A stretch of 64,000 nucleotides of DNA from Candidatus Shapirobacteria bacterium (GTDB taxonomy: Bacteria; Patescibacteriota; Microgenomatia; UBA12405), in NCBI GenBank assembly GCA_028704635.1, contig JAQWFB010000002.1, positions 64,693-128,692 on the forward strand. Reading direction: 5' to 3'. Shown one piece after another: positions 1 to 64,000 of the stretch (positions within the stretch are counted from its first letter, which is position 1; each line of letters begins with the position of its first letter). Under the pieces are notes generated by a model. It had not been told where the DNA came from. It did no database searches and was given only the letters and a program-made list of their open reading frames with translations. A program made the translations under genes and the position numbers.

Positions 1-710
1 TCATTTTTTACCTGAGCGTAATCTCGTACTCGACGCAATAATCGATTAGCAATTCTTGGCGTTCCCCGTGATCTTTTAGCAATCGATTTAGCCGCCTCTG
101 GATCAATTTTTACTTTCAGAACTTCTCCCGTCCTTTCAATAATTTCTTTTAAATCCACATCATCATAAAAATCCAACTGCTGAACATAACCAAATCGATC
201 TCTCATTGGTCCTGAAATTAATCCAATTCTCGTTGTTGCCCCAACTAAGGTAAATTTTTGCAAATTAAGTCTAACCGTTTTTGCTGATGGTCCTTTACCT
301 AAAACAATATCCAACGCAAAATCTTCCATTGCCGAATACAACATTTCTTCCACTAATTTATTCAACCGATGAATTTCATCAATAAACAAAAAATCGCCTT
401 TTTTTAATCCTGTCAAAATCGAAGCCAAATCCCCTGCTCGCGTCAACGCCGGGCCAGAAGTCATTTTAATATTGCTCCCCATTTCTCTAGCCATCAAACA
501 AGCCAAAGTTGTTTTTCCTAATCCTGGTGGACCATAAAATAAAATATGATCTAACGCTTCATTTCGATTTTTGGCCGCATCCAAAAATATTTGTAATTGC
601 TGCTTTAATTTTTCCTGACCAATAAATTCCGCTAATTTTTGTGGTCTCAAACTTTTTTCCACCACTTTTTCATTAACTTCTGCTTTAGGATTTAAATTTT
701 TATCCGTCAT
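1..710 (-). CDS. ruvB: Holliday junction branch-migration helicase RuvB. The 3' end runs off the window edge.
   Basis: Translation from the ATG at 708-710 gives MTDKNLNP...[15 protein letters not shown]...FIDEIHRL. This shows AAA+ Walker A/B motifs and a RuvB-family pattern. The start overlaps the ruvA stop as ATGA. Confidence 0.9.
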
Positions 711-1279
711 ATTTTACTTAAACACCATTCTAATTTTTCTTCAATTGTTTCCAAATCAGCCGGTAACTTGGCCACCACTTTTTCAATTTCCTTTCGATCA
801 AATCCTAACTGTTTCAAACTCAAACTCAAATCGTCATCCTTAATTTTTTCATCATCTTGAGTCAAATCTAATTCTCCTAAACCTCCAATTTTTGATTTCA
901 AATCAACAATTATTCTTTGGGCTCCTTTTTTACCAATACCTTTAACCTTTTCAAAAAATCTTACATCCGCCTCCCCAATTGCTTTAATTATTTCTCCACT
1001 TTCAGTCTGTCCCATTATTTGTGCCGCCGTTTTTGGCCCAACTCCAGATACTGAAATTAACATTTTAAATAAATTAACATCATCAACAGTTTCAAATCCA
1101 AACAAACTAATATCATTTTCTGAAACTGACTGGTAAGTATAAATTTTTAATTCTTCATCAACGTTTCTTCTCTTTAAAAAATTTTGCCCACACCACACTA
1201 AATAACCAATATCATAGACTTCAATCTCTATAAAATTATTACCAATACTAGAAATTTTTCCTTTCAAACTCGAAATCAT
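707..1279 (-). CDS. ruvA: Holliday junction DNA helicase subunit RuvA.
   Basis: 190-aa ORF containing ...[16 protein letters not shown]... (RuvA HhH domain II). It sits in a ruvC-ruvA-ruvB arrangement. Confidence 0.9.
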
Positions 1280-1335
1280 AAACTCATTTTACACTAAACC
1301 AAACAAAACCCAAAGACTATCCAACCTCCCCCAAA

Positions 1336-1827
1336 CTACATCAAACCAGTTAAATCTTTATTAGTAAATAAATAAGTTAACGCCACTGCTACCGCATCCG
1401 AAGCATGACTTGGACTAATATTTTTTTCCAAACCCAAAAAATTTCTAACCATAATTTCCACCTGCTCTTTTTCTGCTCGGCCATAACCTACCAATGCCAT
1501 TTTCACCTGAAGCGGAGTATATCCCTCCACCTCGATTCCATTTCTTTGTCCACAAACTTTAATCACTCCAATTGCCTCAGCCACTTTAATTGCCGATTTA
1601 GCATTTTTGGCAAAAAATAAAGTTTCAATTGCCATCGCCTCCACTTTGTATTTTTTAATCAATCCTTCCAACTCACAATAAATTTGATCTAGCCGCAATG
1701 CCGAACTGTCACTAATTTTAGTTTTAAGGCATCCACACTCCACTAATGTCTTTTCGTCGCTTAACACCGCCCATCCCGTGTTGGCCAAGCCTGGATCAAT
1801 TCCTAAAATCATAGTTAATAATAGCAA
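1336..1827 (-). CDS. ruvC: Crossover junction endodeoxyribonuclease RuvC.
   Basis: 163-aa ORF starting ILGIDPGLANTGWAVL (RuvC N-terminal catalytic Asp motif), adjacent to ruvA and ruvB. Confidence 0.9.
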   Translation of the reverse strand: MLLLTMILGIDPGLANTGWAVLSDEKTLVECGCLKTKISDSSALRLDQIYCELEGLIKKYKVEAMAIETLFFAKNAKSAIKVAEAIGVIKVCGQRNGIEVEGYTPLQVKMALVGYGRAEKEQVEIMVRNFLGLEKNISPSHASDAVAVALTYLFTNKDLTGLM

Positions 1828-1952
1828 ATCAAAGCTAAAATAACTCTACTAAACTTATAGGACACTTCCCAACTTACCCACTTATCCACATCAATAACCT
1901 ATATTTTTTTATTATTCCAAATTATTTATTTTATAAGATAAAAATCGTACCT

Positions 1953-1980
1953 GTAGGGGGCAGGCATGCCTGCCCCCTAC
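1953..1980. repeat. REP-like perfect 28-bp palindrome, family 1: GTAGGGGGCAGGCATGCCTGCCCCCTAC.
   Basis: Perfect inverted repeat read directly. It lies between the divergent ruvC and murB genes. Related copies occur at 16643, 32963 and 38418. Confidence 0.85.
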
Positions 1981-2003
1981 TATTAAATTGGTATAATAAA
2001 CGC

Positions 2004-2789
2004 ATGGATATTCAACAAAACATTCCTCTCGCTCCTTATACTACCGTCAAAATCGGCGGCCCGGCTGATTTTTTTATTCATGTCCACAATTCCAAAGAAT
2101 TTATTGAAGCTCTCGAATATGGTCAAAAAAACAATTTACCTGTCACCATCCTTGGTAATGGTTCCAATGTTTTAATTTCTGACTCCGGCCTTCGAGGTCT
2201 TGTTATTAAAAATGATTCTGAAAAAATGGAAATTTTTGATGAAAATAAAATAAAAGTTTCATCTGGTACCCAACTCGCCCATTTAATTAATTACAGCCTC
2301 GATCATAACCTTTTAGGTTTAGAAGAATTCGCTTATATTCCTTCCACTGTTGGTGGTGCCGTTGCTGGCAACATTCACGGAATCCGCAGTCATTTTTCTG
2401 ATTATGTCGATTCAATCGAAAAATATAACGATTTTATAATTTCTGTAAATTTAAAATTAACTCCTGGCGATTCCACTCAAGCCAAAATTGAAGCTCAAGA
2501 AATTATTCAAAAAAAATCTCAAATTCAATCCATGCTTTCTTTGGGCTCAATTTTTAAAAATCCTGAGGGTAAGGATCCTGCTGGTATGATTATTGACCAA
2601 CAATTACATCTCAAAGGTTATTCCGTCGGCGATGCTCAAATTAGCCCAACTCACGGCAATTTTATCGTCAACACCGGACATGCCACTGCTAAAGATTATT
2701 TGGCTCTCATCAATCTAGTTCAATCTCAAATGCAAACTAAATTCGGTTTTCAGTTTGAACTTGAGATTAAACTACTTGGAGAATTTTGA
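2004..2789 (+). CDS. murB: UDP-N-acetylenolpyruvoylglucosamine reductase MurB.
   Basis: 261 aa. The N-terminal FAD-binding pattern is PLAPYTTVKIGGPADFF...ILGNGSNVL. The C-terminal part contains SLGSIFKNP...GDAQIS..H.NFIVN (MurB substrate domain). Confidence 0.85.
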   Translation: MDIQQNIPLAPYTTVKIGGPADFFIHVHNSKEFIEALEYGQKNNLPVTILGNGSNVLISDSGLRGLVIKNDSEKMEIFDENKIKVSSGTQLAHLINYSLDHNLLGLEEFAYIPSTVGGAVAGNIHGIRSHFSDYVDSIEKYNDFIISVNLKLTPGDSTQAKIEAQEIIQKKSQIQSMLSLGSIFKNPEGKDPAGMIIDQQLHLKGYSVGDAQISPTHGNFIVNTGHATAKDYLALINLVQSQMQTKFGFQFELEIKLLGEF

Positions 2790-2878
2790 CCAAAAAAAAA
2801 GGGCAAATATATATGTTCTTCGAATAATCGAAAAATATATACATTCACCCATAAACAGGTTTTAAAAAAAGAGAGATT

Positions 2879-3445
2879 TTATTTGTTTTGATTCAAGCCC
2901 ATCAAGTACCAAGCTGCCGGATGAACAATCGTTTTTGCCGTATACTTCTTATTAAATTCACAAAAGTCACCATTTTCTCTTATCATACCCTTTTCTTCCT
3001 GGCCTTTAAAAACCATTGTTCTTTCTCCTGAAAAACCCGCATAAGGATTTCCCTTAAAATAAGAAAAACTTACCTTATAAAAAATTCTTTGTTCTTCATC
3101 AACTATGTAAGCCTGTTCCTTAAAATTAAAACCTGGACTCAAAAAACCATTATGAAAACCAAAATTTCCAGACAAAGGAACCAGATGATAATAGTCATCA
3201 GCCCCCATAACCACATTTATCCATGCCTCGGCCATAATCATCGAACCGTTGTCAAGAACAATCCCATTCCGATGGTCAGTCTTAAAAAGAAAATCTTTCA
3301 ACTCAGTATATTTTTGTACCTTCGGATCCCAAAAAACAGTTTTACAATCATTGCCACGATCAACTCGTAAATTTCTAATTTCTTCTGGGGTTAGGAAAGC
3401 AAAAATACTATCCGACTCTAATCTTCCTTTAAACTGCTCAAACAT
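2879..3445 (-). CDS. Hypothetical protein of 188 aa.
   Basis: Long ORF with codon usage consistent with its neighbours. No motif I can assign. Confidence 0.45.
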   Translation of the reverse strand: MFEQFKGRLESDSIFAFLTPEEIRNLRVDRGNDCKTVFWDPKVQKYTELKDFLFKTDHRNGIVLDNGSMIMAEAWINVVMGADDYYHLVPLSGNFGFHNGFLSPGFNFKEQAYIVDEEQRIFYKVSFSYFKGNPYAGFSGERTMVFKGQEEKGMIRENGDFCEFNKKYTAKTIVHPAAWYLMGLNQNK

Positions 3446-3530
3446 TTAAACAACTCCCTATCCTGTTATTAAAGTACTTATCACCGCTTTCGGCAATAGC
3501 ACCCACATTATATTCAAAATAAATTAAAAG

Positions 3531-4385
3531 TCAATTTTTGATTAACACTTTCCACATAAACTTCGGCAATTCTAACTGCCGCTTAAATCTCTTTGGTTCT
3601 TTAATTAAAGAGTATAGCCATTCCATTCCTATCTTCCTCCAAGCCAAAGGTGCTCTTTTTAAATCTCCACTATAATAATCAAAACTCCTCCCCACTCCAA
3701 TCACCACTCCAAAATCAGCTTTATTTCGATTATTACTAATCCATTCTTCCTGCTTTTTCATTCCATATGCCACAAATAAAATATCTGGTTTAAATTTGTT
3801 AATTTTTTCTAAAACTTTTTCATTGTTAAACTTCGGCTCTCCACTACAATAATCCATTTTTATCTTATCTTTCTCAAAATATTCCATCGTTCTTTTTGCT
3901 CTATCGCCAAACCCACCCAAGAAAAAAACTTTGTATCTTTTCTTCGCCGCTAATCGGCACAGCTCCGACATTAAATCCACCCCAGTAATTAAATTCTCTC
4001 TATGTTTACCCTTCAAAATCTCCCCACCGATTTTTATTGCATCCAAAAATTTAATAAATTTATTTACTTGATGAACTTTACAACTTGATAACTTAATAAA
4101 CTCATGTGCCCAAAGCAATCCTACTCCATCAACCACATTTAAATCTGTTTTTTCTAATAAACTTTTAAAATGATCATCCTTTGTACTTTTCATTACAAAC
4201 TCCGGATTAACCGTTGCAATCCACTTTTTTTTAGCTTTAGAAACAATCCAACCATCAATTATTTTTAGCACTCGATCCATATCACTGCCAAACAGACGAA
4301 TATCAAAGATTTCCCAGTCGTTTAGGCCAAAAACACCATCGTTTTTTTTATTTTTTTGCCCTCCAAAACCTTTCTTTAAGTCCAT
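3531..4385 (-). CDS. WecB/TagA/CpsF-family glycosyltransferase, an N-acetylmannosaminyltransferase-like enzyme for cell-wall glycopolymers.
   Basis: 284 aa with WIATVNPEFV...NVVDGVGLLWA...FFLGG...ILFVAYGMKKQEEWI...GVGRSFDYYSG..RAP.WR, the family signature of PF03808-type enzymes. Confidence 0.8.
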   Translation of the reverse strand: MDLKKGFGGQKNKKNDGVFGLNDWEIFDIRLFGSDMDRVLKIIDGWIVSKAKKKWIATVNPEFVMKSTKDDHFKSLLEKTDLNVVDGVGLLWAHEFIKLSSCKVHQVNKFIKFLDAIKIGGEILKGKHRENLITGVDLMSELCRLAAKKRYKVFFLGGFGDRAKRTMEYFEKDKIKMDYCSGEPKFNNEKVLEKINKFKPDILFVAYGMKKQEEWISNNRNKADFGVVIGVGRSFDYYSGDLKRAPLAWRKIGMEWLYSLIKEPKRFKRQLELPKFMWKVLIKN

Positions 4386-4775
4386 TTTCTATTTTATAAG
4401 TCTTAATTTTTATTTAAAAACCTTATTGTCTAATTTTACCATTAAAAAAAATTAAAAAGTTCTAAAAATTGTTTAAAAATAACCAAAAAAATATCCTATA
4501 TTTATTTTTTAAACCATAATCAATATAACTATATCACCTTTCACCCCTTTTATTATTACAAGATATAAATTCCAAAAACATACTTTCCATTAATATTTAT
4601 TATTTAGAATAAATAATTTACTCATAAATTATCAAATAAAATAGGCAAAATATCAAAAAACAACAACTCATAGACTAAAAAACAAAACTATCACTTATAT
4701 TGATTAATATTAAAACACAAATTTACAATTTTCAATTATAAATAAATATATTACAAGATTAAAAAAACAAATACA

Positions 4776-5777
4776 TCACCTAATCGCTCTCTCGTATATA
4801 TCCAAATTTTCCACCGCAATTCCGGTCCCCTTAATTACGCAAAACTGTGGTTCCAATGCCACATGAGCCGACACTCCAATTTCTCTTGTTACTAATGTGC
4901 TCAAATTTTTTAACTGTGCTGACCCACCGCTTAAAACTATTCCTCTATCAATAATGTCTGCCACTAACTCTGGTGGAGTAATTTCTAAAGTATTTTTAAT
5001 CACTGTCAAGATTAAATCTAACACCGGTCTTATTGCTTCATAGACATCATCTGTACTAATTATCACATTTTTAGGTAAACCATAAATTGAATCTCTTCCA
5101 TTTATTTCCATTGTCTCCAACTTCTTTGGCTTAATTGCACTTCCTAGTTGAATTTTAATCGTCTCTGCAGTTTGATCACCTATCACCAAACTGTATTTTT
5201 TCTTTAAAAAATCCATTATTACTTTATCTAATTTATTTCCTCCTACTCTTACACTTTTATGAGTCACCACTCCCCCTAAAGCAATCACCGCCGCTTCTGC
5301 CGCCCCACCTCCAATATCTACAATCATATTTCCAAAAGCTTCCGCCACTGGGATTTTTGATCCAATCGCTGCCGCCAATGGTTCGTCAATCAAATGAGCC
5401 TTTCTCGCTCCAGCTGACAACATCGCATCTATCACCGCTCTTTGTTCAACTTGAGTCACCCCAGCCGGAACACATATCATCACCTCCGGACCAATAAACC
5501 AATTGTTTCCCATTACTTGTTTCATAAAATAGCGAAGCATTGCTTCGGTCACCTCATAATCAGCAATCACCCCATCTTCTAATGGTTGAATTACTTCAAT
5601 ATATTCTGGTGTTTTACCCAACATCTTCTTTGCCTCGTTTCCTACCGCTAAAACTTTTCTATCCTCAATTCCTACTGCTACAATTGTCGGTTCATTCAAT
5701 ACAATTCCTTTTCCCGCTTCCCACACCACCGAATTGGCCGTTCCCAAATCTATTGCCAATTTTTTAAACAAACTCAT
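4776..5777 (-). CDS. mreB: Rod-shape-determining actin homolog MreB.
   Basis: 333 aa with LAIDLGTANSVVW...NEPT...VIDIGGG... (actin-fold phosphate 1/2 and adenosine motifs typical of MreB). Confidence 0.9.
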   Translation of the reverse strand: MSLFKKLAIDLGTANSVVWEAGKGIVLNEPTIVAVGIEDRKVLAVGNEAKKMLGKTPEYIEVIQPLEDGVIADYEVTEAMLRYFMKQVMGNNWFIGPEVMICVPAGVTQVEQRAVIDAMLSAGARKAHLIDEPLAAAIGSKIPVAEAFGNMIVDIGGGAAEAAVIALGGVVTHKSVRVGGNKLDKVIMDFLKKKYSLVIGDQTAETIKIQLGSAIKPKKLETMEINGRDSIYGLPKNVIISTDDVYEAIRPVLDLILTVIKNTLEITPPELVADIIDRGIVLSGGSAQLKNLSTLVTREIGVSAHVALEPQFCVIKGTGIAVENLDIYERAIR

Positions 5778-5813
5778 ACACTAATTTTATCCTAATTACG
5801 ATATAATATAACC

Positions 5814-7013
5814 ATGTCAAAACCAAACAAAAGAAGCCTTTTAGTAATCTTTTTTGTCCTCATCTTTATCGTTGGAACTACCATCGGTATCACCTTTTTT
5901 GCTAAAGGTTATCAAATTTCCACTAAAGGCAAAGTTAGCTTTCTTGCCACCGGTATTATTTCTGCCACCTCCAAACCTAAAGGTGCTTCAGTCTATATTG
6001 ACGACCGTTTAATCACCGCCACTGACGATACTATTAATCTTCCACCCAATAACTACACTATAAAAATAGTAAAAGATGGATATCTTCCTTGGCAAAAAAA
6101 TATTCAAGTCAAAAAAGAAATTGTTTACCAAACCACCACTCAGCTTTTTCGATCTTCTCCTGATCTTAGACCAATTACCGTCGCCGGAGCCATTAATCCA
6201 ACAATCAGTCCAAATAATAGTCTTGTTGTTTTTTCTGTTGCCTCCGCTTCTGCCGCCAAAGATAATGGTCTTTATCTTCTCGAACTTAGCGATACCGCTT
6301 CCTTTTTATCTAAAAATTCAGCCAAACAATTAAGTTCTAATCTTCAAAATCTCGATTGGTCAAAATTTACTTTCACCTTTTCTCCAAACTCAAAACAAAT
6401 TTTAGCTTCTAACCCAACCAAAGGCGTCAATTTTTTAATCGATCTGTCAACTACCACTGATTATAAAAATCTATATGATGTCACTGCTAAATTATCTTTA
6501 ATAAAAGAAGATTGGAATCTTCAAGAGCAGGAAATTATTAAAACCAAAACTACTCTTCTACCTATTGAACTTCAACCGTTCGTATCCACCACTTCTGCTA
6601 AAACCATTATTTTTAATGAAGATGAAACTAAAGTTTTATACTTAGCCCAAGCCGATGGTAATCTTAAAAAAGATATTATTACTCCTCCTCCCGCTCAAAG
6701 TACTCAACCTCAATCCCGAGATATTAAAAAAGATAATTACTACGTTTATGATTTTAAAGACGATACTAATTTTTGGCTCGGATCAAAAGATCTTTACAAT
6801 CTAAATTGGATTGCTAATTCTAATAACCTTATTTTTATAGAAGACCAAAAAATTCAAACCATCGAATATGATAATACCAATAAACAAACTCTTTTTGCTG
6901 GCAACTTCAACAAAGATGCTGTGTATCCTTGGTTAGATGGCAGCAAGATCATCACTTTAATAGCACCATATAACAACGCTCAAGAGAATCTATACTCCAT
7001 TACTATTAAATAA
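5814..7013 (+). CDS. Membrane-anchored PEGA-domain protein.
   Basis: 399 aa. An N-terminal TM helix is followed by PKGASVYIDDRLITATDD...YTIKIVKDGYLPWQKNI (PEGA motif). The rest is low complexity and Asn/Thr-rich. Confidence 0.6.
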   Translation: MSKPNKRSLLVIFFVLIFIVGTTIGITFFAKGYQISTKGKVSFLATGIISATSKPKGASVYIDDRLITATDDTINLPPNNYTIKIVKDGYLPWQKNIQVKKEIVYQTTTQLFRSSPDLRPITVAGAINPTISPNNSLVVFSVASASAAKDNGLYLLELSDTASFLSKNSAKQLSSNLQNLDWSKFTFTFSPNSKQILASNPTKGVNFLIDLSTTTDYKNLYDVTAKLSLIKEDWNLQEQEIIKTKTTLLPIELQPFVSTTSAKTIIFNEDETKVLYLAQADGNLKKDIITPPPAQSTQPQSRDIKKDNYYVYDFKDDTNFWLGSKDLYNLNWIANSNNLIFIEDQKIQTIEYDNTNKQTLFAGNFNKDAVYPWLDGSKIITLIAPYNNAQENLYSITIK

Positions 7014-7507
7014 TGTTAGAGATAGAAAAAACCTATTTAGTTAAAAATATTCCTGACAATTTATCATCTTACAATTCAGAAAAAATTAAACAGGGTTATA
7101 TTTCCTCCACCCCATCCCCTTTAAGAATCAGACAAAAAGGTAATAAGTTCGAATTAACCAAAAAATTACCAGTAAAAGAAAATGATTATAGTGTCGCCGA
7201 AGAAATAAATATTCCCTTAACTGAATCTGAATTTAATAAATTATGGCCCACAGTCGAAAAATATTTAGAAAAAATCAGATATCAAATTCCCCTTAAAAAC
7301 AATTTAGTCGCCGAACTTGATTTATATCAAAACAATTTAAAAGGATTGGCCTTCGTTGAGGTTGAATTTGAATCAGAAACAGAGATGGAATCGTTTAAAC
7401 CACCATCTTGGTTTGGAAAAGATGTCACTCAAGAAGACTTTTCAGCCAATTCTTTTCTAGCAGGAAAAACTCTCACCGAAATCAAATCTTATATTAAAAT
7501 CAATTAA
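7013..7507 (+). CDS. CYTH-domain (triphosphate tunnel metalloenzyme) protein.
   Basis: 164 aa starting MLEIEKTYLV (the ExExK motif of CYTH), with further acidic strands ELDLY..FVEVEFE. Confidence 0.65.
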   Translation: MLEIEKTYLVKNIPDNLSSYNSEKIKQGYISSTPSPLRIRQKGNKFELTKKLPVKENDYSVAEEINIPLTESEFNKLWPTVEKYLEKIRYQIPLKNNLVAELDLYQNNLKGLAFVEVEFESETEMESFKPPSWFGKDVTQEDFSANSFLAGKTLTEIKSYIKIN

Positions 7508-7719
7508 CGACCAATATAATTTGCATGTAAAACCTCTCTTTCTACCTCGGCATTTGGTAAAATCACATCTTCCTTTTGCACAGTTTCTCCTAAAACCTGA
7601 CTCCTAGAGACAACAGCTACATTCTGCCCCATTTCCACAAATCTCAAAACTGTCAAAGATAATACCGCCAAAACAAAACAAGCAACTAAAGTTCTTGCAT
7701 TTCTATCATTATCAGTCAT
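7504..7719 (-). CDS. Small hypothetical membrane protein of 71 aa.
   Basis: Short ORF with one hydrophobic helix (LVACFVLAVLSLTVL). It is convergent with the CYTH gene and overlaps its 3' end. Confidence 0.3.
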   Translation of the reverse strand: MTDNDRNARTLVACFVLAVLSLTVLRFVEMGQNVAVVSRSQVLGETVQKEDVILPNAEVEREVLHANYIGR

Positions 7720-7770
7720 ATCAAACAGTTTAAATACTTTTTATATTAGTGTCAAGCCTCAGGTGATTAT

Positions 7771-9153
7771 TTATTTTGTAAGATTAATAACACAATCACA
7801 ATTTTCAATTAATTCCTCTTTATTCTCTGCAATTAAAACAGTATTATTTTTATCAATAATTTTTTGAAATACCTTAACAAGAACTGGAAGATTACTAAGA
7901 TGAAGCCCTCTAGAAGGTATATCCAAGATATAGATACAACGATCGCCTAATTTTTTAGACAATATTTTTGCCAATCTTACTCTTTGAGACTCTCCCCCAC
8001 TTAAGGTTCCAGACTTCTGGCCTAAAGTTAAATACCCTAATCCCACTTCTTGAAGAAAACTTAATTTTCTTACCACCAAAGAAGAATCAGAAAACAAATT
8101 AATCGCTTGATCAATTGTCATTTCTAGAACATCAAAAATACTTTTTTCATTATACTGCACTTCCTTATTCATTTTTTTATTAAAACTAAAGTCGGCCTTA
8201 GTTAAACCAGCCTTTTTACTTTCAGGCAAACTAGCAAATAGATCCCTTATACTATCCCAAATCCCCAAATAAGTTGCCGGAGTGCTAGTAGAAATTGAAC
8301 TAAGTGAAGATTGATCTACTAAATATGAACGTCTAACATTTGTTTTTCCTTCAATTGATTTGAATCCTTGTTTTAGTTTCCAAGCACCTTTACCTTTAAA
8401 AAGTGCTCCATAAACCACTGAAAGTAATGCTGACTTGCCTGTTCCCATTTCTCCTGAAATACAAACCAAGCTACCCAAAGGAAATTCTAGATTAAAATCT
8501 TTTAAATTATATTTAGTTATTTCTTTTATGCTCAATTTTTTATTTTGCATAATCTTTGCTTTATCATTTGGACTTCTTCGATAATCAACTAAAGACGCTT
8601 TGTCAGAAAAAACATATTCCGAAGTAGTTGTCTTTGATTTTCTAAATTTCTCTATCGATCCTTTAAATATTATTTCTCCTCCCTTTGCTCCAGATTCAGG
8701 ACCAAATTCAATTATATAGTCTGAATTAATTATCACGTCTTTACTATGTTCAACAACAATTACTGAAATTCCTTTTTTAACAGTTTCTTTCAGAATACTT
8801 ATGATATTAATTCGATCAATTTTAGCCATGCCTGCACATGGTTCATCAACAATCAATAAATCTCCACTTTTTATTTCCCTTAGGATTTTATTTAGATTAT
8901 TAAGGTTGGTTTCTCCTAAACTACTATTTCCCATAGGTTTAACTTTTTGTGCAATTACGTATGTCTTCGGCAATTTACTAATTGTTGCCTTAGTATCATG
9001 ACCTCGGGAGGCTTCATACAAAACGTTATAAACTAAAGATGATTTACCACTACCACTTTTCCCAACCACGGCCACTAATTTCTCAAGCGGAATTTCAATA
9101 TTTACATTCTTTAGGTTATTGGCAAATGCGTTTTTGATTTCTATTTTACCCAC
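7771..9153 (-). CDS. Minimal UvrA-like ABC ATPase with two nucleotide-binding domains and no insertion domains.
   Basis: 460 aa. NBD-I has GKSGSGKSSL, LIVDEP and VIVVEHSKDV. NBD-II has GEMGTGKSAL, LSGGESQRVRLA and a degenerate Walker B/H-loop (YILDIPSRGLH, VLIAENKEEL). The opening IEIKNA..NLKNV.I..P is UvrA-like. Confidence 0.65.
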   Translation of the reverse strand: MGKIEIKNAFANNLKNVNIEIPLEKLVAVVGKSGSGKSSLVYNVLYEASRGHDTKATISKLPKTYVIAQKVKPMGNSSLGETNLNNLNKILREIKSGDLLIVDEPCAGMAKIDRINIISILKETVKKGISVIVVEHSKDVIINSDYIIEFGPESGAKGGEIIFKGSIEKFRKSKTTTSEYVFSDKASLVDYRRSPNDKAKIMQNKKLSIKEITKYNLKDFNLEFPLGSLVCISGEMGTGKSALLSVVYGALFKGKGAWKLKQGFKSIEGKTNVRRSYLVDQSSLSSISTSTPATYLGIWDSIRDLFASLPESKKAGLTKADFSFNKKMNKEVQYNEKSIFDVLEMTIDQAINLFSDSSLVVRKLSFLQEVGLGYLTLGQKSGTLSGGESQRVRLAKILSKKLGDRCIYILDIPSRGLHLSNLPVLVKVFQKIIDKNNTVLIAENKEELIENCDCVINLTK

Positions 9154-9456
9154 TAATGGTTAGTATAACCCATTTGATAATCGTTTCCATCCCTTTTGTT
9201 TCACTTATTTTTCAAAAAAATTAATCGAATCAAATTTAATATTTTTTTAATCTTTTAAAAAAATGTTTATAACCATAAACATCGCCAAACAAAAATAATT
9301 CAACCTTTAGCAAAAACCATAAAGACTGCTAAATATTAAAAATACATTAAAAAAGATTAAAATCATTAAAACATCATTTTAAATAAAAAGTTATCTTTCC
9401 ATATCATTTTTGGTTTAAAACTTTATTTGAGATATAATACTCCTCAGACAGGCTTA

Positions 9457-9529
9457 CAGGGATTGGCGCAATTGGTAGCGTGCAGCGTTCGGGACGCTGA
9501 GGTTGCAGGTTCGAATCCTGTATCCCTGA
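9457..9529 (+). tRNA. tRNA-Pro (anticodon CGG).
   Basis: Cloverleaf folded by hand. The acceptor stem is CAGGGAT/ATCCCTG with C1-G72, a bacterial tRNA-Pro identity element. The anticodon loop is TTCGGGA and the T-loop is GGTTCGAATCC. Confidence 0.8.
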
Positions 9530-9606
9530 CTTAAAATTTTTAATATCCTTCTTTTTTTTAAAAATGGATTTGAAATATTAGAAATTTAAAAAAAATTTTA
9601 AAACCA

Positions 9607-9678
9607 GTCCTCATAGTTCAATGGATAGAACGACCACCTCCTAAGTGGTAAATCCAAGTTCGATTCTTGGTGGGGATA
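9607..9678 (+). tRNA. tRNA-Arg (anticodon CCT).
   Basis: Acceptor stem GTCCTCA/TGGGGAT with G-U wobbles, D-loop AATGGATA, anticodon loop CTCCTAA and T-loop TTCGATT. Confidence 0.8.
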
Positions 9679-10137
9679 CAAATTTCAAAACATCCTCTCT
9701 TTTTGTCCCCTTTCACAGTGATTTACCGCATATTTCAAATATAAAAACTATCTTTCTCCGCATTATTTTTTTTGATTACCGCACTTTCTTTTGATTTTTT
9801 TCATTATTTTTTTCTCCGCAAAAAGATTTCTAAAAACTTATACCTAAAGATATCATTTACGATTAAAACCAAACATAATCTCCGTATTTTGATACATTAT
9901 AAGACTAAAAAACCTTTCCTCCTCTATTTTTTTTAAAAAAAATAGAAAATTTTAAAAAACCTTCAAAATAAATATATCAATTAAAATCAAATATTTTTCT
10001 TCCAAAATATTAAATTTTTCCGGTTCAAGCCCTTTTTTAAAAACAATTTTAAACACCACTTATTCCTAAAAATCCAGTAATTGTATTATGAAAAAACCCT
10101 TAGCAGACAAAAAATCAAATGCTAAATGTCATAACAA

Positions 10138-11367
10138 TCACTTGTTATGACACACCAAAGTCCTAATTTCTTCGCTTTTAAATATCTCTTTTGCCAAATC
10201 TTTAACCTCTTTAAAAGTCACTTTTTTATACTTCTCCAATTCTTCCTCTATTGTCTCTTCACTGTTTTCCAATAAAATCTTTTGCCCTACAAAACTAGAA
10301 ATAAAACTCGTTCTGTCCATTGCTAATTTAGTCTTACCCAAAAAATAGTCTTTAGCTCTCATTAATTCTTCTTCTTTAATTGATTCTGCAATTTTACCAA
10401 TCTCTTCTCTGACTATTTCCATTGCCTCATTTATTTTTTCCAGATTAACTCCAGACTGAATTGCCCAATAACCACCTTCCTTAAACAATTCTCCAACCGA
10501 CGACACATAATAAGCCAGAGCCTTCTCTTCTCTTATCCTACTATAAAGCCTAGAAGAGCTATTTCCGCCCATTACTATATCTAGTAACCTTAAAGCATGT
10601 TTTCTCTTATCGGACCATCCTAAAGCTGGTAAGCCCATACAAAAATGACCCTGTTCAAGCTCCTTTTTAATTGTCTTGTTTTTTTCTTTATTTAAAATTA
10701 ATTTAACCTCTGGCAAGACCAAATCATTTTTTAAAACACCACTAAAACTATCTTTTATACTTCCTTCTAAGCTTTCATCTACATCTCCACAAACTACTAC
10801 TACCATTTCTTCGGGGTTAAAAAATTTATTTTTATAATCAACAATTGTCTTTCTGTCAACATTCTTTATATCATTAACCTCACCCGCTATATTCCAACAA
10901 CCAATTTTTGAATCTCCATATAAAAAATTAGTAAATTCACCCCCCAATCCCATCATTGGGTTATCTTGATACATTCTGATCTCTTCAATTATTACTCCTC
11001 TTTCTTTTTTTGTTTCTTCTTTGTCATAAATTGAATTTAAAAGTATATCTGAAAGTAATTCTATTGCCCAAGTTGCATTTTCTTTTACTGTAGTCACATA
11101 ATAAGAAGTCATTTCATGCCCTGTCCCAGCATTGTAACCAGCACCCTTCGCATCAATTTCTGTATTAATTTGTTGTGCTGTTGGTCGCTTAACTGTTCCT
11201 TTAAAAGCCATATGCTCCAAAAAATGACTCAATCCAAATTCACCCTTACTTTCATATTTAGAACCTATTTTCAAAAAAACTTCAGTAGTTACCGACTTTA
11301 AACCCGGCAAAGGTACAATTACCCCTCTAATTCCATTATTTAATTTAAAGCTTTTTGTTTTATTCAT
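10138..11367 (-). CDS. M16-family (insulinase/pitrilysin-like) zinc peptidase.
   Basis: 409 aa containing the inverted zinc motif HFLEHMAFKGT (HxxEH) and a downstream catalytic Glu region. Confidence 0.85.
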   Translation of the reverse strand: MNKTKSFKLNNGIRGVIVPLPGLKSVTTEVFLKIGSKYESKGEFGLSHFLEHMAFKGTVKRPTAQQINTEIDAKGAGYNAGTGHEMTSYYVTTVKENATWAIELLSDILLNSIYDKEETKKERGVIIEEIRMYQDNPMMGLGGEFTNFLYGDSKIGCWNIAGEVNDIKNVDRKTIVDYKNKFFNPEEMVVVVCGDVDESLEGSIKDSFSGVLKNDLVLPEVKLILNKEKNKTIKKELEQGHFCMGLPALGWSDKRKHALRLLDIVMGGNSSSRLYSRIREEKALAYYVSSVGELFKEGGYWAIQSGVNLEKINEAMEIVREEIGKIAESIKEEELMRAKDYFLGKTKLAMDRTSFISSFVGQKILLENSEETIEEELEKYKKVTFKEVKDLAKEIFKSEEIRTLVCHNK

Positions 11368-11431
11368 ACTTTTCCGTCTTTAACTAATCCTCTTTTGATT
11401 AGCAAAAGAAATTAGTTTTTGCTTGATATAT

Positions 11432-13861
11432 TTATAGTTTTACTACAAGATTAACCATCTTACCAGGTATATATATCTCTTTAACTATATCATTTGTGCC
11501 TATCCACTTAATTATTTTCTCGTCTTTTTTAACTAAATCTAAAATTAAATCTTTGTTGTCGATTTTATCGGTCTCTATTTTTAATTCACTCCTTGTTTTA
11601 CCATTTATAGCTATCATTATCATGACTTCCTCTTCAATTAAATATTGAGGGTCAGTCTTTGGCCACTCAGCAACATGAACCGACCCTTCATTTTCCAATT
11701 TATACCATAATTCTTCTGCTATATACGGCGCAAACGGCGCTATTAACTTAACCAAAGTTTTTGTATCTTCCACTCCAATCTTATAACCGGATAAACTATT
11801 TAACAATTCCATCATTTGAGCAATAGCAGTGTTGTATTTGAACTGCTCATTCATCTCCGTAATGTTTTTAATTGTTTTATTTAGTATCACTTTAATTTCT
11901 CTATTTTTAGCAGTCTCACTTTCAGTCTGATTAATTTGTAGTTTAATAAACTGTTCAAATCTATCCAAAAATCTTTTAACTCCCATTAAAGTGTTTTCGT
12001 TCCAAGCCATAGTCGAATCAAATGGACCCATAAACATCATGTACATCCTCACCACATCAACTCCATATTTATCAGCTACTACTTCCGGCACAATCACATT
12101 GCCTTTAGATTTGCTCATTCTTTGATTATCTGGACCTAAAATTACTCCATGGGATAACCTTTTATAATAAGGCTCCGGTTGTTCTTTTGGCACCACTCCC
12201 AAATCCCACAAAAATTTATAAATAAACCGTGAATAAAGCAAATGAAGGACATTGTGTTCATCTCCTCCAATGTAAACATCAACTGGGCACCAATATTTCA
12301 TCAATTCTTGACTAGCTAGAACTGTATCATTATGTGGATCAATATATCTCAAAAAATACCAATCACTACCAGCCCAGTTTGGCATAGTATCTGTTTCTCT
12401 TTCCGCCTCTCCGCCACACTTTGGACATTTAGTTTTTACAAAACTTTCAATTTTTGATAACGGACTTTTACCGTCATCGGTCGGTTCATATGCTCCCACT
12501 TCTGGTAATACAATTGGCAACTGTTCTTCTGATACCGGCACCCAACCACACTCTGGACAATTAACCATTGGTATTGGTTCCCCCCAATAATGCTGTCTGG
12601 AAAATATCCAATCCCTTAAATGATAAGACGATGTTTTTTCTCCAATCCCTTTTTCCGAAATCCACTCAATCATTTTTTTAATTGCTTCTTTTTTATTTAA
12701 ACCATTTAAAAACTCTGAATTTAATACTTTATTATTTTTTTCATCATAGACACTAATTATTTCTAAACCAAATTTTTTAGCAAATTCTTCATCCCTTTCA
12801 TCATGAGCTGGGACGGACATAATTGCTCCAGTTCCATAACTTGCTAAAACAAAATCAGAAATCCAAATTGGAATTTCTTTACCATTAGCTGGATTAATTG
12901 CATATAATCTTGAGAACACTCCGGTTTTATCTTTGGAAAGTTCCGTTCTTTCTAAATCTGATTTTTTTCTTGTTTCACTAATATATTTTTTAATTTCTTC
13001 ATTATTTTTTGCCATTTCCAATGCTAATTCATGTTCTGGTGCTATCACCATAAACGTGGCTCCAAACAACGTATCCGGTCTAGTTGTAAACACCTCAAGA
13101 TAATCTGTAGAGACGCCATGCATGGCGTCTCTACTACTTGATGAACTTGACAAACTTTTAACTTTAAACTTTATTTTGGCTCCTTCTGATTTTCCAATCC
13201 AATTAATCTGAGCTTGTTTTACTTTTTCAATAAAATTAGTTTTTTCTAACCCCTCAATTAATTTATCAGCATATTCTGTTATTCTAACCACCCATTGGGA
13301 AATATTTCTTCGGCTCACTTCTGATCCACATCTCTCACATTTTCCATCCACCACTTCTTCATTTGCTAAACCAATCTTACAACTCGGACACCAATTAATC
13401 GGCATTTCTTTTTTATATGCCAACCCCTTATTAAATAGTTGAATAAAAATCCATTGAGTCCATTTATAATAACTCGGATCAGTTGTATTCACTTCCCGAC
13501 TCCAATCAAACGAAAAAGCCAAATCCTTCATCTGTTTTCTAAACATATCTGTATTCTCTTTAGTTACTTCTTGCGGTTTTCTTTTCATCTTAATTGCATA
13601 ATTTTCTGTCGGCAATCCAAACGCATCCCAGCCCATTGGAAATAAAACATTTTCTCCTTGCATTCTTTTAAACCGGGCATAAACATCTCCCCCTGTAAAA
13701 CTAAAAGCATGACCCACATGAAGACCACTGCCACTTGGATATGGAAATTCAACTAAAATATATTTCTTATTTTTTTCGGAATCATTATCTGCCTGATAAA
13801 GCTCAGAGTGTTCTTCCCAAAATTTCCCCCATTTATTTTCTATTTCCCTAAAATTTTCCAT
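11432..13861 (-). CDS. leuS: Leucine--tRNA ligase.
   Basis: 809 aa with P.PSG.LHVGHA (HIGH motif), FPMGWDAFGLP, a KMSKS-equivalent (SKSKGN) and a class-I editing-domain layout. It contains a poly-Ser insertion (SLSSSSSSRD). Confidence 0.95.
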   Translation of the reverse strand: MENFREIENKWGKFWEEHSELYQADNDSEKNKKYILVEFPYPSGSGLHVGHAFSFTGGDVYARFKRMQGENVLFPMGWDAFGLPTENYAIKMKRKPQEVTKENTDMFRKQMKDLAFSFDWSREVNTTDPSYYKWTQWIFIQLFNKGLAYKKEMPINWCPSCKIGLANEEVVDGKCERCGSEVSRRNISQWVVRITEYADKLIEGLEKTNFIEKVKQAQINWIGKSEGAKIKFKVKSLSSSSSSRDAMHGVSTDYLEVFTTRPDTLFGATFMVIAPEHELALEMAKNNEEIKKYISETRKKSDLERTELSKDKTGVFSRLYAINPANGKEIPIWISDFVLASYGTGAIMSVPAHDERDEEFAKKFGLEIISVYDEKNNKVLNSEFLNGLNKKEAIKKMIEWISEKGIGEKTSSYHLRDWIFSRQHYWGEPIPMVNCPECGWVPVSEEQLPIVLPEVGAYEPTDDGKSPLSKIESFVKTKCPKCGGEAERETDTMPNWAGSDWYFLRYIDPHNDTVLASQELMKYWCPVDVYIGGDEHNVLHLLYSRFIYKFLWDLGVVPKEQPEPYYKRLSHGVILGPDNQRMSKSKGNVIVPEVVADKYGVDVVRMYMMFMGPFDSTMAWNENTLMGVKRFLDRFEQFIKLQINQTESETAKNREIKVILNKTIKNITEMNEQFKYNTAIAQMMELLNSLSGYKIGVEDTKTLVKLIAPFAPYIAEELWYKLENEGSVHVAEWPKTDPQYLIEEEVMIMIAINGKTRSELKIETDKIDNKDLILDLVKKDEKIIKWIGTNDIVKEIYIPGKMVNLVVKL

Positions 13862-13914
13862 AGATTATTTTACTACAAAAAATTTTTTTTAATGATACTA
13901 TCATAATAGTATCC

Positions 13915-14913
13915 ATGTCTTTACCAACTAAAAAAATAATTATCACCTCTTCGGTTGTTTTGGCAAGTTTTGTAATAGGTGTTATTGCTTCACCTTATAT
14001 CCTCACTTCAACTCCACAATTAAGTAAAGAAATACGCAAAAACTTCAACTATCAATTTATAAACCCTTTATTAGAATGCGAAAGTTCGACTATCAGCCAA
14101 GATCCAAATTTAACCTCATTAAAACAATCTATTCAGTTTATTATCGATCAGGAAGTTAATAACAAAAAAATTTCATTTGGATCAGTTTACTATCGCGATT
14201 TAAATAATGGACCTTGGATTGGCATTAATGCTAATGAATATTTTTCTCCAGCCAGTCTCATTAAAGTACCAGTTATGATGGCCTATTTCAAAGCTGCTGA
14301 AAATGATTCCTCCATTCTAACTAAAAAAATTATTAACAATAAAACTTTTGACTACAGTCAACAAAACATTACTCCTACTCAAACTTTAGAAATAGATAAA
14401 GAATATACTATCGAAGATTTAATTGAACGTATGATTATTTACTCTGACAATGCCGCTTACGAATTACTTCTAGATAATATTGACAATATGAAAATTTATA
14501 AAGTCTATCAAGATCTCGATGTTGATATTTCCAAAGCCCAAAACGATCCCAACGGCGACATTATTACTGTCAAAGATTATGCCTCTTTCTTCCGTATTCT
14601 ATTCAATGCCTCATATTTAGACCAAGGCATGTCTGAAAAAGCTCTTACTCTTTTAAGTAAAAGTCAATACTATAAAGGTCTAGTCGCTGGCGTTCCTGAA
14701 AATATTACCATTGCTCATAAATTTGGCGAACGTCAATTTTTACCTAGTCATGAAAAACAACTTCATGATTGTGGTATTATTTATCTTCCAAACAAACCTT
14801 ATCTTCTTTGCATCATGAGCCGTGCTGATGATTTTGATCAAGCCGCTGGTTTTATTAAGCAAGTTTCAAAAGTTGTCTATGATGAAGTTTCTAAAAATGC
14901 AAATCCGCAGTAG
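13915..14913 (+). CDS. Class-A beta-lactamase-like / penicillin-binding serine hydrolase with an N-terminal anchor.
   Basis: 332 aa with an N-terminal TM helix. It carries S-x-x-K (PASLIKV), SDN (YSDN) and a KTG-like triad (HKFGE), the three motifs of the class A serine beta-lactamase fold. Confidence 0.6.
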   Translation: MSLPTKKIIITSSVVLASFVIGVIASPYILTSTPQLSKEIRKNFNYQFINPLLECESSTISQDPNLTSLKQSIQFIIDQEVNNKKISFGSVYYRDLNNGPWIGINANEYFSPASLIKVPVMMAYFKAAENDSSILTKKIINNKTFDYSQQNITPTQTLEIDKEYTIEDLIERMIIYSDNAAYELLLDNIDNMKIYKVYQDLDVDISKAQNDPNGDIITVKDYASFFRILFNASYLDQGMSEKALTLLSKSQYYKGLVAGVPENITIAHKFGERQFLPSHEKQLHDCGIIYLPNKPYLLCIMSRADDFDQAAGFIKQVSKVVYDEVSKNANPQ

Positions 14914-15664
14914 AAATTTCTCCATTCAGGTCAGTTCTCCAAATTTCAACTCCTTTCTCTTTTAGTTTATTTAACACTTCTTTTGTTGGATGACCAAATT
15001 TATTTTTTGCTCCCACACTAATCACTGCTATTTTCGGTTTTAATAACTCTAACAATTCTTTACTTGTCCCATTTTTTGATCCATGATGACTCACCTTTAA
15101 AATATTTACCGTTCCGGAATCTTGACGAAGAACGGTTTGCCAAACTAATCTTTGTTCTGTTTCTAAATCAATATCCGCCGCCATAAAAACTTTAATTTCT
15201 TTTTTTAATTTAGTGTCATAAAATTTTAAAATACCCGCAATCGCATTTTCATTATTATCTTTCTCTTCTTTTACTTTTTCTCTCGGATTGACCACCTCAA
15301 ATTCCATCCAATTAGTCTTAATTAAATCAAATTGACTCACTTTTTTTGAATCAATTATTTGTTCAATTTGATAAAATTTAGACACATCTGTTAACCCTCC
15401 ACTATGATCATTATCCCCATGAGTAATCATTACCACTTCAATTTTTTTATCCCAAAATGGCACATTTTTTTCCAAACAAGTTAATACTCTTTTATTATTC
15501 GGACCCGTATCAATTAACATCTGCCAGTTTTTATAAGTCACCAAAGTTGCATCCCCTTGCCCCACATCACAAAAAATCACATTCACTTTTTGCGACGGCA
15601 ACGTCAACCAAAATATCACTACCAAAGCCATTAATGACAAAAATAAAATAATTCTAATTTTCAT
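14891..15664 (-). CDS. comEC: ComEC/Rec2 C-terminal metallo-beta-lactamase-fold domain, encoded as a separate ORF.
   Basis: 257 aa. An N-terminal signal/TM is followed by FCDVGQGDATLV...ITHGDNDHSGGL (MBL HxHxDH-type motif characteristic of the ComEC MBL domain). Confidence 0.7.
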   Translation of the reverse strand: MKIRIILFLSLMALVVIFWLTLPSQKVNVIFCDVGQGDATLVTYKNWQMLIDTGPNNKRVLTCLEKNVPFWDKKIEVVMITHGDNDHSGGLTDVSKFYQIEQIIDSKKVSQFDLIKTNWMEFEVVNPREKVKEEKDNNENAIAGILKFYDTKLKKEIKVFMAADIDLETEQRLVWQTVLRQDSGTVNILKVSHHGSKNGTSKELLELLKPKIAVISVGAKNKFGHPTKEVLNKLKEKGVEIWRTDLNGEISTADLHF

Positions 15665-15760
15665 AAATTATATTTGGCGAGATTGTATTTTTCCGCGCGC
15701 AACATCCGAGGTGCACTACCGAAGGGCGTGAGCACGGCAAAAATATTATCGAGCCAATAA
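15665..15760. other. GC-rich 96-nt spacer between the two comEC fragments. Possibly a structured RNA or an insertion scar.
   Basis: ...ttccgcgcgcaacatccgaggtgcactaccgaagggcgtgagcacggc... is about 55% GC inside a roughly 30% GC context. No ORF covers it. Confidence 0.35.
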
Positions 15761-16756
15761 TCATAATTCGTGACGAGAATTTTTAAACAAAAAATAAATT
15801 AATAACAAATACCAACCAATCAACCAAATCCAATTAAATTTTATTTCCACACTCGCCCAAGATAAATTCCCTAATCCCTCTACTATTAATAGTATGTACT
15901 TCAACAAAGGAAAACTTAGCCACAAAATTATCTTTCCCAAAACCGGCACGATTAATCCCAATACACCTCCCAATACCCCCAATATTGTGATTATCTCTAT
16001 TAAAAATAAAATTAAAAAATTAGTTATTGGCGCCACCAAACTCATTTTTCCAAACAACATTACTAAAATTGGCAACAGCCATAAACTCACCCAAAACGAA
16101 TTCCATAAATCACTCCACCATTTTCTTTCTTTTCGAAAATTTAAAACCACCGCTCCAAACGCCACAAAACTCAAATAAAAACTGGCACTAAACAACACCC
16201 GATAATCAGCCAAAACCATAATTAAAATTATTAAAATTACAGCCCGCCCTAAATCAAATTTTCTTCCCAACAATTGAGCCCAATAAAACAAACTCATTAA
16301 TAAAAAAGCTCTCACTGCTGGTATTTCAAATCCCACCCAGTTCATATAAATCAAAATCATTCCAAATCCAAAAATAATCGCTTTCTTTCTACCCGTCCAA
16401 CTCGCCAATCTCTCCACTAATCCTCGGAACACTAAAACAATATTTGTTCCACTCACCACCATAATATGAATCACTCCACTATCTCTAAAATTTGCAATCA
16501 TATTTTTATCAAAATTATTTTGATCACCAAACACCATCCCTGCCATTAACGCCGCCTCTCTCGGCGGCAAATTTTTAAAAATCACCCCAATCAAACTATC
16601 TTTATCTATAAACTTATAAATCAAAATAAAACATAAAATAAATAGGGCAGGCACAAGACCTGCCCCTACTTTTTGTAAGGGCGACTCTTGTGGTCGCCCC
16701 TTCATCAAATCATAATTGGATATCATTCTTAATTTTTTCAAACATCTTATCCCCAA
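15761..16756 (-). CDS. comEC: ComEC/Rec2 polytopic membrane 'Competence' domain. The start is uncertain because the annotated N-terminus runs through two REP hairpins.
   Basis: 331 aa, multi-TM, containing FRDSGVIHIMVVSGTNI (Competence-domain core). The annotated first 35 codons overlap the comEA 3' end and translate two palindromes, so the real start is probably downstream, for example Met71 at 16546. Confidence 0.7.
   Translation of the reverse strand: MGIRCLKKLRMISNYDLMKGRPQESPLQKVGAGLVPALFILCFILIYKFIDKDSLIGVIFKNLPPREAALMAGMVFGDQNNFDKNMIANFRDSGVIHIMVVSGTNIVLVFRGLVERLASWTGRKKAIIFGFGMILIYMNWVGFEIPAVRAFLLMSLFYWAQLLGRKFDLGRAVILIILIMVLADYRVLFSASFYLSFVAFGAVVLNFRKERKWWSDLWNSFWVSLWLLPILVMLFGKMSLVAPITNFLILFLIEIITILGVLGGVLGLIVPVLGKIILWLSFPLLKYILLIVEGLGNLSWASVEIKFNWIWLIGWYLLLIYFLFKNSRHEL
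16643..16701. repeat. Two tandem REP-like hairpins (family 1 variants).
   Basis: TAGGGCAGG-cacaagac-CCTGCCCCTAC followed by AAGGGCGAC-tcttgtg-GTCGCCCCTT, sitting between comEA and comEC. Confidence 0.75.
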
Positions 16757-17318
16757 TTCCCGGCACTAATTTAATTTCTTCAATACTTTTAAATCCCCCA
16801 TTTTCAGTCCGATAATCAATAATTCTTTGAGCAATCGATGGACCGACTCCATTTAATGCATCCAAATCTTCCAAACTTGCCGTGTTTATTCGAATTATGT
16901 TTTTGGTTGTACTTACCCCCAATATCACTTTTTCATCATCAACAACATTGGGAATATAAATTTTCTGACCATCATAAAGTTTTTCCGCTCTATTTAAATT
17001 TTTATCTATCCAAGTTAAATTAGCCTTGCTCCCTAAACCTCCCGCCATCGCAATCGCATCATCTAAAATTGCTCCATTTTCTAATTTATATACCCCTGGA
17101 TTTACCACCTCACCCGATATATCAATCGTTACCTCATTATTAATTTGTGTATCATTTTTCTCCGTTGACCCAACATTATTTGACACTATTTCTGTTTTAC
17201 CTTTTTCCATAAATTGATCTCTAAAATTTATTCCAATTCCTAAAATAACCAACAAAAAACCCAATACTAATAACCCATCAACTATTTTTAAATTCTGTAT
17301 ATTTTTTAACAAATCCAC
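16710..17318 (-). CDS. comEA: Competence protein ComEA (helix-hairpin-helix DNA receptor).
   Basis: 202 aa with an N-terminal TM, an SLBB-like middle part and a C-terminal INTASLEDLDALNGVGPSIAQRIIDYR...LVPGIGDKMFEKI (tandem HhH). Confidence 0.85.
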   Translation of the reverse strand: MDLLKNIQNLKIVDGLLVLGFLLVILGIGINFRDQFMEKGKTEIVSNNVGSTEKNDTQINNEVTIDISGEVVNPGVYKLENGAILDDAIAMAGGLGSKANLTWIDKNLNRAEKLYDGQKIYIPNVVDDEKVILGVSTTKNIIRINTASLEDLDALNGVGPSIAQRIIDYRTENGGFKSIEEIKLVPGIGDKMFEKIKNDIQL

Positions 17319-17420
17319 TCACCAACAATATCTACCTTTTATTAAAAAAAAATAAAAAAGTTATGTTAAAATACACCAATTGTTCAAAAGCGAACCTTAA
17401 AAACCAAAAAAGAAAGGAGA

Positions 17421-17719
17421 TTTTAGAAATGGCACAAAAAGTATTTATTATTTATCTCTCAAAAAACCATACCCCACTCGCATTTTCAGAAATAATTCAA
17501 CCAACAAATTCTTATGAAGAGAAAATTGCAAATATCAAAAATTTTCTTGAAAAAGAAAATCTCGATATTAAACAAGTTAAAGGATGTTCAAATATATCTG
17601 GAGCAATAGAAGCGTTTTCTATGGTTACTTTAGATTATATTGAGTTCTACAATATAACCAGTAATAGTGGTTTTTGTTCACCTTTTACCATTTGGAAATA
17701 TTTTGAATATCGAGAGTGA
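17421..17719 (+). CDS. Small hypothetical protein, paralog 1 of a tandem pair.
   Basis: An ATG is preceded by AAAGGAGA. The sequence EEKIANIKNFLEKENLDIKQVKG is shared with the next ORF. Confidence 0.5.
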
Positions 17720-17755
17720 ACTCAAAAAAACAATAATGAAAGGAGTGAGTATAGT

Positions 17756-18053
17756 GATGGACATAATTAATAAACTTTTTATTACCGTCTTTTATCCAGA
17801 AGACTCTATCCCTACTGGTTTTACGGAAGTAACCAAACCAGAAAATTTTTCTGTTGATGAAAAAATCGAAAATATCAAAAATTTTCTCGGCAAAACAGAA
17901 CTCGACATCAGATCATTTGATGACAAAGGTTTCACCCTTATAATTCTAAGCGGCGAGGATTTTGTCAACATTATCAATAACAGTACAACGATATGTAACA
18001 ATTTTTTTCAGCCTTGGCATATGTTCCCATCTAAAATAAACCTGGCAAAATAA
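17756..18053 (+). CDS. Small hypothetical protein, paralog 2.
   Basis: An ATG is preceded by AAAGGAGTGA. The sequence DEKIENIKNFLGKTELDIRSFDDKG aligns with paralog 1. Confidence 0.5.
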
Positions 18054-18070
18054 ACCATCAATTATATTGG

Positions 18071-18110
18071 CCTCAACGGTAATCAATAAACACCGTTGGG
18101 GCTTTTTCTT
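18071..18110 (+). terminator. Rho-independent terminator candidate.
   Basis: Stem CCTCAACGGT / ACCGTTGGGG with an 11-nt loop, followed by CTTTTTCTT. Confidence 0.5.
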
Positions 18111-18156
18111 GTCCAAAAACTTGATACTTTCTATAAAATAACCGATACTATTAATA

Positions 18157-18798
18157 ATGCCTCAAATAATTAGTATTATTTTATTCTTTTTGGTTTCTGT
18201 TTTTTCCTTTCTCTTTTCCATTTCCAATTACCTTTATTTCGCCCCTCAATTAATTGCTATCACTTCCATCGCTATTTTAATTCTTTATTTCACTAAAAAA
18301 ACCTTTTCTCTCCACTTAGTTGCTCTTCTAATTAATATCATCATCTTCTCTACTAATGGTCTTAATTCTCCTTTTTTCTTTCTTATCTATTTCTTTCTCT
18401 TTATTATTGCCTTTCAAAATCCTTCCTCCTCAACTTTAACTTATTCTCTTTTTCTAGTTCTAATACTATCACAATCACTCAATTCCTTTAATTCTGTTAT
18501 TACCCTTTCTTCTTTATTACTTATAACTCCACTGGCCTGGTTTATGGGTAAACAATTTTCTGAAAAAACCAAAAATGAAGAAATTATTACCGAAGATGAA
18601 ACTGATGTTTTACTTTGGCATTCTCTTAAATTAAAAACCGGTCTTTATCAAATTATCGATTCCAGTTCTGAAATTTTATCGACCCCTCTTACTCCCACCC
18701 AAAAAAACCAAATTCATAAAATTAAAGAATCAGCTAAATCACTTCTACATTCTTCCGATAAATTAACTGCATCAATCGACAATGAATCAGATGACTAA
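18157..18798 (+). CDS. Polytopic membrane protein, hypothetical.
   Basis: 213 aa with five or six hydrophobic helices and a polar C-terminal tail. Confidence 0.5.
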   Translation: MPQIISIILFFLVSVFSFLFSISNYLYFAPQLIAITSIAILILYFTKKTFSLHLVALLINIIIFSTNGLNSPFFFLIYFFLFIIAFQNPSSSTLTYSLFLVLILSQSLNSFNSVITLSSLLLITPLAWFMGKQFSEKTKNEEIITEDETDVLLWHSLKLKTGLYQIIDSSSEILSTPLTPTQKNQIHKIKESAKSLLHSSDKLTASIDNESDD

Positions 18799-19603
18799 AC
18801 CCCCTTCCACTTCGTGGCATTCCCCCTCAACGAGGGGGAAAATCTTATCCTCTTTTTTTAAGGGAGGAAGTTTCGCAATTACGAAACAGGTGGGTTTGTT
18901 CATTATTTTTTTACTTACGATCTACTATCTACGACCTAACACCTCACTTGCCCAAACTTTTGATTCCGCCAGTTACCATATCGATTTTGGTAATTTCAAT
19001 ATGACCTCCGGCAGAAAAACTTCTACTAATTACACCCTCACCGACACCGTTGGTCAAAATGCCCCAGGTCGATATGACAATGTTGGTTATGTTCTTAAAG
19101 CTGGTTTTCAGTATCTTTATGAAAGCGGTATTCCTTTGTCTTTTGAAATTAGTAACACTGATTTAAATTTTGGCTCCCTTACTCCTAATATTGGCTCAAC
19201 TGTTACGAATACTTTAACCATCAGTACTCCAACCGGACACGGTTATGATGTTCTTGCCATTGCTAACCACCCTTTAAAATCTCTTGGAAATACTATTCCC
19301 GATACTAAATGTGATTCTAGTTCTTGTTCTGAATCTGTTTCTGGAGTTTGGACCAATAATTCCACTTACGGCTTTGGTTTTAATGCTAATGGTGATGGCA
19401 CTTCCAGTTACTTCACTAATACCACTTACTTCCGTCAATTTGCTGACAATTCTTCCGGCGAAACTGCCAAAATTTTAATGTCTGAACCAACTCGAGTCAA
19501 AGATCATTCCTCTCTCATCACTTATAAAATAAATATTTCTCCCCTCCAAGCCGCCGGTACTTATGAAAATTCTATTAATTTTATTGCTGTTCCTAAATAT
19601 TAA
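18782..19603 (+). CDS. Secreted surface protein with a conserved C-terminal AGTYENSINFIAV motif. The true start is probably near GTG 18886.
   Basis: 273 aa. A signal-anchor (FIIFLLTIYYL) is followed by a Thr/Asn-rich beta-rich body. The C-terminal motif is shared with ORF 23770..25179. Confidence 0.5.
   Translation: MNQMTKPPSTSWHSPSTRGKILSSFFKGGSFAITKQVGLFIIFLLTIYYLRPNTSLAQTFDSASYHIDFGNFNMTSGRKTSTNYTLTDTVGQNAPGRYDNVGYVLKAGFQYLYESGIPLSFEISNTDLNFGSLTPNIGSTVTNTLTISTPTGHGYDVLAIANHPLKSLGNTIPDTKCDSSSCSESVSGVWTNNSTYGFGFNANGDGTSSYFTNTTYFRQFADNSSGETAKILMSEPTRVKDHSSLITYKINISPLQAAGTYENSINFIAVPKY
18822..18860 (+). terminator. Hairpin plus T-tract, a possible terminator of the preceding gene. It lies inside the annotated 5' end of the next ORF.
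   Basis: CCCCCTC-aac-GAGGGGG followed by aaaatcttatccTCTTTTTTT. Confidence 0.35.
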
Positions 19604-19608
19604 CCTCT

Positions 19609-20472
19609 ATGCCCAACTTTAATCTAACTCTCTCTCCAGCTCAAATCGAATTTGTTTTAAAACCAGGAGTCACTATTATTCAAGCCTATAATGTCATCAA
19701 CGATTCTGGTTCATCAATTACCCTCAACACTGAAGTTTTACCCTGGATTCCCAGCGGCACCAACGGCTCTGTTAATTATAATCAAGCCGTCAATAACTCC
19801 AATATTGAATTTTCCCTTAACAATGCCAATATCCAACTCGGTCAACCCTTTACTTTAGCCGCTAATTCTAAACAACAATTAGTTTTAAAAATCAAAACTA
19901 ATTCAACAATACCACTGTCCGATAATTATTACACCTTTTTCGTTTTTCAAGATCAAAATATCACTACCGCTTCCAAGGATAACTTTAGCCAAGCTAGCGG
20001 TAAAATTGGCTCCCATCTTTTATTGACTGTTTCTGACACCGAAAACCCAAAAGTCGCCTCTGAAATTCAATCTTTTTCCATTTCTCCAAAAATCAAAGAT
20101 ATCTTTTTTAATCCCATCACTTTTGAAGGAAAAATAAAAAATAATTCCGATTTCTTTTTTAAGACTAACGGTAAAATTACCATCACTAAAAATGACCAAA
20201 TTATTAAAGAATTAGAACTAAGCCCTGATAATGTTTTAAACCATCACAGTCGAGATATTTTCTGTACTGATCAAACCACCTGTCAAATAAACCCACCTTT
20301 TTGGCCCGGTCATTATAAAGTTACTGCCACTCTCGATTCCTCTCTCAATGCCAAATCATATGAAACTTCATTTTACGTTTTGCCAATTTCTCCTGTTTTA
20401 TTTATATTACTCGTCGTCGGCCTGATTTTCGGGGTCAGAAAATTCAAATCAAAACCAATTCCTAAAATTTAA
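19609..20472 (+). CDS. Cell-surface protein with a C-terminal TM anchor and basic tail (DUF916/DUF3324-like architecture).
   Basis: 287 aa. An N-terminal beta-rich domain is followed by a C-terminal TM (VLFILLVVGLIFGV) and RKFKSKPIPKI. It pairs with the upstream secreted protein. The assignment rests on architecture, not a motif match. Confidence 0.45.
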   Translation: MPNFNLTLSPAQIEFVLKPGVTIIQAYNVINDSGSSITLNTEVLPWIPSGTNGSVNYNQAVNNSNIEFSLNNANIQLGQPFTLAANSKQQLVLKIKTNSTIPLSDNYYTFFVFQDQNITTASKDNFSQASGKIGSHLLLTVSDTENPKVASEIQSFSISPKIKDIFFNPITFEGKIKNNSDFFFKTNGKITITKNDQIIKELELSPDNVLNHHSRDIFCTDQTTCQINPPFWPGHYKVTATLDSSLNAKSYETSFYVLPISPVLFILLVVGLIFGVRKFKSKPIPKI

Positions 20473-20866
20473 AACCCTCTATTTTAATAAATTCTTTTAT
20501 TTCTTTTTCCACTTTTTCAATATTATTCAAAACATCATCATTATTTACTCTTATTGTTTTTATTCCACAACACTTTAGAAATTTATCTCTTAAAATGTCT
20601 CTTTCTTTTTTGACTATATGAGAGTCTCCATCAACCTCAATAATTAGACTTAATTCAGAACAATAAAAATCTGCAATAAATCTATTAATCGGCCTTTGTC
20701 TAGTAAATTTATACCCCAAATACTTTTTTCTTAATAATTTATTCCATAATATTTTTTCGCTCTCTGTTTCATTTTTACGATTATTTTTAGCCGCCCAAGT
20801 TAAAGAATCGCGATATTTCAAATGATATTTTTTAGTTTTAGCTTCAATAACAACATCTTTTTTCAT
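20462..20866 (-). CDS. DUF559-family (Vsr-like / PD-(D/E)XK) endonuclease-domain protein.
   Basis: 134 aa with KFTRQRPINRFIADFYCSELSLIIEVDGDSH...RDKFL...GIKTIRV, the DUF559 signature. The 3' end ends in GAGGGTTTTAAA. Confidence 0.8.
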   Translation of the reverse strand: MKKDVVIEAKTKKYHLKYRDSLTWAAKNNRKNETESEKILWNKLLRKKYLGYKFTRQRPINRFIADFYCSELSLIIEVDGDSHIVKKERDILRDKFLKCCGIKTIRVNNDDVLNNIEKVEKEIKEFIKIEGFKF

Positions 20867-20889
20867 TTCAAACCCTTCCCTTTTAAATT

Positions 20890-21060
20890 CAAACCCCTCA
20901 GTTTCACTTCGTTCAACAGCTCCCCTTGACAGGGGAGCAAAAAACCAAAAAAAGTATTAAAGAAAGGGTTAAAAAAAATTATATATGTAATAATAATCAC
21001 ATCAATATCGCTCCCCTGTCAAGGGGAGCTGCCCTCAGGGCTGAGGGGTTTCAACTCCAA
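20890..21060. repeat. Inverted pair of double-hairpin miniature repeats, each about 50 bp, flanking a 55-bp AT-rich core.
   Basis: 20890-20945 (...CAGCTCCCCTTGACAGGGGAGC) is the reverse complement of 21003-21050 (GCTCCCCTGTCAAGGGGAGCTGCCCTCAGGGCTGAGGGGTTTCAAC). Confidence 0.8.
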
Positions 21061-21140
21061 AATATTTTAAAATCCCTCCTTGATATGACGGCTTTTTGTA
21101 TTACAATTAATACACAAACTGTTACAGATCAAATTCAATT

Positions 21141-21362
21141 ATGCGTCAAATAATCAACATTTCTCTACCAGAAAAATTATCAAAAATGGTTGACGATGCA
21201 ACTAAAGACGGTCAATATGCTTCTAAAAGCGAATTCTTTCGCTGTCTTCTCCGAGATTGGTCCGAAGAACAACTTTATAAAAAATTGAAACAAAGCCAAA
21301 AAGAAATGAAAAACGGTAAAAAATTTTTGCTTAAGTCTTTCAAATATTTAAAAAATATGTAA
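21141..21362 (+). CDS. Ribbon-helix-helix antitoxin (ParD/CopG-like).
   Basis: 73 aa with ISLPEKLSKMVDDATKDGQYASKSEFFRCLLRDW (RHH beta-alpha-alpha). The stop abuts the toxin start. Confidence 0.65.
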   Translation: MRQIINISLPEKLSKMVDDATKDGQYASKSEFFRCLLRDWSEEQLYKKLKQSQKEMKNGKKFLLKSFKYLKNM

Positions 21363-21372
21363 AATAAATTAC

Positions 21373-21631
21373 AGTGAATATTTATTATTCGAAAGATTTT
21401 TTAAAATCATATCAAAAAAACTCCTAAATCAATTCAACATAAGTTTGAAAAACAAGAATCGATTTTTCGAAATAACCCTTTTGACCCACGTCTTAAAACC
21501 CATCCATTAATTGGCAAATTAAAAGGCTTTTATTCATATTCCATTGATTATCATTATCGAGTGATCTTTAGTTTTGAATTAGAAAATGAAATATGGTTTC
21601 AGCCTATTGGGTCTCACAGTATTTATAAATA
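21373..21631 (+). pseudogene. RelE/ParE-family toxin interrupted by a +1 frameshift in an A7 run at 21413-21419.
   Basis: Frame 1 gives VNIYYSKDFLKSYQKNS then a stop. From 21404 the next frame gives ...KTPKSIQHKFEKQESIFRNNPFDPRLKTHPLIGKLKGFYSYSIDYHYRVIFSFELENEIWFQPIGSHSIYK. Removing one A fuses them into a canonical toxin of about 85 aa. Confidence 0.6.
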
Positions 21632-21647
21632 AAAGTTGTTTGTTTTT

Positions 21648-22181
21648 TCAAACCTTCTTTTCCATCAATAAATAGTTATAACCTTCTTCTTCAACAAACG
21701 ATCCAACCTTTTTATAACCTCTTTTAATATAAAAATTTACTAAATCACCATATTCTTCTCGACAATCAAATCGAACATATTCCGCTCCTCGACTTTTAGC
21801 TGTCGAATCAGCAAAATTCATTAAATCACTTGCAATTCCCTGACCATGAAATTCTGGTTTTATTGCTAATGACGACAAATAAAGTGCTTTTGCTTTTGGG
21901 TCAGTAAAAGCTTCTCTATTTTTTAAAACATAATAATCAGGTGGATATTCACCAAAAGAAATTGTCCCCACTACCTCATTATTTTTATAAGTTAAATAAA
22001 CTTCCTGTTTCTTAACTTTATTTTCCATAATTTCTCTGGTGTAATAAGATGACCAATGGTCTAAGCCTTTTTCTTTTAATAACCAATCGCCATCTGCCTT
22101 AATCACCTCAAAAACCTTGTCAACATCTTTTTCTGTTGCCCTTTCCAACCGATTTGTATTTATTGCTTCTCTTTCATTCAT
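21648..22181 (-). CDS. GNAT-family N-acetyltransferase.
   Basis: 177 aa with LYLSSLAIKPEFHGQGIASDLM (GNAT motif A, acetyl-CoA pyrophosphate loop). Confidence 0.8.
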   Translation of the reverse strand: MNEREAINTNRLERATEKDVDKVFEVIKADGDWLLKEKGLDHWSSYYTREIMENKVKKQEVYLTYKNNEVVGTISFGEYPPDYYVLKNREAFTDPKAKALYLSSLAIKPEFHGQGIASDLMNFADSTAKSRGAEYVRFDCREEYGDLVNFYIKRGYKKVGSFVEEEGYNYLLMEKKV

Positions 22182-22185
22182 TATT

Positions 22186-23469
22186 TTAAGCCCCCGGCTT
22201 TCCTAACAACGCAAACATCTTTTTCTTATACACTTCCACTCCTGGTTGATTAAACGGATTCACTCCCAACAAATATCCACTCATTGCACAAGCTTTTTGG
22301 AAAAAATAAATCAAATATCCCAAATTAAATTCATCTAATCTTGGTATTCTAATTACCATGTTTGGCACATCTCCTTCAGTATGTGCCGCAATTGTCGATT
22401 CCATCGCTATTTTATTGACCTCATCCATCGTTTTTCCCGCTACAAAATTTAATTCATCTAAATTTTGCGGATCATTTTTTATTACTAATTTTTCATTATC
22501 CTCTTCAATCGACAAAACTGTCTCCATTAAAATTCGATTTCCGTCTTGCATATATTGCCCAATCGAATGTAAATCAGCCGTAAAACTAACAGTTGCTGGA
22601 AAAATTCCTTTTTTATCTTTACCTTCACTCTCCCCAAAAAGCTGTTTCCACCATTCACTCATATAAAACAGACATGGTTCATAACTAGCCAATACTTCAA
22701 CTAATTTACTTTGTTGATAAAAAATATTTCGGTAAACCGCATATTTATAACAGTCATTTTCAATCAAATTCTCATTATTAAAATACTCTCTGGCTTTTTG
22801 TGCTCCCTTTATTAATTCTTCAATATTAATTCCCGCCACTGCCATTGGTAATAATCCCATCGGAGTCAATGCTGAATACCTACCCCCTACATCATCCGGA
22901 ACTATAAAAGTCTCATATCCCTTTATTGTTGATAATTTTTTTAAAGTTCCTTTTTCCTTATCAGTTACTGCATAAATCCTTTTATTAGCCTCTTCGCCAT
23001 ATTTATTTTCCATCCATTCTCTTAAAATTCTAAAAGCCACAGCCGGTTCAGTTGTTGTTCCTGATTTAGAAATCACCGCCAATGACACATTCTTGTTTTC
23101 AATTTTTTTAAGTAAATCAATCATCTGTAGTGAACTTAAATCATGGCCAGTAAAATAGATTTCAACTTTTTCATCACCACTCAAAGCTCCAATCACTGAT
23201 CTTGCTGATAAATATGGACCACCAATATCAATCACCACTAAAACATCTGAATCATTTCTAATTTTTTCTGCTGCTATTTTTATTCGATCAAATTCTTCTT
23301 TATCATAATTAACCGGTAAATCCACCCACCCCAAAAAATCACTTCCTTCTCCTGTTTTATTATGAATTTCTTCATGCTTTTCTTTAACTTTTTGATTCCA
23401 ACCTATTAACTCATTTCCACTAATAAAACCCTTTAAATAACTTTCATCAAAAAATTCTTTATTTACCAT
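22186..23469 (-). CDS. pgi: Glucose-6-phosphate isomerase.
   Basis: 427 aa with [21 protein letters not shown] and a C-terminal PGI signature region. Confidence 0.85.
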
Positions 23470-23769
23470 AAGGCTATTTTAACAAATTTTATTTTTATAT
23501 TTTTTTAACCTTTTACGTTTAAAATAATTTGTTATTTTTTTAACAAAACTATGAAACACATAGTCAAAATTAATAAAAACAAAATCGAACGAATCTATAA
23601 AGACGGATAGTAAAAAAATCTCCTAACTCCATTTCTACTAAAAAACTATATCAAGATGGTTCACTATTTTACGTTTATAATCAAATTATTAATTTCTTAT
23701 TAAGAACAACTTCTTGACAAACATATGTTAGAAATAATATCTTTATACAGTTGAAACAATATTAAAAAA

Positions 23770-25179
23770 ATGAAAAAATCGATTTCTCGTATTCTGACTC
23801 TAGTCATTCTAGTTTTGCCAATTTACTTAACTTTTTTTGCCAACGAAAATAAAATTATTGCCGTTTCTTCTTTAAAAGATCAAGTCAGCAATGCCCAATT
23901 ATCCTTTTTTGCTCGTATGTCTAGTTATTCCGGATCCACATTAAAAGTTCTCAACTCCCCCGCTGGTGTTGCTCCAAATCTATTTACAACTAATCTTACT
24001 ATTGGCGATAGTGTCGCTATTGCGGCCGGCGTTGGTTCCTCCGTTTTTACCATTAAAGATATTGGCAACACTAACAGTGTTAATTTAAACGCTGCGATTG
24101 GTCTCACTGTTCCCAATGGTTATATTATTGCTACTCGCTCTGGAATACACACTGTATCTTTTACCCCAATATCGTTTGGAGGAGCAACTGAAAAATGGCA
24201 ATTTTTAATTAAAGCCAGTGTTGGCAGTTCTATTCCTTTTAAAGACGGTATGCCTGATCAAGATGGATTTGATATCGGTGGTAGTAATTGTGATACTGCT
24301 GGTTGTTTACTTCATGACGTCACTTGTCCTTACTCCACTGGCACTGCAAACATTGGAACTACTATTACTTTTACTGCATCTGATATTGGCGACTCTGCTT
24401 TCGTCGGCACTTATAATGTAATTGAATGTGCTTATACTGGTGCTACCTCCAAAATTGGCACCCCTGGTACTATGATTATCGGTGCTACTAACGGCACTCA
24501 ATTAATTAATCCTTCCTCGTCGGCTAACCGCACTTTTGGCGTTGCTGATGTTTATTTTTATGGCCTCAGACAATTAGACACTAATGGCAATGTTCTTGAT
24601 TTAAGTTTTGGAAAAATAGCCGTTGATGATAGCGTCCGAATCACTGCCATTGTCGATCCAACCCTAATGTTCACCATTGCTGGCAATGCCACTATGAAAT
24701 GTGGTGCCGCCCCTGCCGTTTCTCCTGCTTCCAGTACTCCAACCTCACTTAATTTCAGTTCATTAGCTTTAGAGTCAACAGCTAATAATCTTTCCCAGTT
24801 TATAACTGCCACCACCAACGCTTCCGGTGGTTACGTAGTTCAAGTCTTTGAAAATAACCCTCTCACTATAGTCAATACTACTACTACACTTCCCGACACC
24901 ACTGCTAACAATACGGCTTGGCCTGACGTAGTCGCCTATTCTGGATTTGGTTATTCAATGGAAGTCGGTGTCACTAGAGCCGGTGCTGTCTTGGGAGTTG
25001 GTAATACTGGTAATTACAAATCTTTCGGAATCGGCTACGCTAATGCCGCTATGGTACTAAGCCACAACGCACCTAGTACTGACAACGCTTACATGTGCTA
25101 CCGAATAAGCGCTACTTTACAACAACCAGCTGGTGAATACGAAAACTCTATTAGTTATATTGCCACTTCAACTTTCTAA
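23770..25179 (+). CDS. Secreted surface protein. It is the second copy of the cassette and its C-terminal AGEYENSISYIAT motif is paralogous to that of 18782..19603.
   Basis: 469 aa with a signal-anchor and a Thr/Gly/Asn-rich beta-rich body. Its C-terminus aligns with that of ORF 18782..19603. Confidence 0.5.
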   Translation: MKKSISRILTLVILVLPIYLTFFANENKIIAVSSLKDQVSNAQLSFFARMSSYSGSTLKVLNSPAGVAPNLFTTNLTIGDSVAIAAGVGSSVFTIKDIGNTNSVNLNAAIGLTVPNGYIIATRSGIHTVSFTPISFGGATEKWQFLIKASVGSSIPFKDGMPDQDGFDIGGSNCDTAGCLLHDVTCPYSTGTANIGTTITFTASDIGDSAFVGTYNVIECAYTGATSKIGTPGTMIIGATNGTQLINPSSSANRTFGVADVYFYGLRQLDTNGNVLDLSFGKIAVDDSVRITAIVDPTLMFTIAGNATMKCGAAPAVSPASSTPTSLNFSSLALESTANNLSQFITATTNASGGYVVQVFENNPLTIVNTTTTLPDTTANNTAWPDVVAYSGFGYSMEVGVTRAGAVLGVGNTGNYKSFGIGYANAAMVLSHNAPSTDNAYMCYRISATLQQPAGEYENSISYIATSTF

Positions 25180-25193
25180 AAATTAAAAATAAA

Positions 25194-26192
25194 ATGAAAC
25201 CTGCCACCCAAAAAACTTTTAAAATCAGTGCCTTTCTTTTATTATTAGCCTCCAATTATTCCCTCTTTATTCCTTCAGTCAGAGCTCAAAGTGTCGAAGG
25301 CTTATCAGCAATTCCTCCTCGATTAGAAATTACAGTTAATCCAGATAGTGCCATCACTAAAACTATCAAAGTTAGAAACGAATCTGATAGTGATAAAACG
25401 GTTTCAATTTCGATCGAAGATTTTATTGTAAATGACAACAAAGGCACTCCCACCATTATTACTGCTTCTAAAGCGGATAATCGTTGGGCCGCTAGTTCTT
25501 GGATTCAAGTTTCCCCTTCTTCAGTCAAATTAAAAGCTGGCGAAACCAAAACTTTAAATCTTACTGTTATGCCTCCTAAAAATGCTCTTCCCGGCGGCCA
25601 CTACGCCATGGTTGTCCAAAGCCCAGAAGGCAAAACCACTCTTAATGCTACTGGTTCATCCATTCAACCTCGAGTCGGCACTCTTGTTTACATAACCATT
25701 CCTGGTGATATCACTCAAAATGCTGTCATTAAAAATTTTAGTGCCGGCAAATTCTTTGAATTTGGCCCAATCGATTTTGCCACCACTATTCAAAATCTTT
25801 CCGATATTCATATCAAACCGGCTGGTAATATCACCATTACCAACATGATTGGTATGAAATCATTTGTTCAATTTAATAAAGATGGTGTTAATATTTTCCC
25901 AGGAAAAACCAGAGATTTTGAAAATCAACTCAATAAAAAATGGCTCTTTGGTCGCTATAAAGCCGAATTAAATACCACTTACGGCAATGCTGGGGGTGTT
26001 GTTACTGCTGCTGTTTTCTTCTGGGTCATTCCATGGAGATTCCTCATTCTAGTTGGCACTGCTATCGCTATCATTATTGCCGTTATCATAATCATCAGAA
26101 ATAAAACTGGCGGCAATAAAGAAACCGAAGAAAAAGTCGATGAACTCGAAAAAGAATTAGAGGCTTTAAAGAAAAAATATAAAGATCGATAA
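25194..26192 (+). CDS. Cell-surface protein with a C-terminal TM anchor (DUF916/DUF3324-like architecture). It is a paralog of 19609..20472.
   Basis: 332 aa. A signal peptide is followed by a beta-rich domain, then a C-terminal TM (ILVGTAIAIIIAVIIII), a basic tail and a short coiled-coil. Confidence 0.45.
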   Translation: MKPATQKTFKISAFLLLLASNYSLFIPSVRAQSVEGLSAIPPRLEITVNPDSAITKTIKVRNESDSDKTVSISIEDFIVNDNKGTPTIITASKADNRWAASSWIQVSPSSVKLKAGETKTLNLTVMPPKNALPGGHYAMVVQSPEGKTTLNATGSSIQPRVGTLVYITIPGDITQNAVIKNFSAGKFFEFGPIDFATTIQNLSDIHIKPAGNITITNMIGMKSFVQFNKDGVNIFPGKTRDFENQLNKKWLFGRYKAELNTTYGNAGGVVTAAVFFWVIPWRFLILVGTAIAIIIAVIIIIRNKTGGNKETEEKVDELEKELEALKKKYKDR

Positions 26193-26245
26193 TTTTATTA
26201 GACCTTCACCCCCGCACCCGCGGGGGTTTTTGTTAAACTAAATTA

Positions 26246-27136
26246 ATGCCAGTCATTTTTTTATTATTTTTATTCCTACTTTCCCCTTTTCAAGTCCAAG
26301 CCCTTGAAAAATCCGAATCCGTTTCTGTTTCCGCTATCATCGGTGAAAACGAAGTCTCCATTTTTGGCTATACTTCCCCTAATTCAAAAGTTGAATTAAC
26401 TGGTATTAATATTTATTCCCTCGACTATAGTGACGACACTGGCTATTTTGAATTTAACAGTTTAGTTTTACCCAGAAATTCTTCCGAACTCTGTCTTCAA
26501 TCCAAAGACGATTCCAATCGATCTTCATCTCTTATTTGTACTCCTCCACCACCATCCTCTAATTATCACACCGATATCGGTCCCATTATTCTCCCTCCCA
26601 CTGTCTCTCTAGAACAGGACAATATTAATCCCAATTCTACTGTTATCTCATCCGGTCAAAGCATTCCTAAATCCACTGTCACTGTTTATTTTTACAAAGT
26701 CGACGATTCCGCCCAATCTTTTCCTAAATCAGCCCTAGCTTATTCACTCCCAAAAATTGAAACTACCACCGATAAAAACGGCAATTACAGCATCAATCTT
26801 CCCACTGCCTATTCCAGTAATTATCGTCTCTACACATCCGTTACATATGACGATAATTTTTCTCCAAAATCAAATACTCTTTTATATACCATGCCTTCCC
26901 TTTTTTGGCTCTTCCTTCAACAACATGCTTATCTTATGGTTCTCCTCCCTATCTTTATTTTTTCTCTCATTTTATTTTTCCTACTTTTATTTTTAAATTC
27001 CTCTACGATCCATAATCTAAGATCTAAGATCAAATTCTTACCTGCTCTTCGCACTTCATATCCCGCTATTAAAACCCAACACTTTCCTGTTCTTTATCCC
27101 GACCACTTGCCTCGCAATTTTAAAATACCTCACTAA
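26246..27136 (+). CDS. Secreted, C-terminally anchored protein with carboxypeptidase-regulatory-like (transthyretin-type) beta-sandwich motifs.
   Basis: 296 aa. A signal peptide is followed by DDTGYFEFNSLVL and TTDKNGNYSINLP (the D.nG.Y motif typical of CarboxypepD_reg/SdrD-B-like domains) and a C-terminal TM. Confidence 0.4.
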   Translation: MPVIFLLFLFLLSPFQVQALEKSESVSVSAIIGENEVSIFGYTSPNSKVELTGINIYSLDYSDDTGYFEFNSLVLPRNSSELCLQSKDDSNRSSSLICTPPPPSSNYHTDIGPIILPPTVSLEQDNINPNSTVISSGQSIPKSTVTVYFYKVDDSAQSFPKSALAYSLPKIETTTDKNGNYSINLPTAYSSNYRLYTSVTYDDNFSPKSNTLLYTMPSLFWLFLQQHAYLMVLLPIFIFSLILFFLLLFLNSSTIHNLRSKIKFLPALRTSYPAIKTQHFPVLYPDHLPRNFKIPH

Positions 27137-27154
27137 ATCTGCTACACTTAATTA

Positions 27155-27568
27155 GTGAAAAATAAATATTTATTTATTATTGCCTTTTTATCTCTCGCTT
27201 TAATTGCCTCTCTTTATCTAGTTCTTCGAACTACTATTTTCGTCAAAAAAGCTGCCAATACCAACCAATCAACTGTCGCCCTAGAAAACTCTTATCTTTT
27301 TGTTTCTCCTCTTCAAGTCAAAGCCGACGGCAAAGAAAAAATGCGACTCACCATCTTTATTCTCGATGGCCGTGGTATGGGCATCGCCAATCAAACCGTC
27401 AGTCTAAAAACTTCATCAAAAATACAAGTCACCAGTATCCAAAATCAAACCGACGAATCCGGCAAAGCCGTTTTTGATTTAACCTCCGCTAGTGCCGGTC
27501 AATATAATGTCTCTGCTCAAACTGGCGACGCCACCATTCCCCAGCAAGTCAAAGTAGTGTTTTATTAG
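27155..27568 (+). CDS. Small membrane-anchored bacterial Ig-like (Big_1 / invasin-intimin-type) domain protein.
   Basis: 137 aa. An N-terminal TM is followed by SPLQVKADGKEKMRLTIFILDGRGMGIANQTVSL...AVFDLTSASAGQYNVSAQ (Big_1 pattern). A paralog is at 39458..39904. Confidence 0.55.
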   Translation: MKNKYLFIIAFLSLALIASLYLVLRTTIFVKKAANTNQSTVALENSYLFVSPLQVKADGKEKMRLTIFILDGRGMGIANQTVSLKTSSKIQVTSIQNQTDESGKAVFDLTSASAGQYNVSAQTGDATIPQQVKVVFY

Positions 27569-27618
27569 ATCTAAAAACAGTCACGTTCTCCCTCTCCATG
27601 TTATCCTTTTTATATATA

Positions 27619-30600
27619 ATGCCTCGTAAATCTCTTCATTCTTCTATTAATAATCTTTCATATAAATCTTTATTAATTATTTTATTTTTCTTATTAATTA
27701 GTATTGTTGTTTTATGGAAATTTGTCTTACCTAATCATAAAGTTGAGGCTAGTTGGTGGAATGATGGTTGGAATTATCGAAAAGCAATTAGTATTAGTAA
27801 TACTTCTGGATCTAATTTAACTGATTTTCAAATATCTTTATCTATTGGCACTAGTGCTTTAATTGCTTCCGGAAAAATGCAAAGTGATTGTGATGATATT
27901 AGAATTACAGATATTAATGGTAATTTGTTACCGTATTGGATAGACCCAGATCTAAGTTGTAATACCACTTCCGACACTATAATTTATGTAAAATTTTCAT
28001 CTATAATTTCCGGTGATAACACCGCTTATCTTTATTATGGCAATTCATCTGCCACTATTTTTCAAAATGGAAATGATGTTTTTCCTCAACTTTTTGATAC
28101 GTTTGATAGCACTACTATTAATAGTAGAAAGTTTAGTTACGGCGGTGGCACTATTACTCAAAATAATTTTGTTTCTATGGTTAATGATGCCGACGCTTGG
28201 GATACATATTTTTATGACAATTCTACTTATACCCGTAACTCCTCTATGGTTTTTCAGTCCAAATTTAAGGCTGATTCAGGAGCCCGCGTTATGGTTGGAT
28301 TACATGACAGTGGCACCGGAGCACATTACAACAACCTAGTTTATGCTTTTTATTTTAATAATGGATCGTTTAGTATCTATGAAGACGGCACCAGCAGAGG
28401 TTCTGTCGGTTCATATACTGTTGGAAATTGGTATAACATTAAAATCGAACTTAAAGACATTGGTGCCAAATACTATTATAAAGCAGTCAATTCAACTACC
28501 TGGATTCTTCTTTATGATTCATCTTATTCTTCTGAATCAAATTTAAAGCTAGGTGTTTCCCATTATGATGTTACTGAATATTCCTATACTGACGATTGGA
28601 TTATTCGCAAATACGCTTCAATTGAACCTACTTCTACCCTCCAATCCGAAGAAGCCGGCGGCGGCCCCATCGCTTATTGGAAATTCGACGAAGGCAGCGA
28701 CACCACTGCTTATGACTCAACAACCAACCAAAACAATGGCACAATTTCCGGCGCCACTTGGCAAACCGAAGACCAATGCATTTCCGGAAAATGTCTTTAT
28801 TTTAATGGCGATACAACACAGAGAGTTATCAGTGATGATAATGTTCTGATTGACGGTGATCAAACATTTTCAGTGTGGTTTTATCCAACTCAATTTTCTG
28901 GCCTTGACGGTATATTCACGACACATAACCACTCAACTACATCAAATATAGGTATAAATTTAGACGATAATAAGATAACCGTATCTATTGGATATACTGA
29001 CGATACACGAGAATACAATACAAAAAGAAGTAATTTCACTGTTCCTTTAAATAAATGGACTCATGCAATCTTAGTTTTTAAACAAAACGAAAACACTATA
29101 AGTTTATTTGTTAATGGAAAATTTGACAGTTCTTGGACTTTATCTAAAACCGTTAAATTTACTTCAGATAAAATACTAGCTGGACAGTGGTCAACCACAT
29201 ATACTAGCAGTTATAGATTCTACGGTCTGATCGATGAACCAAAAATCTATCGTTATGCCCGCACCGCCGCCCAAATCAAACTCGATTATAATTCCCGCGG
29301 TTCCTCAAAAGGCACCTCCGCCAATTTAGGCGGCGCAACCAGTGACAATAACTTATCCGAAGGTTTAGTTGGTTATTGGAAAATGGATGAAGGCGTCGGC
29401 ACAACTACATTAGACAGTTCAGGAAACGGAAAAACCGGTACATTCACTTCCGCCAGTTGGTCTAGTGGTAAATTTGGTATTGGCGGTAGCTTTCCCGGAT
29501 CAGTTTATATTGATCTTGGTACAAATATCGTTAACACAACTGCCTACACTAAATCTGTTTGGATCAAAACCAACACTCAAAACGCTAATAATATTTTTTC
29601 AGGTGGAAGTGGAGGACATGTTCTTTATGTTCAAAGTGGAGTAATTAATTTGAGTAATACTTGGAGCTCACCAAATATTACAGTCGCAGCCAATTTTTAT
29701 GATAATAATTGGCATTTTATAACTGCAACTTATGACGGAACTAAAGGCATAATTTATATGGATGGAGTAAAATTAGCCGAAGGAAATTTATCAAATATTC
29801 CTGCTAGTCAACCAGCATATATTGGAGCTTATGCCGCCGGTAATCAATTTATTGGTCTTATTGACGAAGTCAGACTCTACAACCGCGCCCTTTCCCCCGC
29901 CGAAGTTTCCCAACTTTACGAATACGCCCCCGGACCAATTACTTATTATGATTTTAATGAAGCCTCCGGCACTGTCGCTAATGATAAAAGTGGAAACAAT
30001 CATACCGGTACATTGCAAGGTTCACCTTCTTGGATTCAAGGTAAATATGGTGGCGCTCTCGATTTTAACGCCTCTGGTCGAAAAGTTCTTATAACTAACC
30101 CAACCAGTCAATCCAATTACACTACAATATCTCTGTGGTATAAAGTTACTAGTACCGCTTCTGGATCATGGCGAACTTTATTAGGCCATCAATCATCTAA
30201 TATCCACCACCTCATCATTAATAGTAGTTCTCGAAATATAGGTATTTTTGATGGTAGTTGGAGAGATTTTGGCTATTTACCACCAACTGACAACCAATTC
30301 CACCATTATGAAGTAGTTTATAATAACGGCGTTAACGCCACTCTTTATGTTGATGGTGTATATAAAAATCAAATTACTACCACCCTTGACTTAAGTGTTA
30401 ATCCAATTGGTTCCATTGGAGATTGGGGAGGTAATAGTTATTGGGCTGGCTCCCTTGACGATGTCAAAATTTACAATTATGCTCGCACCCCAAAACAAAT
30501 TATCGAAGATATGAATGCCGGTGCACCCGCTGCCTCCTCAAAATCAATTTTAGCTTATTACAAATTTGACGAAGGTTCTGGTACCACTGTCTATAATTCC

Positions 30601-32565
30601 GGTATTGGCGGAACAGCATTAAATGGAAATTTTGGAACTGGCGACTCAGCACCAAGCTGGACTAACGAAGGGAAAAGTGGCAAGGCCTTAAACTTCAATG
30701 ATGTTGATTATGTTGTTGTTTCTTCTAGTTCAACTATAAATATGACTGATTCAATTACTGTTTCTGCCTGGATAAAAACTACGAATTCTTCCGCCGATCA
30801 AACAATAATTTCTAGAAATGGACCATTATTTTTAAGATTAAGTGGAGGTAAATTTAGAGTTGGTATTTATACAGGATCATGGTTCTTTGGTAATGGTAAT
30901 ATTTCCATAAACAGCAACCAATGGTATCATGTCGTCTTAGTTTACGATGGTTCTTTTGTTAAAAGTTATGTTAATGGAGTTTTAGACATAAAAAGTGCAA
31001 AAACTGGTCTTTTAACTTCATTTAGTAATTTGTATTTTGGAAGACCAGTTCCAGGTGGTGAACAGTATCCCTTTTACGGTTCTATTGATGAAGTTAAAAT
31101 TTACAACTATGCCCTTACTGATGATGAAGTTAAACAAGACTACAATCAAGGTTCTGCCCTACAAATGGGACAAACTTCTCAAACCATCAGTGGTACCACC
31201 ACTTCTTTGGACTATTGTATTCCCGGCGACACTTCCCCCTGCGCCTCCCCAATCGCCGAATATAAAATGGATGAAGGTGTCGGCACTACTGCAAATGACA
31301 CTAGTGGTAATAATATAAATACAGGGTTTAACGGTACTCCAACATGGACTCAAGGAAAAATAGGAAAATCATTAAATTTTAATGGCAGTACTGATTATTT
31401 AAGAAATACTAGAAAAGTTATTTCTGGTGGCTTAACCTTTGGGGTTTGGATCAAAACCACCAGTACTGATTCTGCTACTGTTTACGACGGAAATGCAGCC
31501 CAAAATATAATTGGTGATTCTACTGGTGGTGTCGCCCTCGGATTCGGAGTCCACGGAGGAAAAGTAAGATATCAACATTATGCCGGTGCCTGGTATAACG
31601 TTTTAGGAGCGACCTCTGTAAATAATGGTTTATGGCACTATATTAGTGTCACTCATAATTCGTCCACTGGAGCCATTATTATTTATGTTGACGGCAAACA
31701 AGATGGCAGTGGAACTATTTCATATAATGGATCAAGTGCTTATGATGTCATTGCTCGAGGATATTCTGCTGATCATTTTACCGGACAATTAGATCAAATT
31801 CGAATCTACAACTACGTTCGCACCCCTGCCCAAATCGCCTACGATTATAACAAAGGCGGACCAGTTGGCTGGTGGAAATTTGACGAATGCCAAGGAAATA
31901 TTGCCTACGATTGGAGCGGAGTCGGCAACAATGGCACCATTATTATTGGTGCCTCGGGCACTCAAAATTCTCTCGGCACTTGTCAAATCGGCACCTCCGC
32001 CGCCTGGACCAATGGTACAGTTGGAAAATTAAATTCAAGTTTAAATTTTGATGGAACGGATGATTATGTAACTCTAAATAACCAAAGCAACTTACAAATG
32101 GGAACAGGAGCAATTACAGTTTCTCATTGGATTAAATTAAATAGTCTCACAGATTACAGGGTCACATTTTTTGGTGGAGGTTTTGGTGGAGCCACTGGTT
32201 ATGGCATAGGTTTTGCCGATGCTTCAACAACTTTACGATATGAAACTATGGGAAGCACTGGTGGCAGACAAGTCTACACAGTTAATGGAGGAATAACTCT
32301 TAACAATTGGTATCACGTAGTTGCAATTTTTGATGGAATTAATAATCAAATGAAAATATATGTTAATGGAAAAGAAAAGCATAGTGTAAGTATTTCTGAT
32401 CCCGGAACAGTTACCAATAATAATAATTTTTCAATCGGTAGTTACAATGCCGGTCAAGCTTATTTATTTCCTGGCCAAATCGATGACGTTCGAGTTTACA
32501 ATTATGCCCTTACTGCCGAACAAATAAAAATTTTATATAACGGCGGAGCCGTATCGTTTAATTAA
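27619..32565 (+). CDS. Giant membrane-anchored surface protein, paralog 1. It has a DUF2341-like N-terminal domain plus six Laminin-G-3 (concanavalin-like) repeats.
   Basis: The ORF track opens at ATG 27598, but the conserved upstream motif suggests ATG 27619 (MPRKSL...). A TM is followed by WWNDGWNYRKAI...DCDDIRITDINGN (DUF2341-like). Then come six repeats of type Y[WY]KFDEG.GTT..D.SGN.N.GT...W..GK.G.AL.F.G...SAWIK...YNYA (LamG_3). Confidence 0.8.
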   Translation: MPRKSLHSSINNLSYKSLLIILFFLLISIVVLWKFVLPNHKVEASWWNDGWNYRKAISISNTSGSNLTDFQISLSIGTSALIASGKMQSDCDDIRITDINGNLLPYWIDPDLSCNTTSDTIIYVKFSSIISGDNTAYLYYGNSSATIFQNGNDVFPQLFDTFDSTTINSRKFSYGGGTITQNNFVSMVNDADAWDTYFYDNSTYTRNSSMVFQSKFKADSGARVMVGLHDSGTGAHYNNLVYAFYFNNGSFSIYEDGTSRGSVGSYTVGNWYNIKIELKDIGAKYYYKAVNSTTWILLYDSSYSSESNLKLGVSHYDVTEYSYTDDWIIRKYASIEPTSTLQSEEAGGGPIAYWKFDEGSDTTAYDSTTNQNNGTISGATWQTEDQCISGKCLYFNGDTTQRVISDDNVLIDGDQTFSVWFYPTQFSGLDGIFTTHNHSTTSNIGINLDDNKITVSIGYTDDTREYNTKRSNFTVPLNKWTHAILVFKQNENTISLFVNGKFDSSWTLSKTVKFTSDKILAGQWSTTYTSSYRFYGLIDEPKIYRYARTAAQIKLDYNSRGSSKGTSANLGGATSDNNLSEGLVGYWKMDEGVGTTTLDSSGNGKTGTFTSASWSSGKFGIGGSFPGSVYIDLGTNIVNTTAYTKSVWIKTNTQNANNIFSGGSGGHVLYVQSGVINLSNTWSSPNITVAANFYDNNWHFITATYDGTKGIIYMDGVKLAEGNLSNIPASQPAYIGAYAAGNQFIGLIDEVRLYNRALSPAEVSQLYEYAPGPITYYDFNEASGTVANDKSGNNHTGTLQGSPSWIQGKYGGALDFNASGRKVLITNPTSQSNYTTISLWYKVTSTASGSWRTLLGHQSSNIHHLIINSSSRNIGIFDGSWRDFGYLPPTDNQFHHYEVVYNNGVNATLYVDGVYKNQITTTLDLSVNPIGSIGDWGGNSYWAGSLDDVKIYNYARTPKQIIEDMNAGAPAASSKSILAYYKFDEGSGTTVYNSGIGGTALNGNFGTGDSAPSWTNEGKSGKALNFNDVDYVVVSSSSTINMTDSITVSAWIKTTNSSADQTIISRNGPLFLRLSGGKFRVGIYTGSWFFGNGNISINSNQWYHVVLVYDGSFVKSYVNGVLDIKSAKTGLLTSFSNLYFGRPVPGGEQYPFYGSIDEVKIYNYALTDDEVKQDYNQGSALQMGQTSQTISGTTTSLDYCIPGDTSPCASPIAEYKMDEGVGTTANDTSGNNINTGFNGTPTWTQGKIGKSLNFNGSTDYLRNTRKVISGGLTFGVWIKTTSTDSATVYDGNAAQNIIGDSTGGVALGFGVHGGKVRYQHYAGAWYNVLGATSVNNGLWHYISVTHNSSTGAIIIYVDGKQDGSGTISYNGSSAYDVIARGYSADHFTGQLDQIRIYNYVRTPAQIAYDYNKGGPVGWWKFDECQGNIAYDWSGVGNNGTIIIGASGTQNSLGTCQIGTSAAWTNGTVGKLNSSLNFDGTDDYVTLNNQSNLQMGTGAITVSHWIKLNSLTDYRVTFFGGGFGGATGYGIGFADASTTLRYETMGSTGGRQVYTVNGGITLNNWYHVVAIFDGINNQMKIYVNGKEKHSVSISDPGTVTNNNNFSIGSYNAGQAYLFPGQIDDVRVYNYALTAEQIKILYNGGAVSFN

Positions 32566-33140
32566 AAATTATTCCTGTCTCTATTCCACATTTCTGGATT
32601 CAATTTAATATATTCTTTGATTCTTAAATATTCCTTTTCGTTTCTAATAATATGTTCATAATAATTGCGTTGAAATAATCGTCTATCAAATTTTGGCCAA
32701 TTATTTATTTTTATATTTTTAATATATTTATTTGTCGTTACGGTTTTAAACCATTGAATTATATTTCCAACCGTTGTCGTTGTAGGGGTGGACCGATGTG
32801 TCCGCCCTGGTGTTAATAAATCATGTGTCCGCCCATTTCCAATAATTATTATTCCATGAATATGATTCGGCATCACCACAAATTCATCCAATAAAACATT
32901 TTCAAAATGTTTTGGAATTTCATTCCACCAATAATCAATTAATTTCCCTGTTTCATTTATATTAGGGCAGACACACCGGTCTGCCCCTACATCACAAAAA
33001 TAATTAATTCGATTTTGGGTACAAATTGTTACAAAATAATATCCATTATTTGAATAATCAAATCCATTCAATCGAATCGTTCGTCTGTGACAATTAATTG
33101 TAATCATTATTACATAATTGTTTTGTTTTGGGCGATTCAT
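32562..33140 (-). mobile_element. REP-associated tyrosine transposase (RAYT / IS200-like TnpA_REP) gene carrying an in-frame REP hairpin.
   Basis: The ATG at 33138-33140 (minus strand) sits 6 nt after GGAGG. The protein has YFVTICTQNR (beta1), PNHIHGII (HuH) and WQRNYYEHIIRNEKEY...YIKLNPE (catalytic Tyr helix). This collinear motif order is the TnpA_REP (YafM-family) layout. Codons for VGADRCVCPN are the REP at 32963-32990. Confidence 0.75.
32963..32990. repeat. REP-like palindrome (family 1) lying inside the RAYT ORF.
   Basis: TAGGGCAGAC-acaccg-GTCTGCCCCTAC. Confidence 0.8.
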
Positions 33141-33204
33141 GAATCCCCTCCCCATGTTATCATTTTTATATATAAAACCTCGTATTTTAAACCCACCCAG
33201 TCTT

Positions 33205-33252
33205 CGACCACCCTCCCTTTTCAAGGGAGGAAGGGGCCCTTTAGGGAAGATG
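33205..33252. repeat. Degenerate solo copy of the DUF559-associated double-hairpin element.
   Basis: CCTCCCTTTTCAAGGGAGGAAGGGGCCCTTTAGGGAAGATGGGTTTTAAAC has the same structure as 61452-61497. Confidence 0.6.
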
Positions 33253-33267
33253 GGTTTTAAACATTAA

Positions 33268-36200
33268 ATGAAATCAAAAAAACTAGATATTAATAATTGG
33301 TCAGTAAAGAGTTTATTAATTATTTTATTTTTCTTATTAATTATTATTGTTGTCTTATGGAAATTTGTTTTATCTAATCATAAAGTTTCTGCTGCTTGGT
33401 GGAATGATGGTTGGAATTATAGGAAAGCAATTCCCGTCACTAACACCTTAGGCTCTACTGTTAACAATCAAATTGTAAAAATTATAATTGACACCAGTGC
33501 TTTAGTTACTGCTGGAAAATTACAATCCGATTGCGATGATATTAGAATTACAGATATTAATGGCAATCTTCTTGACCATTGGGACACTGGCTGCAATACC
33601 ACCACCACTAATATTTATTTTAAATTAAGTTCCATTCCTACTTCTGGCACTACCACTTATTTTTACTACGGCAATTCTTCGGCCAATAACTCCGAAAAAA
33701 TTCTCGGCAACGCTGAAACCCCAGGTACTTCTTGCCAAATGATGAAAGACCAAGGTAGTGTCACTACTAATGGCACTTATTATATTGTCCCTGGTGGAAA
33801 TAGTGTTGATAAACAATTTGTTTATTGCGATCAAACCACTGACGGTGGTGGTTGGGCTTTAGTAATGAATCAAAAATCTGATACTGGCGGTTTTTTTGTC
33901 AATTCTACTGAAGCCCAAAGTTATAATGAATCAAATCCCACTGCCGACAGGTATTCTATCCTCGGAAAATTATCAAAATTCAAAGACAATGGTATTTTTA
34001 CTTTTAAACTAAATTGGCCCACCCTCGATTCATCAAGAAATATCTGGTCTCAAACATCAAATCCGATTAGTGAAACTATTGCCGGATATACCGCCATAAC
34101 TATTGACCACACAGATAATGTATGGGGTGGTATTGCTCCTAGCGGTGCATCAACTTTTATTGACGGTTCCCCTTCTGATAGTACTTGGTACTATGCCATT
34201 GCCTCTTACACTATCTGGTCCGGCGGTATTCCAGCATATAATCCAATGTCTATCCAAACTCAACTCTGGGTTAAAGGCAATAATACTATGAACAATGTCT
34301 CTGTCGGCACTCCTTCAGCCGAAGAAGCCGGCGGCGGCCCCATCGCTTATTGGAAATTCGACGAAGGCACCGGCACCACCGCCTACGATTCAACCACAAA
34401 TCAAAACAATGGTGTTTTTGGTCCTGGCTCCTCCGCTCCAACTTGGCAAACTGAAGACATGTGTATTTCTGGAAAATGTTTACGATTCAATGGCACTAAT
34501 CAATATCTTGATACCACAAAAACATTTAATTTTACTGATTTGACTATTAGTGCCTGGGTAAAAATACCATCAAATTTTCCTTCCGGTAATAGAGTCGGTA
34601 ATATTATTGGGAACTACGCAGCTTCAAATAATATAAATTTTGAAATAAATACTTCAGGAAGATTAAGAGTTTATTGGAATAATGGAGAAATTGACCTTAG
34701 TGGCACAAAAAATTTAATTGATGGCAAGTGGCACAATGTCATGTTCGTCAGAAATAAAACGACTAACACTATTACTCTCTACATTGATAATAAATATGAA
34801 GCACAAAGTACTGCGGGATCAGACATTAATCAAACTTCTAAAATATTTAGAATAGGTGGAGATTTCAGAAATGGCGACCCACCCAACGCCCCCGGTATAC
34901 CATTTACTGGTTCTATCGATGACATTAAAATCTACCCCTACGCCAGATCAGCCGCTCAAATCAAACTCGACTACAATTCTCGTGGTTCTTCCAAAGGCAC
35001 CTCCGCTAATCTAGGTGGCGCAGCCAGTGACAATAATTTATCGGATGGTTTAGTTGGTTATTGGAAAATGGACGAAGGAATCGGTACAACTACCGCCGAT
35101 TCTTCGGGTAATTCTAACACTGGTACTTTTGGCACTGGCACCTCCGCTCCTACCTGGTCAAATGGAAAATATGGTATTGGTTTAAGTTTTGATGGCAGTA
35201 ATACTAATTATGTTCAAAAAAATACCCCTTCAAATTTCCCTACCACTGCTATTTCCTCCTCTTTTTGGATTAAAACTGCCGATAGTAGTAATGGGGTAAT
35301 TTCTTATGCTTCTTCTGTTTCTGATAATGATTTTCTTTTATTTGATACTAGTAATTTAAATTTCCAAATTCGTGGAAGTAGCGTTTCTTCAGGAGTTTCC
35401 GTCAATGATAATCTCTGGCATCATATTGTGACTACTTGGCAATCCAGCAATGGTGAAGTCAAGATATATAAAGACGGCAATCTTTCTTATACCGGAACTG
35501 TCTCTTCTGGACAAAGTATAACTTCTGGTGGCTGTCTTATTTTTGGTCAAGAACAAGATGCAATCTGTGGTAGTTTTGAAACTGTTCAAGCATTCAATGG
35601 TAATTTAGATGAAATAAGAATTTACAACCGTGCCCTTTCCCCTTCAGAAGTTTTCCAGCTTTACGAATACGCCCCCGGACCAATTGGTTATTGGGATTTA
35701 AATGAAGCCTCCGGAACCACTATTAATGATAAAAGTGGAAATAATTTAACTGGTACTTTCGGCATTGGCAGTTCTGCTCCTAGTTGGTCATCTGGAAAAT
35801 ATGGTGGCGGAGTTGATTTTTCTCCCACTACTAAATTTATTAATATTCCAGCTGGAGCTCCATTTCAAACCAATACTTCTGGTCGCTCATTTAGTTATTC
35901 ACTTTGGTTTAAATCAAAAGATGTTTCTGCCGCTAGTCAATATTTAATTACCAACAATGAACCTTGCAATAATCCAGGCAGTTTTTCTATTAAATTATCT
36001 TCTGGCACTATCTCTTTCGATTATTATAGTCTCAGTCTCCCTGGTGCTGTCAGCCATTCATTCACCCCCTCAATCACTTTACAAAACAATACTTGGTACC
36101 ATTTGGAATGGACAAAAACTTTTGGTCAACTAGGTGTCAAAGCTTATTTAAATGGCATACCTCAAACAATATCTGGGGACAGTACTGCTACCGGTAACAC

Positions 36201-38406
36201 TACTTCCAGAATTTTACTTGGAGCTTACAATGGCACTGGATCTACTTGTACTGGTGGAGTTACTGATTCCCCTCCCGTTGCTAATATGAGTTTAAAAGGT
36301 TCTCTCGACGATGTAAAAATTTATAATTATATCCGCACCCAAAAACAAATTATCGAAGACATGACCAGTGGCGCCCCTGCAGTCTCTTCAAAATCAATGA
36401 TTGCTTATTACAAATTTGACGAAGGCAGTGGCACCACTGCTAATAACTCTGGTAATGGCGGGTCTGCTTTAAATGGCACTTTCGGCACAGGCTCCTCCGC
36501 CCCCACCTGGACTAATGATGGAAAATTCAACAAAGCTTTAAGCTTTAATGGAGTTAATAATTATATTCAAGGATCAAGTTCTTCTCTTTTAAAACCCACC
36601 AATATTACAATTTCCGCTTGGGCTAAAACTTCTGATTCTAAATCTACTCAGTTTATTGGTGGTTACGGAAACACTGGTGTTTTGGGTTATTGGTTGGGAG
36701 CTGGTTCGTCACAATTTGTTTTTTCAGTTGGTAACGGCTCTTCAAATAAACAGCTATCAAGCAATTTCACTTCCAATGATAATAATTGGCACCATATTAT
36801 TGGCACTTATGATGGTTCAACTCAAAAAATTTTTATTGATGGTAATTTAAAAAATACTTCTAATACAGTTACTGGAGATCTTTCATATGGTACATTGACT
36901 AATGGATTTTTAATCGGCAATGCTGAAGGACTTAACTCTGCTCGATTTTGGTCTGGTTCTATTGATGAACTAAAAATTTACAATTACGCTCTCTCTGAAA
37001 ACGAAGTCAAACAAGACTACAATCAAGGTTCTGCCCTACAAATGGGACAAACTTCTCAAACCATCAGCGGCACCACCACTAGTTTAGAATATTGCATTCC
37101 CGGCGACACATCTCCTTGCGCCTCCCCCGTGGCCGAATGGAATTTTGAAGAAAACACTGGCACTACCACCAAAGATTCCAGCGGCAATAACAACACTGGC
37201 ACTTTAATTAATTCCCCAACTTGGACAGTCGGCCAAAACAATAAAGGAGCAAGTCTAAAATTTGATGGAGTTGATGATCGTGTTTTATTAAATTCAACAA
37301 TTAATATCGGCAATATCGACTGGACGGTTTCAGCTTGGATTAAAACCACTGCTACAGGAGTAAATTCTATCTTATCAAATTCTAGTGGAGGACCTGTTTT
37401 TAATGATCTGCGTACCGATACTTCAAAAATTGTTTATTATCACTACAACAATGCTTGGTTAAGCGAATATGGCACTTCAAATATTGCTGATGGCAAATGG
37501 CATTATTTAACTTGGGCCAACCACAACAATCAAACAATTGATCTTTATGTTGATGGCATTCGAGAAGTAACCGGTGCCCCATCCACTCTAAGCGATGGTA
37601 ACGTTGGCCCTGTCAACCAAATAGGTCGCAATTGGTCCGTATCTGCCAATGCCTCAATTGATAATGTCCGAGTCTACAACTACGCCCGCACCCCGGCCCA
37701 AATCGCCTACGACTATAACAAAGGGGGTCCAATTGGTTGGTGGAAGTTTGACGAATGCCAAGGATCCGTAGCTAACGACTCGTCCGGAATGGGTAATACT
37801 GGATCAATTAATGTCAGTGCCAGCGGCACCCAAACCTCTGTCGGCACCTGTACCACTTCTGGCACTGCCTGGGGTAATGGTGCTAACGGTCACATCAACT
37901 CTTCGCTAAATTTCGATGGCACAGATGATTATATAGAGATCACAACCACAAATAAACTTGACGGATTTACTCAAATGAGCGTCTTCTTTTGGGCAAAACC
38001 TCTTGAAAATACAACAAATGAAATGATTACTAAATGGGCTGGTGGAACATATAATAATTGGGAACTTTTTCAAAGCAATTCAAATATCACTGGCAGAATA
38101 AACGCAGGAGGTGATTGTAGTTCAACTGGCAATTTTTTTACCATCGGCAATTGGCATCAAATCGGGATGGTGTGGGATGGCAGTAATATCTACATGTATA
38201 TCGATGGTATTAAAAGAAGTGGTTCTTGTCCAAGAAGTACTACAATGGTAAGTAGTACATCTCCATTAGACATTGGCCGAATTAGTGGAAGTGACAATAC
38301 TTACCAATTTCCCGGTCAATTTGACGACGTCCGCATCTACAACTATGCCCTCACCCCAGAACAAGTAAAAACTTTATATAACGGCGGAGCGGTAAATTTT
38401 AATTAA
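33268..38406 (+). CDS. Giant membrane-anchored surface protein, paralog 2. It has a DUF2341-like N-terminus, a fibrinogen-related domain and six Laminin-G-3 repeats.
   Basis: 1712 aa with the same architecture as paralog 1. It additionally carries GTSCQMMKDQGSVTTNGTYYIVPGG...FVYCDQTTDGGGWALV (the FReD hallmark) at about 33715-34060. Confidence 0.8.
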   Translation: MKSKKLDINNWSVKSLLIILFFLLIIIVVLWKFVLSNHKVSAAWWNDGWNYRKAIPVTNTLGSTVNNQIVKIIIDTSALVTAGKLQSDCDDIRITDINGNLLDHWDTGCNTTTTNIYFKLSSIPTSGTTTYFYYGNSSANNSEKILGNAETPGTSCQMMKDQGSVTTNGTYYIVPGGNSVDKQFVYCDQTTDGGGWALVMNQKSDTGGFFVNSTEAQSYNESNPTADRYSILGKLSKFKDNGIFTFKLNWPTLDSSRNIWSQTSNPISETIAGYTAITIDHTDNVWGGIAPSGASTFIDGSPSDSTWYYAIASYTIWSGGIPAYNPMSIQTQLWVKGNNTMNNVSVGTPSAEEAGGGPIAYWKFDEGTGTTAYDSTTNQNNGVFGPGSSAPTWQTEDMCISGKCLRFNGTNQYLDTTKTFNFTDLTISAWVKIPSNFPSGNRVGNIIGNYAASNNINFEINTSGRLRVYWNNGEIDLSGTKNLIDGKWHNVMFVRNKTTNTITLYIDNKYEAQSTAGSDINQTSKIFRIGGDFRNGDPPNAPGIPFTGSIDDIKIYPYARSAAQIKLDYNSRGSSKGTSANLGGAASDNNLSDGLVGYWKMDEGIGTTTADSSGNSNTGTFGTGTSAPTWSNGKYGIGLSFDGSNTNYVQKNTPSNFPTTAISSSFWIKTADSSNGVISYASSVSDNDFLLFDTSNLNFQIRGSSVSSGVSVNDNLWHHIVTTWQSSNGEVKIYKDGNLSYTGTVSSGQSITSGGCLIFGQEQDAICGSFETVQAFNGNLDEIRIYNRALSPSEVFQLYEYAPGPIGYWDLNEASGTTINDKSGNNLTGTFGIGSSAPSWSSGKYGGGVDFSPTTKFINIPAGAPFQTNTSGRSFSYSLWFKSKDVSAASQYLITNNEPCNNPGSFSIKLSSGTISFDYYSLSLPGAVSHSFTPSITLQNNTWYHLEWTKTFGQLGVKAYLNGIPQTISGDSTATGNTTSRILLGAYNGTGSTCTGGVTDSPPVANMSLKGSLDDVKIYNYIRTQKQIIEDMTSGAPAVSSKSMIAYYKFDEGSGTTANNSGNGGSALNGTFGTGSSAPTWTNDGKFNKALSFNGVNNYIQGSSSSLLKPTNITISAWAKTSDSKSTQFIGGYGNTGVLGYWLGAGSSQFVFSVGNGSSNKQLSSNFTSNDNNWHHIIGTYDGSTQKIFIDGNLKNTSNTVTGDLSYGTLTNGFLIGNAEGLNSARFWSGSIDELKIYNYALSENEVKQDYNQGSALQMGQTSQTISGTTTSLEYCIPGDTSPCASPVAEWNFEENTGTTTKDSSGNNNTGTLINSPTWTVGQNNKGASLKFDGVDDRVLLNSTINIGNIDWTVSAWIKTTATGVNSILSNSSGGPVFNDLRTDTSKIVYYHYNNAWLSEYGTSNIADGKWHYLTWANHNNQTIDLYVDGIREVTGAPSTLSDGNVGPVNQIGRNWSVSANASIDNVRVYNYARTPAQIAYDYNKGGPIGWWKFDECQGSVANDSSGMGNTGSINVSASGTQTSVGTCTTSGTAWGNGANGHINSSLNFDGTDDYIEITTTNKLDGFTQMSVFFWAKPLENTTNEMITKWAGGTYNNWELFQSNSNITGRINAGGDCSSTGNFFTIGNWHQIGMVWDGSNIYMYIDGIKRSGSCPRSTTMVSSTSPLDIGRISGSDNTYQFPGQFDDVRIYNYALTPEQVKTLYNGGAVNFN

Positions 38407-38417
38407 ATTGTTTTGTT

Positions 38418-38445
38418 GTAGGGGCCAGGCATGCCTGGCCCCTAC
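38418..38445. repeat. REP-like perfect palindrome (family 1).
   Basis: GTAGGGGCCAGGCATGCCTGGCCCCTAC immediately after the stop of paralog 2. Confidence 0.85.
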
Positions 38446-38466
38446 AGAATTCCCATTCTTGTCCTT

Positions 38467-38494
38467 GTAGAGACGCACGATCGCACGTCTCTAC
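38467..38494. repeat. REP-like palindrome (family 2): GTAGAGACGCACGATCGCACGTCTCTAC.
   Basis: Stem GTAGAGACG/CGTCTCTAC. Other copies at 38765-38792, 39047-39074, 41267-41294 and 63919-63946. Confidence 0.85.
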
Positions 38495-38642
38495 AAAATA
38501 AAACCCCCTCCATTTCTGGAAGGGATTTTCCGATGTTTTCCTAATGGATCTACACCAAACTTACCATTCAAGCTAAATTATAATCTATAAAATTGACAAG
38601 TCAATAACCAATTTGTAATTAATAAAACAAATTAAAATGTTG

Positions 38643-38712
38643 TGGACCTGAAGGGAATCGAACCCTCAACACCAAAATGGTAAGTTTGACACTCCCACCA
38701 GGAAACAGGCCC
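38643..38712 (-). tRNA. tRNA-like gene of 70 nt with an irregular anticodon arm and D-arm. The isotype is unresolved and it may be a pseudo-tRNA.
   Basis: On the minus strand it reads GGGCCTG..tt..TCCTGGTGGGAGTG..CAAActtaccatTTTG..GAGGGTTCGATTCCCTT..CAGGTCC-A. The acceptor stem is perfect with one G-U pair and the T-arm GGTTCGATTCC is canonical. The anticodon loop would be CTTACCA(T), with a pyrimidine at 37 or an 8-nt loop, and the D-stem is poor. Confidence 0.45.
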
Positions 38713-38764
38713 ACACAAATTAATAATAACTTTTTATGATAAATATTACAATTATTTAACCATA

Positions 38765-38792
38765 TAGAGACGCGCCACCGGCACGTCTCTAC
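38765..38792. repeat. REP-like palindrome (family 2).
   Basis: TAGAGACGCGCCACCGGCACGTCTCTAC. Confidence 0.8.
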
Positions 38793-39046
38793 TAATTTAA
38801 TATGTCTCTCTCCCCATAATATTCATTTGTTCCATCTATCACAAAACTCTCTCTACGATCTATCCCTTACAATCTAAATCCTAATTTATCCCTTGTCTCA
38901 AATACCAAACCTTTTTTTATCATTGATTAGCAATCATGATTAAATTCTGCCACCAAAAATCACTTTAGTACATCAAAAATAAACAAAAACAAAACTAGAC
39001 CATCAAATTTTTTATTTTAAAAAATATCTTATAAAAAACCTAATCC

Positions 39047-39074
39047 GTAGAGACGCCAGATCTGGCGTCTCTAC
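39047..39074. repeat. REP-like perfect palindrome (family 2).
   Basis: GTAGAGACGCCAGATCTGGCGTCTCTAC. Confidence 0.85.
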
Positions 39075-39457
39075 AAAACTTAAATACATTTCTATAAAAT
39101 TAAAAACGTCTCAGCAAAATTATTTTCACACTCCATAAACACATCCTATAATTATTTTTCGTTATATACATCACATCTCTTTCTCTGAGATCTAATATCT
39201 ACGATCCAAATTCTAGTTTTACCCTTGTCTTAAACACCAAAACACCCTCCACTCTTCCCTAGCACCAACACCTTTAATTTGCTAAGAAAAATCAAATAAA
39301 CACATCAAAAACAAACAATTAAAAGCATTGTGACTCAAAAATTAAATCAAAAATTTTGTCTTATAAATTTAAAATTTCGCAGTGGTGTATTTTTTGCGGC
39401 TTTGAACACGCCAGTATTCACGCAAGCAAAAAATATATAACGAGAAATCAAAAACCT

Positions 39458-39871
39458 CTATCTAAACGTCACTGTCACCGTTCCATTTAATGGCACCCCA
39501 CCAACCTGTGCCGTTAATTCATACTGTTGGGCCGTGTTCGATGTTAATTCAAAAGTTGCCTTACCCAAGCTATCCGTTGCTCCATCTAACTCTCCTAGCC
39601 CACTCAATTGAACTGATCTACCAACAATACCCTTTCCATCACTATCTAAAACAAAAACATTCACAATACACTTCTCATGACCATCTGCCTTAGCCATCAT
39701 TTTTTGACCAATCAACAAAGAATTCTTAATCGAAACTTTTCGAACCGTACTTGCTTTAGTTAAAGTTACTAATGCCTTGGGAATCACAGATGTTCCTAAA
39801 TAAACCACTGCTGCCATAGCCACTAAAAAACCAATACCACTGTATAATATGTTTTTTTTATCAGCAATCAT
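39458..39871 (-). CDS. Small membrane-anchored Big_1-like Ig-domain protein, paralog of 27155..27568.
   Basis: ADGHEKCIVNVFVLDSDGKGIVGRSVQLSG...ATFELTSNTAQQYELTAQVGGVPLNGTVTVTF aligns with the ORF at 27155. The start is taken at MIADKK. Confidence 0.5.
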   Translation of the reverse strand: MIADKKNILYSGIGFLVAMAAVVYLGTSVIPKALVTLTKASTVRKVSIKNSLLIGQKMMAKADGHEKCIVNVFVLDSDGKGIVGRSVQLSGLGELDGATDSLGKATFELTSNTAQQYELTAQVGGVPLNGTVTVTFR

Positions 39872-40442
39872 CTTAATAAATAATAGCACAAAAAAACAAT
39901 ACAAGCACTAAAACCATCCATTTAGCAAAAAACTAGCTTAACTGCTAACCTTTAATAAATTTAAAAACACACCTAAAAACAGGCATATTTAATCTAAAAA
40001 TTAAACCTAAAAATCAAAAAAAATCCCAAAACTAATTTTTTTTCCCAAAAAGGATACAAATTACCTCCCTCTAACTCTTTATATATCAATATAATTCATC
40101 GTATCTTAAGCAAAATTTACTAAAAATTAATTCAATCTTAACTTTTAATTTAAAAAATTTTTATTTTTTTACTAAAAAAATCACTTCCTAATTAGCTTTT
40201 TGAAATCATCTTTGTACCCCTAAAGTATATCATTTAATATCTTTTAGAGTTAACCGCATTTCTCCGCATTAATAAATTTTGTCAGCTCGTATTAAGTTGT
40301 ATTTTGATTTCATTTATACCACATTGATAGTAGGTGCACCACCTGTGTTAACTATCGTGAAACTATTTTTTTTAGAAAAAAAATAAAAAAAATTGAAAAA
40401 CATACTATCAAAACATATCAGAAAAACGTCAAAAACGCCCTA

Positions 40443-40471
40443 TTGACAGGCTTTTTCTAATAGTAGATATT
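40443..40471 (+). promoter_or_regulatory. Candidate sigma70-type promoter upstream of the giant-gene operon.
   Basis: TTGACA (40443-40448), then 17 nt, then GATATT. It lies in a roughly 700-bp AT-rich leader. Confidence 0.25.
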
Positions 40472-40640
40472 ATTATTATATTAATTATTAATATATATAA
40501 ACCATGTATAAATCATATAATTTTGAACCTAAATCATTATCACCGCAAAAAAAATTTAATCTTAATCAGATGGCTGAAAGATTAGTTCCATTTTTAATCA
40601 TTGCTACCACCTTTGTTTGGCTCTGGAAATAGTCCTTTTT

Positions 40641-41099
40641 ATGACCGCCCCCATCATTGTCTCCTATCAAAACTGGCTCAAATCCAAGTCCTACTCTGAG
40701 GCCACCATTCGCAATTATCTTGCCGACCTCAAAAAATATTTTCTCTTCACTAATTCCAATGTTGATCAAGTCACCGACAAAATTTTCGATCAAGACAACT
40801 TGTCTTCCTATTTCCAAAACATCAACCAAGACTCCAACTACAAACGTTTTCTTGCTTCTCTTTCTAAATTCTTCCAATTTGCCTTAGACCAACACCTAAT
40901 TTCTGTCAATCCTTTCTCCAAAGCCCTTAAAGTTGAACCCGAAATTGATCTCGAAGATGTTATCAAACTATATCAACAACAATTAGAGACCAAAAATTTT
41001 TCTCTTTCGACTATTCGAAACTATATCAATGACATTCATCAATTTATTAATTGGGCACAAAATGAAAGTCGCCCTGTTAAGGAAGATGTCACTAAGTGA
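40641..41099 (+). CDS. Protein made of two phage-integrase N-terminal SAM-like (core-binding) domains, with no catalytic domain.
   Basis: YQNWLKSKSYSEATIRNYLADLKKYFLF and LYQQQLETKNFSLSTIRNYINDIHQFINWAQ match the [YF]..L...S..T...Y...L..F..F pattern of the XerC/D N-domain. The ORF track opens at TTG 40617; ATG 40641 is preferred. Confidence 0.5.
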   Translation: MTAPIIVSYQNWLKSKSYSEATIRNYLADLKKYFLFTNSNVDQVTDKIFDQDNLSSYFQNINQDSNYKRFLASLSKFFQFALDQHLISVNPFSKALKVEPEIDLEDVIKLYQQQLETKNFSLSTIRNYINDIHQFINWAQNESRPVKEDVTK

Positions 41100-41114
41100 C
41101 AGAGGGTTTATTCA

Positions 41115-44100
41115 ATGGATTTAAATAAATTATTTAATCAATCCAGGTTTAACGAATACGCTGCTTTTCTAAAAAGCACCAATCTTTCTGATGCCAGCAT
41201 CCAACGTAAACTTTCTTCTCTTGCCTCTTTTCAAAAATTTCTGATTAAGAAAAAATATGTCTCTTTCGTAGAGACGCACGATCGCGCGTCTCTACTTTCA
41301 ATAAGCGAACATGCCGATTCACTCATACCAAAAACCTCACTTTTTTCCAATCTAAAATCAAAAATAAAATTACCACCCGTCATTGACGATTTACGATCAA
41401 ATTTTCTCTTTCGCTACATAGTTATCTTTTCTCTTTTTGCTATTAGTGCCGGTTTAGGTTTTACTCTTTATCGCCAAGCTGTTCTTCAATCACAACAAAA
41501 TCTCGCTTATTCCACTGCCTCAGCCATGATTACCGGTGGCCGCTTTTTATCTTTTCAGGGTCGTTTAACCGACACCGCCGGTAATCCTATAATATCTTCG
41601 ACAAGTATAGTTTTTAAACTATATCCATCAGTCGGATCTGGTACTACTCTATACACTTCTCAAACCGGTAACAGTCAAACCGTCGTTCCAGATGAGAATG
41701 GTATTTTCTCTGTTACTATCGGTAGAAGCCATGGTACCACTATTCCTTCCTCTGTCTTTACTGAAAATGCCGAAGTCTGGTTAGAAATCACTGCTGGGGG
41801 TGAAACAATGAATCCCCGTCAACAAATTGCTACCGTTGGTTACGCTTTAAATTCAGAAACTTTACAAGGCCTTCCCCCATCTGCTAGCGGTACCAAAAAC
41901 ACAGTGCTAGTTATTGATGGTTTAGGTAATCTTAACCTTGGAGAAACCTCTCCTACTATTAAATCAACTTCTGGCACTCTCGGTATCGAGGGTCAAGCTG
42001 TTCTAATTAAAGCTTCTGATGGTTCCGGCGGTAATATTACCATCAACCCAGATAGTAATGGCGTTATTAACTTAATCACTGAGGGTACTGGTGCCACTGG
42101 TTTTATCAATGCTACTAATGCCAACCTTGCTTCTGGTAATTTATTTAATGCCACCATAAATAATCTTAATCGTGGCTACAATTTCATTAATTTCAGCAAT
42201 TATAGTGTTGGCACTAGTATTGTTTCCCGTTTTTCAGTTGATGCCTACGGCAACACCATTATTGGTAATAATTTAACTATCGGAGGCACATTTGTATCAG
42301 TTGGATCTACTAATTTGGTTACTAAACTAAACTCTGATCTACTTGATGGTCATCATTCTTCATATTTCCTTAGCGTTGGTGATACTGGATCACTTCCTTA
42401 TGTCAACGATGCTACCAACACTACCCTTACTCGATCTGGCACTTCTGGTCCTTATACCCTAGGTCTTAATCTTAATAATACTAACACTTGGACGGCTATT
42501 CAAAATTTAAGTGCTGGTGCCACTATCTCCAACTTATCTGTTGGTGGTACTTTTATTTCAGTTGGTTCTACTAATTTAGTTACTAATCTTAATGCTGATT
42601 TATTAGATGGTAATAATTCCACTTATTTTGTCAATATTGGCCAAACTGGTAATTTTATTACTACTATTACCGGTGTTGGTATTTCTGTCTCCCCTACCTC
42701 TGGTACCAGTAGAACACTTACTAACATGGGCATTATGAATGCTACTAATGGAACTTTAACCAGATCTGGTTCCATTGGTTCTTATACTTTAGGATTAAAT
42801 CTCAACAACTCTAACACTTGGACGGCTATTCAAAATTTAAGTGCTGGTGCCACTATCTCCAACTTATCTGTTGGTGGTACTTTTATTTCAGTTGGTTCTA
42901 CTAATTTAGTTACTAATCTTAATGCTGATTATTTAAACGGTCTTCCTTCTAGTAGTTTTGTTGGTATTGGTTCCACTGGTAATTTCATCACTAATTTAAC
43001 CAATGGAGTTGGTATCACCATCACTGGTTCTGGTTCTTCTCGTAATATTGCTTTTGATTATGGTGCTTCCTTGTTAGCTACTGGCAATAAGATTGGGCTA
43101 AATTTTGGATCAATTAATACTTGGACGGCTAAACAAACTTTTGGCAACGCTGCTATTGGTGGAACTTTAGCCTTAACCCAAGGAGCTCAAGATGGTTATA
43201 TTTTAACCAGCGATGCCAGTGGTAATTCTTATTGGGCACCCAACACTGGCGTCGGAACAATCTATTTTGCTGGCAGTGGTTTAACTCTAACTGGTACTAC
43301 TTTTAAGCTTGGCGGTGCCCTTACTGAAAATGCTAATTTAACCATCGGTAACACTTCTGCTTTCTTTATCAATTCCACCACCGGCAACGTCGGCATTGGC
43401 ACCACTAACCCAAATAGGGCATTAGAAATTATGAAACAAGTTGATGGTGAAGTTCAATTAAGATTAGGTAATGGTCCAACTACATTTTGGGATTTAGGCA
43501 GAGATGGTTCAGACGGATATTTTAATATTAAAGATCAAAACGGAGCTAAAAGATTAGTTATAAACGATATTTCTGGCAACGTCGGCATTGGCACCACCAA
43601 TCCAACTTCAAAATTAACAGTTGCTGGTAATGTCAATATTTCCACCTCTCTCAATGTCGGCACCTCTCTTGTTGTCGGAACCAGCATTGAATTAAGCAGC
43701 AGCGGTAATAGATCTCTCAGTTATTACGACTCATCCACTAACGGTTATTTCACTCAAATGCAAACCACTGCCACTGGCGGTTATGGAACTTATGGCCCAG
43801 TTTCTGGTGACTGGGCTCTTTATAATCGATTTAGCGGTGCCAACACTCGTGGTTGGATTTGGCAACTTGGCACTGTCAATGTCGCTGGACTAAATGGCAA
43901 AGGTGATTTTCAAAACGCTGGTAATTTAACAGTCGGTGGCACTCTAAGTATTGGTTCTGTTCCAACTGCTTCAGATAATAATACTGTCTTAACTAGTGTT
44001 GGTGGAGTTGTTAGTTCAATTAATACTTCTGCTTGGGATAAAAATGCTTCAGATGATTTAACCACTTCTACCAATCTCTTTGTTATTAAAGCAGATAGTG

Positions 44101-47100
44101 GTACAGCCGAAACTCTCAATGTTGGTAACACTATTAACTTTGTTGGTGGTCTGGGATTAGGTTCTACCGTATCCGCTACTGACACTATTACCTTTAATAT
44201 TGGTTCTTCTGCTGGTATCTCTGTTAATACTGATACCATTGGTATCAATATTGGTCTTACTGGTTTAGGTTTCTCTGGTACTAAATTAATTAATACTGGT
44301 TTAGTTGGTGTTAGTAATAGCACTCTTACTCGTATTGGCAGTAATGGCAATTACACTGTTGGACTTAATTTAGCTAACATTAATACTTGGACAGCACTAC
44401 AAACATTTGGCAATGCTACTGTCGGTGGAACGTTAACCATGACTGGTACTAATGTTGGCACTGGTACTACTGCTTTATTTATCGCTTCCAATGGTACTGT
44501 TACTAAAAGAGCTTTAGGTACTATGGCTTTTGACTCTGGCACCTACGACAATTACAATCATTGGAAATTACAAACTAATAGTAATGGCACCACCAATGTT
44601 TTAACTGGTAATACTGTCAATTTTATTAATGGTATTGGCATCTCTTTAGTTCAATCTGGTTCTACTATTACTGTCAACAATATTGGTACTGGTACCACTT
44701 ATGCTGCTGGCGTTGGTTTAAGTTTAAGTTCATCAAATATATTTAGTATTGATTATGATTCCACCCTTGATTTGAATGGTAATAAAATTAGCCTTAATAC
44801 CGGTAACGCCAACACTTGGACAGGATTACAAACATTTAATGCTACTGGTGCTCCTTTTGCTGTTGGATCTAGTGTTTTAGTCACTAATCTTAATGCTCAA
44901 TATCTTAATGGTATTTCTTCTAATGGTTTTGTTGGTATTGGCCAAACTGGTAATTTTATTACTACTATTACCGGTGTTGGTATTTCTGTCTCCCCTACCT
45001 CTGGTACCAGTAGAACACTTACTAACATGGGCATTATGAATGCTACTAATGGAACTTTAACCAGATCTGGTTCCATTGGTTCTTATACTTTAGGATTAAA
45101 TCTTGGATCAAATAATAGCTGGTCTAATGGTATTGGTGTTAGTGGAACAACTAATCTAACCAATGCTTTAAATGTTGGTGGAACAGTCTACTTTGGTAGT
45201 TACGTTGGGATTGGAACAGCTAGCCCAAACAAACAACTTCAAATTGGATCCGCTGCTAATAATTCTTCTATTTATAACGATTATATTGGCAGTATAAATA
45301 ATATGGTTTTGGAATCCAGAGATAGTAATGACAGTGGTGCTTTTGTTTTCAGATCTAATAGCGATGTGGGTACTTCTGATTTAGTTCAAATCACTCGTCT
45401 CGGTTATGTCGGTATCGGAACCACCGCTCCAGGCTACAAACTTGATGTTTCTGGCACCGGTCGTTTTACTTCTAATTTAACAGTTGGTGGCACTTTAGCA
45501 CTAACTCAAGGTGCTGCTAATGGCTATATCCTTACTTCTGACACTAGTGGTAATGCTAAATGGTTACCTAATACAGGTATCGGTACCACTTATGCTGCTG
45601 GTGTTGGTTTAAGTTTAAGTTCATCAAATATATTTAGTATTGATTATGATTCCACCCTTGATTTGAATGGTAATAAAATTAGCCTTAATACCGGTAACGC
45701 CAATACTTGGACAGGATTACAAACATTTAATGCTACTGGTGCTCCTTTTGCTGTTGGATCAAATACTCTTGTAACTAATCTTAATGCTCAATATCTTAAT
45801 GGTATTTCTTCTAATGGTTTTGTTGGTATTGGCCAAACTGGTAATTTTATTACTACTCTAACTGCTGGCACCGACATCTCTATCACTGGTTCTGGTGTTG
45901 GTCGAACCATTAATGACACTTCTACTTTATCCACTGTTACTGGACGAGGATCTTCTACTTCTACTATGCTTTCTCTTCTTGGTGGAGCTTACTTTGGCAC
46001 TGCTGGTGCTACTCAAGGTGTTTGGAAGGCTAATGGTACGGTTGGGATTGGAACAACTAATCCTATATACGGTAAAGTAGAAATAACCACCACTGCTTCC
46101 AATACTGGTGGTTTAAGCCTTTATCGAGGCACTGGTAGCACTGCTAGATCTTGGATTACTTCCAATGATGTTTGGTTGATGCAAAGATCAACGAATGATA
46201 ATGCTGGTATTGCTATTGATGCTTCCGGTTATGTCGGTATCGGCACCACCGCTCCAGGATACCGATTAGACGTTTCTGGTACCGGTCGTTTTACTTCTAA
46301 TTTAACTGTCGGTGGTACAGTTTCTTTAACCGGTACTAATGTTGGCACTGGTACTACTGCTTTATTTATCGCTTCCAATGGTACTGTTACTAAAAGAGCT
46401 TTAGGTACTATGGCTTTTGACAGTGGCACCTACGACAATTACAACCATTGGAAATTACAAACTAATAGTAATGGCACCACTAATGTTTTAACTGGTAATA
46501 CTGTCAATTTTATTAATGGTATTGGCATCTCTTTAGTTCAATCTGGTTCTACTATTACTGTCAACAATGTTGGTGCTGGTACCACTTATGCTGCTGGTGT
46601 TGGTTTAAGTTTAAGTTCAAGTAGTGTTTTTAGTATCAATTTTGGCTCTGCCAACACTTGGACAGGATTACAAACATTTAATGCTACTGGTGCTCCTTTT
46701 GCTGTTGGATCTAGTGTTTTAGTCACTAATCTTAATGCTCAATATCTTAATGGTATTTCTTCTAATGGTTTTGTTGGTATTGGCCAAACTGGTAATTTTA
46801 TTACTACTATTACCGGTGTTGGTATTTCTGTCTCCCCTACCTCTGGTACCAGTAGAACACTTACTAACATGGGCATTATGAATGCTACTAATGGAACTTT
46901 AACCAGATCTGGTTCCATTGGTTCTTATACTTTAGGATTAAATCTTGGATCAAATAATAGCTGGTCTAATGGTATTGGTGTTAGTGGAACAACTAATCTA
47001 ACCAATGCTTTAAATGTTGGTGGAACAGCCTACTTTGGTAGTTACGTTGGGATTGGAACAGCTAGCCCAAGTTCCAAATTAGATGTCGCTGGAGCCATCT

Positions 47101-50100
47101 CTTTAATCCAAAATTATCCATTAATTATGAAAAGTGCCTCTGGAACCTACGGTGGCGCTATTCGATATGACACTCTTGGTGGAGAATTTATGACCATGGC
47201 CACTAAAAATTCTGCTTCAAAATTATTATTTGCCACCGGTTTTGATCTTACCGCCAGCCAAGGTTCTAGCAATATTCTTCCTACCACTGTTGGCCTAGCT
47301 ATTTACAACAATAATGTCGGCATCGGCACAACTAATCCAACTTCAAAATTAACAGTTGCTGGTAATGGTAATTTCACTGGCAATCTCTCTGTTGGTGGAA
47401 CAGTCACTCTCTCATCCTCTGTTGCCTCTAATACTAGTGACACCACTGCTTTAATGATTAATGGTAGTAATGTAGTTACCAAAAGAACTCTTGGTGATCT
47501 AGCTTTTCAAAATAATGCTTCTCTTGGTTGGATTGCTAAAACAGCTTCAGGTAACTTAACAATTGGCACTGGTACTACTCTTAACTTCACTGGTATTAAT
47601 GGTTTAACCACTGCCAATGTTGGTTCTTCTCAAATTACTTTTAGTTTAGGTGGTTTCCTTTCTCAAAATACTGATATTGGTTTCTCTGGTTTCTCTCTTA
47701 GTTTTTCTGATGGTGGTAATACTTTAGTTTCATTTTCTTCTACTGGTAATACTTTCTATAATCCAACTACCTTTACTTCTAGTGGTGATGTATCTATTGC
47801 TTATGATTTGAATTTTACTAATTCAAATAATTCAAATATTAATACTGCTGGTCCTTTCTCTATTAATGCTGGTGAAGTCTTTAATTCTAGTAATTTAACT
47901 CTCCAAACTTATAACTCTGGAAAAATAATTCTTAATTCTAGTAATCTTTACACTGATGGCACCTATTTCGGTATTGGTACTACCAATCCAACCAGCACTC
48001 TTAGTGTTAATGGTAATGCTGATATTAATAATTTAGTTATTGATGGCACTTCTGGCACTGGATTAAATATCTCTAATAACAGTCTTACCACAGATATTAG
48101 TCTTCAGAATGGTGAAACTATTGATAATGACACTAATGGAAGAATTAACTTCTCTATTAGTGATCTTTATCTTAATAGTAGTATTTTCTTAACTTCAACT
48201 AGATTATTCCAAGCTGGTAATGGTACCGTTACCACTCCCGCTTATTCCTTCTCTTCTGACACTAATACTGGCATATACCGTATTGGTGAAGATAATATTG
48301 GTGTTGGTACTAGCGGAATTTTACGTCTTACTGTAGCTGGTAATGGTAATGTTGGTATTACTAAAAATCTTAATGTGGGTGGCACCTTAACCACCACTAC
48401 TCTTAAAGCTACCAATGCTCAAGATACAACCAAAGTTACTAATTTAAATGCTGACTTGTTAGATGGTAATGATTCCAGTGTTTTTACCACTCATAATGAA
48501 GTGACTGATTTAGGAACAGTTACTTTTTCCTCAGGTTCAGCTGTTACCACTGCCACCTTTATTACTGAATTAGAAAACAAAGGTGCTTTTGATAATTATC
48601 ACAGTATAATGAAAGCTAGTTGGGATTATTCCGGCAATAGCGATATTACTGACACTGGTTTCGGAACTTTCGAATTAGCAGGATGTGTTGTTGAAACTTG
48701 GACAGATGATTCAAGCGATGTCACTAGAGGTAATATCACTGTTCGAATCACTAGACCAACTACTGGATCAGGAGGAGGTCAAATTTTGGTTTATAACGAC
48801 CAAGGATCAACCTATAGTCCCGGGTGGAGACAAATTTGGAATTCTAGTACTGACGGTTCCGGTTCTGGCCTTGATGCTGATTTATTAGACGGTCTTCATT
48901 CAACTGCTTTTGAAGTCCCATTAACCTTTACTAATGGTTTAACCAGAAGCAGTAATGATGTTCATTTTGGTGGTGCTCTTACTGAAAATACCAGATTAAA
49001 CATTGGCAATACCGAAGTTATGTTCTTCAAATATGCTAATGGCAATGTCGGTATCGGAACGACTAACCCATTAGCCAAATTAAATGTTTATGGTCAAAGT
49101 TTATTTGGAACTACTAGAACCGGAGTTGGAGCTGCCAGTTCTGTTATAAATTTAGGGTCAGATGAATATATTAATTTCGCATGGAGTACGAGTTACCCAA
49201 CTGGTAATTATCATAGAATTGGTAAAGATAGAACTTTTGATAATTATGCTCTATCCTATATTTCTACCGGAGCCGACGCCACTACTAATCTAGCACATGT
49301 ATTCCGAACCACCAACACTGATTCAGCATTAGCAATTACGGCTGGTGGTAATATTGGTATCGGTACCACCGCTCCAGGCTACAAACTTGATGTTTCTGGT
49401 ACCGGTCGTTTTACTTCTAATTTAACAGTCGGTGGCACTTTAGCACTAACCCAAGGTGCTGCTAATGGTTATATTTTACAATCCGATGCTAATGGTAACG
49501 CTAAATGGATTGTTCCCTATGGTGTTGGTGGTACTAATAGTCTTTCTGCTGGTACTGATATTTCTATTACTTCTGTTGGTATTGGTCGAACCATCAACAA
49601 CACTTCTACTTTATCCACTGTTACTGGACGAGGATCTTCTACTTCTACTATGCTTTCTCTTCTTGGTGGAGCTTACTTTGGTACTGCTGGTGCTACTCAA
49701 GGTGTGTGGAAAGCTAATGGAACAGTGGGAATTGGGACTACTAATCCAAGCGGTGGAAAACTTCAAATATTTGGAGAAGGTGCAGCTAATGGTTTAAGTA
49801 TTTATAACGGCACCGGTGACACACTCAGATTATACCGAGTCAATAACGTAGGTATTCTAAGCAGAGGCGGAGTCGATACTGCCGGAATTGCCATTAATGT
49901 TTCTGGCAACGTCGGCATCGGTACAACTAATCCAGGAGTAAAATTAACAGTCACTAGGGGAGGGGCAATTTATGACGCCGCTCCAACCCTCGGCAGTGGC
50001 ACTGTTGGAGTATTTTCACTACTCTCTGGTAATGGTCTTTATGGGTTGTATAGCGGTATTTCCTCAAACGGCGACACCTGGCTTCAAAGTCAGAGGAATG

Positions 50101-53100
50101 ACGCCACTACTGCTGCATATAATATATTACTTAATCCCAGTGGTGGTAATATCGGCATCGGCACAACTAATCCTCTTTATAAGCTTCACGTTTCTGGTGA
50201 TGCTTTAATTTCAACTCGATTAGGTATTGGAGTTACCAATGCTTCTTATGCGTTAAATGTTTCTGGTAATGGTAATATTACTGGCAAATTAAACATTGGT
50301 ACCACCACTACCACCACTTCTCTTAATTTAACTAATACGGCAGTTGGTGGTTCTTCTATTGCTGCTTTCTTAAGTGGTAATAGTGGTTTAATTGGTTACA
50401 TCAGTACAGTTGGTTGGGATAAGAATACCGCTGATGATTACACCTCTTGGACACTTCAAGCCGATGGTGCTAACGGTTCTTCGATTACCTCTGGGTCTAC
50501 AGTTAATTTCGCTCATGGCACTAATATCAGTTTAGTTAAATCTGGTAATACCATTACTATTAATAATACTGCTTCTCCTTACACTGCTTCTAATGGTTTA
50601 TCTTTGGTTGGTCAAGATATTAGACTTGGCGGCACCTTAACTCAAAATACCGATATTGGTTTCTCTGGTTTCTCTCTTAGTTTTTCTGATGGTGGTAATA
50701 CTTTAGTTTCATTTTCTTCTACTGGTAATACTTTCTATAATCCAACTACCTTTACTTCTAGTGGTGATATATCTATTGCTTATGATTTGAATTTTACTAA
50801 TTCCACTGCTTCTTATATTCGATCTCAAGCTCCTCTATATATTCAAACAGAAAGTCCATATGCTAATTTAGATCTTAACTTAACTGCTGCTAATGCCGGC
50901 CAAATCTATTTAAATTCAAATGTTCAGGCTATGGCTAATTTAACTGTTGGTGGTACCTTCACCTCAGTTGGTTCCACTAATTTAGTCACTAATCTTAATG
51001 CTCAATATCTTAATGGCATTTCTTCTAATGGTTTTGTTGGTATTGGCCAAACTGGTAATTTCATTACTACACTTACCAACGGCACTGATATTAATATCAC
51101 TGGTTCTGGGACTAGTAGAACTATTAATAATACTTCTACCTTATCCACTGTTACTGGACGAGGATCTTCTACTTCTACTATGCTTTCTCTTCTTGGTGGA
51201 GCTTACTTTGGCACTGCTGGTGCTACTCAAGGTGTTTGGAAGGCTAATGGTACAGTTGGAATTGGGACGACTGCTCCAGGATACAAACTGGATATAATCA
51301 ATAATTCAGCCACTCAATTACGAGTCGCATCAGGCGTAGGGCAATTGCAAGGTGGAATTAGATTTGGAAATTACGATGCAACTCAAACCGCTGATATTTT
51401 ATTTACAGCCTCAGGACAAAACAGTTTAGATATTAGAACAAATTATAGTAGTACAAGCAATAAGATTACATTAAGCCCAGGCACTGTCACAGCAATGACT
51501 TTATTGGGCTCCGGTTATGTCGGTATCGGTATTAATCCACTCTATAAACTTCATGTGTCTGGTGATGCTTTAATCTCTACTCGATTAGGCATTGGAGCCA
51601 CTAATGCCAATTTTGCTTTAAATGTTGTTGGTAATGGTAATTTCACCGACTCTTTAAGTGTTGGAAAAACCTTAACCACCACCACCCTTAAAGCTACTAA
51701 TGCTCAAGACACTACCGTTATTACTAATTTAAATGCTGATTATTTAGATGCCCAAAATGGAAGTTATTATGACCAGCGAGTCTACACTAGCACTAATAAT
51801 TATTTAGGTGGTTATTATGTTAGTGGTGGAAGCGAAAAACCAAATAATACTATTTTTGGTGCTGGAAAATTAAAGCTAGCCATGTTGTCGGGTACTAATC
51901 TTGGTTTTGGTGGTAGCTGGAACGATGTTTTATGGTTAAGTTCTTATACCGGCGGTGATGTTAAAGGAAGTTACGCCATCATTGCCGACAAATATTCTGA
52001 TAATCTTTATTTCTCTAGACAAGACTATGATAGTGGTACTTGGGGCACAGGTAATAAATTATGGCATTCTAATAATGATGGTATCGGTTCTAGCCTTAAT
52101 GCTGATTTATTAGATGGTCTTCATGCATCTGCTTTTCTAACTACTCTAACTGGTGGCACCGACATCTCTATCACTGGTTCTGGTGTTGGTCGAACCATTA
52201 ATGACACTTCTACTTTATCCACTGTTACTGGACGAGGATCTTCTACTTCTACTATGCTTTCTCTTCTTGGTGGAGCTTACTTTGGCACTGCTGGTGCTAC
52301 TCAAGGTGTTTGGAAGGCTAATGGTACAGTTGGGATTGGAACCACCAATCCTCTTCAAAAGCTTCAAGTCGCCGGAGATATTAATATAGAAAGTGGATCT
52401 GGAATAAGAATTAATAACACTGCTACTTCTGGGTATTATCTCCGAGGCAATGGCACTAGATTTGTTTCTTCAGGTATCCAAGCCGCAGATGTTCCAACAT
52501 TAAACCAAGACACTACCGGTTCTGCAGGCACATTATCACGCGAAGACAACCGAACTATTTCACCAAGTGAATTAACTGCTGGAAAATTAAAATTCGGTTT
52601 CACTTCCTACACCAATAACGATACCGGCCCTTATGCAGACTTCTTACATTTTAGATCCTATACTGATGCTACAGGTGGTAATGACAACCTTTTAGTCTTA
52701 AACAAGACTGATTTTGGCATGAGGTTATACCAACAAACTTGGGGCAGTGCTTCTGCATATTCTACTTACAAAGATATAGCCTTAGTCGATAACGGTGCAG
52801 CTTTAAATTATCTTCCAAAATTTTCTGGAGTTGGCACTAATGTGAGAGTAACCAATTCCTCAATCTTCGACAATGGCAACGTCGGCATTGGCACTACTAA
52901 TCCAAGTTATAAACTAGACATTCAAAATACTAGTACTAGTATGGCTGTTAATATAGGATCGGTAGCTCAAACTCTATACAGCGATCTAGTTTTACACACC
53001 AATGGTGGTTCTGGTGAAATATTTAAAGCTGGTTCCGCTTACACTTCTTGGGGTGGTCCCTCATCTCTTAATATTTATAACAGCTCTGGCCCAATTGCTT

Positions 53101-56100
53101 TCCATTCCAACGGTACTGTTAATTCTATGTTTTTATCCACTGCCGGTAACTTAGGTATCGGTACTACTGCTCCAACCTCTAAATTACATGTCATTGGTAA
53201 CGGTAATATCACTGGTAATTTAACAATCGGTGGCACAGCTACCATCCCCAGAATTTTTATTAATAGAACCAGTAATACCGCTTCTGGTTTAAGTTGGTAC
53301 AGTCCTTCTTATACAGCTTGGTCAGAATATATGGGTCCAGCTGGCACAGCTTCCCAAGGACCAACAGGTAATATTACTGCTCCAACAGGAACATTAGTTA
53401 CTACTTGGGGTTTACGTAGTTTTATTGAAAATGCTAGTGGATATGGTTGGACATGGGAATCTGGAACAAGTGGCACCACCGCCCCCTCAATCGTAGCCGA
53501 ACTTTCATCCAATACTGGCAATTTTAAAACTATTGGAGCTGGAAATTTTGGCGGCAATCTTACTGTAGCCGGTGAAACTTATCTTAACGGTACTGTTCTC
53601 GAAGGAGACTCAAAAACCATGTTCCGTTATTCTGATAGTTATCTTAGACTCAACGAAGACAACGATTTTGGTAATGGTATCTGGACTGGAAATAGTAACT
53701 ATATGACTGGATCAGGATATATATCTCTTGGTTCAAACGGCGGCACAACCACTGGATCAATGTATTTATACGGCGGTGCTTACACCGGCACAAACTTAAT
53801 TAAACTTGATTCCAGTAGCACTTCTGCTATTTCTTATTTCAATGCCGGCAACGTCGGCATCGGCATCACCAATCCTCTTTATAAATTATCCGTCGGCACT
53901 TCCATCGGTGGTGATATTAATGGTAATTTAATGGCCCTTAGATTTTTAGACATTGGCAACACTCGTTATGGTTTCATCCCAAACAACACAGCATCCAATA
54001 AAAATTCTTTGTCTCTCACTTACACTGGTTCCATCAGATTTAATTACAATGACATCAGTAACTCTCATATCATTGCCGGTCCTGCCTCTCGTATCCAAAG
54101 TTTTTCTAATGGTCTTTTACTCGGCGTCAGTTCTACTACCACCGGCAATGTTGCTGGTTGGGATAATGATCTTTTCTTAAAAACGAATGGCAACGTCGGC
54201 ATCGGCACCACTGCTCCAGGAAGCAAATTAGATGTTGACGGAAATATTACCCAATCAGTCACTCATGGTAATAATATGAAATTATGGTTATCTGCAGCCA
54301 GAAATGGTAGTGGAACTGGAGAAATTGGTCTCTATTCATGGATTAGTGAACCAGGTATGACTTGGACTGGAGGGGGTATTGCTCGCAATATGTACAATAA
54401 TACTAGTTTTCCAAGAGTAAACACGGCACTATCTGGACAAATGTTACATTTCACCGAATCTGGAAACATTGAATTCGTTCTTACTAATACTTCAGGAACA
54501 CAAATTACCCCTATGACCATCCAATACAATAGTGGCAACGTCGGCATCGGCACAGCTAGTCCAAATCAAAAACTAGTTGTCACCGGAGGAAATATTGCTA
54601 TAGAGCAGAATTATCAATTTAATTTAAGCGTTGGTGATATTGGAGCTGCCTATTTAACTTATCCAAATTCTACAATAGGAGCAAAGCTTTATAGTTATTA
54701 TGATATCAACCTAACGACAAGATCAGGCGGTGGACTTACTATTGATGGTGCCACCGGCAACGTCGGTATTGGCACCACTGCTCCTAGAAGCAAACTAGAA
54801 GTCGTTTCTGGTACTCCAAATACCGATGCTGATTTATCTGGTACTGCTGGCAGTTTCAATTCTGCCACTCCAACTGGTCAAAGTTCAACTTTAAGTATAG
54901 AAAGTAATGATACTATAGCTGTTAATACTGGAGGTGTTCTTGGTTTTGGTGGTCGATACTCAGGCACTGCCTACGCCAATTGGGCCTCAATCAAAGGTTT
55001 AAAAGCCGATGGAACTTCTGGAAACTATGGTGGTTATCTTTCATTTTGGACTCGTCAAACCGGAGCTGGAAGTGTCGAAAGAATGAGAATTTCAGATGCT
55101 GGCAACGTCGGCATCGGCACAACTAATCCTGGAACCAATCTTGACCTTAATGGCACTTTCCGCCTCAATAACAATATATACCTCAATTCCGGCATTGCTA
55201 ATTTTTCAAATCTTGGTGATGTTGTTAATTTTAATAAATACCTCGGATCTAATACTACTCCCTCTTGGTCTACTGGGACTGCTGGTGGTACTGCTCGTTA
55301 CTCTCATTCTTCTGTTCTCTATAATGGTAAAATCTACTCTTGGGGAGGATCTAATGGTGCTCCTTTAAACACTGTTGACATCTATGATATTGCCTCTAAT
55401 ACCTGGTCTACTGGTACTGCTGGTGGTACTGCTCGTAATTATTATTCTTCTGTTCTCTATAATGGTAAAATCTACTCTTGGGGAGGATCTAATGGTTTTT
55501 CTTTAAACACTGTTGACATCTATGATATTGCCTCTAATACCTGGTCTACTGGTACTGCTGGTGGCACTGCTCGTTACGCTCATTCTTCTGTTCTCTATAA
55601 TGGTAAAATCTACTCTTGGGGAGGATATAATGGTTCCTTTTTAAACACTGTTGACATCTATGATATTGCCTCCAATACCTGGTCTACTGGTACTGCTGGT
55701 GGCACTGTTCGTTACCAACATTCTTCTGTTCTCTATAATGGTAAAATCTACTCTTGGGGAGGATTTAATGGTTCTAGTTTAAACACTGTTGACATCTATG
55801 ATATTGCCTCCAATACCTGGTCTACTGGGACTGCTGGTGGTACTGCTCGTTACTCTCATTCTTCTGTTCTCTATAATGGCAAAATATATTCTTGGGGAGG
55901 ATCTAATGGTTCTAGGTTAAACACTGTTGACATCTATGATATTGCCTCTAATACCTGGTCTACTGGGACTGCTGGTGGCACTGCCCGTTACGGTCATTCT
56001 TCTGTTCTCTATAATGGCAAAATATATTCTTGGGGAGGAACTAATGGTTCTTCTTTAAACACTGTTGATATTTATGATATTGGTAATCGTCAAAACATTC

Positions 56101-59100
56101 TTTCCATTCAAGAAAATGGACAAGATATGCTTAATTTCACCACTAATTCCACTCTCTTCACAAACTCTGGTCGCTTCTCCATTATGGGTGGCAACGTCGG
56201 CATTGGCACCACCGCTCCTTCTGCCCGCCTCACTGTCCTTGGCGATGGTAGTTCCGCCACTTCCGATTTTACTTTATTAAACAACAATGGTTCCGTTAAT
56301 CTCGAAATCCGCACTGGACTAACTGCTCTCTTTAATACTTTTATTGGAGTTGGAGTTGGTAGTTCCAACACCACCGGCCACTACAACACCGCTAATGGCA
56401 GTTATTCTCTTGCTTACAACACCACCGGCTACTACAACACCGCTAATGGTTTTCAATCTCTCTACTCCAACACCACCGGCTACTACAACACCGCTAATGG
56501 TTTTCAATCTCTCTACTCCAACACCACCGGCCACTACAACACCGCTAATGGCAGTTATTCTCTCTTTTCCAACACCACTGGCCGCGACAACACCGCTAAT
56601 GGTTTTTATTCTCTTTTTTACAACACCACCGGCTCCAACAACACCGCTAATGGTTTTTATTCTCTTTTTTACAACACCACCGGCTCCAACAACACCGCTA
56701 ATGGTTTTTATTCTCTTTTTTACAACACCACCGGCTCCAACAACACCGCCATGGGTTACAATTCTCTTGGTTCCGGCACCACCCTAAATTCCAACATCGG
56801 TCTTGGTTATTATGCTGGCTATAAACTCTCCGTTGGTTCCAGTAATATTTTCATCGGTAACAATAATGGTGCTACCGGTTCTTATGACAACCGTCTCTAT
56901 ATTGGTAATGGTTCAAATCCAATTATTTATGGTGATATGTCCACTGGAAACATCGGCATCGGCACCACCAATCCCCTCGAAAAATTAACAATTTCAGGAA
57001 GTGGTGCTGACGTACTTAGTCTAAAAGGTAGTGCTGGTACTAGATTTATTTTTAATGAGACTTGGAGTGGAACAGCTGATATTTTAGGAATTCGCAACAG
57101 TAACACTTCTAATCCTCAAGTTGTTCTTGATTGGAATGGCAACGTCGGCATCGGCACCGCCAACCCTCTTTTTAAAACTGAAATCTATGGCACTACACAA
57201 CTAACAGGTAATTTAACTGATGCTGGTAATCGAGGTAGTATGCTTGCTCTTAATGCAGCTGATTCAAATTATGGTAGTGGTGGAGCTTTACTTTTTGGTA
57301 ATCAACAATCCGATATAGCTAACTCTATCGGTTGGGCTGCAATTAAAGGATTTTTAATAAACGGAAATGGTAATACAACAGGTGATCTTGCTTTTTCTAC
57401 TAGAAACTCAACAGCAGATACTGCCTTAACCGAAAGAATGAGAATTTTAGCAACTGGCAATGTCGGCATCGGCACTGCTAATCCAGGAACTTTATTAAAT
57501 ATCTCCCAATCTATTCCAACCGGCACAGGAGCAATACCTACAAATAGCGGTTTACTTTTAGATTCAAATTCAAATAATTACCTTACCTTTAGAAATACTT
57601 CAGATAACGGATCTTATGCTGGTTTACAATTTTTAGATAATAATGTCGGGGGTTATATTGCTTTTAGAAATGCTATTGCCGGAGGAGCACATACTGACAG
57701 TATGGTATTAGGAACCTATCAAGATTTCTATTTCCAAACTGGAGCAAGTGGTATCGTGGATGGCAAAACTGATGTAATGACAATAAAACAAGGTGGTAAT
57801 GTCGGCATCGGTACCACTAATCCTGGCACCCGATTTGCTGTTGCTGGTCTTACTGGTACTACTGCTGGAAGCTACCTCCGTTATTACAACAACGATTTTT
57901 ATTACTATTCTTCCTCTGCTCGTTATAAAGATAATATTGAGGTTTTTAATGATGATTTCTCTAAAATCCTTAATATTGAACCTAAAATCTTCACCGACAA
58001 AGTCTCAGGCGAAAGAAATATCGGTCTTATCGCCGAAGAAATGGATGCCGCCGACCTAAAACACTTAGTCACTTATAAAAATGGCTTACCTGACACTGTT
58101 GAATATCAACTCGTTTCTGTCTACCTTCTTCAACTCGCCAAACAACAAAAACTCCAACTTGATAATCTTAATAATGACCTCACTTTAACTTCCACTGGCC
58201 AAATTAATGTCAATATGAATATTTCCGATGAAGTCCTCTCTTCTCTTGGTTATAATGGTGCCAAAAATGAAATCGAATCTGCCACCTATTCCATTACTGA
58301 TACTTTAGGCAACACCGTTTCTCGTATTTCTCAATTCAGCGAAATCGCTTCCGCTAAAATCAAAACTGGTCTCCTTTCCGCCACCAACATCATTACTAAA
58401 AACATGGTCGCTGAAAAAATCGTCTCTCCAAAAGCCACCATCAATCATCTTATTTCTACTGACATCCAAACCACTTCTGTCACCACCGAAGAACTAAATG
58501 CTCTACGATCTACGATCAACGATCTAACAGCTAACACTGCCACCGTCTCCACTCTTTATGCTGACAATATTATTTCCAAAGAAGGTTCCATTGGTGAATT
58601 AATGACCGCCAAAGTCAGTGCCCTCCGTGACGAACTTAAACAACTTGTAGAGACGCAACATGATGCATCTCCATCTGGAACCATCACTGGATCATCAATT
58701 CTTTCTCAATCTTCCGGCTGGGCAATGAATATTGCCAGTGATTCGGCAAAAATTACTGGTGACCTCGAGCTCGGCAACAGTCTCATTGTCGGCGCTAAAC
58801 TCACTGTCAACGGTGACACCCAACTCGGCAATGCCTTTATTTCTGGCACTTTCACTGCCGGCGAAATCGCCATTAAAGACAACTTTATCGAAACCACCAA
58901 CACCGCTCTCTATATCCAGCCATCACAAACTGGTTCAGTCCACATCATGGGCGACACTTTAGTCATCGCTGAAGACGGCAACATTCAAATCAATGGCAAC
59001 CTCACTGTTTCTGGCTCTCTCATGGCTAACCTCATTGTTGCCGACCAAATCCAAGCCAACAAATTAACTGCCAATGAAGTCTCTTCTAATGAAATAAAAA

Positions 59101-59438
59101 TTGCCACTGATTCCGCTCAAACCATCATTGCCGAATCTGGTTTTGGTGCCATTGCCACTTCTTCCGCCAAATTAACTTCCAACGCCACCGCCGGCACCGC
59201 CACTCTCCCAACTGGCAAAACCGAAATCGTCATTACCAATAATAAAATCACCGCCAACTCCATGGTCTACCTCACCCCAGTCGGTTCCACCAACAACCAA
59301 GTTCCCTACATCAAAACCAAAATGGTTTATTCCGAAGCTGAACTGCTCGCTGATCCAACTTTACAAAATTACTTCACCATCGCTCTTGATAATTATCTTG
59401 ACAAAGATATCGATATCAATTGGTGGATTATTAATTAA
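41115..59438 (+). CDS. Giant (6107 aa) membrane-anchored surface protein. Domains in order are an SAM-like N-domain, a TM, about 5000 aa of tail-fibre-like beta-helix repeats, six Kelch repeats, eight NTANG (YadA-head-like) repeats, an S74 intramolecular chaperone domain and a C-terminal WWIIN module.
   Basis: One uninterrupted 18.3-kb frame. The N-terminus is FNEYAAFLKSTNLSDASIQRKLSSLASFQKFL. The TM is IVIFSLFAISAGLGFTLY. Recurring motifs are GNVGIGTTNP..KL.V.G and NLNA[DQ][YL]L[DN]G. The chaperone region is SSARYKDNIEVF...IGLIAEEMDAADLKHLV...YQLVSVYLLQLAKQQ. The protein ends DIDINWWIIN. Confidence 0.85.
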   Translation: MDLNKLFNQSRFNEYAAFLKSTNLSDASIQRKLSSLASFQKFLIKKKYVSFVETHDRASLLSISEHADSLIPKTSLFSNLKSKIKLPPVIDDLRSNFLFRYIVIFSLFAISAGLGFTLYRQAVLQSQQNLAYSTASAMITGGRFLSFQGRLTDTAGNPIISSTSIVFKLYPSVGSGTTLYTSQTGNSQTVVPDENGIFSVTIGRSHGTTIPSSVFTENAEVWLEITAGGETMNPRQQIATVGYALNSETLQGLPPSASGTKNTVLVIDGLGNLNLGETSPTIKSTSGTLGIEGQAVLIKASDGSGGNITINPDSNGVINLITEGTGATGFINATNANLASGNLFNATINNLNRGYNFINFSNYSVGTSIVSRFSVDAYGNTIIGNNLTIGGTFVSVGSTNLVTKLNSDLLDGHHSSYFLSVGDTGSLPYVNDATNTTLTRSGTSGPYTLGLNLNNTNTWTAIQNLSAGATISNLSVGGTFISVGSTNLVTNLNADLLDGNNSTYFVNIGQTGNFITTITGVGISVSPTSGTSRTLTNMGIMNATNGTLTRSGSIGSYTLGLNLNNSNTWTAIQNLSAGATISNLSVGGTFISVGSTNLVTNLNADYLNGLPSSSFVGIGSTGNFITNLTNGVGITITGSGSSRNIAFDYGASLLATGNKIGLNFGSINTWTAKQTFGNAAIGGTLALTQGAQDGYILTSDASGNSYWAPNTGVGTIYFAGSGLTLTGTTFKLGGALTENANLTIGNTSAFFINSTTGNVGIGTTNPNRALEIMKQVDGEVQLRLGNGPTTFWDLGRDGSDGYFNIKDQNGAKRLVINDISGNVGIGTTNPTSKLTVAGNVNISTSLNVGTSLVVGTSIELSSSGNRSLSYYDSSTNGYFTQMQTTATGGYGTYGPVSGDWALYNRFSGANTRGWIWQLGTVNVAGLNGKGDFQNAGNLTVGGTLSIGSVPTASDNNTVLTSVGGVVSSINTSAWDKNASDDLTTSTNLFVIKADSGTAETLNVGNTINFVGGLGLGSTVSATDTITFNIGSSAGISVNTDTIGINIGLTGLGFSGTKLINTGLVGVSNSTLTRIGSNGNYTVGLNLANINTWTALQTFGNATVGGTLTMTGTNVGTGTTALFIASNGTVTKRALGTMAFDSGTYDNYNHWKLQTNSNGTTNVLTGNTVNFINGIGISLVQSGSTITVNNIGTGTTYAAGVGLSLSSSNIFSIDYDSTLDLNGNKISLNTGNANTWTGLQTFNATGAPFAVGSSVLVTNLNAQYLNGISSNGFVGIGQTGNFITTITGVGISVSPTSGTSRTLTNMGIMNATNGTLTRSGSIGSYTLGLNLGSNNSWSNGIGVSGTTNLTNALNVGGTVYFGSYVGIGTASPNKQLQIGSAANNSSIYNDYIGSINNMVLESRDSNDSGAFVFRSNSDVGTSDLVQITRLGYVGIGTTAPGYKLDVSGTGRFTSNLTVGGTLALTQGAANGYILTSDTSGNAKWLPNTGIGTTYAAGVGLSLSSSNIFSIDYDSTLDLNGNKISLNTGNANTWTGLQTFNATGAPFAVGSNTLVTNLNAQYLNGISSNGFVGIGQTGNFITTLTAGTDISITGSGVGRTINDTSTLSTVTGRGSSTSTMLSLLGGAYFGTAGATQGVWKANGTVGIGTTNPIYGKVEITTTASNTGGLSLYRGTGSTARSWITSNDVWLMQRSTNDNAGIAIDASGYVGIGTTAPGYRLDVSGTGRFTSNLTVGGTVSLTGTNVGTGTTALFIASNGTVTKRALGTMAFDSGTYDNYNHWKLQTNSNGTTNVLTGNTVNFINGIGISLVQSGSTITVNNVGAGTTYAAGVGLSLSSSSVFSINFGSANTWTGLQTFNATGAPFAVGSSVLVTNLNAQYLNGISSNGFVGIGQTGNFITTITGVGISVSPTSGTSRTLTNMGIMNATNGTLTRSGSIGSYTLGLNLGSNNSWSNGIGVSGTTNLTNALNVGGTAYFGSYVGIGTASPSSKLDVAGAISLIQNYPLIMKSASGTYGGAIRYDTLGGEFMTMATKNSASKLLFATGFDLTASQGSSNILPTTVGLAIYNNNVGIGTTNPTSKLTVAGNGNFTGNLSVGGTVTLSSSVASNTSDTTALMINGSNVVTKRTLGDLAFQNNASLGWIAKTASGNLTIGTGTTLNFTGINGLTTANVGSSQITFSLGGFLSQNTDIGFSGFSLSFSDGGNTLVSFSSTGNTFYNPTTFTSSGDVSIAYDLNFTNSNNSNINTAGPFSINAGEVFNSSNLTLQTYNSGKIILNSSNLYTDGTYFGIGTTNPTSTLSVNGNADINNLVIDGTSGTGLNISNNSLTTDISLQNGETIDNDTNGRINFSISDLYLNSSIFLTSTRLFQAGNGTVTTPAYSFSSDTNTGIYRIGEDNIGVGTSGILRLTVAGNGNVGITKNLNVGGTLTTTTLKATNAQDTTKVTNLNADLLDGNDSSVFTTHNEVTDLGTVTFSSGSAVTTATFITELENKGAFDNYHSIMKASWDYSGNSDITDTGFGTFELAGCVVETWTDDSSDVTRGNITVRITRPTTGSGGGQILVYNDQGSTYSPGWRQIWNSSTDGSGSGLDADLLDGLHSTAFEVPLTFTNGLTRSSNDVHFGGALTENTRLNIGNTEVMFFKYANGNVGIGTTNPLAKLNVYGQSLFGTTRTGVGAASSVINLGSDEYINFAWSTSYPTGNYHRIGKDRTFDNYALSYISTGADATTNLAHVFRTTNTDSALAITAGGNIGIGTTAPGYKLDVSGTGRFTSNLTVGGTLALTQGAANGYILQSDANGNAKWIVPYGVGGTNSLSAGTDISITSVGIGRTINNTSTLSTVTGRGSSTSTMLSLLGGAYFGTAGATQGVWKANGTVGIGTTNPSGGKLQIFGEGAANGLSIYNGTGDTLRLYRVNNVGILSRGGVDTAGIAINVSGNVGIGTTNPGVKLTVTRGGAIYDAAPTLGSGTVGVFSLLSGNGLYGLYSGISSNGDTWLQSQRNDATTAAYNILLNPSGGNIGIGTTNPLYKLHVSGDALISTRLGIGVTNASYALNVSGNGNITGKLNIGTTTTTTSLNLTNTAVGGSSIAAFLSGNSGLIGYISTVGWDKNTADDYTSWTLQADGANGSSITSGSTVNFAHGTNISLVKSGNTITINNTASPYTASNGLSLVGQDIRLGGTLTQNTDIGFSGFSLSFSDGGNTLVSFSSTGNTFYNPTTFTSSGDISIAYDLNFTNSTASYIRSQAPLYIQTESPYANLDLNLTAANAGQIYLNSNVQAMANLTVGGTFTSVGSTNLVTNLNAQYLNGISSNGFVGIGQTGNFITTLTNGTDINITGSGTSRTINNTSTLSTVTGRGSSTSTMLSLLGGAYFGTAGATQGVWKANGTVGIGTTAPGYKLDIINNSATQLRVASGVGQLQGGIRFGNYDATQTADILFTASGQNSLDIRTNYSSTSNKITLSPGTVTAMTLLGSGYVGIGINPLYKLHVSGDALISTRLGIGATNANFALNVVGNGNFTDSLSVGKTLTTTTLKATNAQDTTVITNLNADYLDAQNGSYYDQRVYTSTNNYLGGYYVSGGSEKPNNTIFGAGKLKLAMLSGTNLGFGGSWNDVLWLSSYTGGDVKGSYAIIADKYSDNLYFSRQDYDSGTWGTGNKLWHSNNDGIGSSLNADLLDGLHASAFLTTLTGGTDISITGSGVGRTINDTSTLSTVTGRGSSTSTMLSLLGGAYFGTAGATQGVWKANGTVGIGTTNPLQKLQVAGDINIESGSGIRINNTATSGYYLRGNGTRFVSSGIQAADVPTLNQDTTGSAGTLSREDNRTISPSELTAGKLKFGFTSYTNNDTGPYADFLHFRSYTDATGGNDNLLVLNKTDFGMRLYQQTWGSASAYSTYKDIALVDNGAALNYLPKFSGVGTNVRVTNSSIFDNGNVGIGTTNPSYKLDIQNTSTSMAVNIGSVAQTLYSDLVLHTNGGSGEIFKAGSAYTSWGGPSSLNIYNSSGPIAFHSNGTVNSMFLSTAGNLGIGTTAPTSKLHVIGNGNITGNLTIGGTATIPRIFINRTSNTASGLSWYSPSYTAWSEYMGPAGTASQGPTGNITAPTGTLVTTWGLRSFIENASGYGWTWESGTSGTTAPSIVAELSSNTGNFKTIGAGNFGGNLTVAGETYLNGTVLEGDSKTMFRYSDSYLRLNEDNDFGNGIWTGNSNYMTGSGYISLGSNGGTTTGSMYLYGGAYTGTNLIKLDSSSTSAISYFNAGNVGIGITNPLYKLSVGTSIGGDINGNLMALRFLDIGNTRYGFIPNNTASNKNSLSLTYTGSIRFNYNDISNSHIIAGPASRIQSFSNGLLLGVSSTTTGNVAGWDNDLFLKTNGNVGIGTTAPGSKLDVDGNITQSVTHGNNMKLWLSAARNGSGTGEIGLYSWISEPGMTWTGGGIARNMYNNTSFPRVNTALSGQMLHFTESGNIEFVLTNTSGTQITPMTIQYNSGNVGIGTASPNQKLVVTGGNIAIEQNYQFNLSVGDIGAAYLTYPNSTIGAKLYSYYDINLTTRSGGGLTIDGATGNVGIGTTAPRSKLEVVSGTPNTDADLSGTAGSFNSATPTGQSSTLSIESNDTIAVNTGGVLGFGGRYSGTAYANWASIKGLKADGTSGNYGGYLSFWTRQTGAGSVERMRISDAGNVGIGTTNPGTNLDLNGTFRLNNNIYLNSGIANFSNLGDVVNFNKYLGSNTTPSWSTGTAGGTARYSHSSVLYNGKIYSWGGSNGAPLNTVDIYDIASNTWSTGTAGGTARNYYSSVLYNGKIYSWGGSNGFSLNTVDIYDIASNTWSTGTAGGTARYAHSSVLYNGKIYSWGGYNGSFLNTVDIYDIASNTWSTGTAGGTVRYQHSSVLYNGKIYSWGGFNGSSLNTVDIYDIASNTWSTGTAGGTARYSHSSVLYNGKIYSWGGSNGSRLNTVDIYDIASNTWSTGTAGGTARYGHSSVLYNGKIYSWGGTNGSSLNTVDIYDIGNRQNILSIQENGQDMLNFTTNSTLFTNSGRFSIMGGNVGIGTTAPSARLTVLGDGSSATSDFTLLNNNGSVNLEIRTGLTALFNTFIGVGVGSSNTTGHYNTANGSYSLAYNTTGYYNTANGFQSLYSNTTGYYNTANGFQSLYSNTTGHYNTANGSYSLFSNTTGRDNTANGFYSLFYNTTGSNNTANGFYSLFYNTTGSNNTANGFYSLFYNTTGSNNTAMGYNSLGSGTTLNSNIGLGYYAGYKLSVGSSNIFIGNNNGATGSYDNRLYIGNGSNPIIYGDMSTGNIGIGTTNPLEKLTISGSGADVLSLKGSAGTRFIFNETWSGTADILGIRNSNTSNPQVVLDWNGNVGIGTANPLFKTEIYGTTQLTGNLTDAGNRGSMLALNAADSNYGSGGALLFGNQQSDIANSIGWAAIKGFLINGNGNTTGDLAFSTRNSTADTALTERMRILATGNVGIGTANPGTLLNISQSIPTGTGAIPTNSGLLLDSNSNNYLTFRNTSDNGSYAGLQFLDNNVGGYIAFRNAIAGGAHTDSMVLGTYQDFYFQTGASGIVDGKTDVMTIKQGGNVGIGTTNPGTRFAVAGLTGTTAGSYLRYYNNDFYYYSSSARYKDNIEVFNDDFSKILNIEPKIFTDKVSGERNIGLIAEEMDAADLKHLVTYKNGLPDTVEYQLVSVYLLQLAKQQKLQLDNLNNDLTLTSTGQINVNMNISDEVLSSLGYNGAKNEIESATYSITDTLGNTVSRISQFSEIASAKIKTGLLSATNIITKNMVAEKIVSPKATINHLISTDIQTTSVTTEELNALRSTINDLTANTATVSTLYADNIISKEGSIGELMTAKVSALRDELKQLVETQHDASPSGTITGSSILSQSSGWAMNIASDSAKITGDLELGNSLIVGAKLTVNGDTQLGNAFISGTFTAGEIAIKDNFIETTNTALYIQPSQTGSVHIMGDTLVIAEDGNIQINGNLTVSGSLMANLIVADQIQANKLTANEVSSNEIKIATDSAQTIIAESGFGAIATSSAKLTSNATAGTATLPTGKTEIVITNNKITANSMVYLTPVGSTNNQVPYIKTKMVYSEAELLADPTLQNYFTIALDNYLDKDIDINWWIIN
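41267..41294. repeat. REP-like palindrome (family 2) lying in-frame within the 5' end of the giant ORF.
   Basis: GTAGAGACGCACGATCGCGCGTCTCTAC encodes ...FVETHDRASLL.... Confidence 0.8.
55258..56085 (+). repeat. Six tandem 138-bp coding repeats (Kelch-like blades) inside the giant gene.
   Basis: The unit WSTGTAGGTARYSHSSVLYNGKIYSWGGSNG.PLNTVDIYDIASNT occurs six times, with above 90% nucleotide identity between units. Confidence 0.85.
56373..56770 (+). repeat. Eight tandem 51-bp coding repeats (YYNTANGFQSLYSNTTG; Hep_Hag / YadA-head-like).
   Basis: Direct repeats ...accaccggc[tc]actacaacaccgctaatgg[tc]... read in sequence. Confidence 0.8.
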
Positions 59439-59443
59439 AAAGC

Positions 59444-59479
59444 AACTTTATAAACTTGATGAACTTTATAAACTTGATA
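59444..59479. repeat. Tandem 18-bp duplication in the intergenic region.
   Basis: AACTTTATAAACTTGATG followed by AACTTTATAAACTTGATA. Confidence 0.7.
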
Positions 59480-59488
59480 AACTAAATT

Positions 59489-60988
59489 ATGGCCCAACAA
59501 TTTACTCAAGAACAAATTGAAAAACTTAAAAGTCTCGGCATCGAAGTCGACTCAAAAGACGTCATTACCAGCGAAAACCAACTCGCCGACCTAACCACCC
59601 CTCAGCCAACTGAAACACCAAATCTCCCTCCCTTACCAAAAGAAGAAGTTAATTCGAATCCCACCCAACCAGAAAGTCTCCCTGTCAAGGGAGATGTCGA
59701 TTTATCGACAGAGGGTTTTAAACCAGAAACCGACAGTTTTAAACAACCAATGGTAGAAGTTGAACCAACCGAACCCGAAGAAAATTCCCCCTCCTTGTCA
59801 AGGGAGGGGTTAGGGGTGGGTTTAACCCAACCTGAAAGTCTCCCTGTCAAGGGAGATGTCGATTTATCGACAGAGGGTTTTAAACCAAAGGAAGATCCCA
59901 ACCAAAAAAAGATCCCCACCGTTTTCCCTCTTCTCTCCATTTCCGGCCTCACTCTTCTTTCCTTCGGCGGTCTTGTTCTTTTAAAAGGTTCTGGAACACA
60001 AAATGATTTACCCCCTCAAAATACTTCTGCAAAAAACAATCCTGCTTTGCAGGACATCACCCCAACACAAGTACCTAAATCTATCCAACATTATCTTTTA
60101 ACATCACAACAATACTTTAGCCAAGCTGTTTCTCAACAGTCAACTGATAATTCAGCCTCTGTCGAATCACTCAATAATTCAATTATAGCCGCAACTGAGG
60201 CCATAAAAGAATTTCCAGACGACTATCGTGGCTATCAACAGCGTGGCAACATTTATCAGGCTCTTACTGATTCAAAACCCGAACTTTTAGATCAATCTAT
60301 ATCCGATTTCGCCTCTGCTTTTAAATTAAATTCTCAATCAGCCGAAGTTACCCGTTCCCTCGCCTCTCTTTATGCCAAAAAAGGTGATGCCAACAAAACT
60401 ATTCTCTTTCTAAACCAAACTGTTGCTCTTGAACCAACCAAAGCTCAAAATTTTTATGATCTTGCTAAAATTCAGCAACAAGCCGGTCTTCTTTCCCAAG
60501 CTCTAGATACCTATACTAAACTAACCACCCTGGTCACCGATCCCACCCAAAAAACTCAAGTCGAATCCGAAAAAGCTGCTCTCGAAAAACTGGTTGCTCA
60601 AAATCCAAATTCTTCAAAAACTCCAATCGAGGAAAATCAAACTCTACCTCCCGTCACTGCTCCGTCCTCTCTCGACTCTCCTACTATTCAAGCCATGGGT
60701 GAAGGCGGTCTTATTATTGCCGCTCCCGAAGAGGACAAATCAATTTCTGTCACCAATCAAACCGAGTCTAATTCTCTTTCTGGCACCTCCATTCTTTCTT
60801 CTGGTCAAAAAGAAATTACCATCCCCAACGACAACATTTCTTCTACTTCCCAAGTATACGTCACTATTACAAAAGGTGGCAAAAACCAAAATCTTCAAGT
60901 CATTTCCAAATCAGAAAAATCATTCGTCGTCGGTCTCGACTCCCCCATTTCCGAAGACATCGAATTCAAGTGGTGGATAATTAATTAA
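59489..60988 (+). CDS. Bitopic membrane TPR-repeat protein that shares its C-terminal WWIIN module with the giant protein.
   Basis: 499 aa. An N-terminal region carries a 2x direct repeat (TQPESLPVKGDVDLSTEGFKP). A TM (LLSISGLTLLSFGGLVLL) is followed by TPR-like helices (YRGYQQRGNIYQAL..., AEVTRSLASLYAKKGD..., AQNFYDLAKIQQQAG...). The C-terminus ...EDIEFKWWIIN aligns with the last roughly 60 aa of the giant protein. Confidence 0.6.
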   Translation: MAQQFTQEQIEKLKSLGIEVDSKDVITSENQLADLTTPQPTETPNLPPLPKEEVNSNPTQPESLPVKGDVDLSTEGFKPETDSFKQPMVEVEPTEPEENSPSLSREGLGVGLTQPESLPVKGDVDLSTEGFKPKEDPNQKKIPTVFPLLSISGLTLLSFGGLVLLKGSGTQNDLPPQNTSAKNNPALQDITPTQVPKSIQHYLLTSQQYFSQAVSQQSTDNSASVESLNNSIIAATEAIKEFPDDYRGYQQRGNIYQALTDSKPELLDQSISDFASAFKLNSQSAEVTRSLASLYAKKGDANKTILFLNQTVALEPTKAQNFYDLAKIQQQAGLLSQALDTYTKLTTLVTDPTQKTQVESEKAALEKLVAQNPNSSKTPIEENQTLPPVTAPSSLDSPTIQAMGEGGLIIAAPEEDKSISVTNQTESNSLSGTSILSSGQKEITIPNDNISSTSQVYVTITKGGKNQNLQVISKSEKSFVVGLDSPISEDIEFKWWIIN

Positions 60989-61062
60989 TTTAAAACCCTC
61001 CGTCTCTCGCAAGCTCGATCCACCTCCCTTGACAGGAAGGCTTTAAATCTCAATAATTATTT

Positions 61063-61509
61063 GTGAGAGATATTACATGTGTTGAAATAATGACTCAAAA
61101 GGGAAACTTAAAATATCTAGAACAATTAAGATGGGCAGCCAAAATAAATAGACATAAAATGACTAAAGGTGAATCAAAGATTTGGTATGAATTCTTAAAA
61201 AATAGACCAATGAATTATAAATTTACCAGACAAAAACCATTGGATAGATTTATTTTAGATTTTTATTGTTCTGAATTATTATTAGTAATTGAAATTAATG
61301 GTGGATATCATATTAAAAAACAAGAACAGGATTCAAAGAGAGATAAATTTTTAAATTGTTTAAATATTAAAACCATAAGATTTAAAAATGAAGAAATATT
61401 AAATAATTTAGAAAAAGTTAAAAATGAAATAATAAAAAATATCCAAGAAAGAAAAGCCTCCCTGTCAAGGGAGGTGCCCAAAGGGCGGAGGGTTTTAAAC
61501 AATAAATAA
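61063..61509 (+). CDS. DUF559-family (Vsr-like) endonuclease-domain protein, paralog of 20462..20866. Its 3' end is fused to a miniature repeat.
   Basis: KFTRQKPLDRFILDFYCSELLLVIEINGGYH...RDKFL..LNIKTIRF. The last roughly 18 codons (ASLSREVPKGRRVLNNK) are the translation of the repeat at 61452-61497. Confidence 0.8.
   Translation: MRDITCVEIMTQKGNLKYLEQLRWAAKINRHKMTKGESKIWYEFLKNRPMNYKFTRQKPLDRFILDFYCSELLLVIEINGGYHIKKQEQDSKRDKFLNCLNIKTIRFKNEEILNNLEKVKNEIIKNIQERKASLSREVPKGRRVLNNK
61452..61497. repeat. Double-hairpin miniature repeat (DUF559-associated): GCCTCCCTGTCAAGGGAGGTGCCCAAAGGGCGGAGGGTTTTAAAC.
   Basis: Hairpin 1 is CCTCCCTGTCAAGGGAGG, hairpin 2 is GCCCAAAGGGC, and the tail is GAGGGTTTTAAAC. 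A near-identical copy lies at 63957-64000, with degenerate copies at 61600-61730, 33205-33252 and 21003-21050. Confidence 0.85.
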
Positions 61510-61730
61510 TTCCTTATTCTAAGGGATCAGTTCCCCGCTAACACGAAGAATATAGTAATTCTGGATCAAGTGAGGTGTATTCCGATAAAATCGGAAGACG
61601 GAGGGTTTTAAAATAAAAGAGTTTCCAAACCAAAAACCTCCCTTTCGGGAGGTTTAAAAATTTTTTAATTTCTCTCCTTGTTAAGGAGAGAATCCGGTTT
61701 ATCCGGAGAGAGGTTTTAAATTGAGTGGTT

Positions 61731-63887
61731 TTAAGGAGCCGGTGCAACAGTAGGTTCAGCCACTGGTTGTGATTCTAATTGACTAGCTGGCACATCCACC
61801 TTTTCTTCACTCCCCACATTTGTAGCTGCCCCTTGTACTTGTCCTTCTGTTGGTGCCTTTTGCTGTTCCACAGGTTGTGCTTGTTGCATTTGTTCCACAG
61901 GTGGCACTACCTGTTGTTGAACCGGTTGTGTCTGTGTTTGCTCTTTTGAACCTGTTTGACCTTGAGCTGCCGCTGCCTTAGCCGCTTCAGCTTGTTGTTG
62001 AGCCTGTTGTTCAGTCAATTTTGCCAACTCTGCTTTCCAAGTCTCCAACTCTTTTGAAGCCGTGGTGTAATCTGATGAATCAGCTGGTACTAAAGCCAAA
62101 GCTTTTTCTAGTCTAGTCACCGCCGCACCAATCTTATTTTGTTGCTTAGCAGCATATGCCCAGTTATACCAAGCGTTGGCAAAATCAGCTTTACTTGTTG
62201 CCGCTTGCTCAAAAGCTCTCTCTGCTTGTTCATAGCTACCAGCTGCATAAAGTAATCCCCCCATATCTAAATAATAAGTTGGATTAACTGCATCTAAAAT
62301 CACTGTTTGCTGATAAGCCTGATAACTCCAATCAGCCGCTCCATCCACTAATCCCACCAAGGTTTTATAAATTCCTGCCAAATTATACCAATACTCTGGA
62401 TTCTTTTGATTCAATGAAACCGCTGCCTTTGCCTCTCGCACTGCTTGTTGTACTAAAGTTGAAGCTTTTGTCTTATCGTCATCACTAATATCTGATTTGC
62501 TTAATAAAGCCTGTGCTAAAGATAGATTTACTTGAGAATAGGTTTTTCGATAACTTGCTAAATTTGGGTTAAGTCCAATCGCCTTAATTTGTAATTCATA
62601 AGTATTAGTTCCATCATTCTTTGCTGCTGCCACCAATGACTTTCTCATATAAAAATCACCTAAAAATATTCTCGTTGTCCAAAAACCTCCAAACCCTACT
62701 CCAGCCAAAACCAATACTGTCACCACATAAGGCATCACATTAAAATTATTTTCACCCACATTCAAAACCAGTCTAGTCTCTTTGGTTGCAAGAATATTAT
62801 TCGATAAAATCCACACTAATAAAAATACTGTCACTAAATCTAATGGCAATAATAAAGTTATAGCCAAAAATAAGGCCAATTGTCCAACTTTAACCGTCCT
62901 CTTTAATCTCAAAACCATTGTTATTAAATAGAAAACCAAAACCAAACCTATCACTCCCAATTCAGTCCAAATTTGCAAAATCCCCATTGAAGAAGATGAA
63001 AATGATCCCGACCAAAAACTTGTCAAATTAAAACTGGCTGGTCTGAATGAATTAAAAGCTTCCAAAAAATTACCAATTCCCACTCCAAAAATTGGATATA
63101 TTTTAAAAGTTTCCGCTGCAATTATCCACGCACTTTTAAAATCTAAAAATATCCATCCGGCTTTAAAAACTCTATAAACGTCTAGTAAAAATAAAAGTGA
63201 GAAAAATATTGTCGCCCCTGCTTCCACCCAATAATCTTTTACATCAGATTTTTCTTTTACCTTCTTCAATAATCCTTTCAACCATCCAAAAATCAAGAAA
63301 AGGAATAAAGTCGCCTCAGCTAAAACTGAACCAGTCAAAGACCATGCCGCATTAATTGACAATAATGGATCAGTTTTTGGGATCAATAATGGTAATTTAC
63401 TTGCTGGCAACAAAAAAACGACTAATGAAACAATTCCTGAAATTAATCCTGCAATTGTCAAAAACAAAAATTGCTTTTTAGTTTCTTCCTTATCATTAAC
63501 CTGAAGCCACACAAAAAACAAAATGAAAAATGAAATTACTGTTCCCATTCCCATTGGATTCATTAAAGACATCATCTTTGACCCAGCATCAAGTCTAAAA
63601 AATGTCACCCCCGACCAAATCACAAAAATTAAAAACAACCATAAAAACTTATTTGTCTTTACTATCTTTTCTTTGTCAGTTACTAATTTAACAGTCCATA
63701 AAATCAACACCACAAAAGCTAAAACCGCCAAAGCTAAATTTTTTCCAAAACCAAATCCATCCAGCACAATCGGAATAAAAATGATTGGGAAAATTAAAAA
63801 AATCGATCGGACAAAATATTTGAGAATGGTGTTCATAGACTCAGCATAACAAAAGCATTTTTTTTTGACAATCATCAAAACGGTCAT
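61731..63887 (-). CDS. O-antigen ligase/polymerase (Wzy_C)-like polytopic membrane protein fused to C-terminal TPR repeats and a Gln/Ala-rich tail.
   Basis: About 10 TM helices, then a periplasmic loop pattern typical of O-antigen ligase (Wzy_C), then TPR-like helices (EYWYNLAGIYKTL, NAWYNWAYAAKQQNK) and QQAQQQAEAAKAAAAQGQ low complexity. The start could instead be the internal MNTILKYF. Confidence 0.6.
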   Translation of the reverse strand: MTVLMIVKKKCFCYAESMNTILKYFVRSIFLIFPIIFIPIVLDGFGFGKNLALAVLAFVVLILWTVKLVTDKEKIVKTNKFLWLFLIFVIWSGVTFFRLDAGSKMMSLMNPMGMGTVISFFILFFVWLQVNDKEETKKQFLFLTIAGLISGIVSLVVFLLPASKLPLLIPKTDPLLSINAAWSLTGSVLAEATLFLFLIFGWLKGLLKKVKEKSDVKDYWVEAGATIFFSLLFLLDVYRVFKAGWIFLDFKSAWIIAAETFKIYPIFGVGIGNFLEAFNSFRPASFNLTSFWSGSFSSSSMGILQIWTELGVIGLVLVFYLITMVLRLKRTVKVGQLALFLAITLLLPLDLVTVFLLVWILSNNILATKETRLVLNVGENNFNVMPYVVTVLVLAGVGFGGFWTTRIFLGDFYMRKSLVAAAKNDGTNTYELQIKAIGLNPNLASYRKTYSQVNLSLAQALLSKSDISDDDKTKASTLVQQAVREAKAAVSLNQKNPEYWYNLAGIYKTLVGLVDGAADWSYQAYQQTVILDAVNPTYYLDMGGLLYAAGSYEQAERAFEQAATSKADFANAWYNWAYAAKQQNKIGAAVTRLEKALALVPADSSDYTTASKELETWKAELAKLTEQQAQQQAEAAKAAAAQGQTGSKEQTQTQPVQQQVVPPVEQMQQAQPVEQQKAPTEGQVQGAATNVGSEEKVDVPASQLESQPVAEPTVAPAP

Positions 63888-63918
63888 TTCCCCGCATTTT
63901 TATCGCTTATGGTTTTTT

Positions 63919-63946
63919 GTAGAGACGTTCTGCAGAACGTCTCTAC
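63919..63946. repeat. REP-like perfect palindrome (family 2).
   Basis: GTAGAGACGTTCTGCAGAACGTCTCTAC. Confidence 0.85.
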
Positions 63947-63956
63947 TGATAAAAAT

Positions 63957-64000
63957 TAAGCCTCCCTGTCAAGGGAGGTGCCCGAAGGGCGGAGGGTTTT
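63957..64000. repeat. Double-hairpin miniature repeat, a copy truncated by the window end.
   Basis: AGCCTCCCTGTCAAGGGAGGTGCCCGAAGGGCGGAGGGTTTT. Confidence 0.8.

What the first reader, a model, noticed from the sequence alone, without database searches (positions are those of the whole stretch)
57890..58180. The tail-fibre S74 intramolecular chaperone domain is internal, with about 430 aa following it
SSARYKDNIEVF...NIGLIAEEMDAADLKHLV...VEYQLVSVYLLQLAKQQ carries the Ser-Lys dyad motif (S..[RK]..K) and conserved helices of the C-terminal intramolecular chaperone of endosialidases and tail fibres. In those proteins the domain is strictly C-terminal and auto-cleaves after trimer folding. Here a long extension follows, comprising a coiled-coil-like segment, a beta-helix-like GD/NG-rich segment and the WWIIN module. 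Autoproteolysis at the Ser near residue 5595 would release a fragment of about 510 aa that itself carries the shared C-terminal module. This is an unusual two-product arrangement.
Basis: partly seen in the sequence, partly recalled or inferred. Interest (0 to 1): 0.65.

Follow-up and report, generated by a model that had tools for sequence, protein, structure and literature searches.

The report
Self-cleaving chaperone domain inside giant fibre
A 6,107-residue cell-surface fibre protein of a tiny uncultured (CPR) bacterium has a phage-type self-cleaving folding domain followed by a conserved 430-residue tail, and hundreds of related proteins share this layout, so the tail is probably cut off after it has helped the fibre assemble.

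Summary
ORF 41115..59438 (+, 6107 aa) has a Peptidase_S74 / ICA (intramolecular chaperone auto-processing) domain at residues 5600-5678. The Ser5600/Lys5605 dyad is present and 429 residues follow. The Pfam match is marginal (23.2 bits, cut-off 22). A profile of the family's S74 regions matches solved tail-fibre and MYRF ICA domains (E 1e-17 to 5e-8).

This is a bacterial chromosome (LeuRS, MreB, tRNAs), most likely Candidatus Shapirobacteria. The protein has a single hydrophobic segment, near its N-terminus, so it is probably a membrane-anchored giant fibre, not a phage tail fibre.

The arrangement is not a one-off. The 430-aa tail is a C-terminal cassette found in 807 protein clusters. Where enough upstream sequence exists, 88 of 97 proteins carry a self-cleaving chaperone directly before it. 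That chaperone is either S74 (35 proteins) or the unrelated phi29-type Peptidase_G2 (53 proteins), and the catalytic residues are invariant. The cassette is 50-87% identical between proteins whose fibres differ. Its last domain folds like tailspike C-terminal beta-sandwiches.

Best reading: a removable trimerisation module is shed as a 54-kDa fragment. Cleavage is inferred, not shown. An internal ICA domain already has a precedent in MYRF.

The parts
41115..59438 (+). Giant ORF, 6107 aa: tail-fibre-like modular surface protein
   Evidence: Single uninterrupted ORF. It contains 40 G-[IVL]-G-[TIN] ('GIGT'-type) motifs and a Kelch propeller. Relatives of up to 5546 aa share the C-terminal cassette, and several show the same N-terminal opening by eye.
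41403..41471 (+). Only strongly hydrophobic segment (residues 97-119); presumed N-terminal membrane anchor
   Evidence: Kyte-Doolittle scan: the only 19-residue windows above 1.8 start at residues 97-101, and none occur later in the protein. The topology (rest of the protein outside the cell) is inferred.
55266..56082 (+). Kelch beta-propeller encoded by 5.9 near-identical 138-bp tandem repeats, upstream variable part of the fibre
   Evidence: Pfam Kelch families, E 4.5e-63 to 1e-7. Tandem Repeats Finder score 1347, 92% matches.
57912..57929 (+). Catalytic motif S-S-A-R-Y-K: Ser5600 nucleophile and Lys5605 base; predicted scissile bond Ser5599|Ser5600 (between nt 57911 and 57912)
   Evidence: Position. 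S and K are invariant in alignment A3 and in 48 of 48 S74 domains of cassette-bearing proteins. The spacing equals endoNF S911/K916 and MYRF S587/K592 (PMC8326128). The GA-1 released chaperone chain 3gud_A starts at the aligned Ser.
57912..58148 (+). Peptidase_S74 / ICA intramolecular chaperone domain (residues 5600-5678), ending in a long helix
   Evidence: PF13884 at 23.2 bits against a cut-off of 22. Family profile against PDB tail-fibre and MYRF ICA domains, E 1e-17 to 5e-8. AlphaFold2 pLDDT is 68-90 here, with a predicted helix at residues 5664-5688.
58149..59435 (+). Conserved C-terminal cassette ('extension', residues 5679-6107)
   Evidence: 807 cluster representatives at E<=1e-3, 360 at <=1e-10 and 74 at <=1e-30. 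In all but two of the 150 listed hits the match ends within 11 residues of the protein's C-terminus; the two exceptions have their best stretch ending before the terminal module. 50-87% identical to proteins whose chaperone domain and fibre differ. No match by sequence to any solved structure.
58326..58661 (+). Helical, possibly coiled-coil segments of the cassette (residues about 5738-5849)
   Evidence: AlphaFold2 helices at query positions 179-191, 233-242 and 267-290, with low confidence in the monomer model. The coiled-coil character is inferred.
58701..59018 (+). Short beta-helix-like segment (residues about 5863-5968)
   Evidence: Sub-threshold Bactofilin PF04519 match (21.2 bits against 27.9). 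It recurs in 14 of 18 cassette sequences. AlphaFold2 places beta strands here.
59163..59435 (+). Terminal beta-sandwich ending ...INWWIIN ('WW module', residues about 6017-6107)
   Evidence: AlphaFold2 pLDDT 90-97. Foldseek against viral models gives 22 hits at E<=1e-3 (best 1e-5), including 'K1 capsule-specific polysaccharide lyase C-terminal domain' proteins; pectate-lyase tailspikes follow at weaker E-values of about 1e-2. Foldseek against PDB: Pam1 tailspike and K1 lyase, probability about 1, E 0.03-0.3.
59489..60988 (+). Downstream gene: 499-aa protein with one hydrophobic segment, TPR and the same WW module at its C-terminus (about nt 60728-60985)
   Evidence: BLASTP E 4e-11 to the giant's last 86 residues. 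TPR_17 match. Hydrophobic windows starting at residues 145-147. The same neighbour follows the giant gene in L002, L004 and L005.

Best explanation
Residues 5600-5678 are a genuine S74/ICA intramolecular-chaperone protease domain. It sits in a chromosomal giant surface-fibre protein of a Shapirobacteria-like CPR bacterium, probably anchored in the membrane by its N-terminus.

The domain is the first part of a conserved three-part C-terminal cassette:
1. a self-cleaving chaperone;
2. helical segments plus a short beta-helix;
3. a tailspike-type beta-sandwich ending in WWIIN.

Proposed mechanism, all steps inferred. After export, the cassettes of three chains associate through the ICA helix bundle, the helices, the beta-helix and the terminal sandwich. 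This sets the register and nucleates folding of the trimeric fibre from the C-terminus towards the N-terminus. Ser5600 and Lys5605 then cut the Ser5599|Ser5600 bond. A 508-aa (54-kDa) cassette fragment is shed. The variable region just upstream becomes the free distal tip of a 577-kDa anchored fibre. On this reading the cassette is mainly an enlarged, removable assembly module, not a second effector.
For: Shown:
- The S74 domain and its dyad are present.
- The dyad is invariant in 48 of 48 related S74 domains, although those domains are only 24-36% identical to the window's.
- The extension occurs at the C-terminus of 807 protein clusters of very different length.
- Of 97 such proteins with more than 600 aa before the terminal module, 35 have S74 and 53 have a Peptidase_G2-type domain directly upstream.
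- The G2-type module matches the phi29 gp12 auto-chaperone (6qz9_A 1.4e-7; 3gqh_A 1e-6, whose chain begins at the aligned D-F-A-E). Pfam PF11962 matches 9 of 18 members (best E 5.9e-8). D and E are invariant.
- Two unrelated self-cleaving chaperones in the same position argue that cleavage plus trimer nucleation is the selected function at this junction.
- The cassette is the best-conserved part: 50-87% identity against about 30-40% for the upstream 400 aa. That fits a constant assembly role better than variable target recognition.
- The syntenic counterpart in L002 keeps the cassette (82%) but has a different S74 subtype (33%) and different upstream domains.
- The terminal module has the fold of tailspike C-terminal domains. 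The literature implicates those domains in folding, trimerisation and/or host recognition (PMC10653864).
- MYRF shows that an ICA domain can cleave with a long polypeptide behind it (PMC3742443, PMC8326128).
Against: - No experiment or proteomic evidence shows cleavage.
- The Pfam score of this sequence is only just above threshold and falls below it in a longer scan.
- Foldseek of the monomer model did not return solved S74 structures among its top 50 matches.
- A 430-aa module this strongly conserved is expensive if it is only thrown away. Its conserved surface motifs (YLTPxGSTxNQV) and a neighbouring gene with the same terminal module hint at a specific binding role. That would favour a functional second product.
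- Nine of 97 cassette proteins, and P0018, have no detectable self-cleaving chaperone upstream.
- Trimer formation by the cassette is inferred from monomer models with low confidence outside two domains.
Confidence: 0.45

Rival explanations
1. Two functional products. Autocleavage at Ser5600 yields the anchored fibre plus a 54-kDa trimeric, tailspike-like fragment that has its own job. That job could be binding a glycan or a partner through the WW sandwich, docking to the membrane TPR protein that carries the same module, capping the fibre tip non-covalently, or polymerising through its bactofilin-like beta-helix.
For: - All the evidence for cleavage applies here too.
- The cassette is under strong constraint along its whole length, with many invariant residues in the terminal sandwich.
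- The same sandwich ends a TPR membrane protein encoded immediately downstream in four loci.
- The sandwich belongs to a fold class that the literature treats as either a carbohydrate-binding or a trimerisation domain in phage depolymerases, with the role unresolved.
- A minimal form, S74 plus a short linker plus a WW-like sandwich, exists in P0033.
Against: - No enzymatic, toxin or known binding family is detected in the cassette.
- The Bactofilin match is below threshold.
- The four syntenic loci are close relatives, so synteny is weak evidence.
- In the phage examples the cleaved chaperone is regarded as waste (established knowledge, Schwarzer 2007 as cited).
Confidence: 0.3
2. No cleavage. 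The S74 (or G2) domain serves only as a trimerisation knot inside a continuous chain, and the conserved cassette is the permanent distal tip of the fibre.
For: - Cleavage has not been observed.
- The tip-like architecture of the cassette (beta-helix plus terminal sandwich) resembles the distal end of tailspikes.
- A few cassette proteins lack a recognisable self-cleaving chaperone.
Against: - The catalytic Ser and Lys (S74) and Asp and Glu (G2) are invariant across very divergent domains.
- An S587A MYRF fragment could still be expressed, purified and crystallised, so the serine is probably not needed for folding. Its conservation therefore points to catalysis.
- A receptor-binding tip would be expected to be the most variable part. 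Here it is the most conserved.
Confidence: 0.2
3. Artefact: a chance motif, or a mis-assembled or fused ORF that joins a terminal S74 domain to an unrelated downstream gene.
For: The Pfam score is marginal for the single sequence.
Against: - The same junction is found in independent assemblies: three GTDB genomes and dozens of metagenomic proteins.
- The reading frame is continuous and the boundary motif is conserved.
- The family profile hits solved ICA domains at E 1e-17.
Confidence: 0.02

Closest known systems
C-terminal intramolecular chaperone domain (Peptidase_S74 / ICA) of phage endosialidases, tail spikes and tail fibres (endoNF, phage T5 L-shaped fibre, GA-1 neck appendage, the long tail fiber distal subunit in 6f45)
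   Same: Homologous domain. Same Ser-x4-Lys dyad at the start of the domain. It follows a tail-fibre-like region, and a terminal helix is predicted.
   Different: In those proteins the domain ends the polypeptide: the matches run to within about 10 residues of the chain end. Here 429 conserved residues follow, and the host protein is a 6107-aa cellular membrane-anchored protein, not a virion component.
MYRF / MrfA membrane-bound transcription factors (internal ICA domain)
   Same: The ICA domain is internal. Self-cleavage at the Ser-Lys dyad separates an N-terminal trimer from a large C-terminal part that keeps the ICA domain (PMC3742443, PMC8326128; profile hit 7dc3_A at 5.5e-8).
   Different: - MYRF is eukaryotic.
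- Its membrane helix lies after the ICA domain and the released product is the N-terminal DNA-binding part.
- Here the only hydrophobic segment is N-terminal, so the polarity is reversed: the C-terminal part would be the free product.
- No Ndt80-type domain is present.
phi29 gp12 pre-neck appendage auto-chaperone (Peptidase_G2)
   Same: In sister proteins of this family a G2-type domain occupies exactly the position of the S74 domain, directly before the same cassette. It keeps the D-x-A-E motif that starts the released phi29 fragment.
   Different: It is unrelated in sequence and fold to S74. It is not present in the window's protein. In phi29 it is C-terminal with nothing behind it.
C-terminal beta-sandwich domains of phage tailspikes and depolymerases (K1 lyase C-terminal domain, Pam1 tailspike, K64-1 S2-4)
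   Same: The WWIIN module has this fold and the same position after a beta-helix at the chain end. These domains are linked to trimerisation and/or carbohydrate binding.
   Different: There is no sequence-level family match. Here the module lies downstream of the self-cleaving chaperone, so it would leave with the chaperone rather than stay on the mature fibre.

Membership tests
Peptidase_S74 / ICA domain (PF13884, MEROPS S74) | Sequence match to the family profile above the curated threshold | tested here: met
   23.2 bits against a cut-off of 22, E 8.6e-5, residues 5600-5648. The score is 20.7 bits in a 3107-aa scan, so the match is marginal. A family profile that includes this sequence hits solved ICA domains at 1.3e-17 to 5.5e-8.
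Peptidase_S74 / ICA domain (PF13884, MEROPS S74) | Catalytic Ser and Lys five residues apart at the N-terminal edge of the domain | tested here: met
   Ser5600 and Lys5605. These columns are invariant in 25 of 25 sequences and the motif is present in 48 of 48 domains. They are equivalent to endoNF S911/K916 and MYRF S587/K592.
Peptidase_S74 / ICA domain (PF13884, MEROPS S74) | Terminal helix able to form the trimeric coiled coil that drives trimerisation | tested here: inconclusive
   The monomer AlphaFold2 model predicts a 25-residue helix at residues 5664-5688. Trimer formation could not be modelled.
Peptidase_S74 / ICA domain (PF13884, MEROPS S74) | Fold similarity to solved ICA domains | tested here: inconclusive
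Peptidase_S74 / ICA domain (PF13884, MEROPS S74) | Trimerisation-dependent self-cleavage | not testable with these tools
   Needs expression of residues about 5400-6107 with and without S5600A or K5605A.
Phage-type C-terminal IMC arrangement (domain ends the protein) | The chaperone domain is the last domain of the polypeptide | tested here: not met
   429 residues follow. The same holds in three GTDB loci and in 45 S74-type relatives, where the gap to the terminal module has a median of 321 aa.
MYRF-type membrane-tethered factors | Transmembrane helix downstream of the ICA domain and an Ndt80-like DNA-binding domain upstream | tested here: not met
   No hydrophobic segment occurs after residue 119. 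No DNA-binding family appears in the Pfam scans.
Bactofilin (PF04519) | Profile match above the curated threshold | tested here: not met
   21.2 bits against 27.9 for the window. 14 of 18 relatives match at E<=0.1, and the window's match is below the cut-off. One relative, P0013, reaches 32.5 bits. This is treated as beta-helix resemblance only.
Tailspike C-terminal beta-sandwich (K1-lyase C-terminal-domain-like) | Structural similarity of the terminal module | tested here: met
   BFVD Foldseek gives 22 hits at E<=1e-3, best 9.7e-6, several of them named K1-lyase C-terminal domain. PDB hits 7eea and 7w1c have probability 0.95-1.0 but E 0.03-0.2. There is no sequence-family match, so this is fold-level only.

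The most novel reading that the evidence does not exclude
The cassette may be a lineage-specific assembly and release device for the giant surface fibres of Microgenomates-group CPR bacteria. A self-cleaving chaperone of either of two unrelated families is coupled to a conserved trimeric tailspike-like unit. After programmed cleavage, that unit persists as a second functional particle, for example one that docks through its WW sandwich to the co-encoded membrane TPR protein or to a glycan. One gene would then yield an anchored fibre plus a separate lectin-like or cap element, with the polarity reversed relative to MYRF.
Probability: 0.25. Interest if true: 0.75.

Novelty: new variant of a known kind. 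Interest (0 to 1): 0.58.

Why it matters
Self-cleaving intramolecular chaperones are known as throw-away C-terminal domains of phage tail spikes. The one known exception is the internal switch of the eukaryotic factor MYRF.

Here the same chemistry appears inside cellular giant proteins of CPR bacteria, always coupled to a conserved 430-residue module. S74 and G2 chaperones are swapped freely in front of that module. This gives three things:
- a concrete, testable handle on how 0.6-MDa membrane-anchored fibres of unculturable episymbionts are assembled and matured;
- a clear prediction of a 54-kDa product beginning SSARYK;
- a natural experiment on what lies downstream of an ICA domain in bacteria.

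It also flags a widespread uncharacterised C-terminal module (807 clusters) for annotation.

Tried and rejected
- Direct sequence search of the 548-aa C-terminal region against PDB found nothing. A profile of the extension alone found only chance-level hits.
- A homologue search with the S74 region alone gave no hits.
- The same search with the S74 alignment returned only proteins of 209 aa or fewer. It could not be used to measure how often S74 is internal.
A general survey of S74 position in genomes and viruses therefore could not be made.
- Foldseek of the whole 548-residue model gave only weak matches, and none to S74 structures in the top 50.
- The idea that the giant's N-terminus is homologous to the SAM-like ORF just upstream was not supported (BLASTP E 0.5). 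Pfam found nothing in the first 300 aa.
- Polymorphic-toxin logic (releasing protease plus variable C-terminal toxin) was considered and rejected. Here the C-terminal part is the conserved part and no toxin family matches.
- Literature searches found no description of this arrangement in bacteria.
Full report
**What is at the coordinates.**
The window holds one uninterrupted ORF, 41115..59438 on the + strand, of 6107 aa. SSARYK is residues 5600-5605 (nt 57912-57929). The domain runs to ...LLQLAKQQ at residue 5678 (nt 58148). Exactly 429 residues follow, ending ...INWWIIN. The given start, 57890, is one base out of frame.

Pfam PF13884 (Peptidase_S74, 'chaperone of endosialidase') matches residues 5600-5648. 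The score is 23.2 bits against a curated cut-off of 22 in a 615-aa scan and 20.7 bits in a 3107-aa scan. For the single sequence the match is therefore real but marginal.

**Is it really an S74/ICA domain?**
I aligned 25 S74 regions: the window's, its relatives, and more distant hits (alignment A3). Only four columns are invariant. Two of them are the Ser and the Lys five residues later, Ser5600 and Lys5605 in the window. The other two are the G and A of G-x-I-A-[QE]-E.

A profile of this alignment hits solved ICA domains:
- a long tail fiber distal subunit, 6f45_A (1.3e-17);
- a tail fibre, 8jov_1 (7e-14);
- human MYRF, 7dc3_A (5.5e-8);
- the phage T5 L-shaped fibre, 8hqz_d (1e-4);
- the released GA-1 chaperone, 3gud_A (0.014), whose chain begins at the aligned Ser.

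The spacing equals endoNF S911/K916 and MYRF S587/K592, which mutagenesis showed to be essential (PMC8326128). The AlphaFold2 model gives pLDDT 68-90 over the domain and a 25-residue terminal helix at residues 5664-5688. Foldseek with the monomer model did not recover S74 structures in its top 50, so the structural test is inconclusive.

**Context: not a phage.**
The window encodes leucyl-tRNA synthetase, MreB, phosphoglucose isomerase, an M16 peptidase and two tRNAs. GC content is 36%. The closest relatives are named Candidatus Shapirobacteria, Woesebacteria or Patescibacteria. A GTDB scan found the same S74 domain at 92% identity in a Shapirobacteria genome, which belongs to the Microgenomates group.

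The giant has a single strongly hydrophobic segment, at residues 97-119, and none afterwards. Several relatives open with the same N-terminal sequence and have a similarly placed hydrophobic stretch, by eye. The protein is therefore best read as an N-terminally membrane-anchored extracellular fibre built from tail-fibre-like modules. It has 40 GIGT-type motifs and a Kelch propeller.

**The extension is a conserved cassette.**
Searching residues 5679-6107 against 1.84 billion cluster representatives gave 807 hits at E<=1e-3, 360 at <=1e-10 and 74 at <=1e-30. Of the 150 best hits listed, all but two match within about 11 residues of the protein's C-terminus. Protein lengths range from fragments to 5546 aa. 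All three GTDB loci with the window's S74 subtype also carry a tail of 515-543 aa after the start of the S74 match, ending INWWIIN.

The cassette starts at a sharp, conserved boundary, L-[ST]-[LI]-T-x-T-G-Q-[IV]-N...KNEIE.

**What precedes the cassette is the key result.**
Inspection of the region just upstream showed two alternatives.
- One is S74.
- The other ('type B') has an invariant D-x-A-E motif (alignment A2).

Type B is a Peptidase_G2 domain:
- Pfam PF11962 ('IMC autoproteolytic cleavage domain') matches 9 of 18 members, best E 5.9e-8.
- The profile hits phi29 pre-neck appendage protein gp12 (6qz9_A, 1.4e-7).
- It also hits the isolated gp12 auto-chaperone (3gqh_A, 1e-6), whose chain starts at the aligned D-F-A-E.
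- It also hits the 'chaperon domain D4' of a Klebsiella tailspike (28nb_A, 3.6e-4).

I built HMMs from A2 and A3 and scanned all cassette-bearing proteins. Of 97 with more than 600 aa before the terminal module, 53 have G2, 35 have S74 and 9 have neither. The gap from the chaperone end to the terminal module has a median of 321 aa (S74) or 358 aa (G2).

All 48 S74 domains that cover the motif keep S-x4-K. D-x-[AS]-E is present in 53 of 63 G2 domains. The five exceptions printed are either fragments that start after the motif or domains whose motif my regular expression did not catch.

Two unrelated self-cleaving trimerisation chaperones in one position, both with intact catalytic residues, is the strongest available argument that cleavage at this junction is a selected function.

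**Pattern of conservation.**
Compared with the window, the cassette is 50-87% identical in 16 relatives. Their S74 domains are only 24-36% identical, apart from the near-orthologue P0042 at 92%, or belong to the other family. The 400 aa upstream give only 28-40% local identity.

The syntenic counterpart in contig L002 keeps the cassette at 82%. It has the SDRRLK subtype of S74 (33% identity) and Kelch-like repeats directly before it. The window's SSARYK subtype is closest to S74 domains that are terminal in other bacteria (P0032 and P0035-P0039, with 78-117 residues from the Ser to the end). The modules have therefore been shuffled around a constant cassette.

P0033 shows a minimal version: S74, a short helical linker, and a WW-like sandwich ending SWWIV.

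**Anatomy of the cassette.**
There is no match by sequence to solved structures. The only recurrent Pfam similarity is a sub-threshold Bactofilin match to a beta-helical stretch, in 14 of 18 sequences.

The monomer model has helices, then beta strands, then a confident terminal domain. Modelled alone, the last 90 residues form a beta-sandwich with pLDDT 90-97.

Foldseek places this sandwich with C-terminal domains of phage tailspikes and depolymerases:
- Against PDB: cyanophage Pam1 tailspike, Klebsiella K1 lyase and K64-1 S2-4, with probability 0.94-1.0 but E 0.03-0.3.
- Against BFVD: 22 matches at E<=1e-3, best 1e-5. Several are annotated 'K1 capsule-specific polysaccharide lyase C-terminal domain', and one is a collagen-repeat phage protein. 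Pectate-lyase tailspikes appear at weaker E-values of about 1e-2.

Such C-terminal domains are described as promoting folding and trimerisation and/or host recognition (PMC10653864). The cassette thus looks like a miniature tailspike end placed behind the chaperone.

**The neighbour.**
The next gene, 59489..60988, encodes a 499-aa protein with one hydrophobic segment, TPR and the same terminal module. The pair recurs in L002, L004 and L005. These are close relatives, so this is a lead, not proof of partnership.

**Mechanism.**
Shown:
- domain identity and the catalytic residues;
- cassette conservation;
- interchangeability of S74 and G2;
- the tailspike-like terminal fold.

Inferred:
- the cassettes of three exported chains associate and nucleate C-to-N folding of the fibre;
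- Ser5600/Lys5605 cut Ser5599|Ser5600;
- a 508-aa, 54.3-kDa, acidic fragment (pI 4.5) leaves, and a 577-kDa anchored fibre remains with its variable tip exposed.

MYRF shows that an ICA domain works with a long polypeptide behind it. I rate this assembly-module reading at 0.45. A non-cleaving structural knot gets 0.20. An artefact gets 0.02.

**Comparison with what is known, and novelty.**
The domain is a member of S74. The arrangement fails the 'terminal domain' feature of the phage members. It also fails the MYRF features, namely a downstream membrane helix and an upstream DNA-binding domain. It is therefore a new variant: an internal ICA (or G2) domain in bacterial giant surface proteins, with the polarity reversed relative to MYRF and coupled to a conserved uncharacterised cassette.

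Full-text searches found no description of it. That library is incomplete, so 'not found' is not proof of absence.

**Limits.**

Noticed in passing
window 59489-60988 (+): A 499-aa protein with an acidic repetitive N-terminal part, one hydrophobic segment (windows starting at residues 145-147), TPR, and the same WWIIN beta-sandwich at its C-terminus. It is encoded directly after the giant gene here and in L002, L004 and L005. It may be a docking or assembly partner.
   Followed up: partly
window 55266-56082 and 56366-56749 (+), inside the giant ORF: Near-identical DNA tandem repeats: 5.9 copies of 138 bp at 92% identity, encoding Kelch blades, and 7.5 copies of 51 bp encoding 'NTTGxYNTANGFYSLFY'-type repeats. 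Together with long duplicated blocks elsewhere in the ORF, these suggest recent repeat expansion or recombination within the gene.
   Followed up: partly
window 27598-32565 and 33268-38406 (+): Two further large proteins (1655 and 1712 aa), each with six Laminin_G_3 (concanavalin-like) domains plus DUF2341 and pentaxin or sialidase-N-like matches, lie just upstream of the giant gene. The region looks like a surface-protein island.
   Followed up: no
window 40617-41099 (+): A 160-aa ORF with two Phage_int_SAM_1-type domains and no catalytic integrase domain sits immediately before the giant gene. The giant's own N-terminus looks similar by eye, but neither BLASTP (E 0.5) nor Pfam supports a relationship.
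   Followed up: partly
P0018 (597 aa) and 9 of 97 cassette proteins: A third kind of module, neither S74 nor G2 ('DYVFEDNYEIKDFSHLQEFISMNKHLPNLPS...'), directly precedes the same cassette in P0018. Some other cassette proteins have no detectable self-cleaving chaperone.
   Followed up: no
alignment A4 member: One cassette-bearing protein fragment carries an Intein_splicing domain (E 5.5e-10). That would be an intein inside this surface-protein cassette.
   Followed up: no
L003, L004: Two GTDB genomes labelled 'uncultured Gammaproteobacteria bacterium' carry contigs with this Shapirobacteria-type giant-protein end (82-93% identity). These contigs are probably mis-binned CPR sequence.
   Followed up: no
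L001 4564-13789: On a 708-kb contig, a second giant gene (more than 4313 aa, with a Peptidase_S74 hit) lies right after the cassette-bearing gene P0009. One genome can therefore hold several such fibres in tandem.
   Followed up: no

Follow-up and report, generated by a model that had tools for sequence, protein, structure and literature searches.

Phage fibre genes are usually followed directly by the gene for the assembly factor of the fibre, as with T4 gp37/gp38, where the accessory gene behind the fibre gene acts on that fibre at its C-terminal end. To our knowledge, none of the known phage fibre chaperones has a domain in common with its fibre and none is a TPR protein. Folded C-terminal domains are also used for sorting, as by the T9SS of the diderm Bacteroidota, in which many unrelated secreted cargoes are tagged by a small β-sandwich, the CTD, at their extreme C-terminus.

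The closest described relatives of the domain studied here are the C-terminal domains of tailspikes in Pfam family PF24146 (K1-lyase_C), among them K1 lyase (7W1C/7W1D), Pam1 (7EEA) and K64-1 S2-4 (9K4A). These are units of ~70-90 aa with about seven strands, and they form the extreme C-terminus of a fibrous protein. In solved homotrimeric spikes, three such units make up a dome by which the trimer is closed and locked. In K1 lyase, three C-terminal β-sandwiches form a dome that locks the trimer; the sugar sites described are located on the β-helix and between subunits, and the sandwich is given the role of a structural lock (PMC8822698). The C-terminal domain of depolymerases is described in a review as essential for trimerisation, and Peptidase_S74 domains drive trimer folding and then self-cleave, which is also established knowledge of that family (PMC11652154).

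A C-terminal module common to two neighbouring proteins

The 64-kb stretch of DNA analysed here (the window) encodes a giant fibre-like protein, a TM-TPR protein directly behind it and a convergent membrane protein. The features are as follows.

41115..59438, + strand: giant fibre-like surface protein, 6107 aa (ORF, translation, Pfam, hydropathy)
41400-41474, + strand: N-terminal TM segment of the giant, aa 96-120 (hydropathy)
~55263-56051, + strand: six Kelch repeats, after fibrous repeats (Pfam Kelch for the Kelch repeats)
57912..58058, + strand: Peptidase_S74 intramolecular chaperone/self-cleaving domain (Pfam PF13884, 22.3 bits, cutoff 22)
58746..58883, + strand: Bactofilin-like β-helix segment between S74 and the module (Pfam Bactofilin, 19.6 bits, below cutoff)
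59121..59162, + strand: pre-module segment with conserved 'IIA', common to the TPR protein (alignment, conservation)
59163..59438, + strand: C-terminal β-sandwich (aa 6017-6107) and stop codon of the giant (AlphaFold, Pfam PF24146, Foldseek, BFVD)
59444..59478, + strand: 17-nt direct repeat (AACTTTATAAACTTGAT, two copies) in the 50-nt gap between the giant and TPR genes (sequence reading)
59489..60988, + strand: TM-TPR-module protein, 499 aa (translation, Pfam TPR_17, AlphaFold, Foldseek)
59918-59986, + strand: TM segment of the TPR protein, aa 144-166, after a cytoplasmic N-terminus (hydropathy for the TM)
60083-60601, + strand: TPR domain, aa 199-371 (Pfam TPR_17, Foldseek)
60602-60745, + strand: disordered linker, ~50 aa (AlphaFold model)
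60710-60730, + strand: conserved 'LIIAAPE' motif preceding the module (conservation)
60746..60988, + strand: β-sandwich module (aa ~420-499, last residues 'FKWWIIN') and stop codon of the TPR protein (BLASTP, AlphaFold, conservation)
61731..63887, - strand: polytopic membrane protein, 718 aa, with weak Wzy_C similarity and a TPR domain (Pfam, orthologues)

Both the giant and the TPR protein terminate in ...WWIIN and a stop codon. An earlier note, made from the sequence alone, had proposed that they have a C-terminal module in common, and a single BLASTP comparison of the last ~100 aa bore this out (35% identity, E=1e-14); the match spans 86 columns and the likeness thus extends beyond the final five residues. 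The module does lie at the extreme C-terminus, but its length is ~90-105 aa rather than the ~60 first suggested, and the start proposed for it, 59255, is off the codon boundary. Conservation common to both proteins begins at the 'IIA' motif (giant aa 6003, TPR aa 408), and the folded parts comprise aa 6017-6107 of the giant (nt 59163-59435) and aa ~420-499 of the TPR protein (nt 60746-60985). A six-frame motif scan of the window found one copy in each of the two proteins and no third, and the other large surface proteins of the window lack the module. By hydropathy, each of the two carriers has a single hydrophobic segment, in agreement with the single-pass topology with the bulk outside that had been suggested for them.

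The family search that the earlier note had advised, run with a profile of the module, recovered 2098 cluster representatives at E<=1e-3, 883 of them at E<=1e-10. Every one of 157 inspected relatives carries one copy, ending <=15 aa from the C-terminus, and short extensions past the module are tolerated in some. Only two architectures were seen among the 157, giant "tail fiber" proteins and TM-TPR proteins. The module-bearing giants occur in Shapirobacteria, in which NCBI names the orthologues 'tail fiber domain-containing protein', and in other Microgenomates.

Residues conserved in both classes include N6023, N6042, S6049, Y6052, N6061-Q6062, K6069, D6098 and W6103-W6104 (giant numbering), and other, class-specific conserved residues distinguish the giant copy from the TPR copy. 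Identity between the two copies is 36.2% within a genome and 35.2% between genomes. Judged from these comparisons, the copies are old paralogues that have not undergone gene conversion and form separate orthologous lineages. Co-evolution of the giant and TPR copies gave a partial Mantel r of 0.57, a value confounded by shared phylogeny.

Fold and family of the module

Structure prediction, likewise advised in the earlier note, returned a confident β-sandwich for both copies. The AlphaFold model of the giant module has seven strands (pLDDT ~90-95), the last of which is 'INWWIIN'; that of the TPR copy (pLDDT ~90) has six, equivalent to strands 2-7 of the giant module. The giant module covered the full PF24146 profile at 24.4 bits (E=4e-5), 2.6 bits under the cutoff of 27. 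One relative, P0001, scored above that cutoff (29.1 bits) and 17 of 81 relatives matched the family; no PF24146 match was obtained in Pfam for the TPR copy. The top PDB matches in Foldseek were tailspike C-terminal domains (Pam1 tailspike 7eea, prob 1.0; K1 lyase 7w1c/d; K64-1 S2-4 9k4a), and BFVD gave 14 matches at E<=1e-3, with many fibres and spikes of phages among its matches. The homologous domain likewise reaches the stop codon in seven spikes of Klebsiella phages, and a profile-profile comparison of the module with eight Klebsiella-phage domains gave a weak match (E=0.0036, probability 9%).

The module is thus very probably a divergent member of the phage tailspike and tail fibre C-terminal family PF24146. 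The likeness is seen in HMM score, sequence and fold: the giant's domain follows a β-helix, as in the tailspikes, and a Trp lies in the last strand of both (K1 lyase ends ...VAWEVYL). The suggestion of a new, family-specific domain does not stand, as the fold is not new and falls in or beside PF24146, with structural matches to tailspikes. The novelty lies in where the domain occurs: a tiny uncultured bacterium has it on a giant fibre of its cell surface and a second time on the adjacent membrane-anchored TPR protein. The carrier differs accordingly from the described ones, being a cellular, membrane-anchored giant of Patescibacteria and not a virion spike, and the second copy is borne by a non-fibrous protein. 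The invariant WWII(N) end and the upstream 'IIA' are specific to this branch, for which no phage or IMG/VR relative was found.

The C-terminal cassette of the giant

In module-bearing giants the module closes a conserved cassette of ~500 aa, in the order S74 chaperone, coiled coil, β-helix and β-sandwich, and the giant ends exactly where the β-sandwich ends. Like the S74 domains of endosialidases, phage tail fibres and MYRF, that of the giant carries a Ser-x-x-Arg-x-Lys sequence upstream of the module, with a putative Ser-Lys dyad at S5600...K5605 ('SSARYKDNI'), 508 aa from the C-terminus. Among relatives the best S74 match had E=8e-17, and the motif 'SDxRLKxNI' was located 445-602 aa from the C-terminus in 22 of them. 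Matches of PHROG tail proteins to the S74 region fall at the ends of the PHROG profiles: phage S74 domains form the extreme C-terminus, whereas ~400 residues lie beyond that of the giant (coiled coil, β-helix and module). Cleavage would therefore release a spike-like fragment of 508 aa, and the module may not remain on the mature fibre. The region beyond S74 is common to 102 of the 157 relatives; a Bactofilin match in Pfam was found in 8 of 81 (best E=1e-7). The pre-module segment had pLDDT <50 in the AlphaFold monomer (model residues 1-16).

The TPR protein and the gene neighbourhood

The TPR protein matched Pfam TPR_17 at 25.1 bits (cutoff 24.4) and consensus TPR proteins in Foldseek (E=3e-9); 16 full-length orthologues were included in the alignment. 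Gene order is conserved: the giant is followed by the TM-TPR-module protein and this by the convergent TPR membrane protein with Wzy_C likeness. At 12 of the 14 loci whose flanks are long enough, a large ORF with the ending NWWIIN lies <=10 kb from the TPR gene, as it does at locus L035 and in the window, and the Wzy_C-like orthologue is beside the TPR gene at 22 of 25 related loci. This arrangement supports a functional link between the giant and the TPR protein. Giants without an adjacent TPR partner also occur, as in the Gottesmanbacteria locus L033, so TPR docking cannot be the primary role of the domain. The Wzy_C matches of the 718-aa neighbour are below the Pfam cutoff (E=0.003 in the window, 2e-4 in one orthologue) and the sole PDB match of its profile was 9rmk_A, 'Oligosaccharyltransferase' (E=2.7e-5), a weak indication that it may resemble an O-antigen ligase, polymerase or oligosaccharyltransferase.

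Proposed role of the module

We tentatively propose, as the likeliest of the readings considered but one that may well fail as a whole, that the domain is a divergent PF24146 member serving as an oligomerisation and docking unit that ties a TPR assembly factor to the giant fibre. On the giant it would form a trimeric cap. The TM-TPR protein bears a copy from an old duplication, along with the short conserved strands in front of it, and a flexible linker holds both outside the membrane. With this copy it would co-assemble with the C-terminal ends that fibre subunits present as they emerge from the membrane, or would mimic those ends. It would thereby act as a factor dedicated to trimerisation of the giant fibre, after which S74 would cut the C-terminal cassette off. 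The 'IIA' motif is hydrophobic, conserved in both classes and unplaced in the monomer models, and the two faces of the invariant 'WWII' strand are hydrophobic as well; these features would fit a buried surface between subunits. The role of dedicated assembly chaperone, raised in the earlier note, is a plausible, though inferred, one for the TPR protein. In phage pairs such as T4 gp37/gp38, Alteromonas phage V22 fibre and 'chaperone cap', and Pam3, a small accessory gene likewise follows the fibre gene. The phage chaperones, however, are soluble non-TPR proteins that carry no copy of a fibre domain, whereas the partner here is membrane-anchored with a paralogous terminal domain. It counts against the proposal that no β-helix precedes the domain of the TPR protein, so that a fibre for it to 'cap' is lacking there.

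It is rather unlikely that the module is instead a ligand-binding tip, the two copies binding the same glycan without contact with each other. The target would be either a polymer of the cell's own envelope, which the Wzy_C-like neighbour might make or ligate, or a sugar on the surface of a host cell. That neighbour is indeed conserved, but its assignment is weak and the catalytic-His position of the ligase is not conserved in it. The fibre is anchored N-terminally, which places the C-terminus at its distal end, although the module would be lost from the mature fibre if S74 cleaves. Many of the residues conserved in both classes are polar or Trp, as in sugar-binding sites, yet no carbohydrate-binding-module family in Pfam or NCBIfam matched. 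Among phage proteins, one C-terminal module of KP32gp38 binds capsule (PMC13082707), while in K1 lyase the sugar sites described lie on the β-helix and between subunits and the sandwich is given a locking role (PMC8822698).

Independent self-association, in which the domain would be a homotrimer or stability cap in each protein without heteromeric contact, is improbable. The TPR protein would have gained the domain by duplication of the 3' end of the neighbouring gene and would form trimers of its own, a scheme consistent with the trimer-locking tailspike domain, with the distinct conserved residues and separate lineages of the two classes, and with giants that lack an adjacent partner. Retention of the giant-TPR order at most loci, and of the pre-domain strands in the TPR protein, suggests more than a coincident origin.

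A sorting or attachment tag, by which an envelope machine such as the Wzy_C-like TPR protein would recognise the domain and anchor or modify its carriers by analogy with the T9SS CTD, is very improbable, and the general sorting or anchoring signal first considered is unlikely. The C-terminal position in all 157 relatives, the small β-sandwich and the polytopic protein beside the TPR gene would suit such a tag. A tag of this kind would nevertheless have two cargo architectures only, with one copy of each in the window and none on its other large surface proteins, would lie downstream of S74 in the giant, and would tolerate short C-terminal extensions; the phage homologues of the domain have no sorting role. 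As the earlier note had observed, the module resembles none of the known signals: NCBIfam gave no match to T9SS CTD, LPXTG or PEP-CTERM models, nor were their motifs found on direct reading of the sequence. LPXTG sortase and PEP-CTERM/exosortase signals, alike in C-terminal position only, comprise a short motif with a hydrophobic helix behind it and then a basic tail, whereas the module is folded and mostly polar, has neither hydrophobic helix nor basic tail and runs out in ...DIDINWWIIN.

Chance or compositional likeness of the last residues only has a practically negligible probability and is ruled out by the length and significance of the BLASTP match, the 883 cluster representatives and the matching confident folds.

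Identification of the shared C-terminal module

The coding features on which the analysis was based are as follows.

41115..59438, + strand: ORF of the giant, a fibre-like surface protein of 6107 aa
~55263..56051, + strand: six near-identical Kelch repeats within the giant, forming a beta-propeller (Pfam E=5e-63)
59489..60988, + strand: ORF of the TPR protein, 499 aa, with its start codon 50 nt past the stop codon of the giant

Translation placed WWIIN at the C-terminal end of both proteins, and their last ~100 residues aligned at 35% identity over 86 columns (BLASTP E=1e-14). The earlier note had described a shared C-terminal module of about 60 residues. The shared unit is real, and it is larger than that: conservation common to the two proteins starts at an 'IIA' motif (giant aa 6003, TPR protein aa 408), and the folded part covers aa 6017-6107 of the giant and aa ~420-499 of the TPR protein. 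Chance similarity confined to the last few residues was excluded by the pairwise E value and by the large family recovered in the profile search described below. A six-frame motif scan of the 64-kb window found no third copy of the module, giving two in total.

Hydropathy analysis identified a single hydrophobic segment near the N-terminus of each protein (giant aa 96-120, TPR protein aa 144-166). The sequences are consistent with the single-pass topology proposed previously, with an N-terminal transmembrane (TM) segment and the bulk of the protein outside. Two copies of a 17-nt direct repeat (AACTTTATAAACTTGAT; 18-nt period, 59444..59478, + strand) take up most of the 50-nt gap between the giant stop codon and the TPR start codon.

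In the TPR protein, TPR_17 scored 25.1 bits against a Pfam cutoff of 24.4. AlphaFold predicted a TPR domain of nine helices (aa 199-371, pLDDT above 90), which matched consensus TPR proteins in Foldseek (E=3e-9), joined to the module by a disordered linker of ~50 aa. Foldseek with the model of the full protein returned generic TPR proteins only. The cytoplasmic N-terminal region contains an exact 21-aa internal duplication (TQPESLPVKGDVDLSTEGFKP; aa 59-79 and 113-133, window 59663..59887, + strand) that is absent from the orthologues; a short N-terminal helix motif (..LTPEQLxxLxxLGI..) is conserved among them.

Relatives of the module fall into two architectures

The earlier note had suggested a search for other proteins ending in WWIIN. 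A profile of the module searched against 1.84 billion cluster representatives recovered such a family, with 2098 representatives at E<=1e-3 and 883 at E<=1e-10. Each of the 157 sequences in an inspected sample had a single copy whose end lay at most 15 residues from the C-terminus (at most 1 residue in 129), and about 125 ended in [NK]WW[ILV][ILV]N. The named sources, taken in part from a word-indexed protein search that yielded mainly short fragments, were Shapirobacteria, Woesebacteria, Gottesmanbacteria and 'Patescibacteria group'.

Only two architectures were present in this sample. The first comprises large to giant proteins of up to 5546 aa, which in Candidatus Shapirobacteria are named 'tail fiber domain-containing protein' by NCBI, and many of which share the N-terminal region and TM segment of the giant. 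The second comprises TM-TPR-linker-module proteins of 320-500 aa (16 full-length sequences in the alignment). The ~400 residues ahead of the module were common to 102 of the 157 relatives. No phage relative of the WWIIN branch was found in GenBank phages (tblastn) or in IMG/VR, and PHROGs gave no match to the module; a phage origin of this branch was accordingly rejected.

One Gottesmanbacteria locus (L033, LCHM01000065.1, 1..2732) contains a collagen-repeat protein whose ORF shares 20 nt with an 84-aa ORF for the module, an arrangement that resembles a fibre gene broken by a split or a frameshift. The module ORF there has no TPR partner behind it; in its place are a gene of 23S_rRNA_IVP type and several genes that resemble those of type IV pilins.

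The module resembles the C-terminal domain of phage tailspikes

The giant module was modelled with AlphaFold from an alignment of 12 relatives, using a 110-aa query starting at giant aa 5998. The structure prediction called for in the earlier note yielded a confident seven-strand beta-sandwich (pLDDT ~90-95 at query residues 20-110) in which 'IDINWWII' is the final strand. The same fold, with six strands (aa 431-498, pLDDT ~90), was predicted in the model of the full TPR protein. These strand counts match the approximately seven strands of PF24146, described in Pfam as 'K1 capsule-specific polysaccharide lyase C-terminal domain'.

The giant module covered the entire PF24146 profile (positions 1-70) at 24.4 bits (E=4e-5), under the cutoff of 27 bits; the TPR protein module gave no match to this HMM. 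The relative P0001 scored 29.1 bits, over the cutoff, 17 of 81 scanned relatives matched at E<=1e-3, and precomputed PF24146 annotation was present on four relatives (P0001, P0005, P0017 and P0165). The top PDB match of the giant module in Foldseek was the tailspike of cyanophage Pam1, in its C-terminal domain (7eea; prob 1.00, rmsd 2.6 A, 86 columns), followed by the K1 lyase (7w1c/7w1d, prob 0.85-0.93) and the K64-1 depolymerase S2-4 (9k4a, prob 0.95), with modest E values for these PDB matches (0.03-0.3) and TM ~0.5. Among predicted viral structures (BFVD) there were 14 matches at E<=1e-3, nearly all of them phage fibre or spike proteins and several, at E~1e-3, annotated with the PF24146-type domain itself.

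Direct profile comparisons were weak. The module HMM scored about 0 bits on the K1 lyase, and hhalign of the module with eight Klebsiella-phage domains gave E=0.0036, co-linear over 78 columns with the terminal Trp residues paired. The module profile gave only non-significant matches against the PDB (best relevant, the 7eea C-terminus, E=1.2), and phmmer of the whole C-terminal cassette of the giant gave no matches linking to solved structures. The module is therefore a distant relative of PF24146, a relationship drawn from the Pfam HMM together with the fold.

The position of the module was also compared. In the giant it ends at the stop codon after a bactofilin-like beta-helix, and in the seven Klebsiella phage spikes compared the homologous domain likewise stops exactly at the stop codon. 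In the TPR protein it follows the TPR domain and disordered linker, not a fibrous or beta-helical part. In the K1 lyase, the C-terminal domain is a 4+3-strand sandwich, three copies of which come together as a dome, locking the trimer and sealing off the beta-helix (PMC8822698), and the depolymerase C-terminal domain is reviewed as essential for trimerisation and possibly an aid to receptor binding (PMC11652154). The module is very probably a PF24146-type tailspike C-terminal sandwich. Since fold and family are already known, it is not a new domain.

The module is distinct from known sorting signals

The suggestion that the module lies outside the LPXTG, PEP-CTERM and T9SS CTD families held up. 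No NCBIfam family matched it at E<=1. LPXTG and PEP-CTERM signals consist of a short motif, a hydrophobic helix and a basic tail, whereas the hydrophobic segments of the giant and the TPR protein are exclusively N-terminal and the tails, which read ...LDKDIDINWWIIN and ...SEDIEFKWWIIN, carry neither a C-terminal hydrophobic helix nor a basic end. T9SS CTDs are recognised by type A/B models and by many diverse cargoes per genome; here there were two architectures among 157 relatives and two copies in the 64-kb window. The view of the module as a new sorting signal is revised by this analysis.

The giant ends in a phage-type assembly cassette

The C-terminal ~500 aa of the giant, from Peptidase_S74 through the module (57912..59435, + strand), form a cassette in which S74 is followed by coiled-coil-like sequence, the bactofilin-like beta-helix (sub-threshold in the giant, E=1e-7 in relatives) and the module. 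With the C-terminal 979 aa as query, Peptidase_S74 reached 22.3 bits (cutoff 22), and with a longer piece 20.7 bits; the best relative matched the Pfam model at E=8e-17. The putative catalytic Ser-Lys motif, S5600-S-A-R-Y-K5605, lies about 508 residues from the C-terminus, and the canonical SDxRLKxNI was located 445-602 aa from the end in 22 relatives. Thus S74 is internal in the giant, whereas phage S74 proteins terminate with the chaperone domain (the PHROG matches fall at the ends of their profiles). In the ~1 kb after the Kelch repeats, 'GYYNTANGFxSLxxNTTG' repeats resemble adhesin head repeats.

In endosialidases, T5 fibres and MYRF, the S74 domain folds the upstream trimer and then cleaves itself. 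If the domain of the giant behaves in this way, it would fold the upstream trimer and cut before S5600, and the predicted cleavage would yield a 508-aa spike-like fragment (coiled coil, beta-helix and cap) carrying the module. As read from sequence, such fibres in Shapirobacteria and other Microgenomates terminate in a full assembly cassette of phage type, made up of a chaperone predicted to cleave itself, a beta-helix and a spike cap.

The two module copies are anciently separated

Giant-type and TPR-type modules formed separate conserved classes. Residues conserved in both were IIA, N6023, G6027, L6031, N6042, T6046, S6049, Y6052, N6061-Q6062, K6069, F6087, D6098 and W6103-W6104-I6105; class-specific positions were T/L6025, A/S6026, S/G6058 and N/K6102. 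Identity between giant and TPR modules was the same within genomes (36.2%) as between genomes (35.2%). By this comparison the duplication is ancient and purifying selection acts on the two copies separately, and gene conversion between them was rejected. The distance matrices of the two copies correlated with the TPR domain controlled (partial Mantel r=0.57, 0/2000 permutations); because shared phylogeny inflates such tests, this signal is taken as compatible with co-evolution of the copies.

A conserved three-gene neighbourhood

Two further genes follow the TPR gene in the window.

61063..61509, + strand: DUF559 (Vsr-like endonuclease) gene, between the TPR gene and the Wzy_C-like gene
61731..63887, - strand: Wzy_C-like neighbour, 718 aa, with a polytopic membrane part, a TPR domain and a Q/A/P-rich tail

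A scan with the TPR family as query and one genome per species returned 24 loci, all Patescibacteria-like. Of the 14 loci with sufficient flanking sequence, 12 had a large ORF ending in NWWIIN within 10 kb of the TPR gene; it lay upstream in the same orientation in 10 and was convergent in 2. The gap was 1 bp to 7 kb, with inserted genes in some loci. Gene order in one locus on a Woesebacteria-labelled contig (L035) was identical to that of the window. More constant still, an orthologue of the Wzy_C-like neighbour adjoined the TPR gene in convergent orientation in 22 of 25 loci, and the conserved unit is therefore one of three genes, not two. The DUF559 gene was present in only 3 related loci, and is thus probably a mobile insertion.

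On the membrane part of the 718-aa protein, Wzy_C matched weakly, below cutoff both for the window protein (E=0.003) and for an orthologue (2e-4). The sole PDB match of its profile was 9rmk_A, 'Oligosaccharyltransferase' (E=2.7e-5, 130 residues), and the ligase catalytic-His position was not conserved.

Possible roles of the module

The favoured reading, a tentative one, is a role in docking and assembly, combining oligomerisation with docking. By homology to the tailspike domain, the module may act as a trimer cap. Both faces of the invariant WWII strand are hydrophobic, the conserved hydrophobic 'IIA' strand ahead of the module was left unplaced in monomer models, and the pre-module strands are kept in the TPR protein too; these features fit a buried subunit interface. 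A membrane-tethered TPR protein bearing a copy of the terminal unit of the fibre would then be a partner that mimics a subunit end. In phages the fibre gene is usually followed by its chaperone gene. The TPR gene directly after the giant fibre gene is alike in layout, but here the partner would mimic the subunit end.

The main rival, a glycan-binding role shared by both copies, is consistent with the conserved polar-plus-Trp residues of the module and with the Wzy_C-like neighbour, and was considered somewhat unlikely. Independent homotrimerisation of each protein was judged improbable. A sorting or attachment tag was given little credence. The predicted S74 cleavage would free the module-bearing fragment, which makes it less likely that the mature fibre is anchored through the module. 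Equally speculative is a recognition tag of a small dedicated Microgenomates envelope system, in which the Wzy_C-like protein would recognise bearers of the beta-sandwich and, with the TM-TPR-module protein as adaptor or primer, ligate or decorate them with envelope glycopolymer; if true, such a system would be the functional counterpart, in a monoderm, of T9SS-CTD/A-LPS attachment or PglL-type protein O-glycosylation, derived from a phage-spike domain.

The cassette and its partner genes bear on how a 6000-residue fibre folds outside the membrane. Clues to how the ultra-small, host-dependent Patescibacteria attach to other cells are few, and giant surface proteins are one of them. This fibre has two fixed neighbours, a membrane-anchored TPR protein that carries its own copy of the cap and a TPR-containing membrane protein of Wzy_C-like type; the three genes are thus a candidate assembly or decoration system. 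A literature search on PF24146, WWIIN and Shapirobacteria/Patescibacteria tail-fibre proteins found nothing relevant; specifically, no description was found of a WWIIN branch carried by giant cellular fibres in Microgenomates, of an internal S74 chaperone domain with a spike-like tail behind it, of the paralogous module copy on a TM-TPR protein, or of the fixed three-gene neighbourhood. PF24146, hitherto tied to phage depolymerases, is extended here to cellular proteins and to a non-fibrous partner.

Other features of the region

Two further large surface proteins of the window lack the WWIIN module.

27598..32565, + strand: surface protein of 1655 aa
33268..38406, + strand: surface protein of 1712 aa

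Each contains DUF2341 and six Laminin_G_3/concanavalin-like lectin domains.

MAG records at many related loci (L002, L004-L007, L009, L012-L015 and L018-L022) are titled 'uncultured Gammaproteobacteria bacterium', and one is titled Oscillospiraceae; on Shapirobacteria-type clusters these labels look wrong or like placeholders.

A stand-alone 160-aa protein (40617..41099, + strand), ending 15 nt before the giant gene, contains a phage-integrase N-terminal SAM-like domain (PF02899, E=3.5e-12). The cytoplasmic N-terminus of the giant (aa 1-95, 41115..41399), common to 19 of 157 relatives, is similar to this protein by eye, a likeness that would place a DNA-binding-type domain inside the cell and a surface fibre outside.
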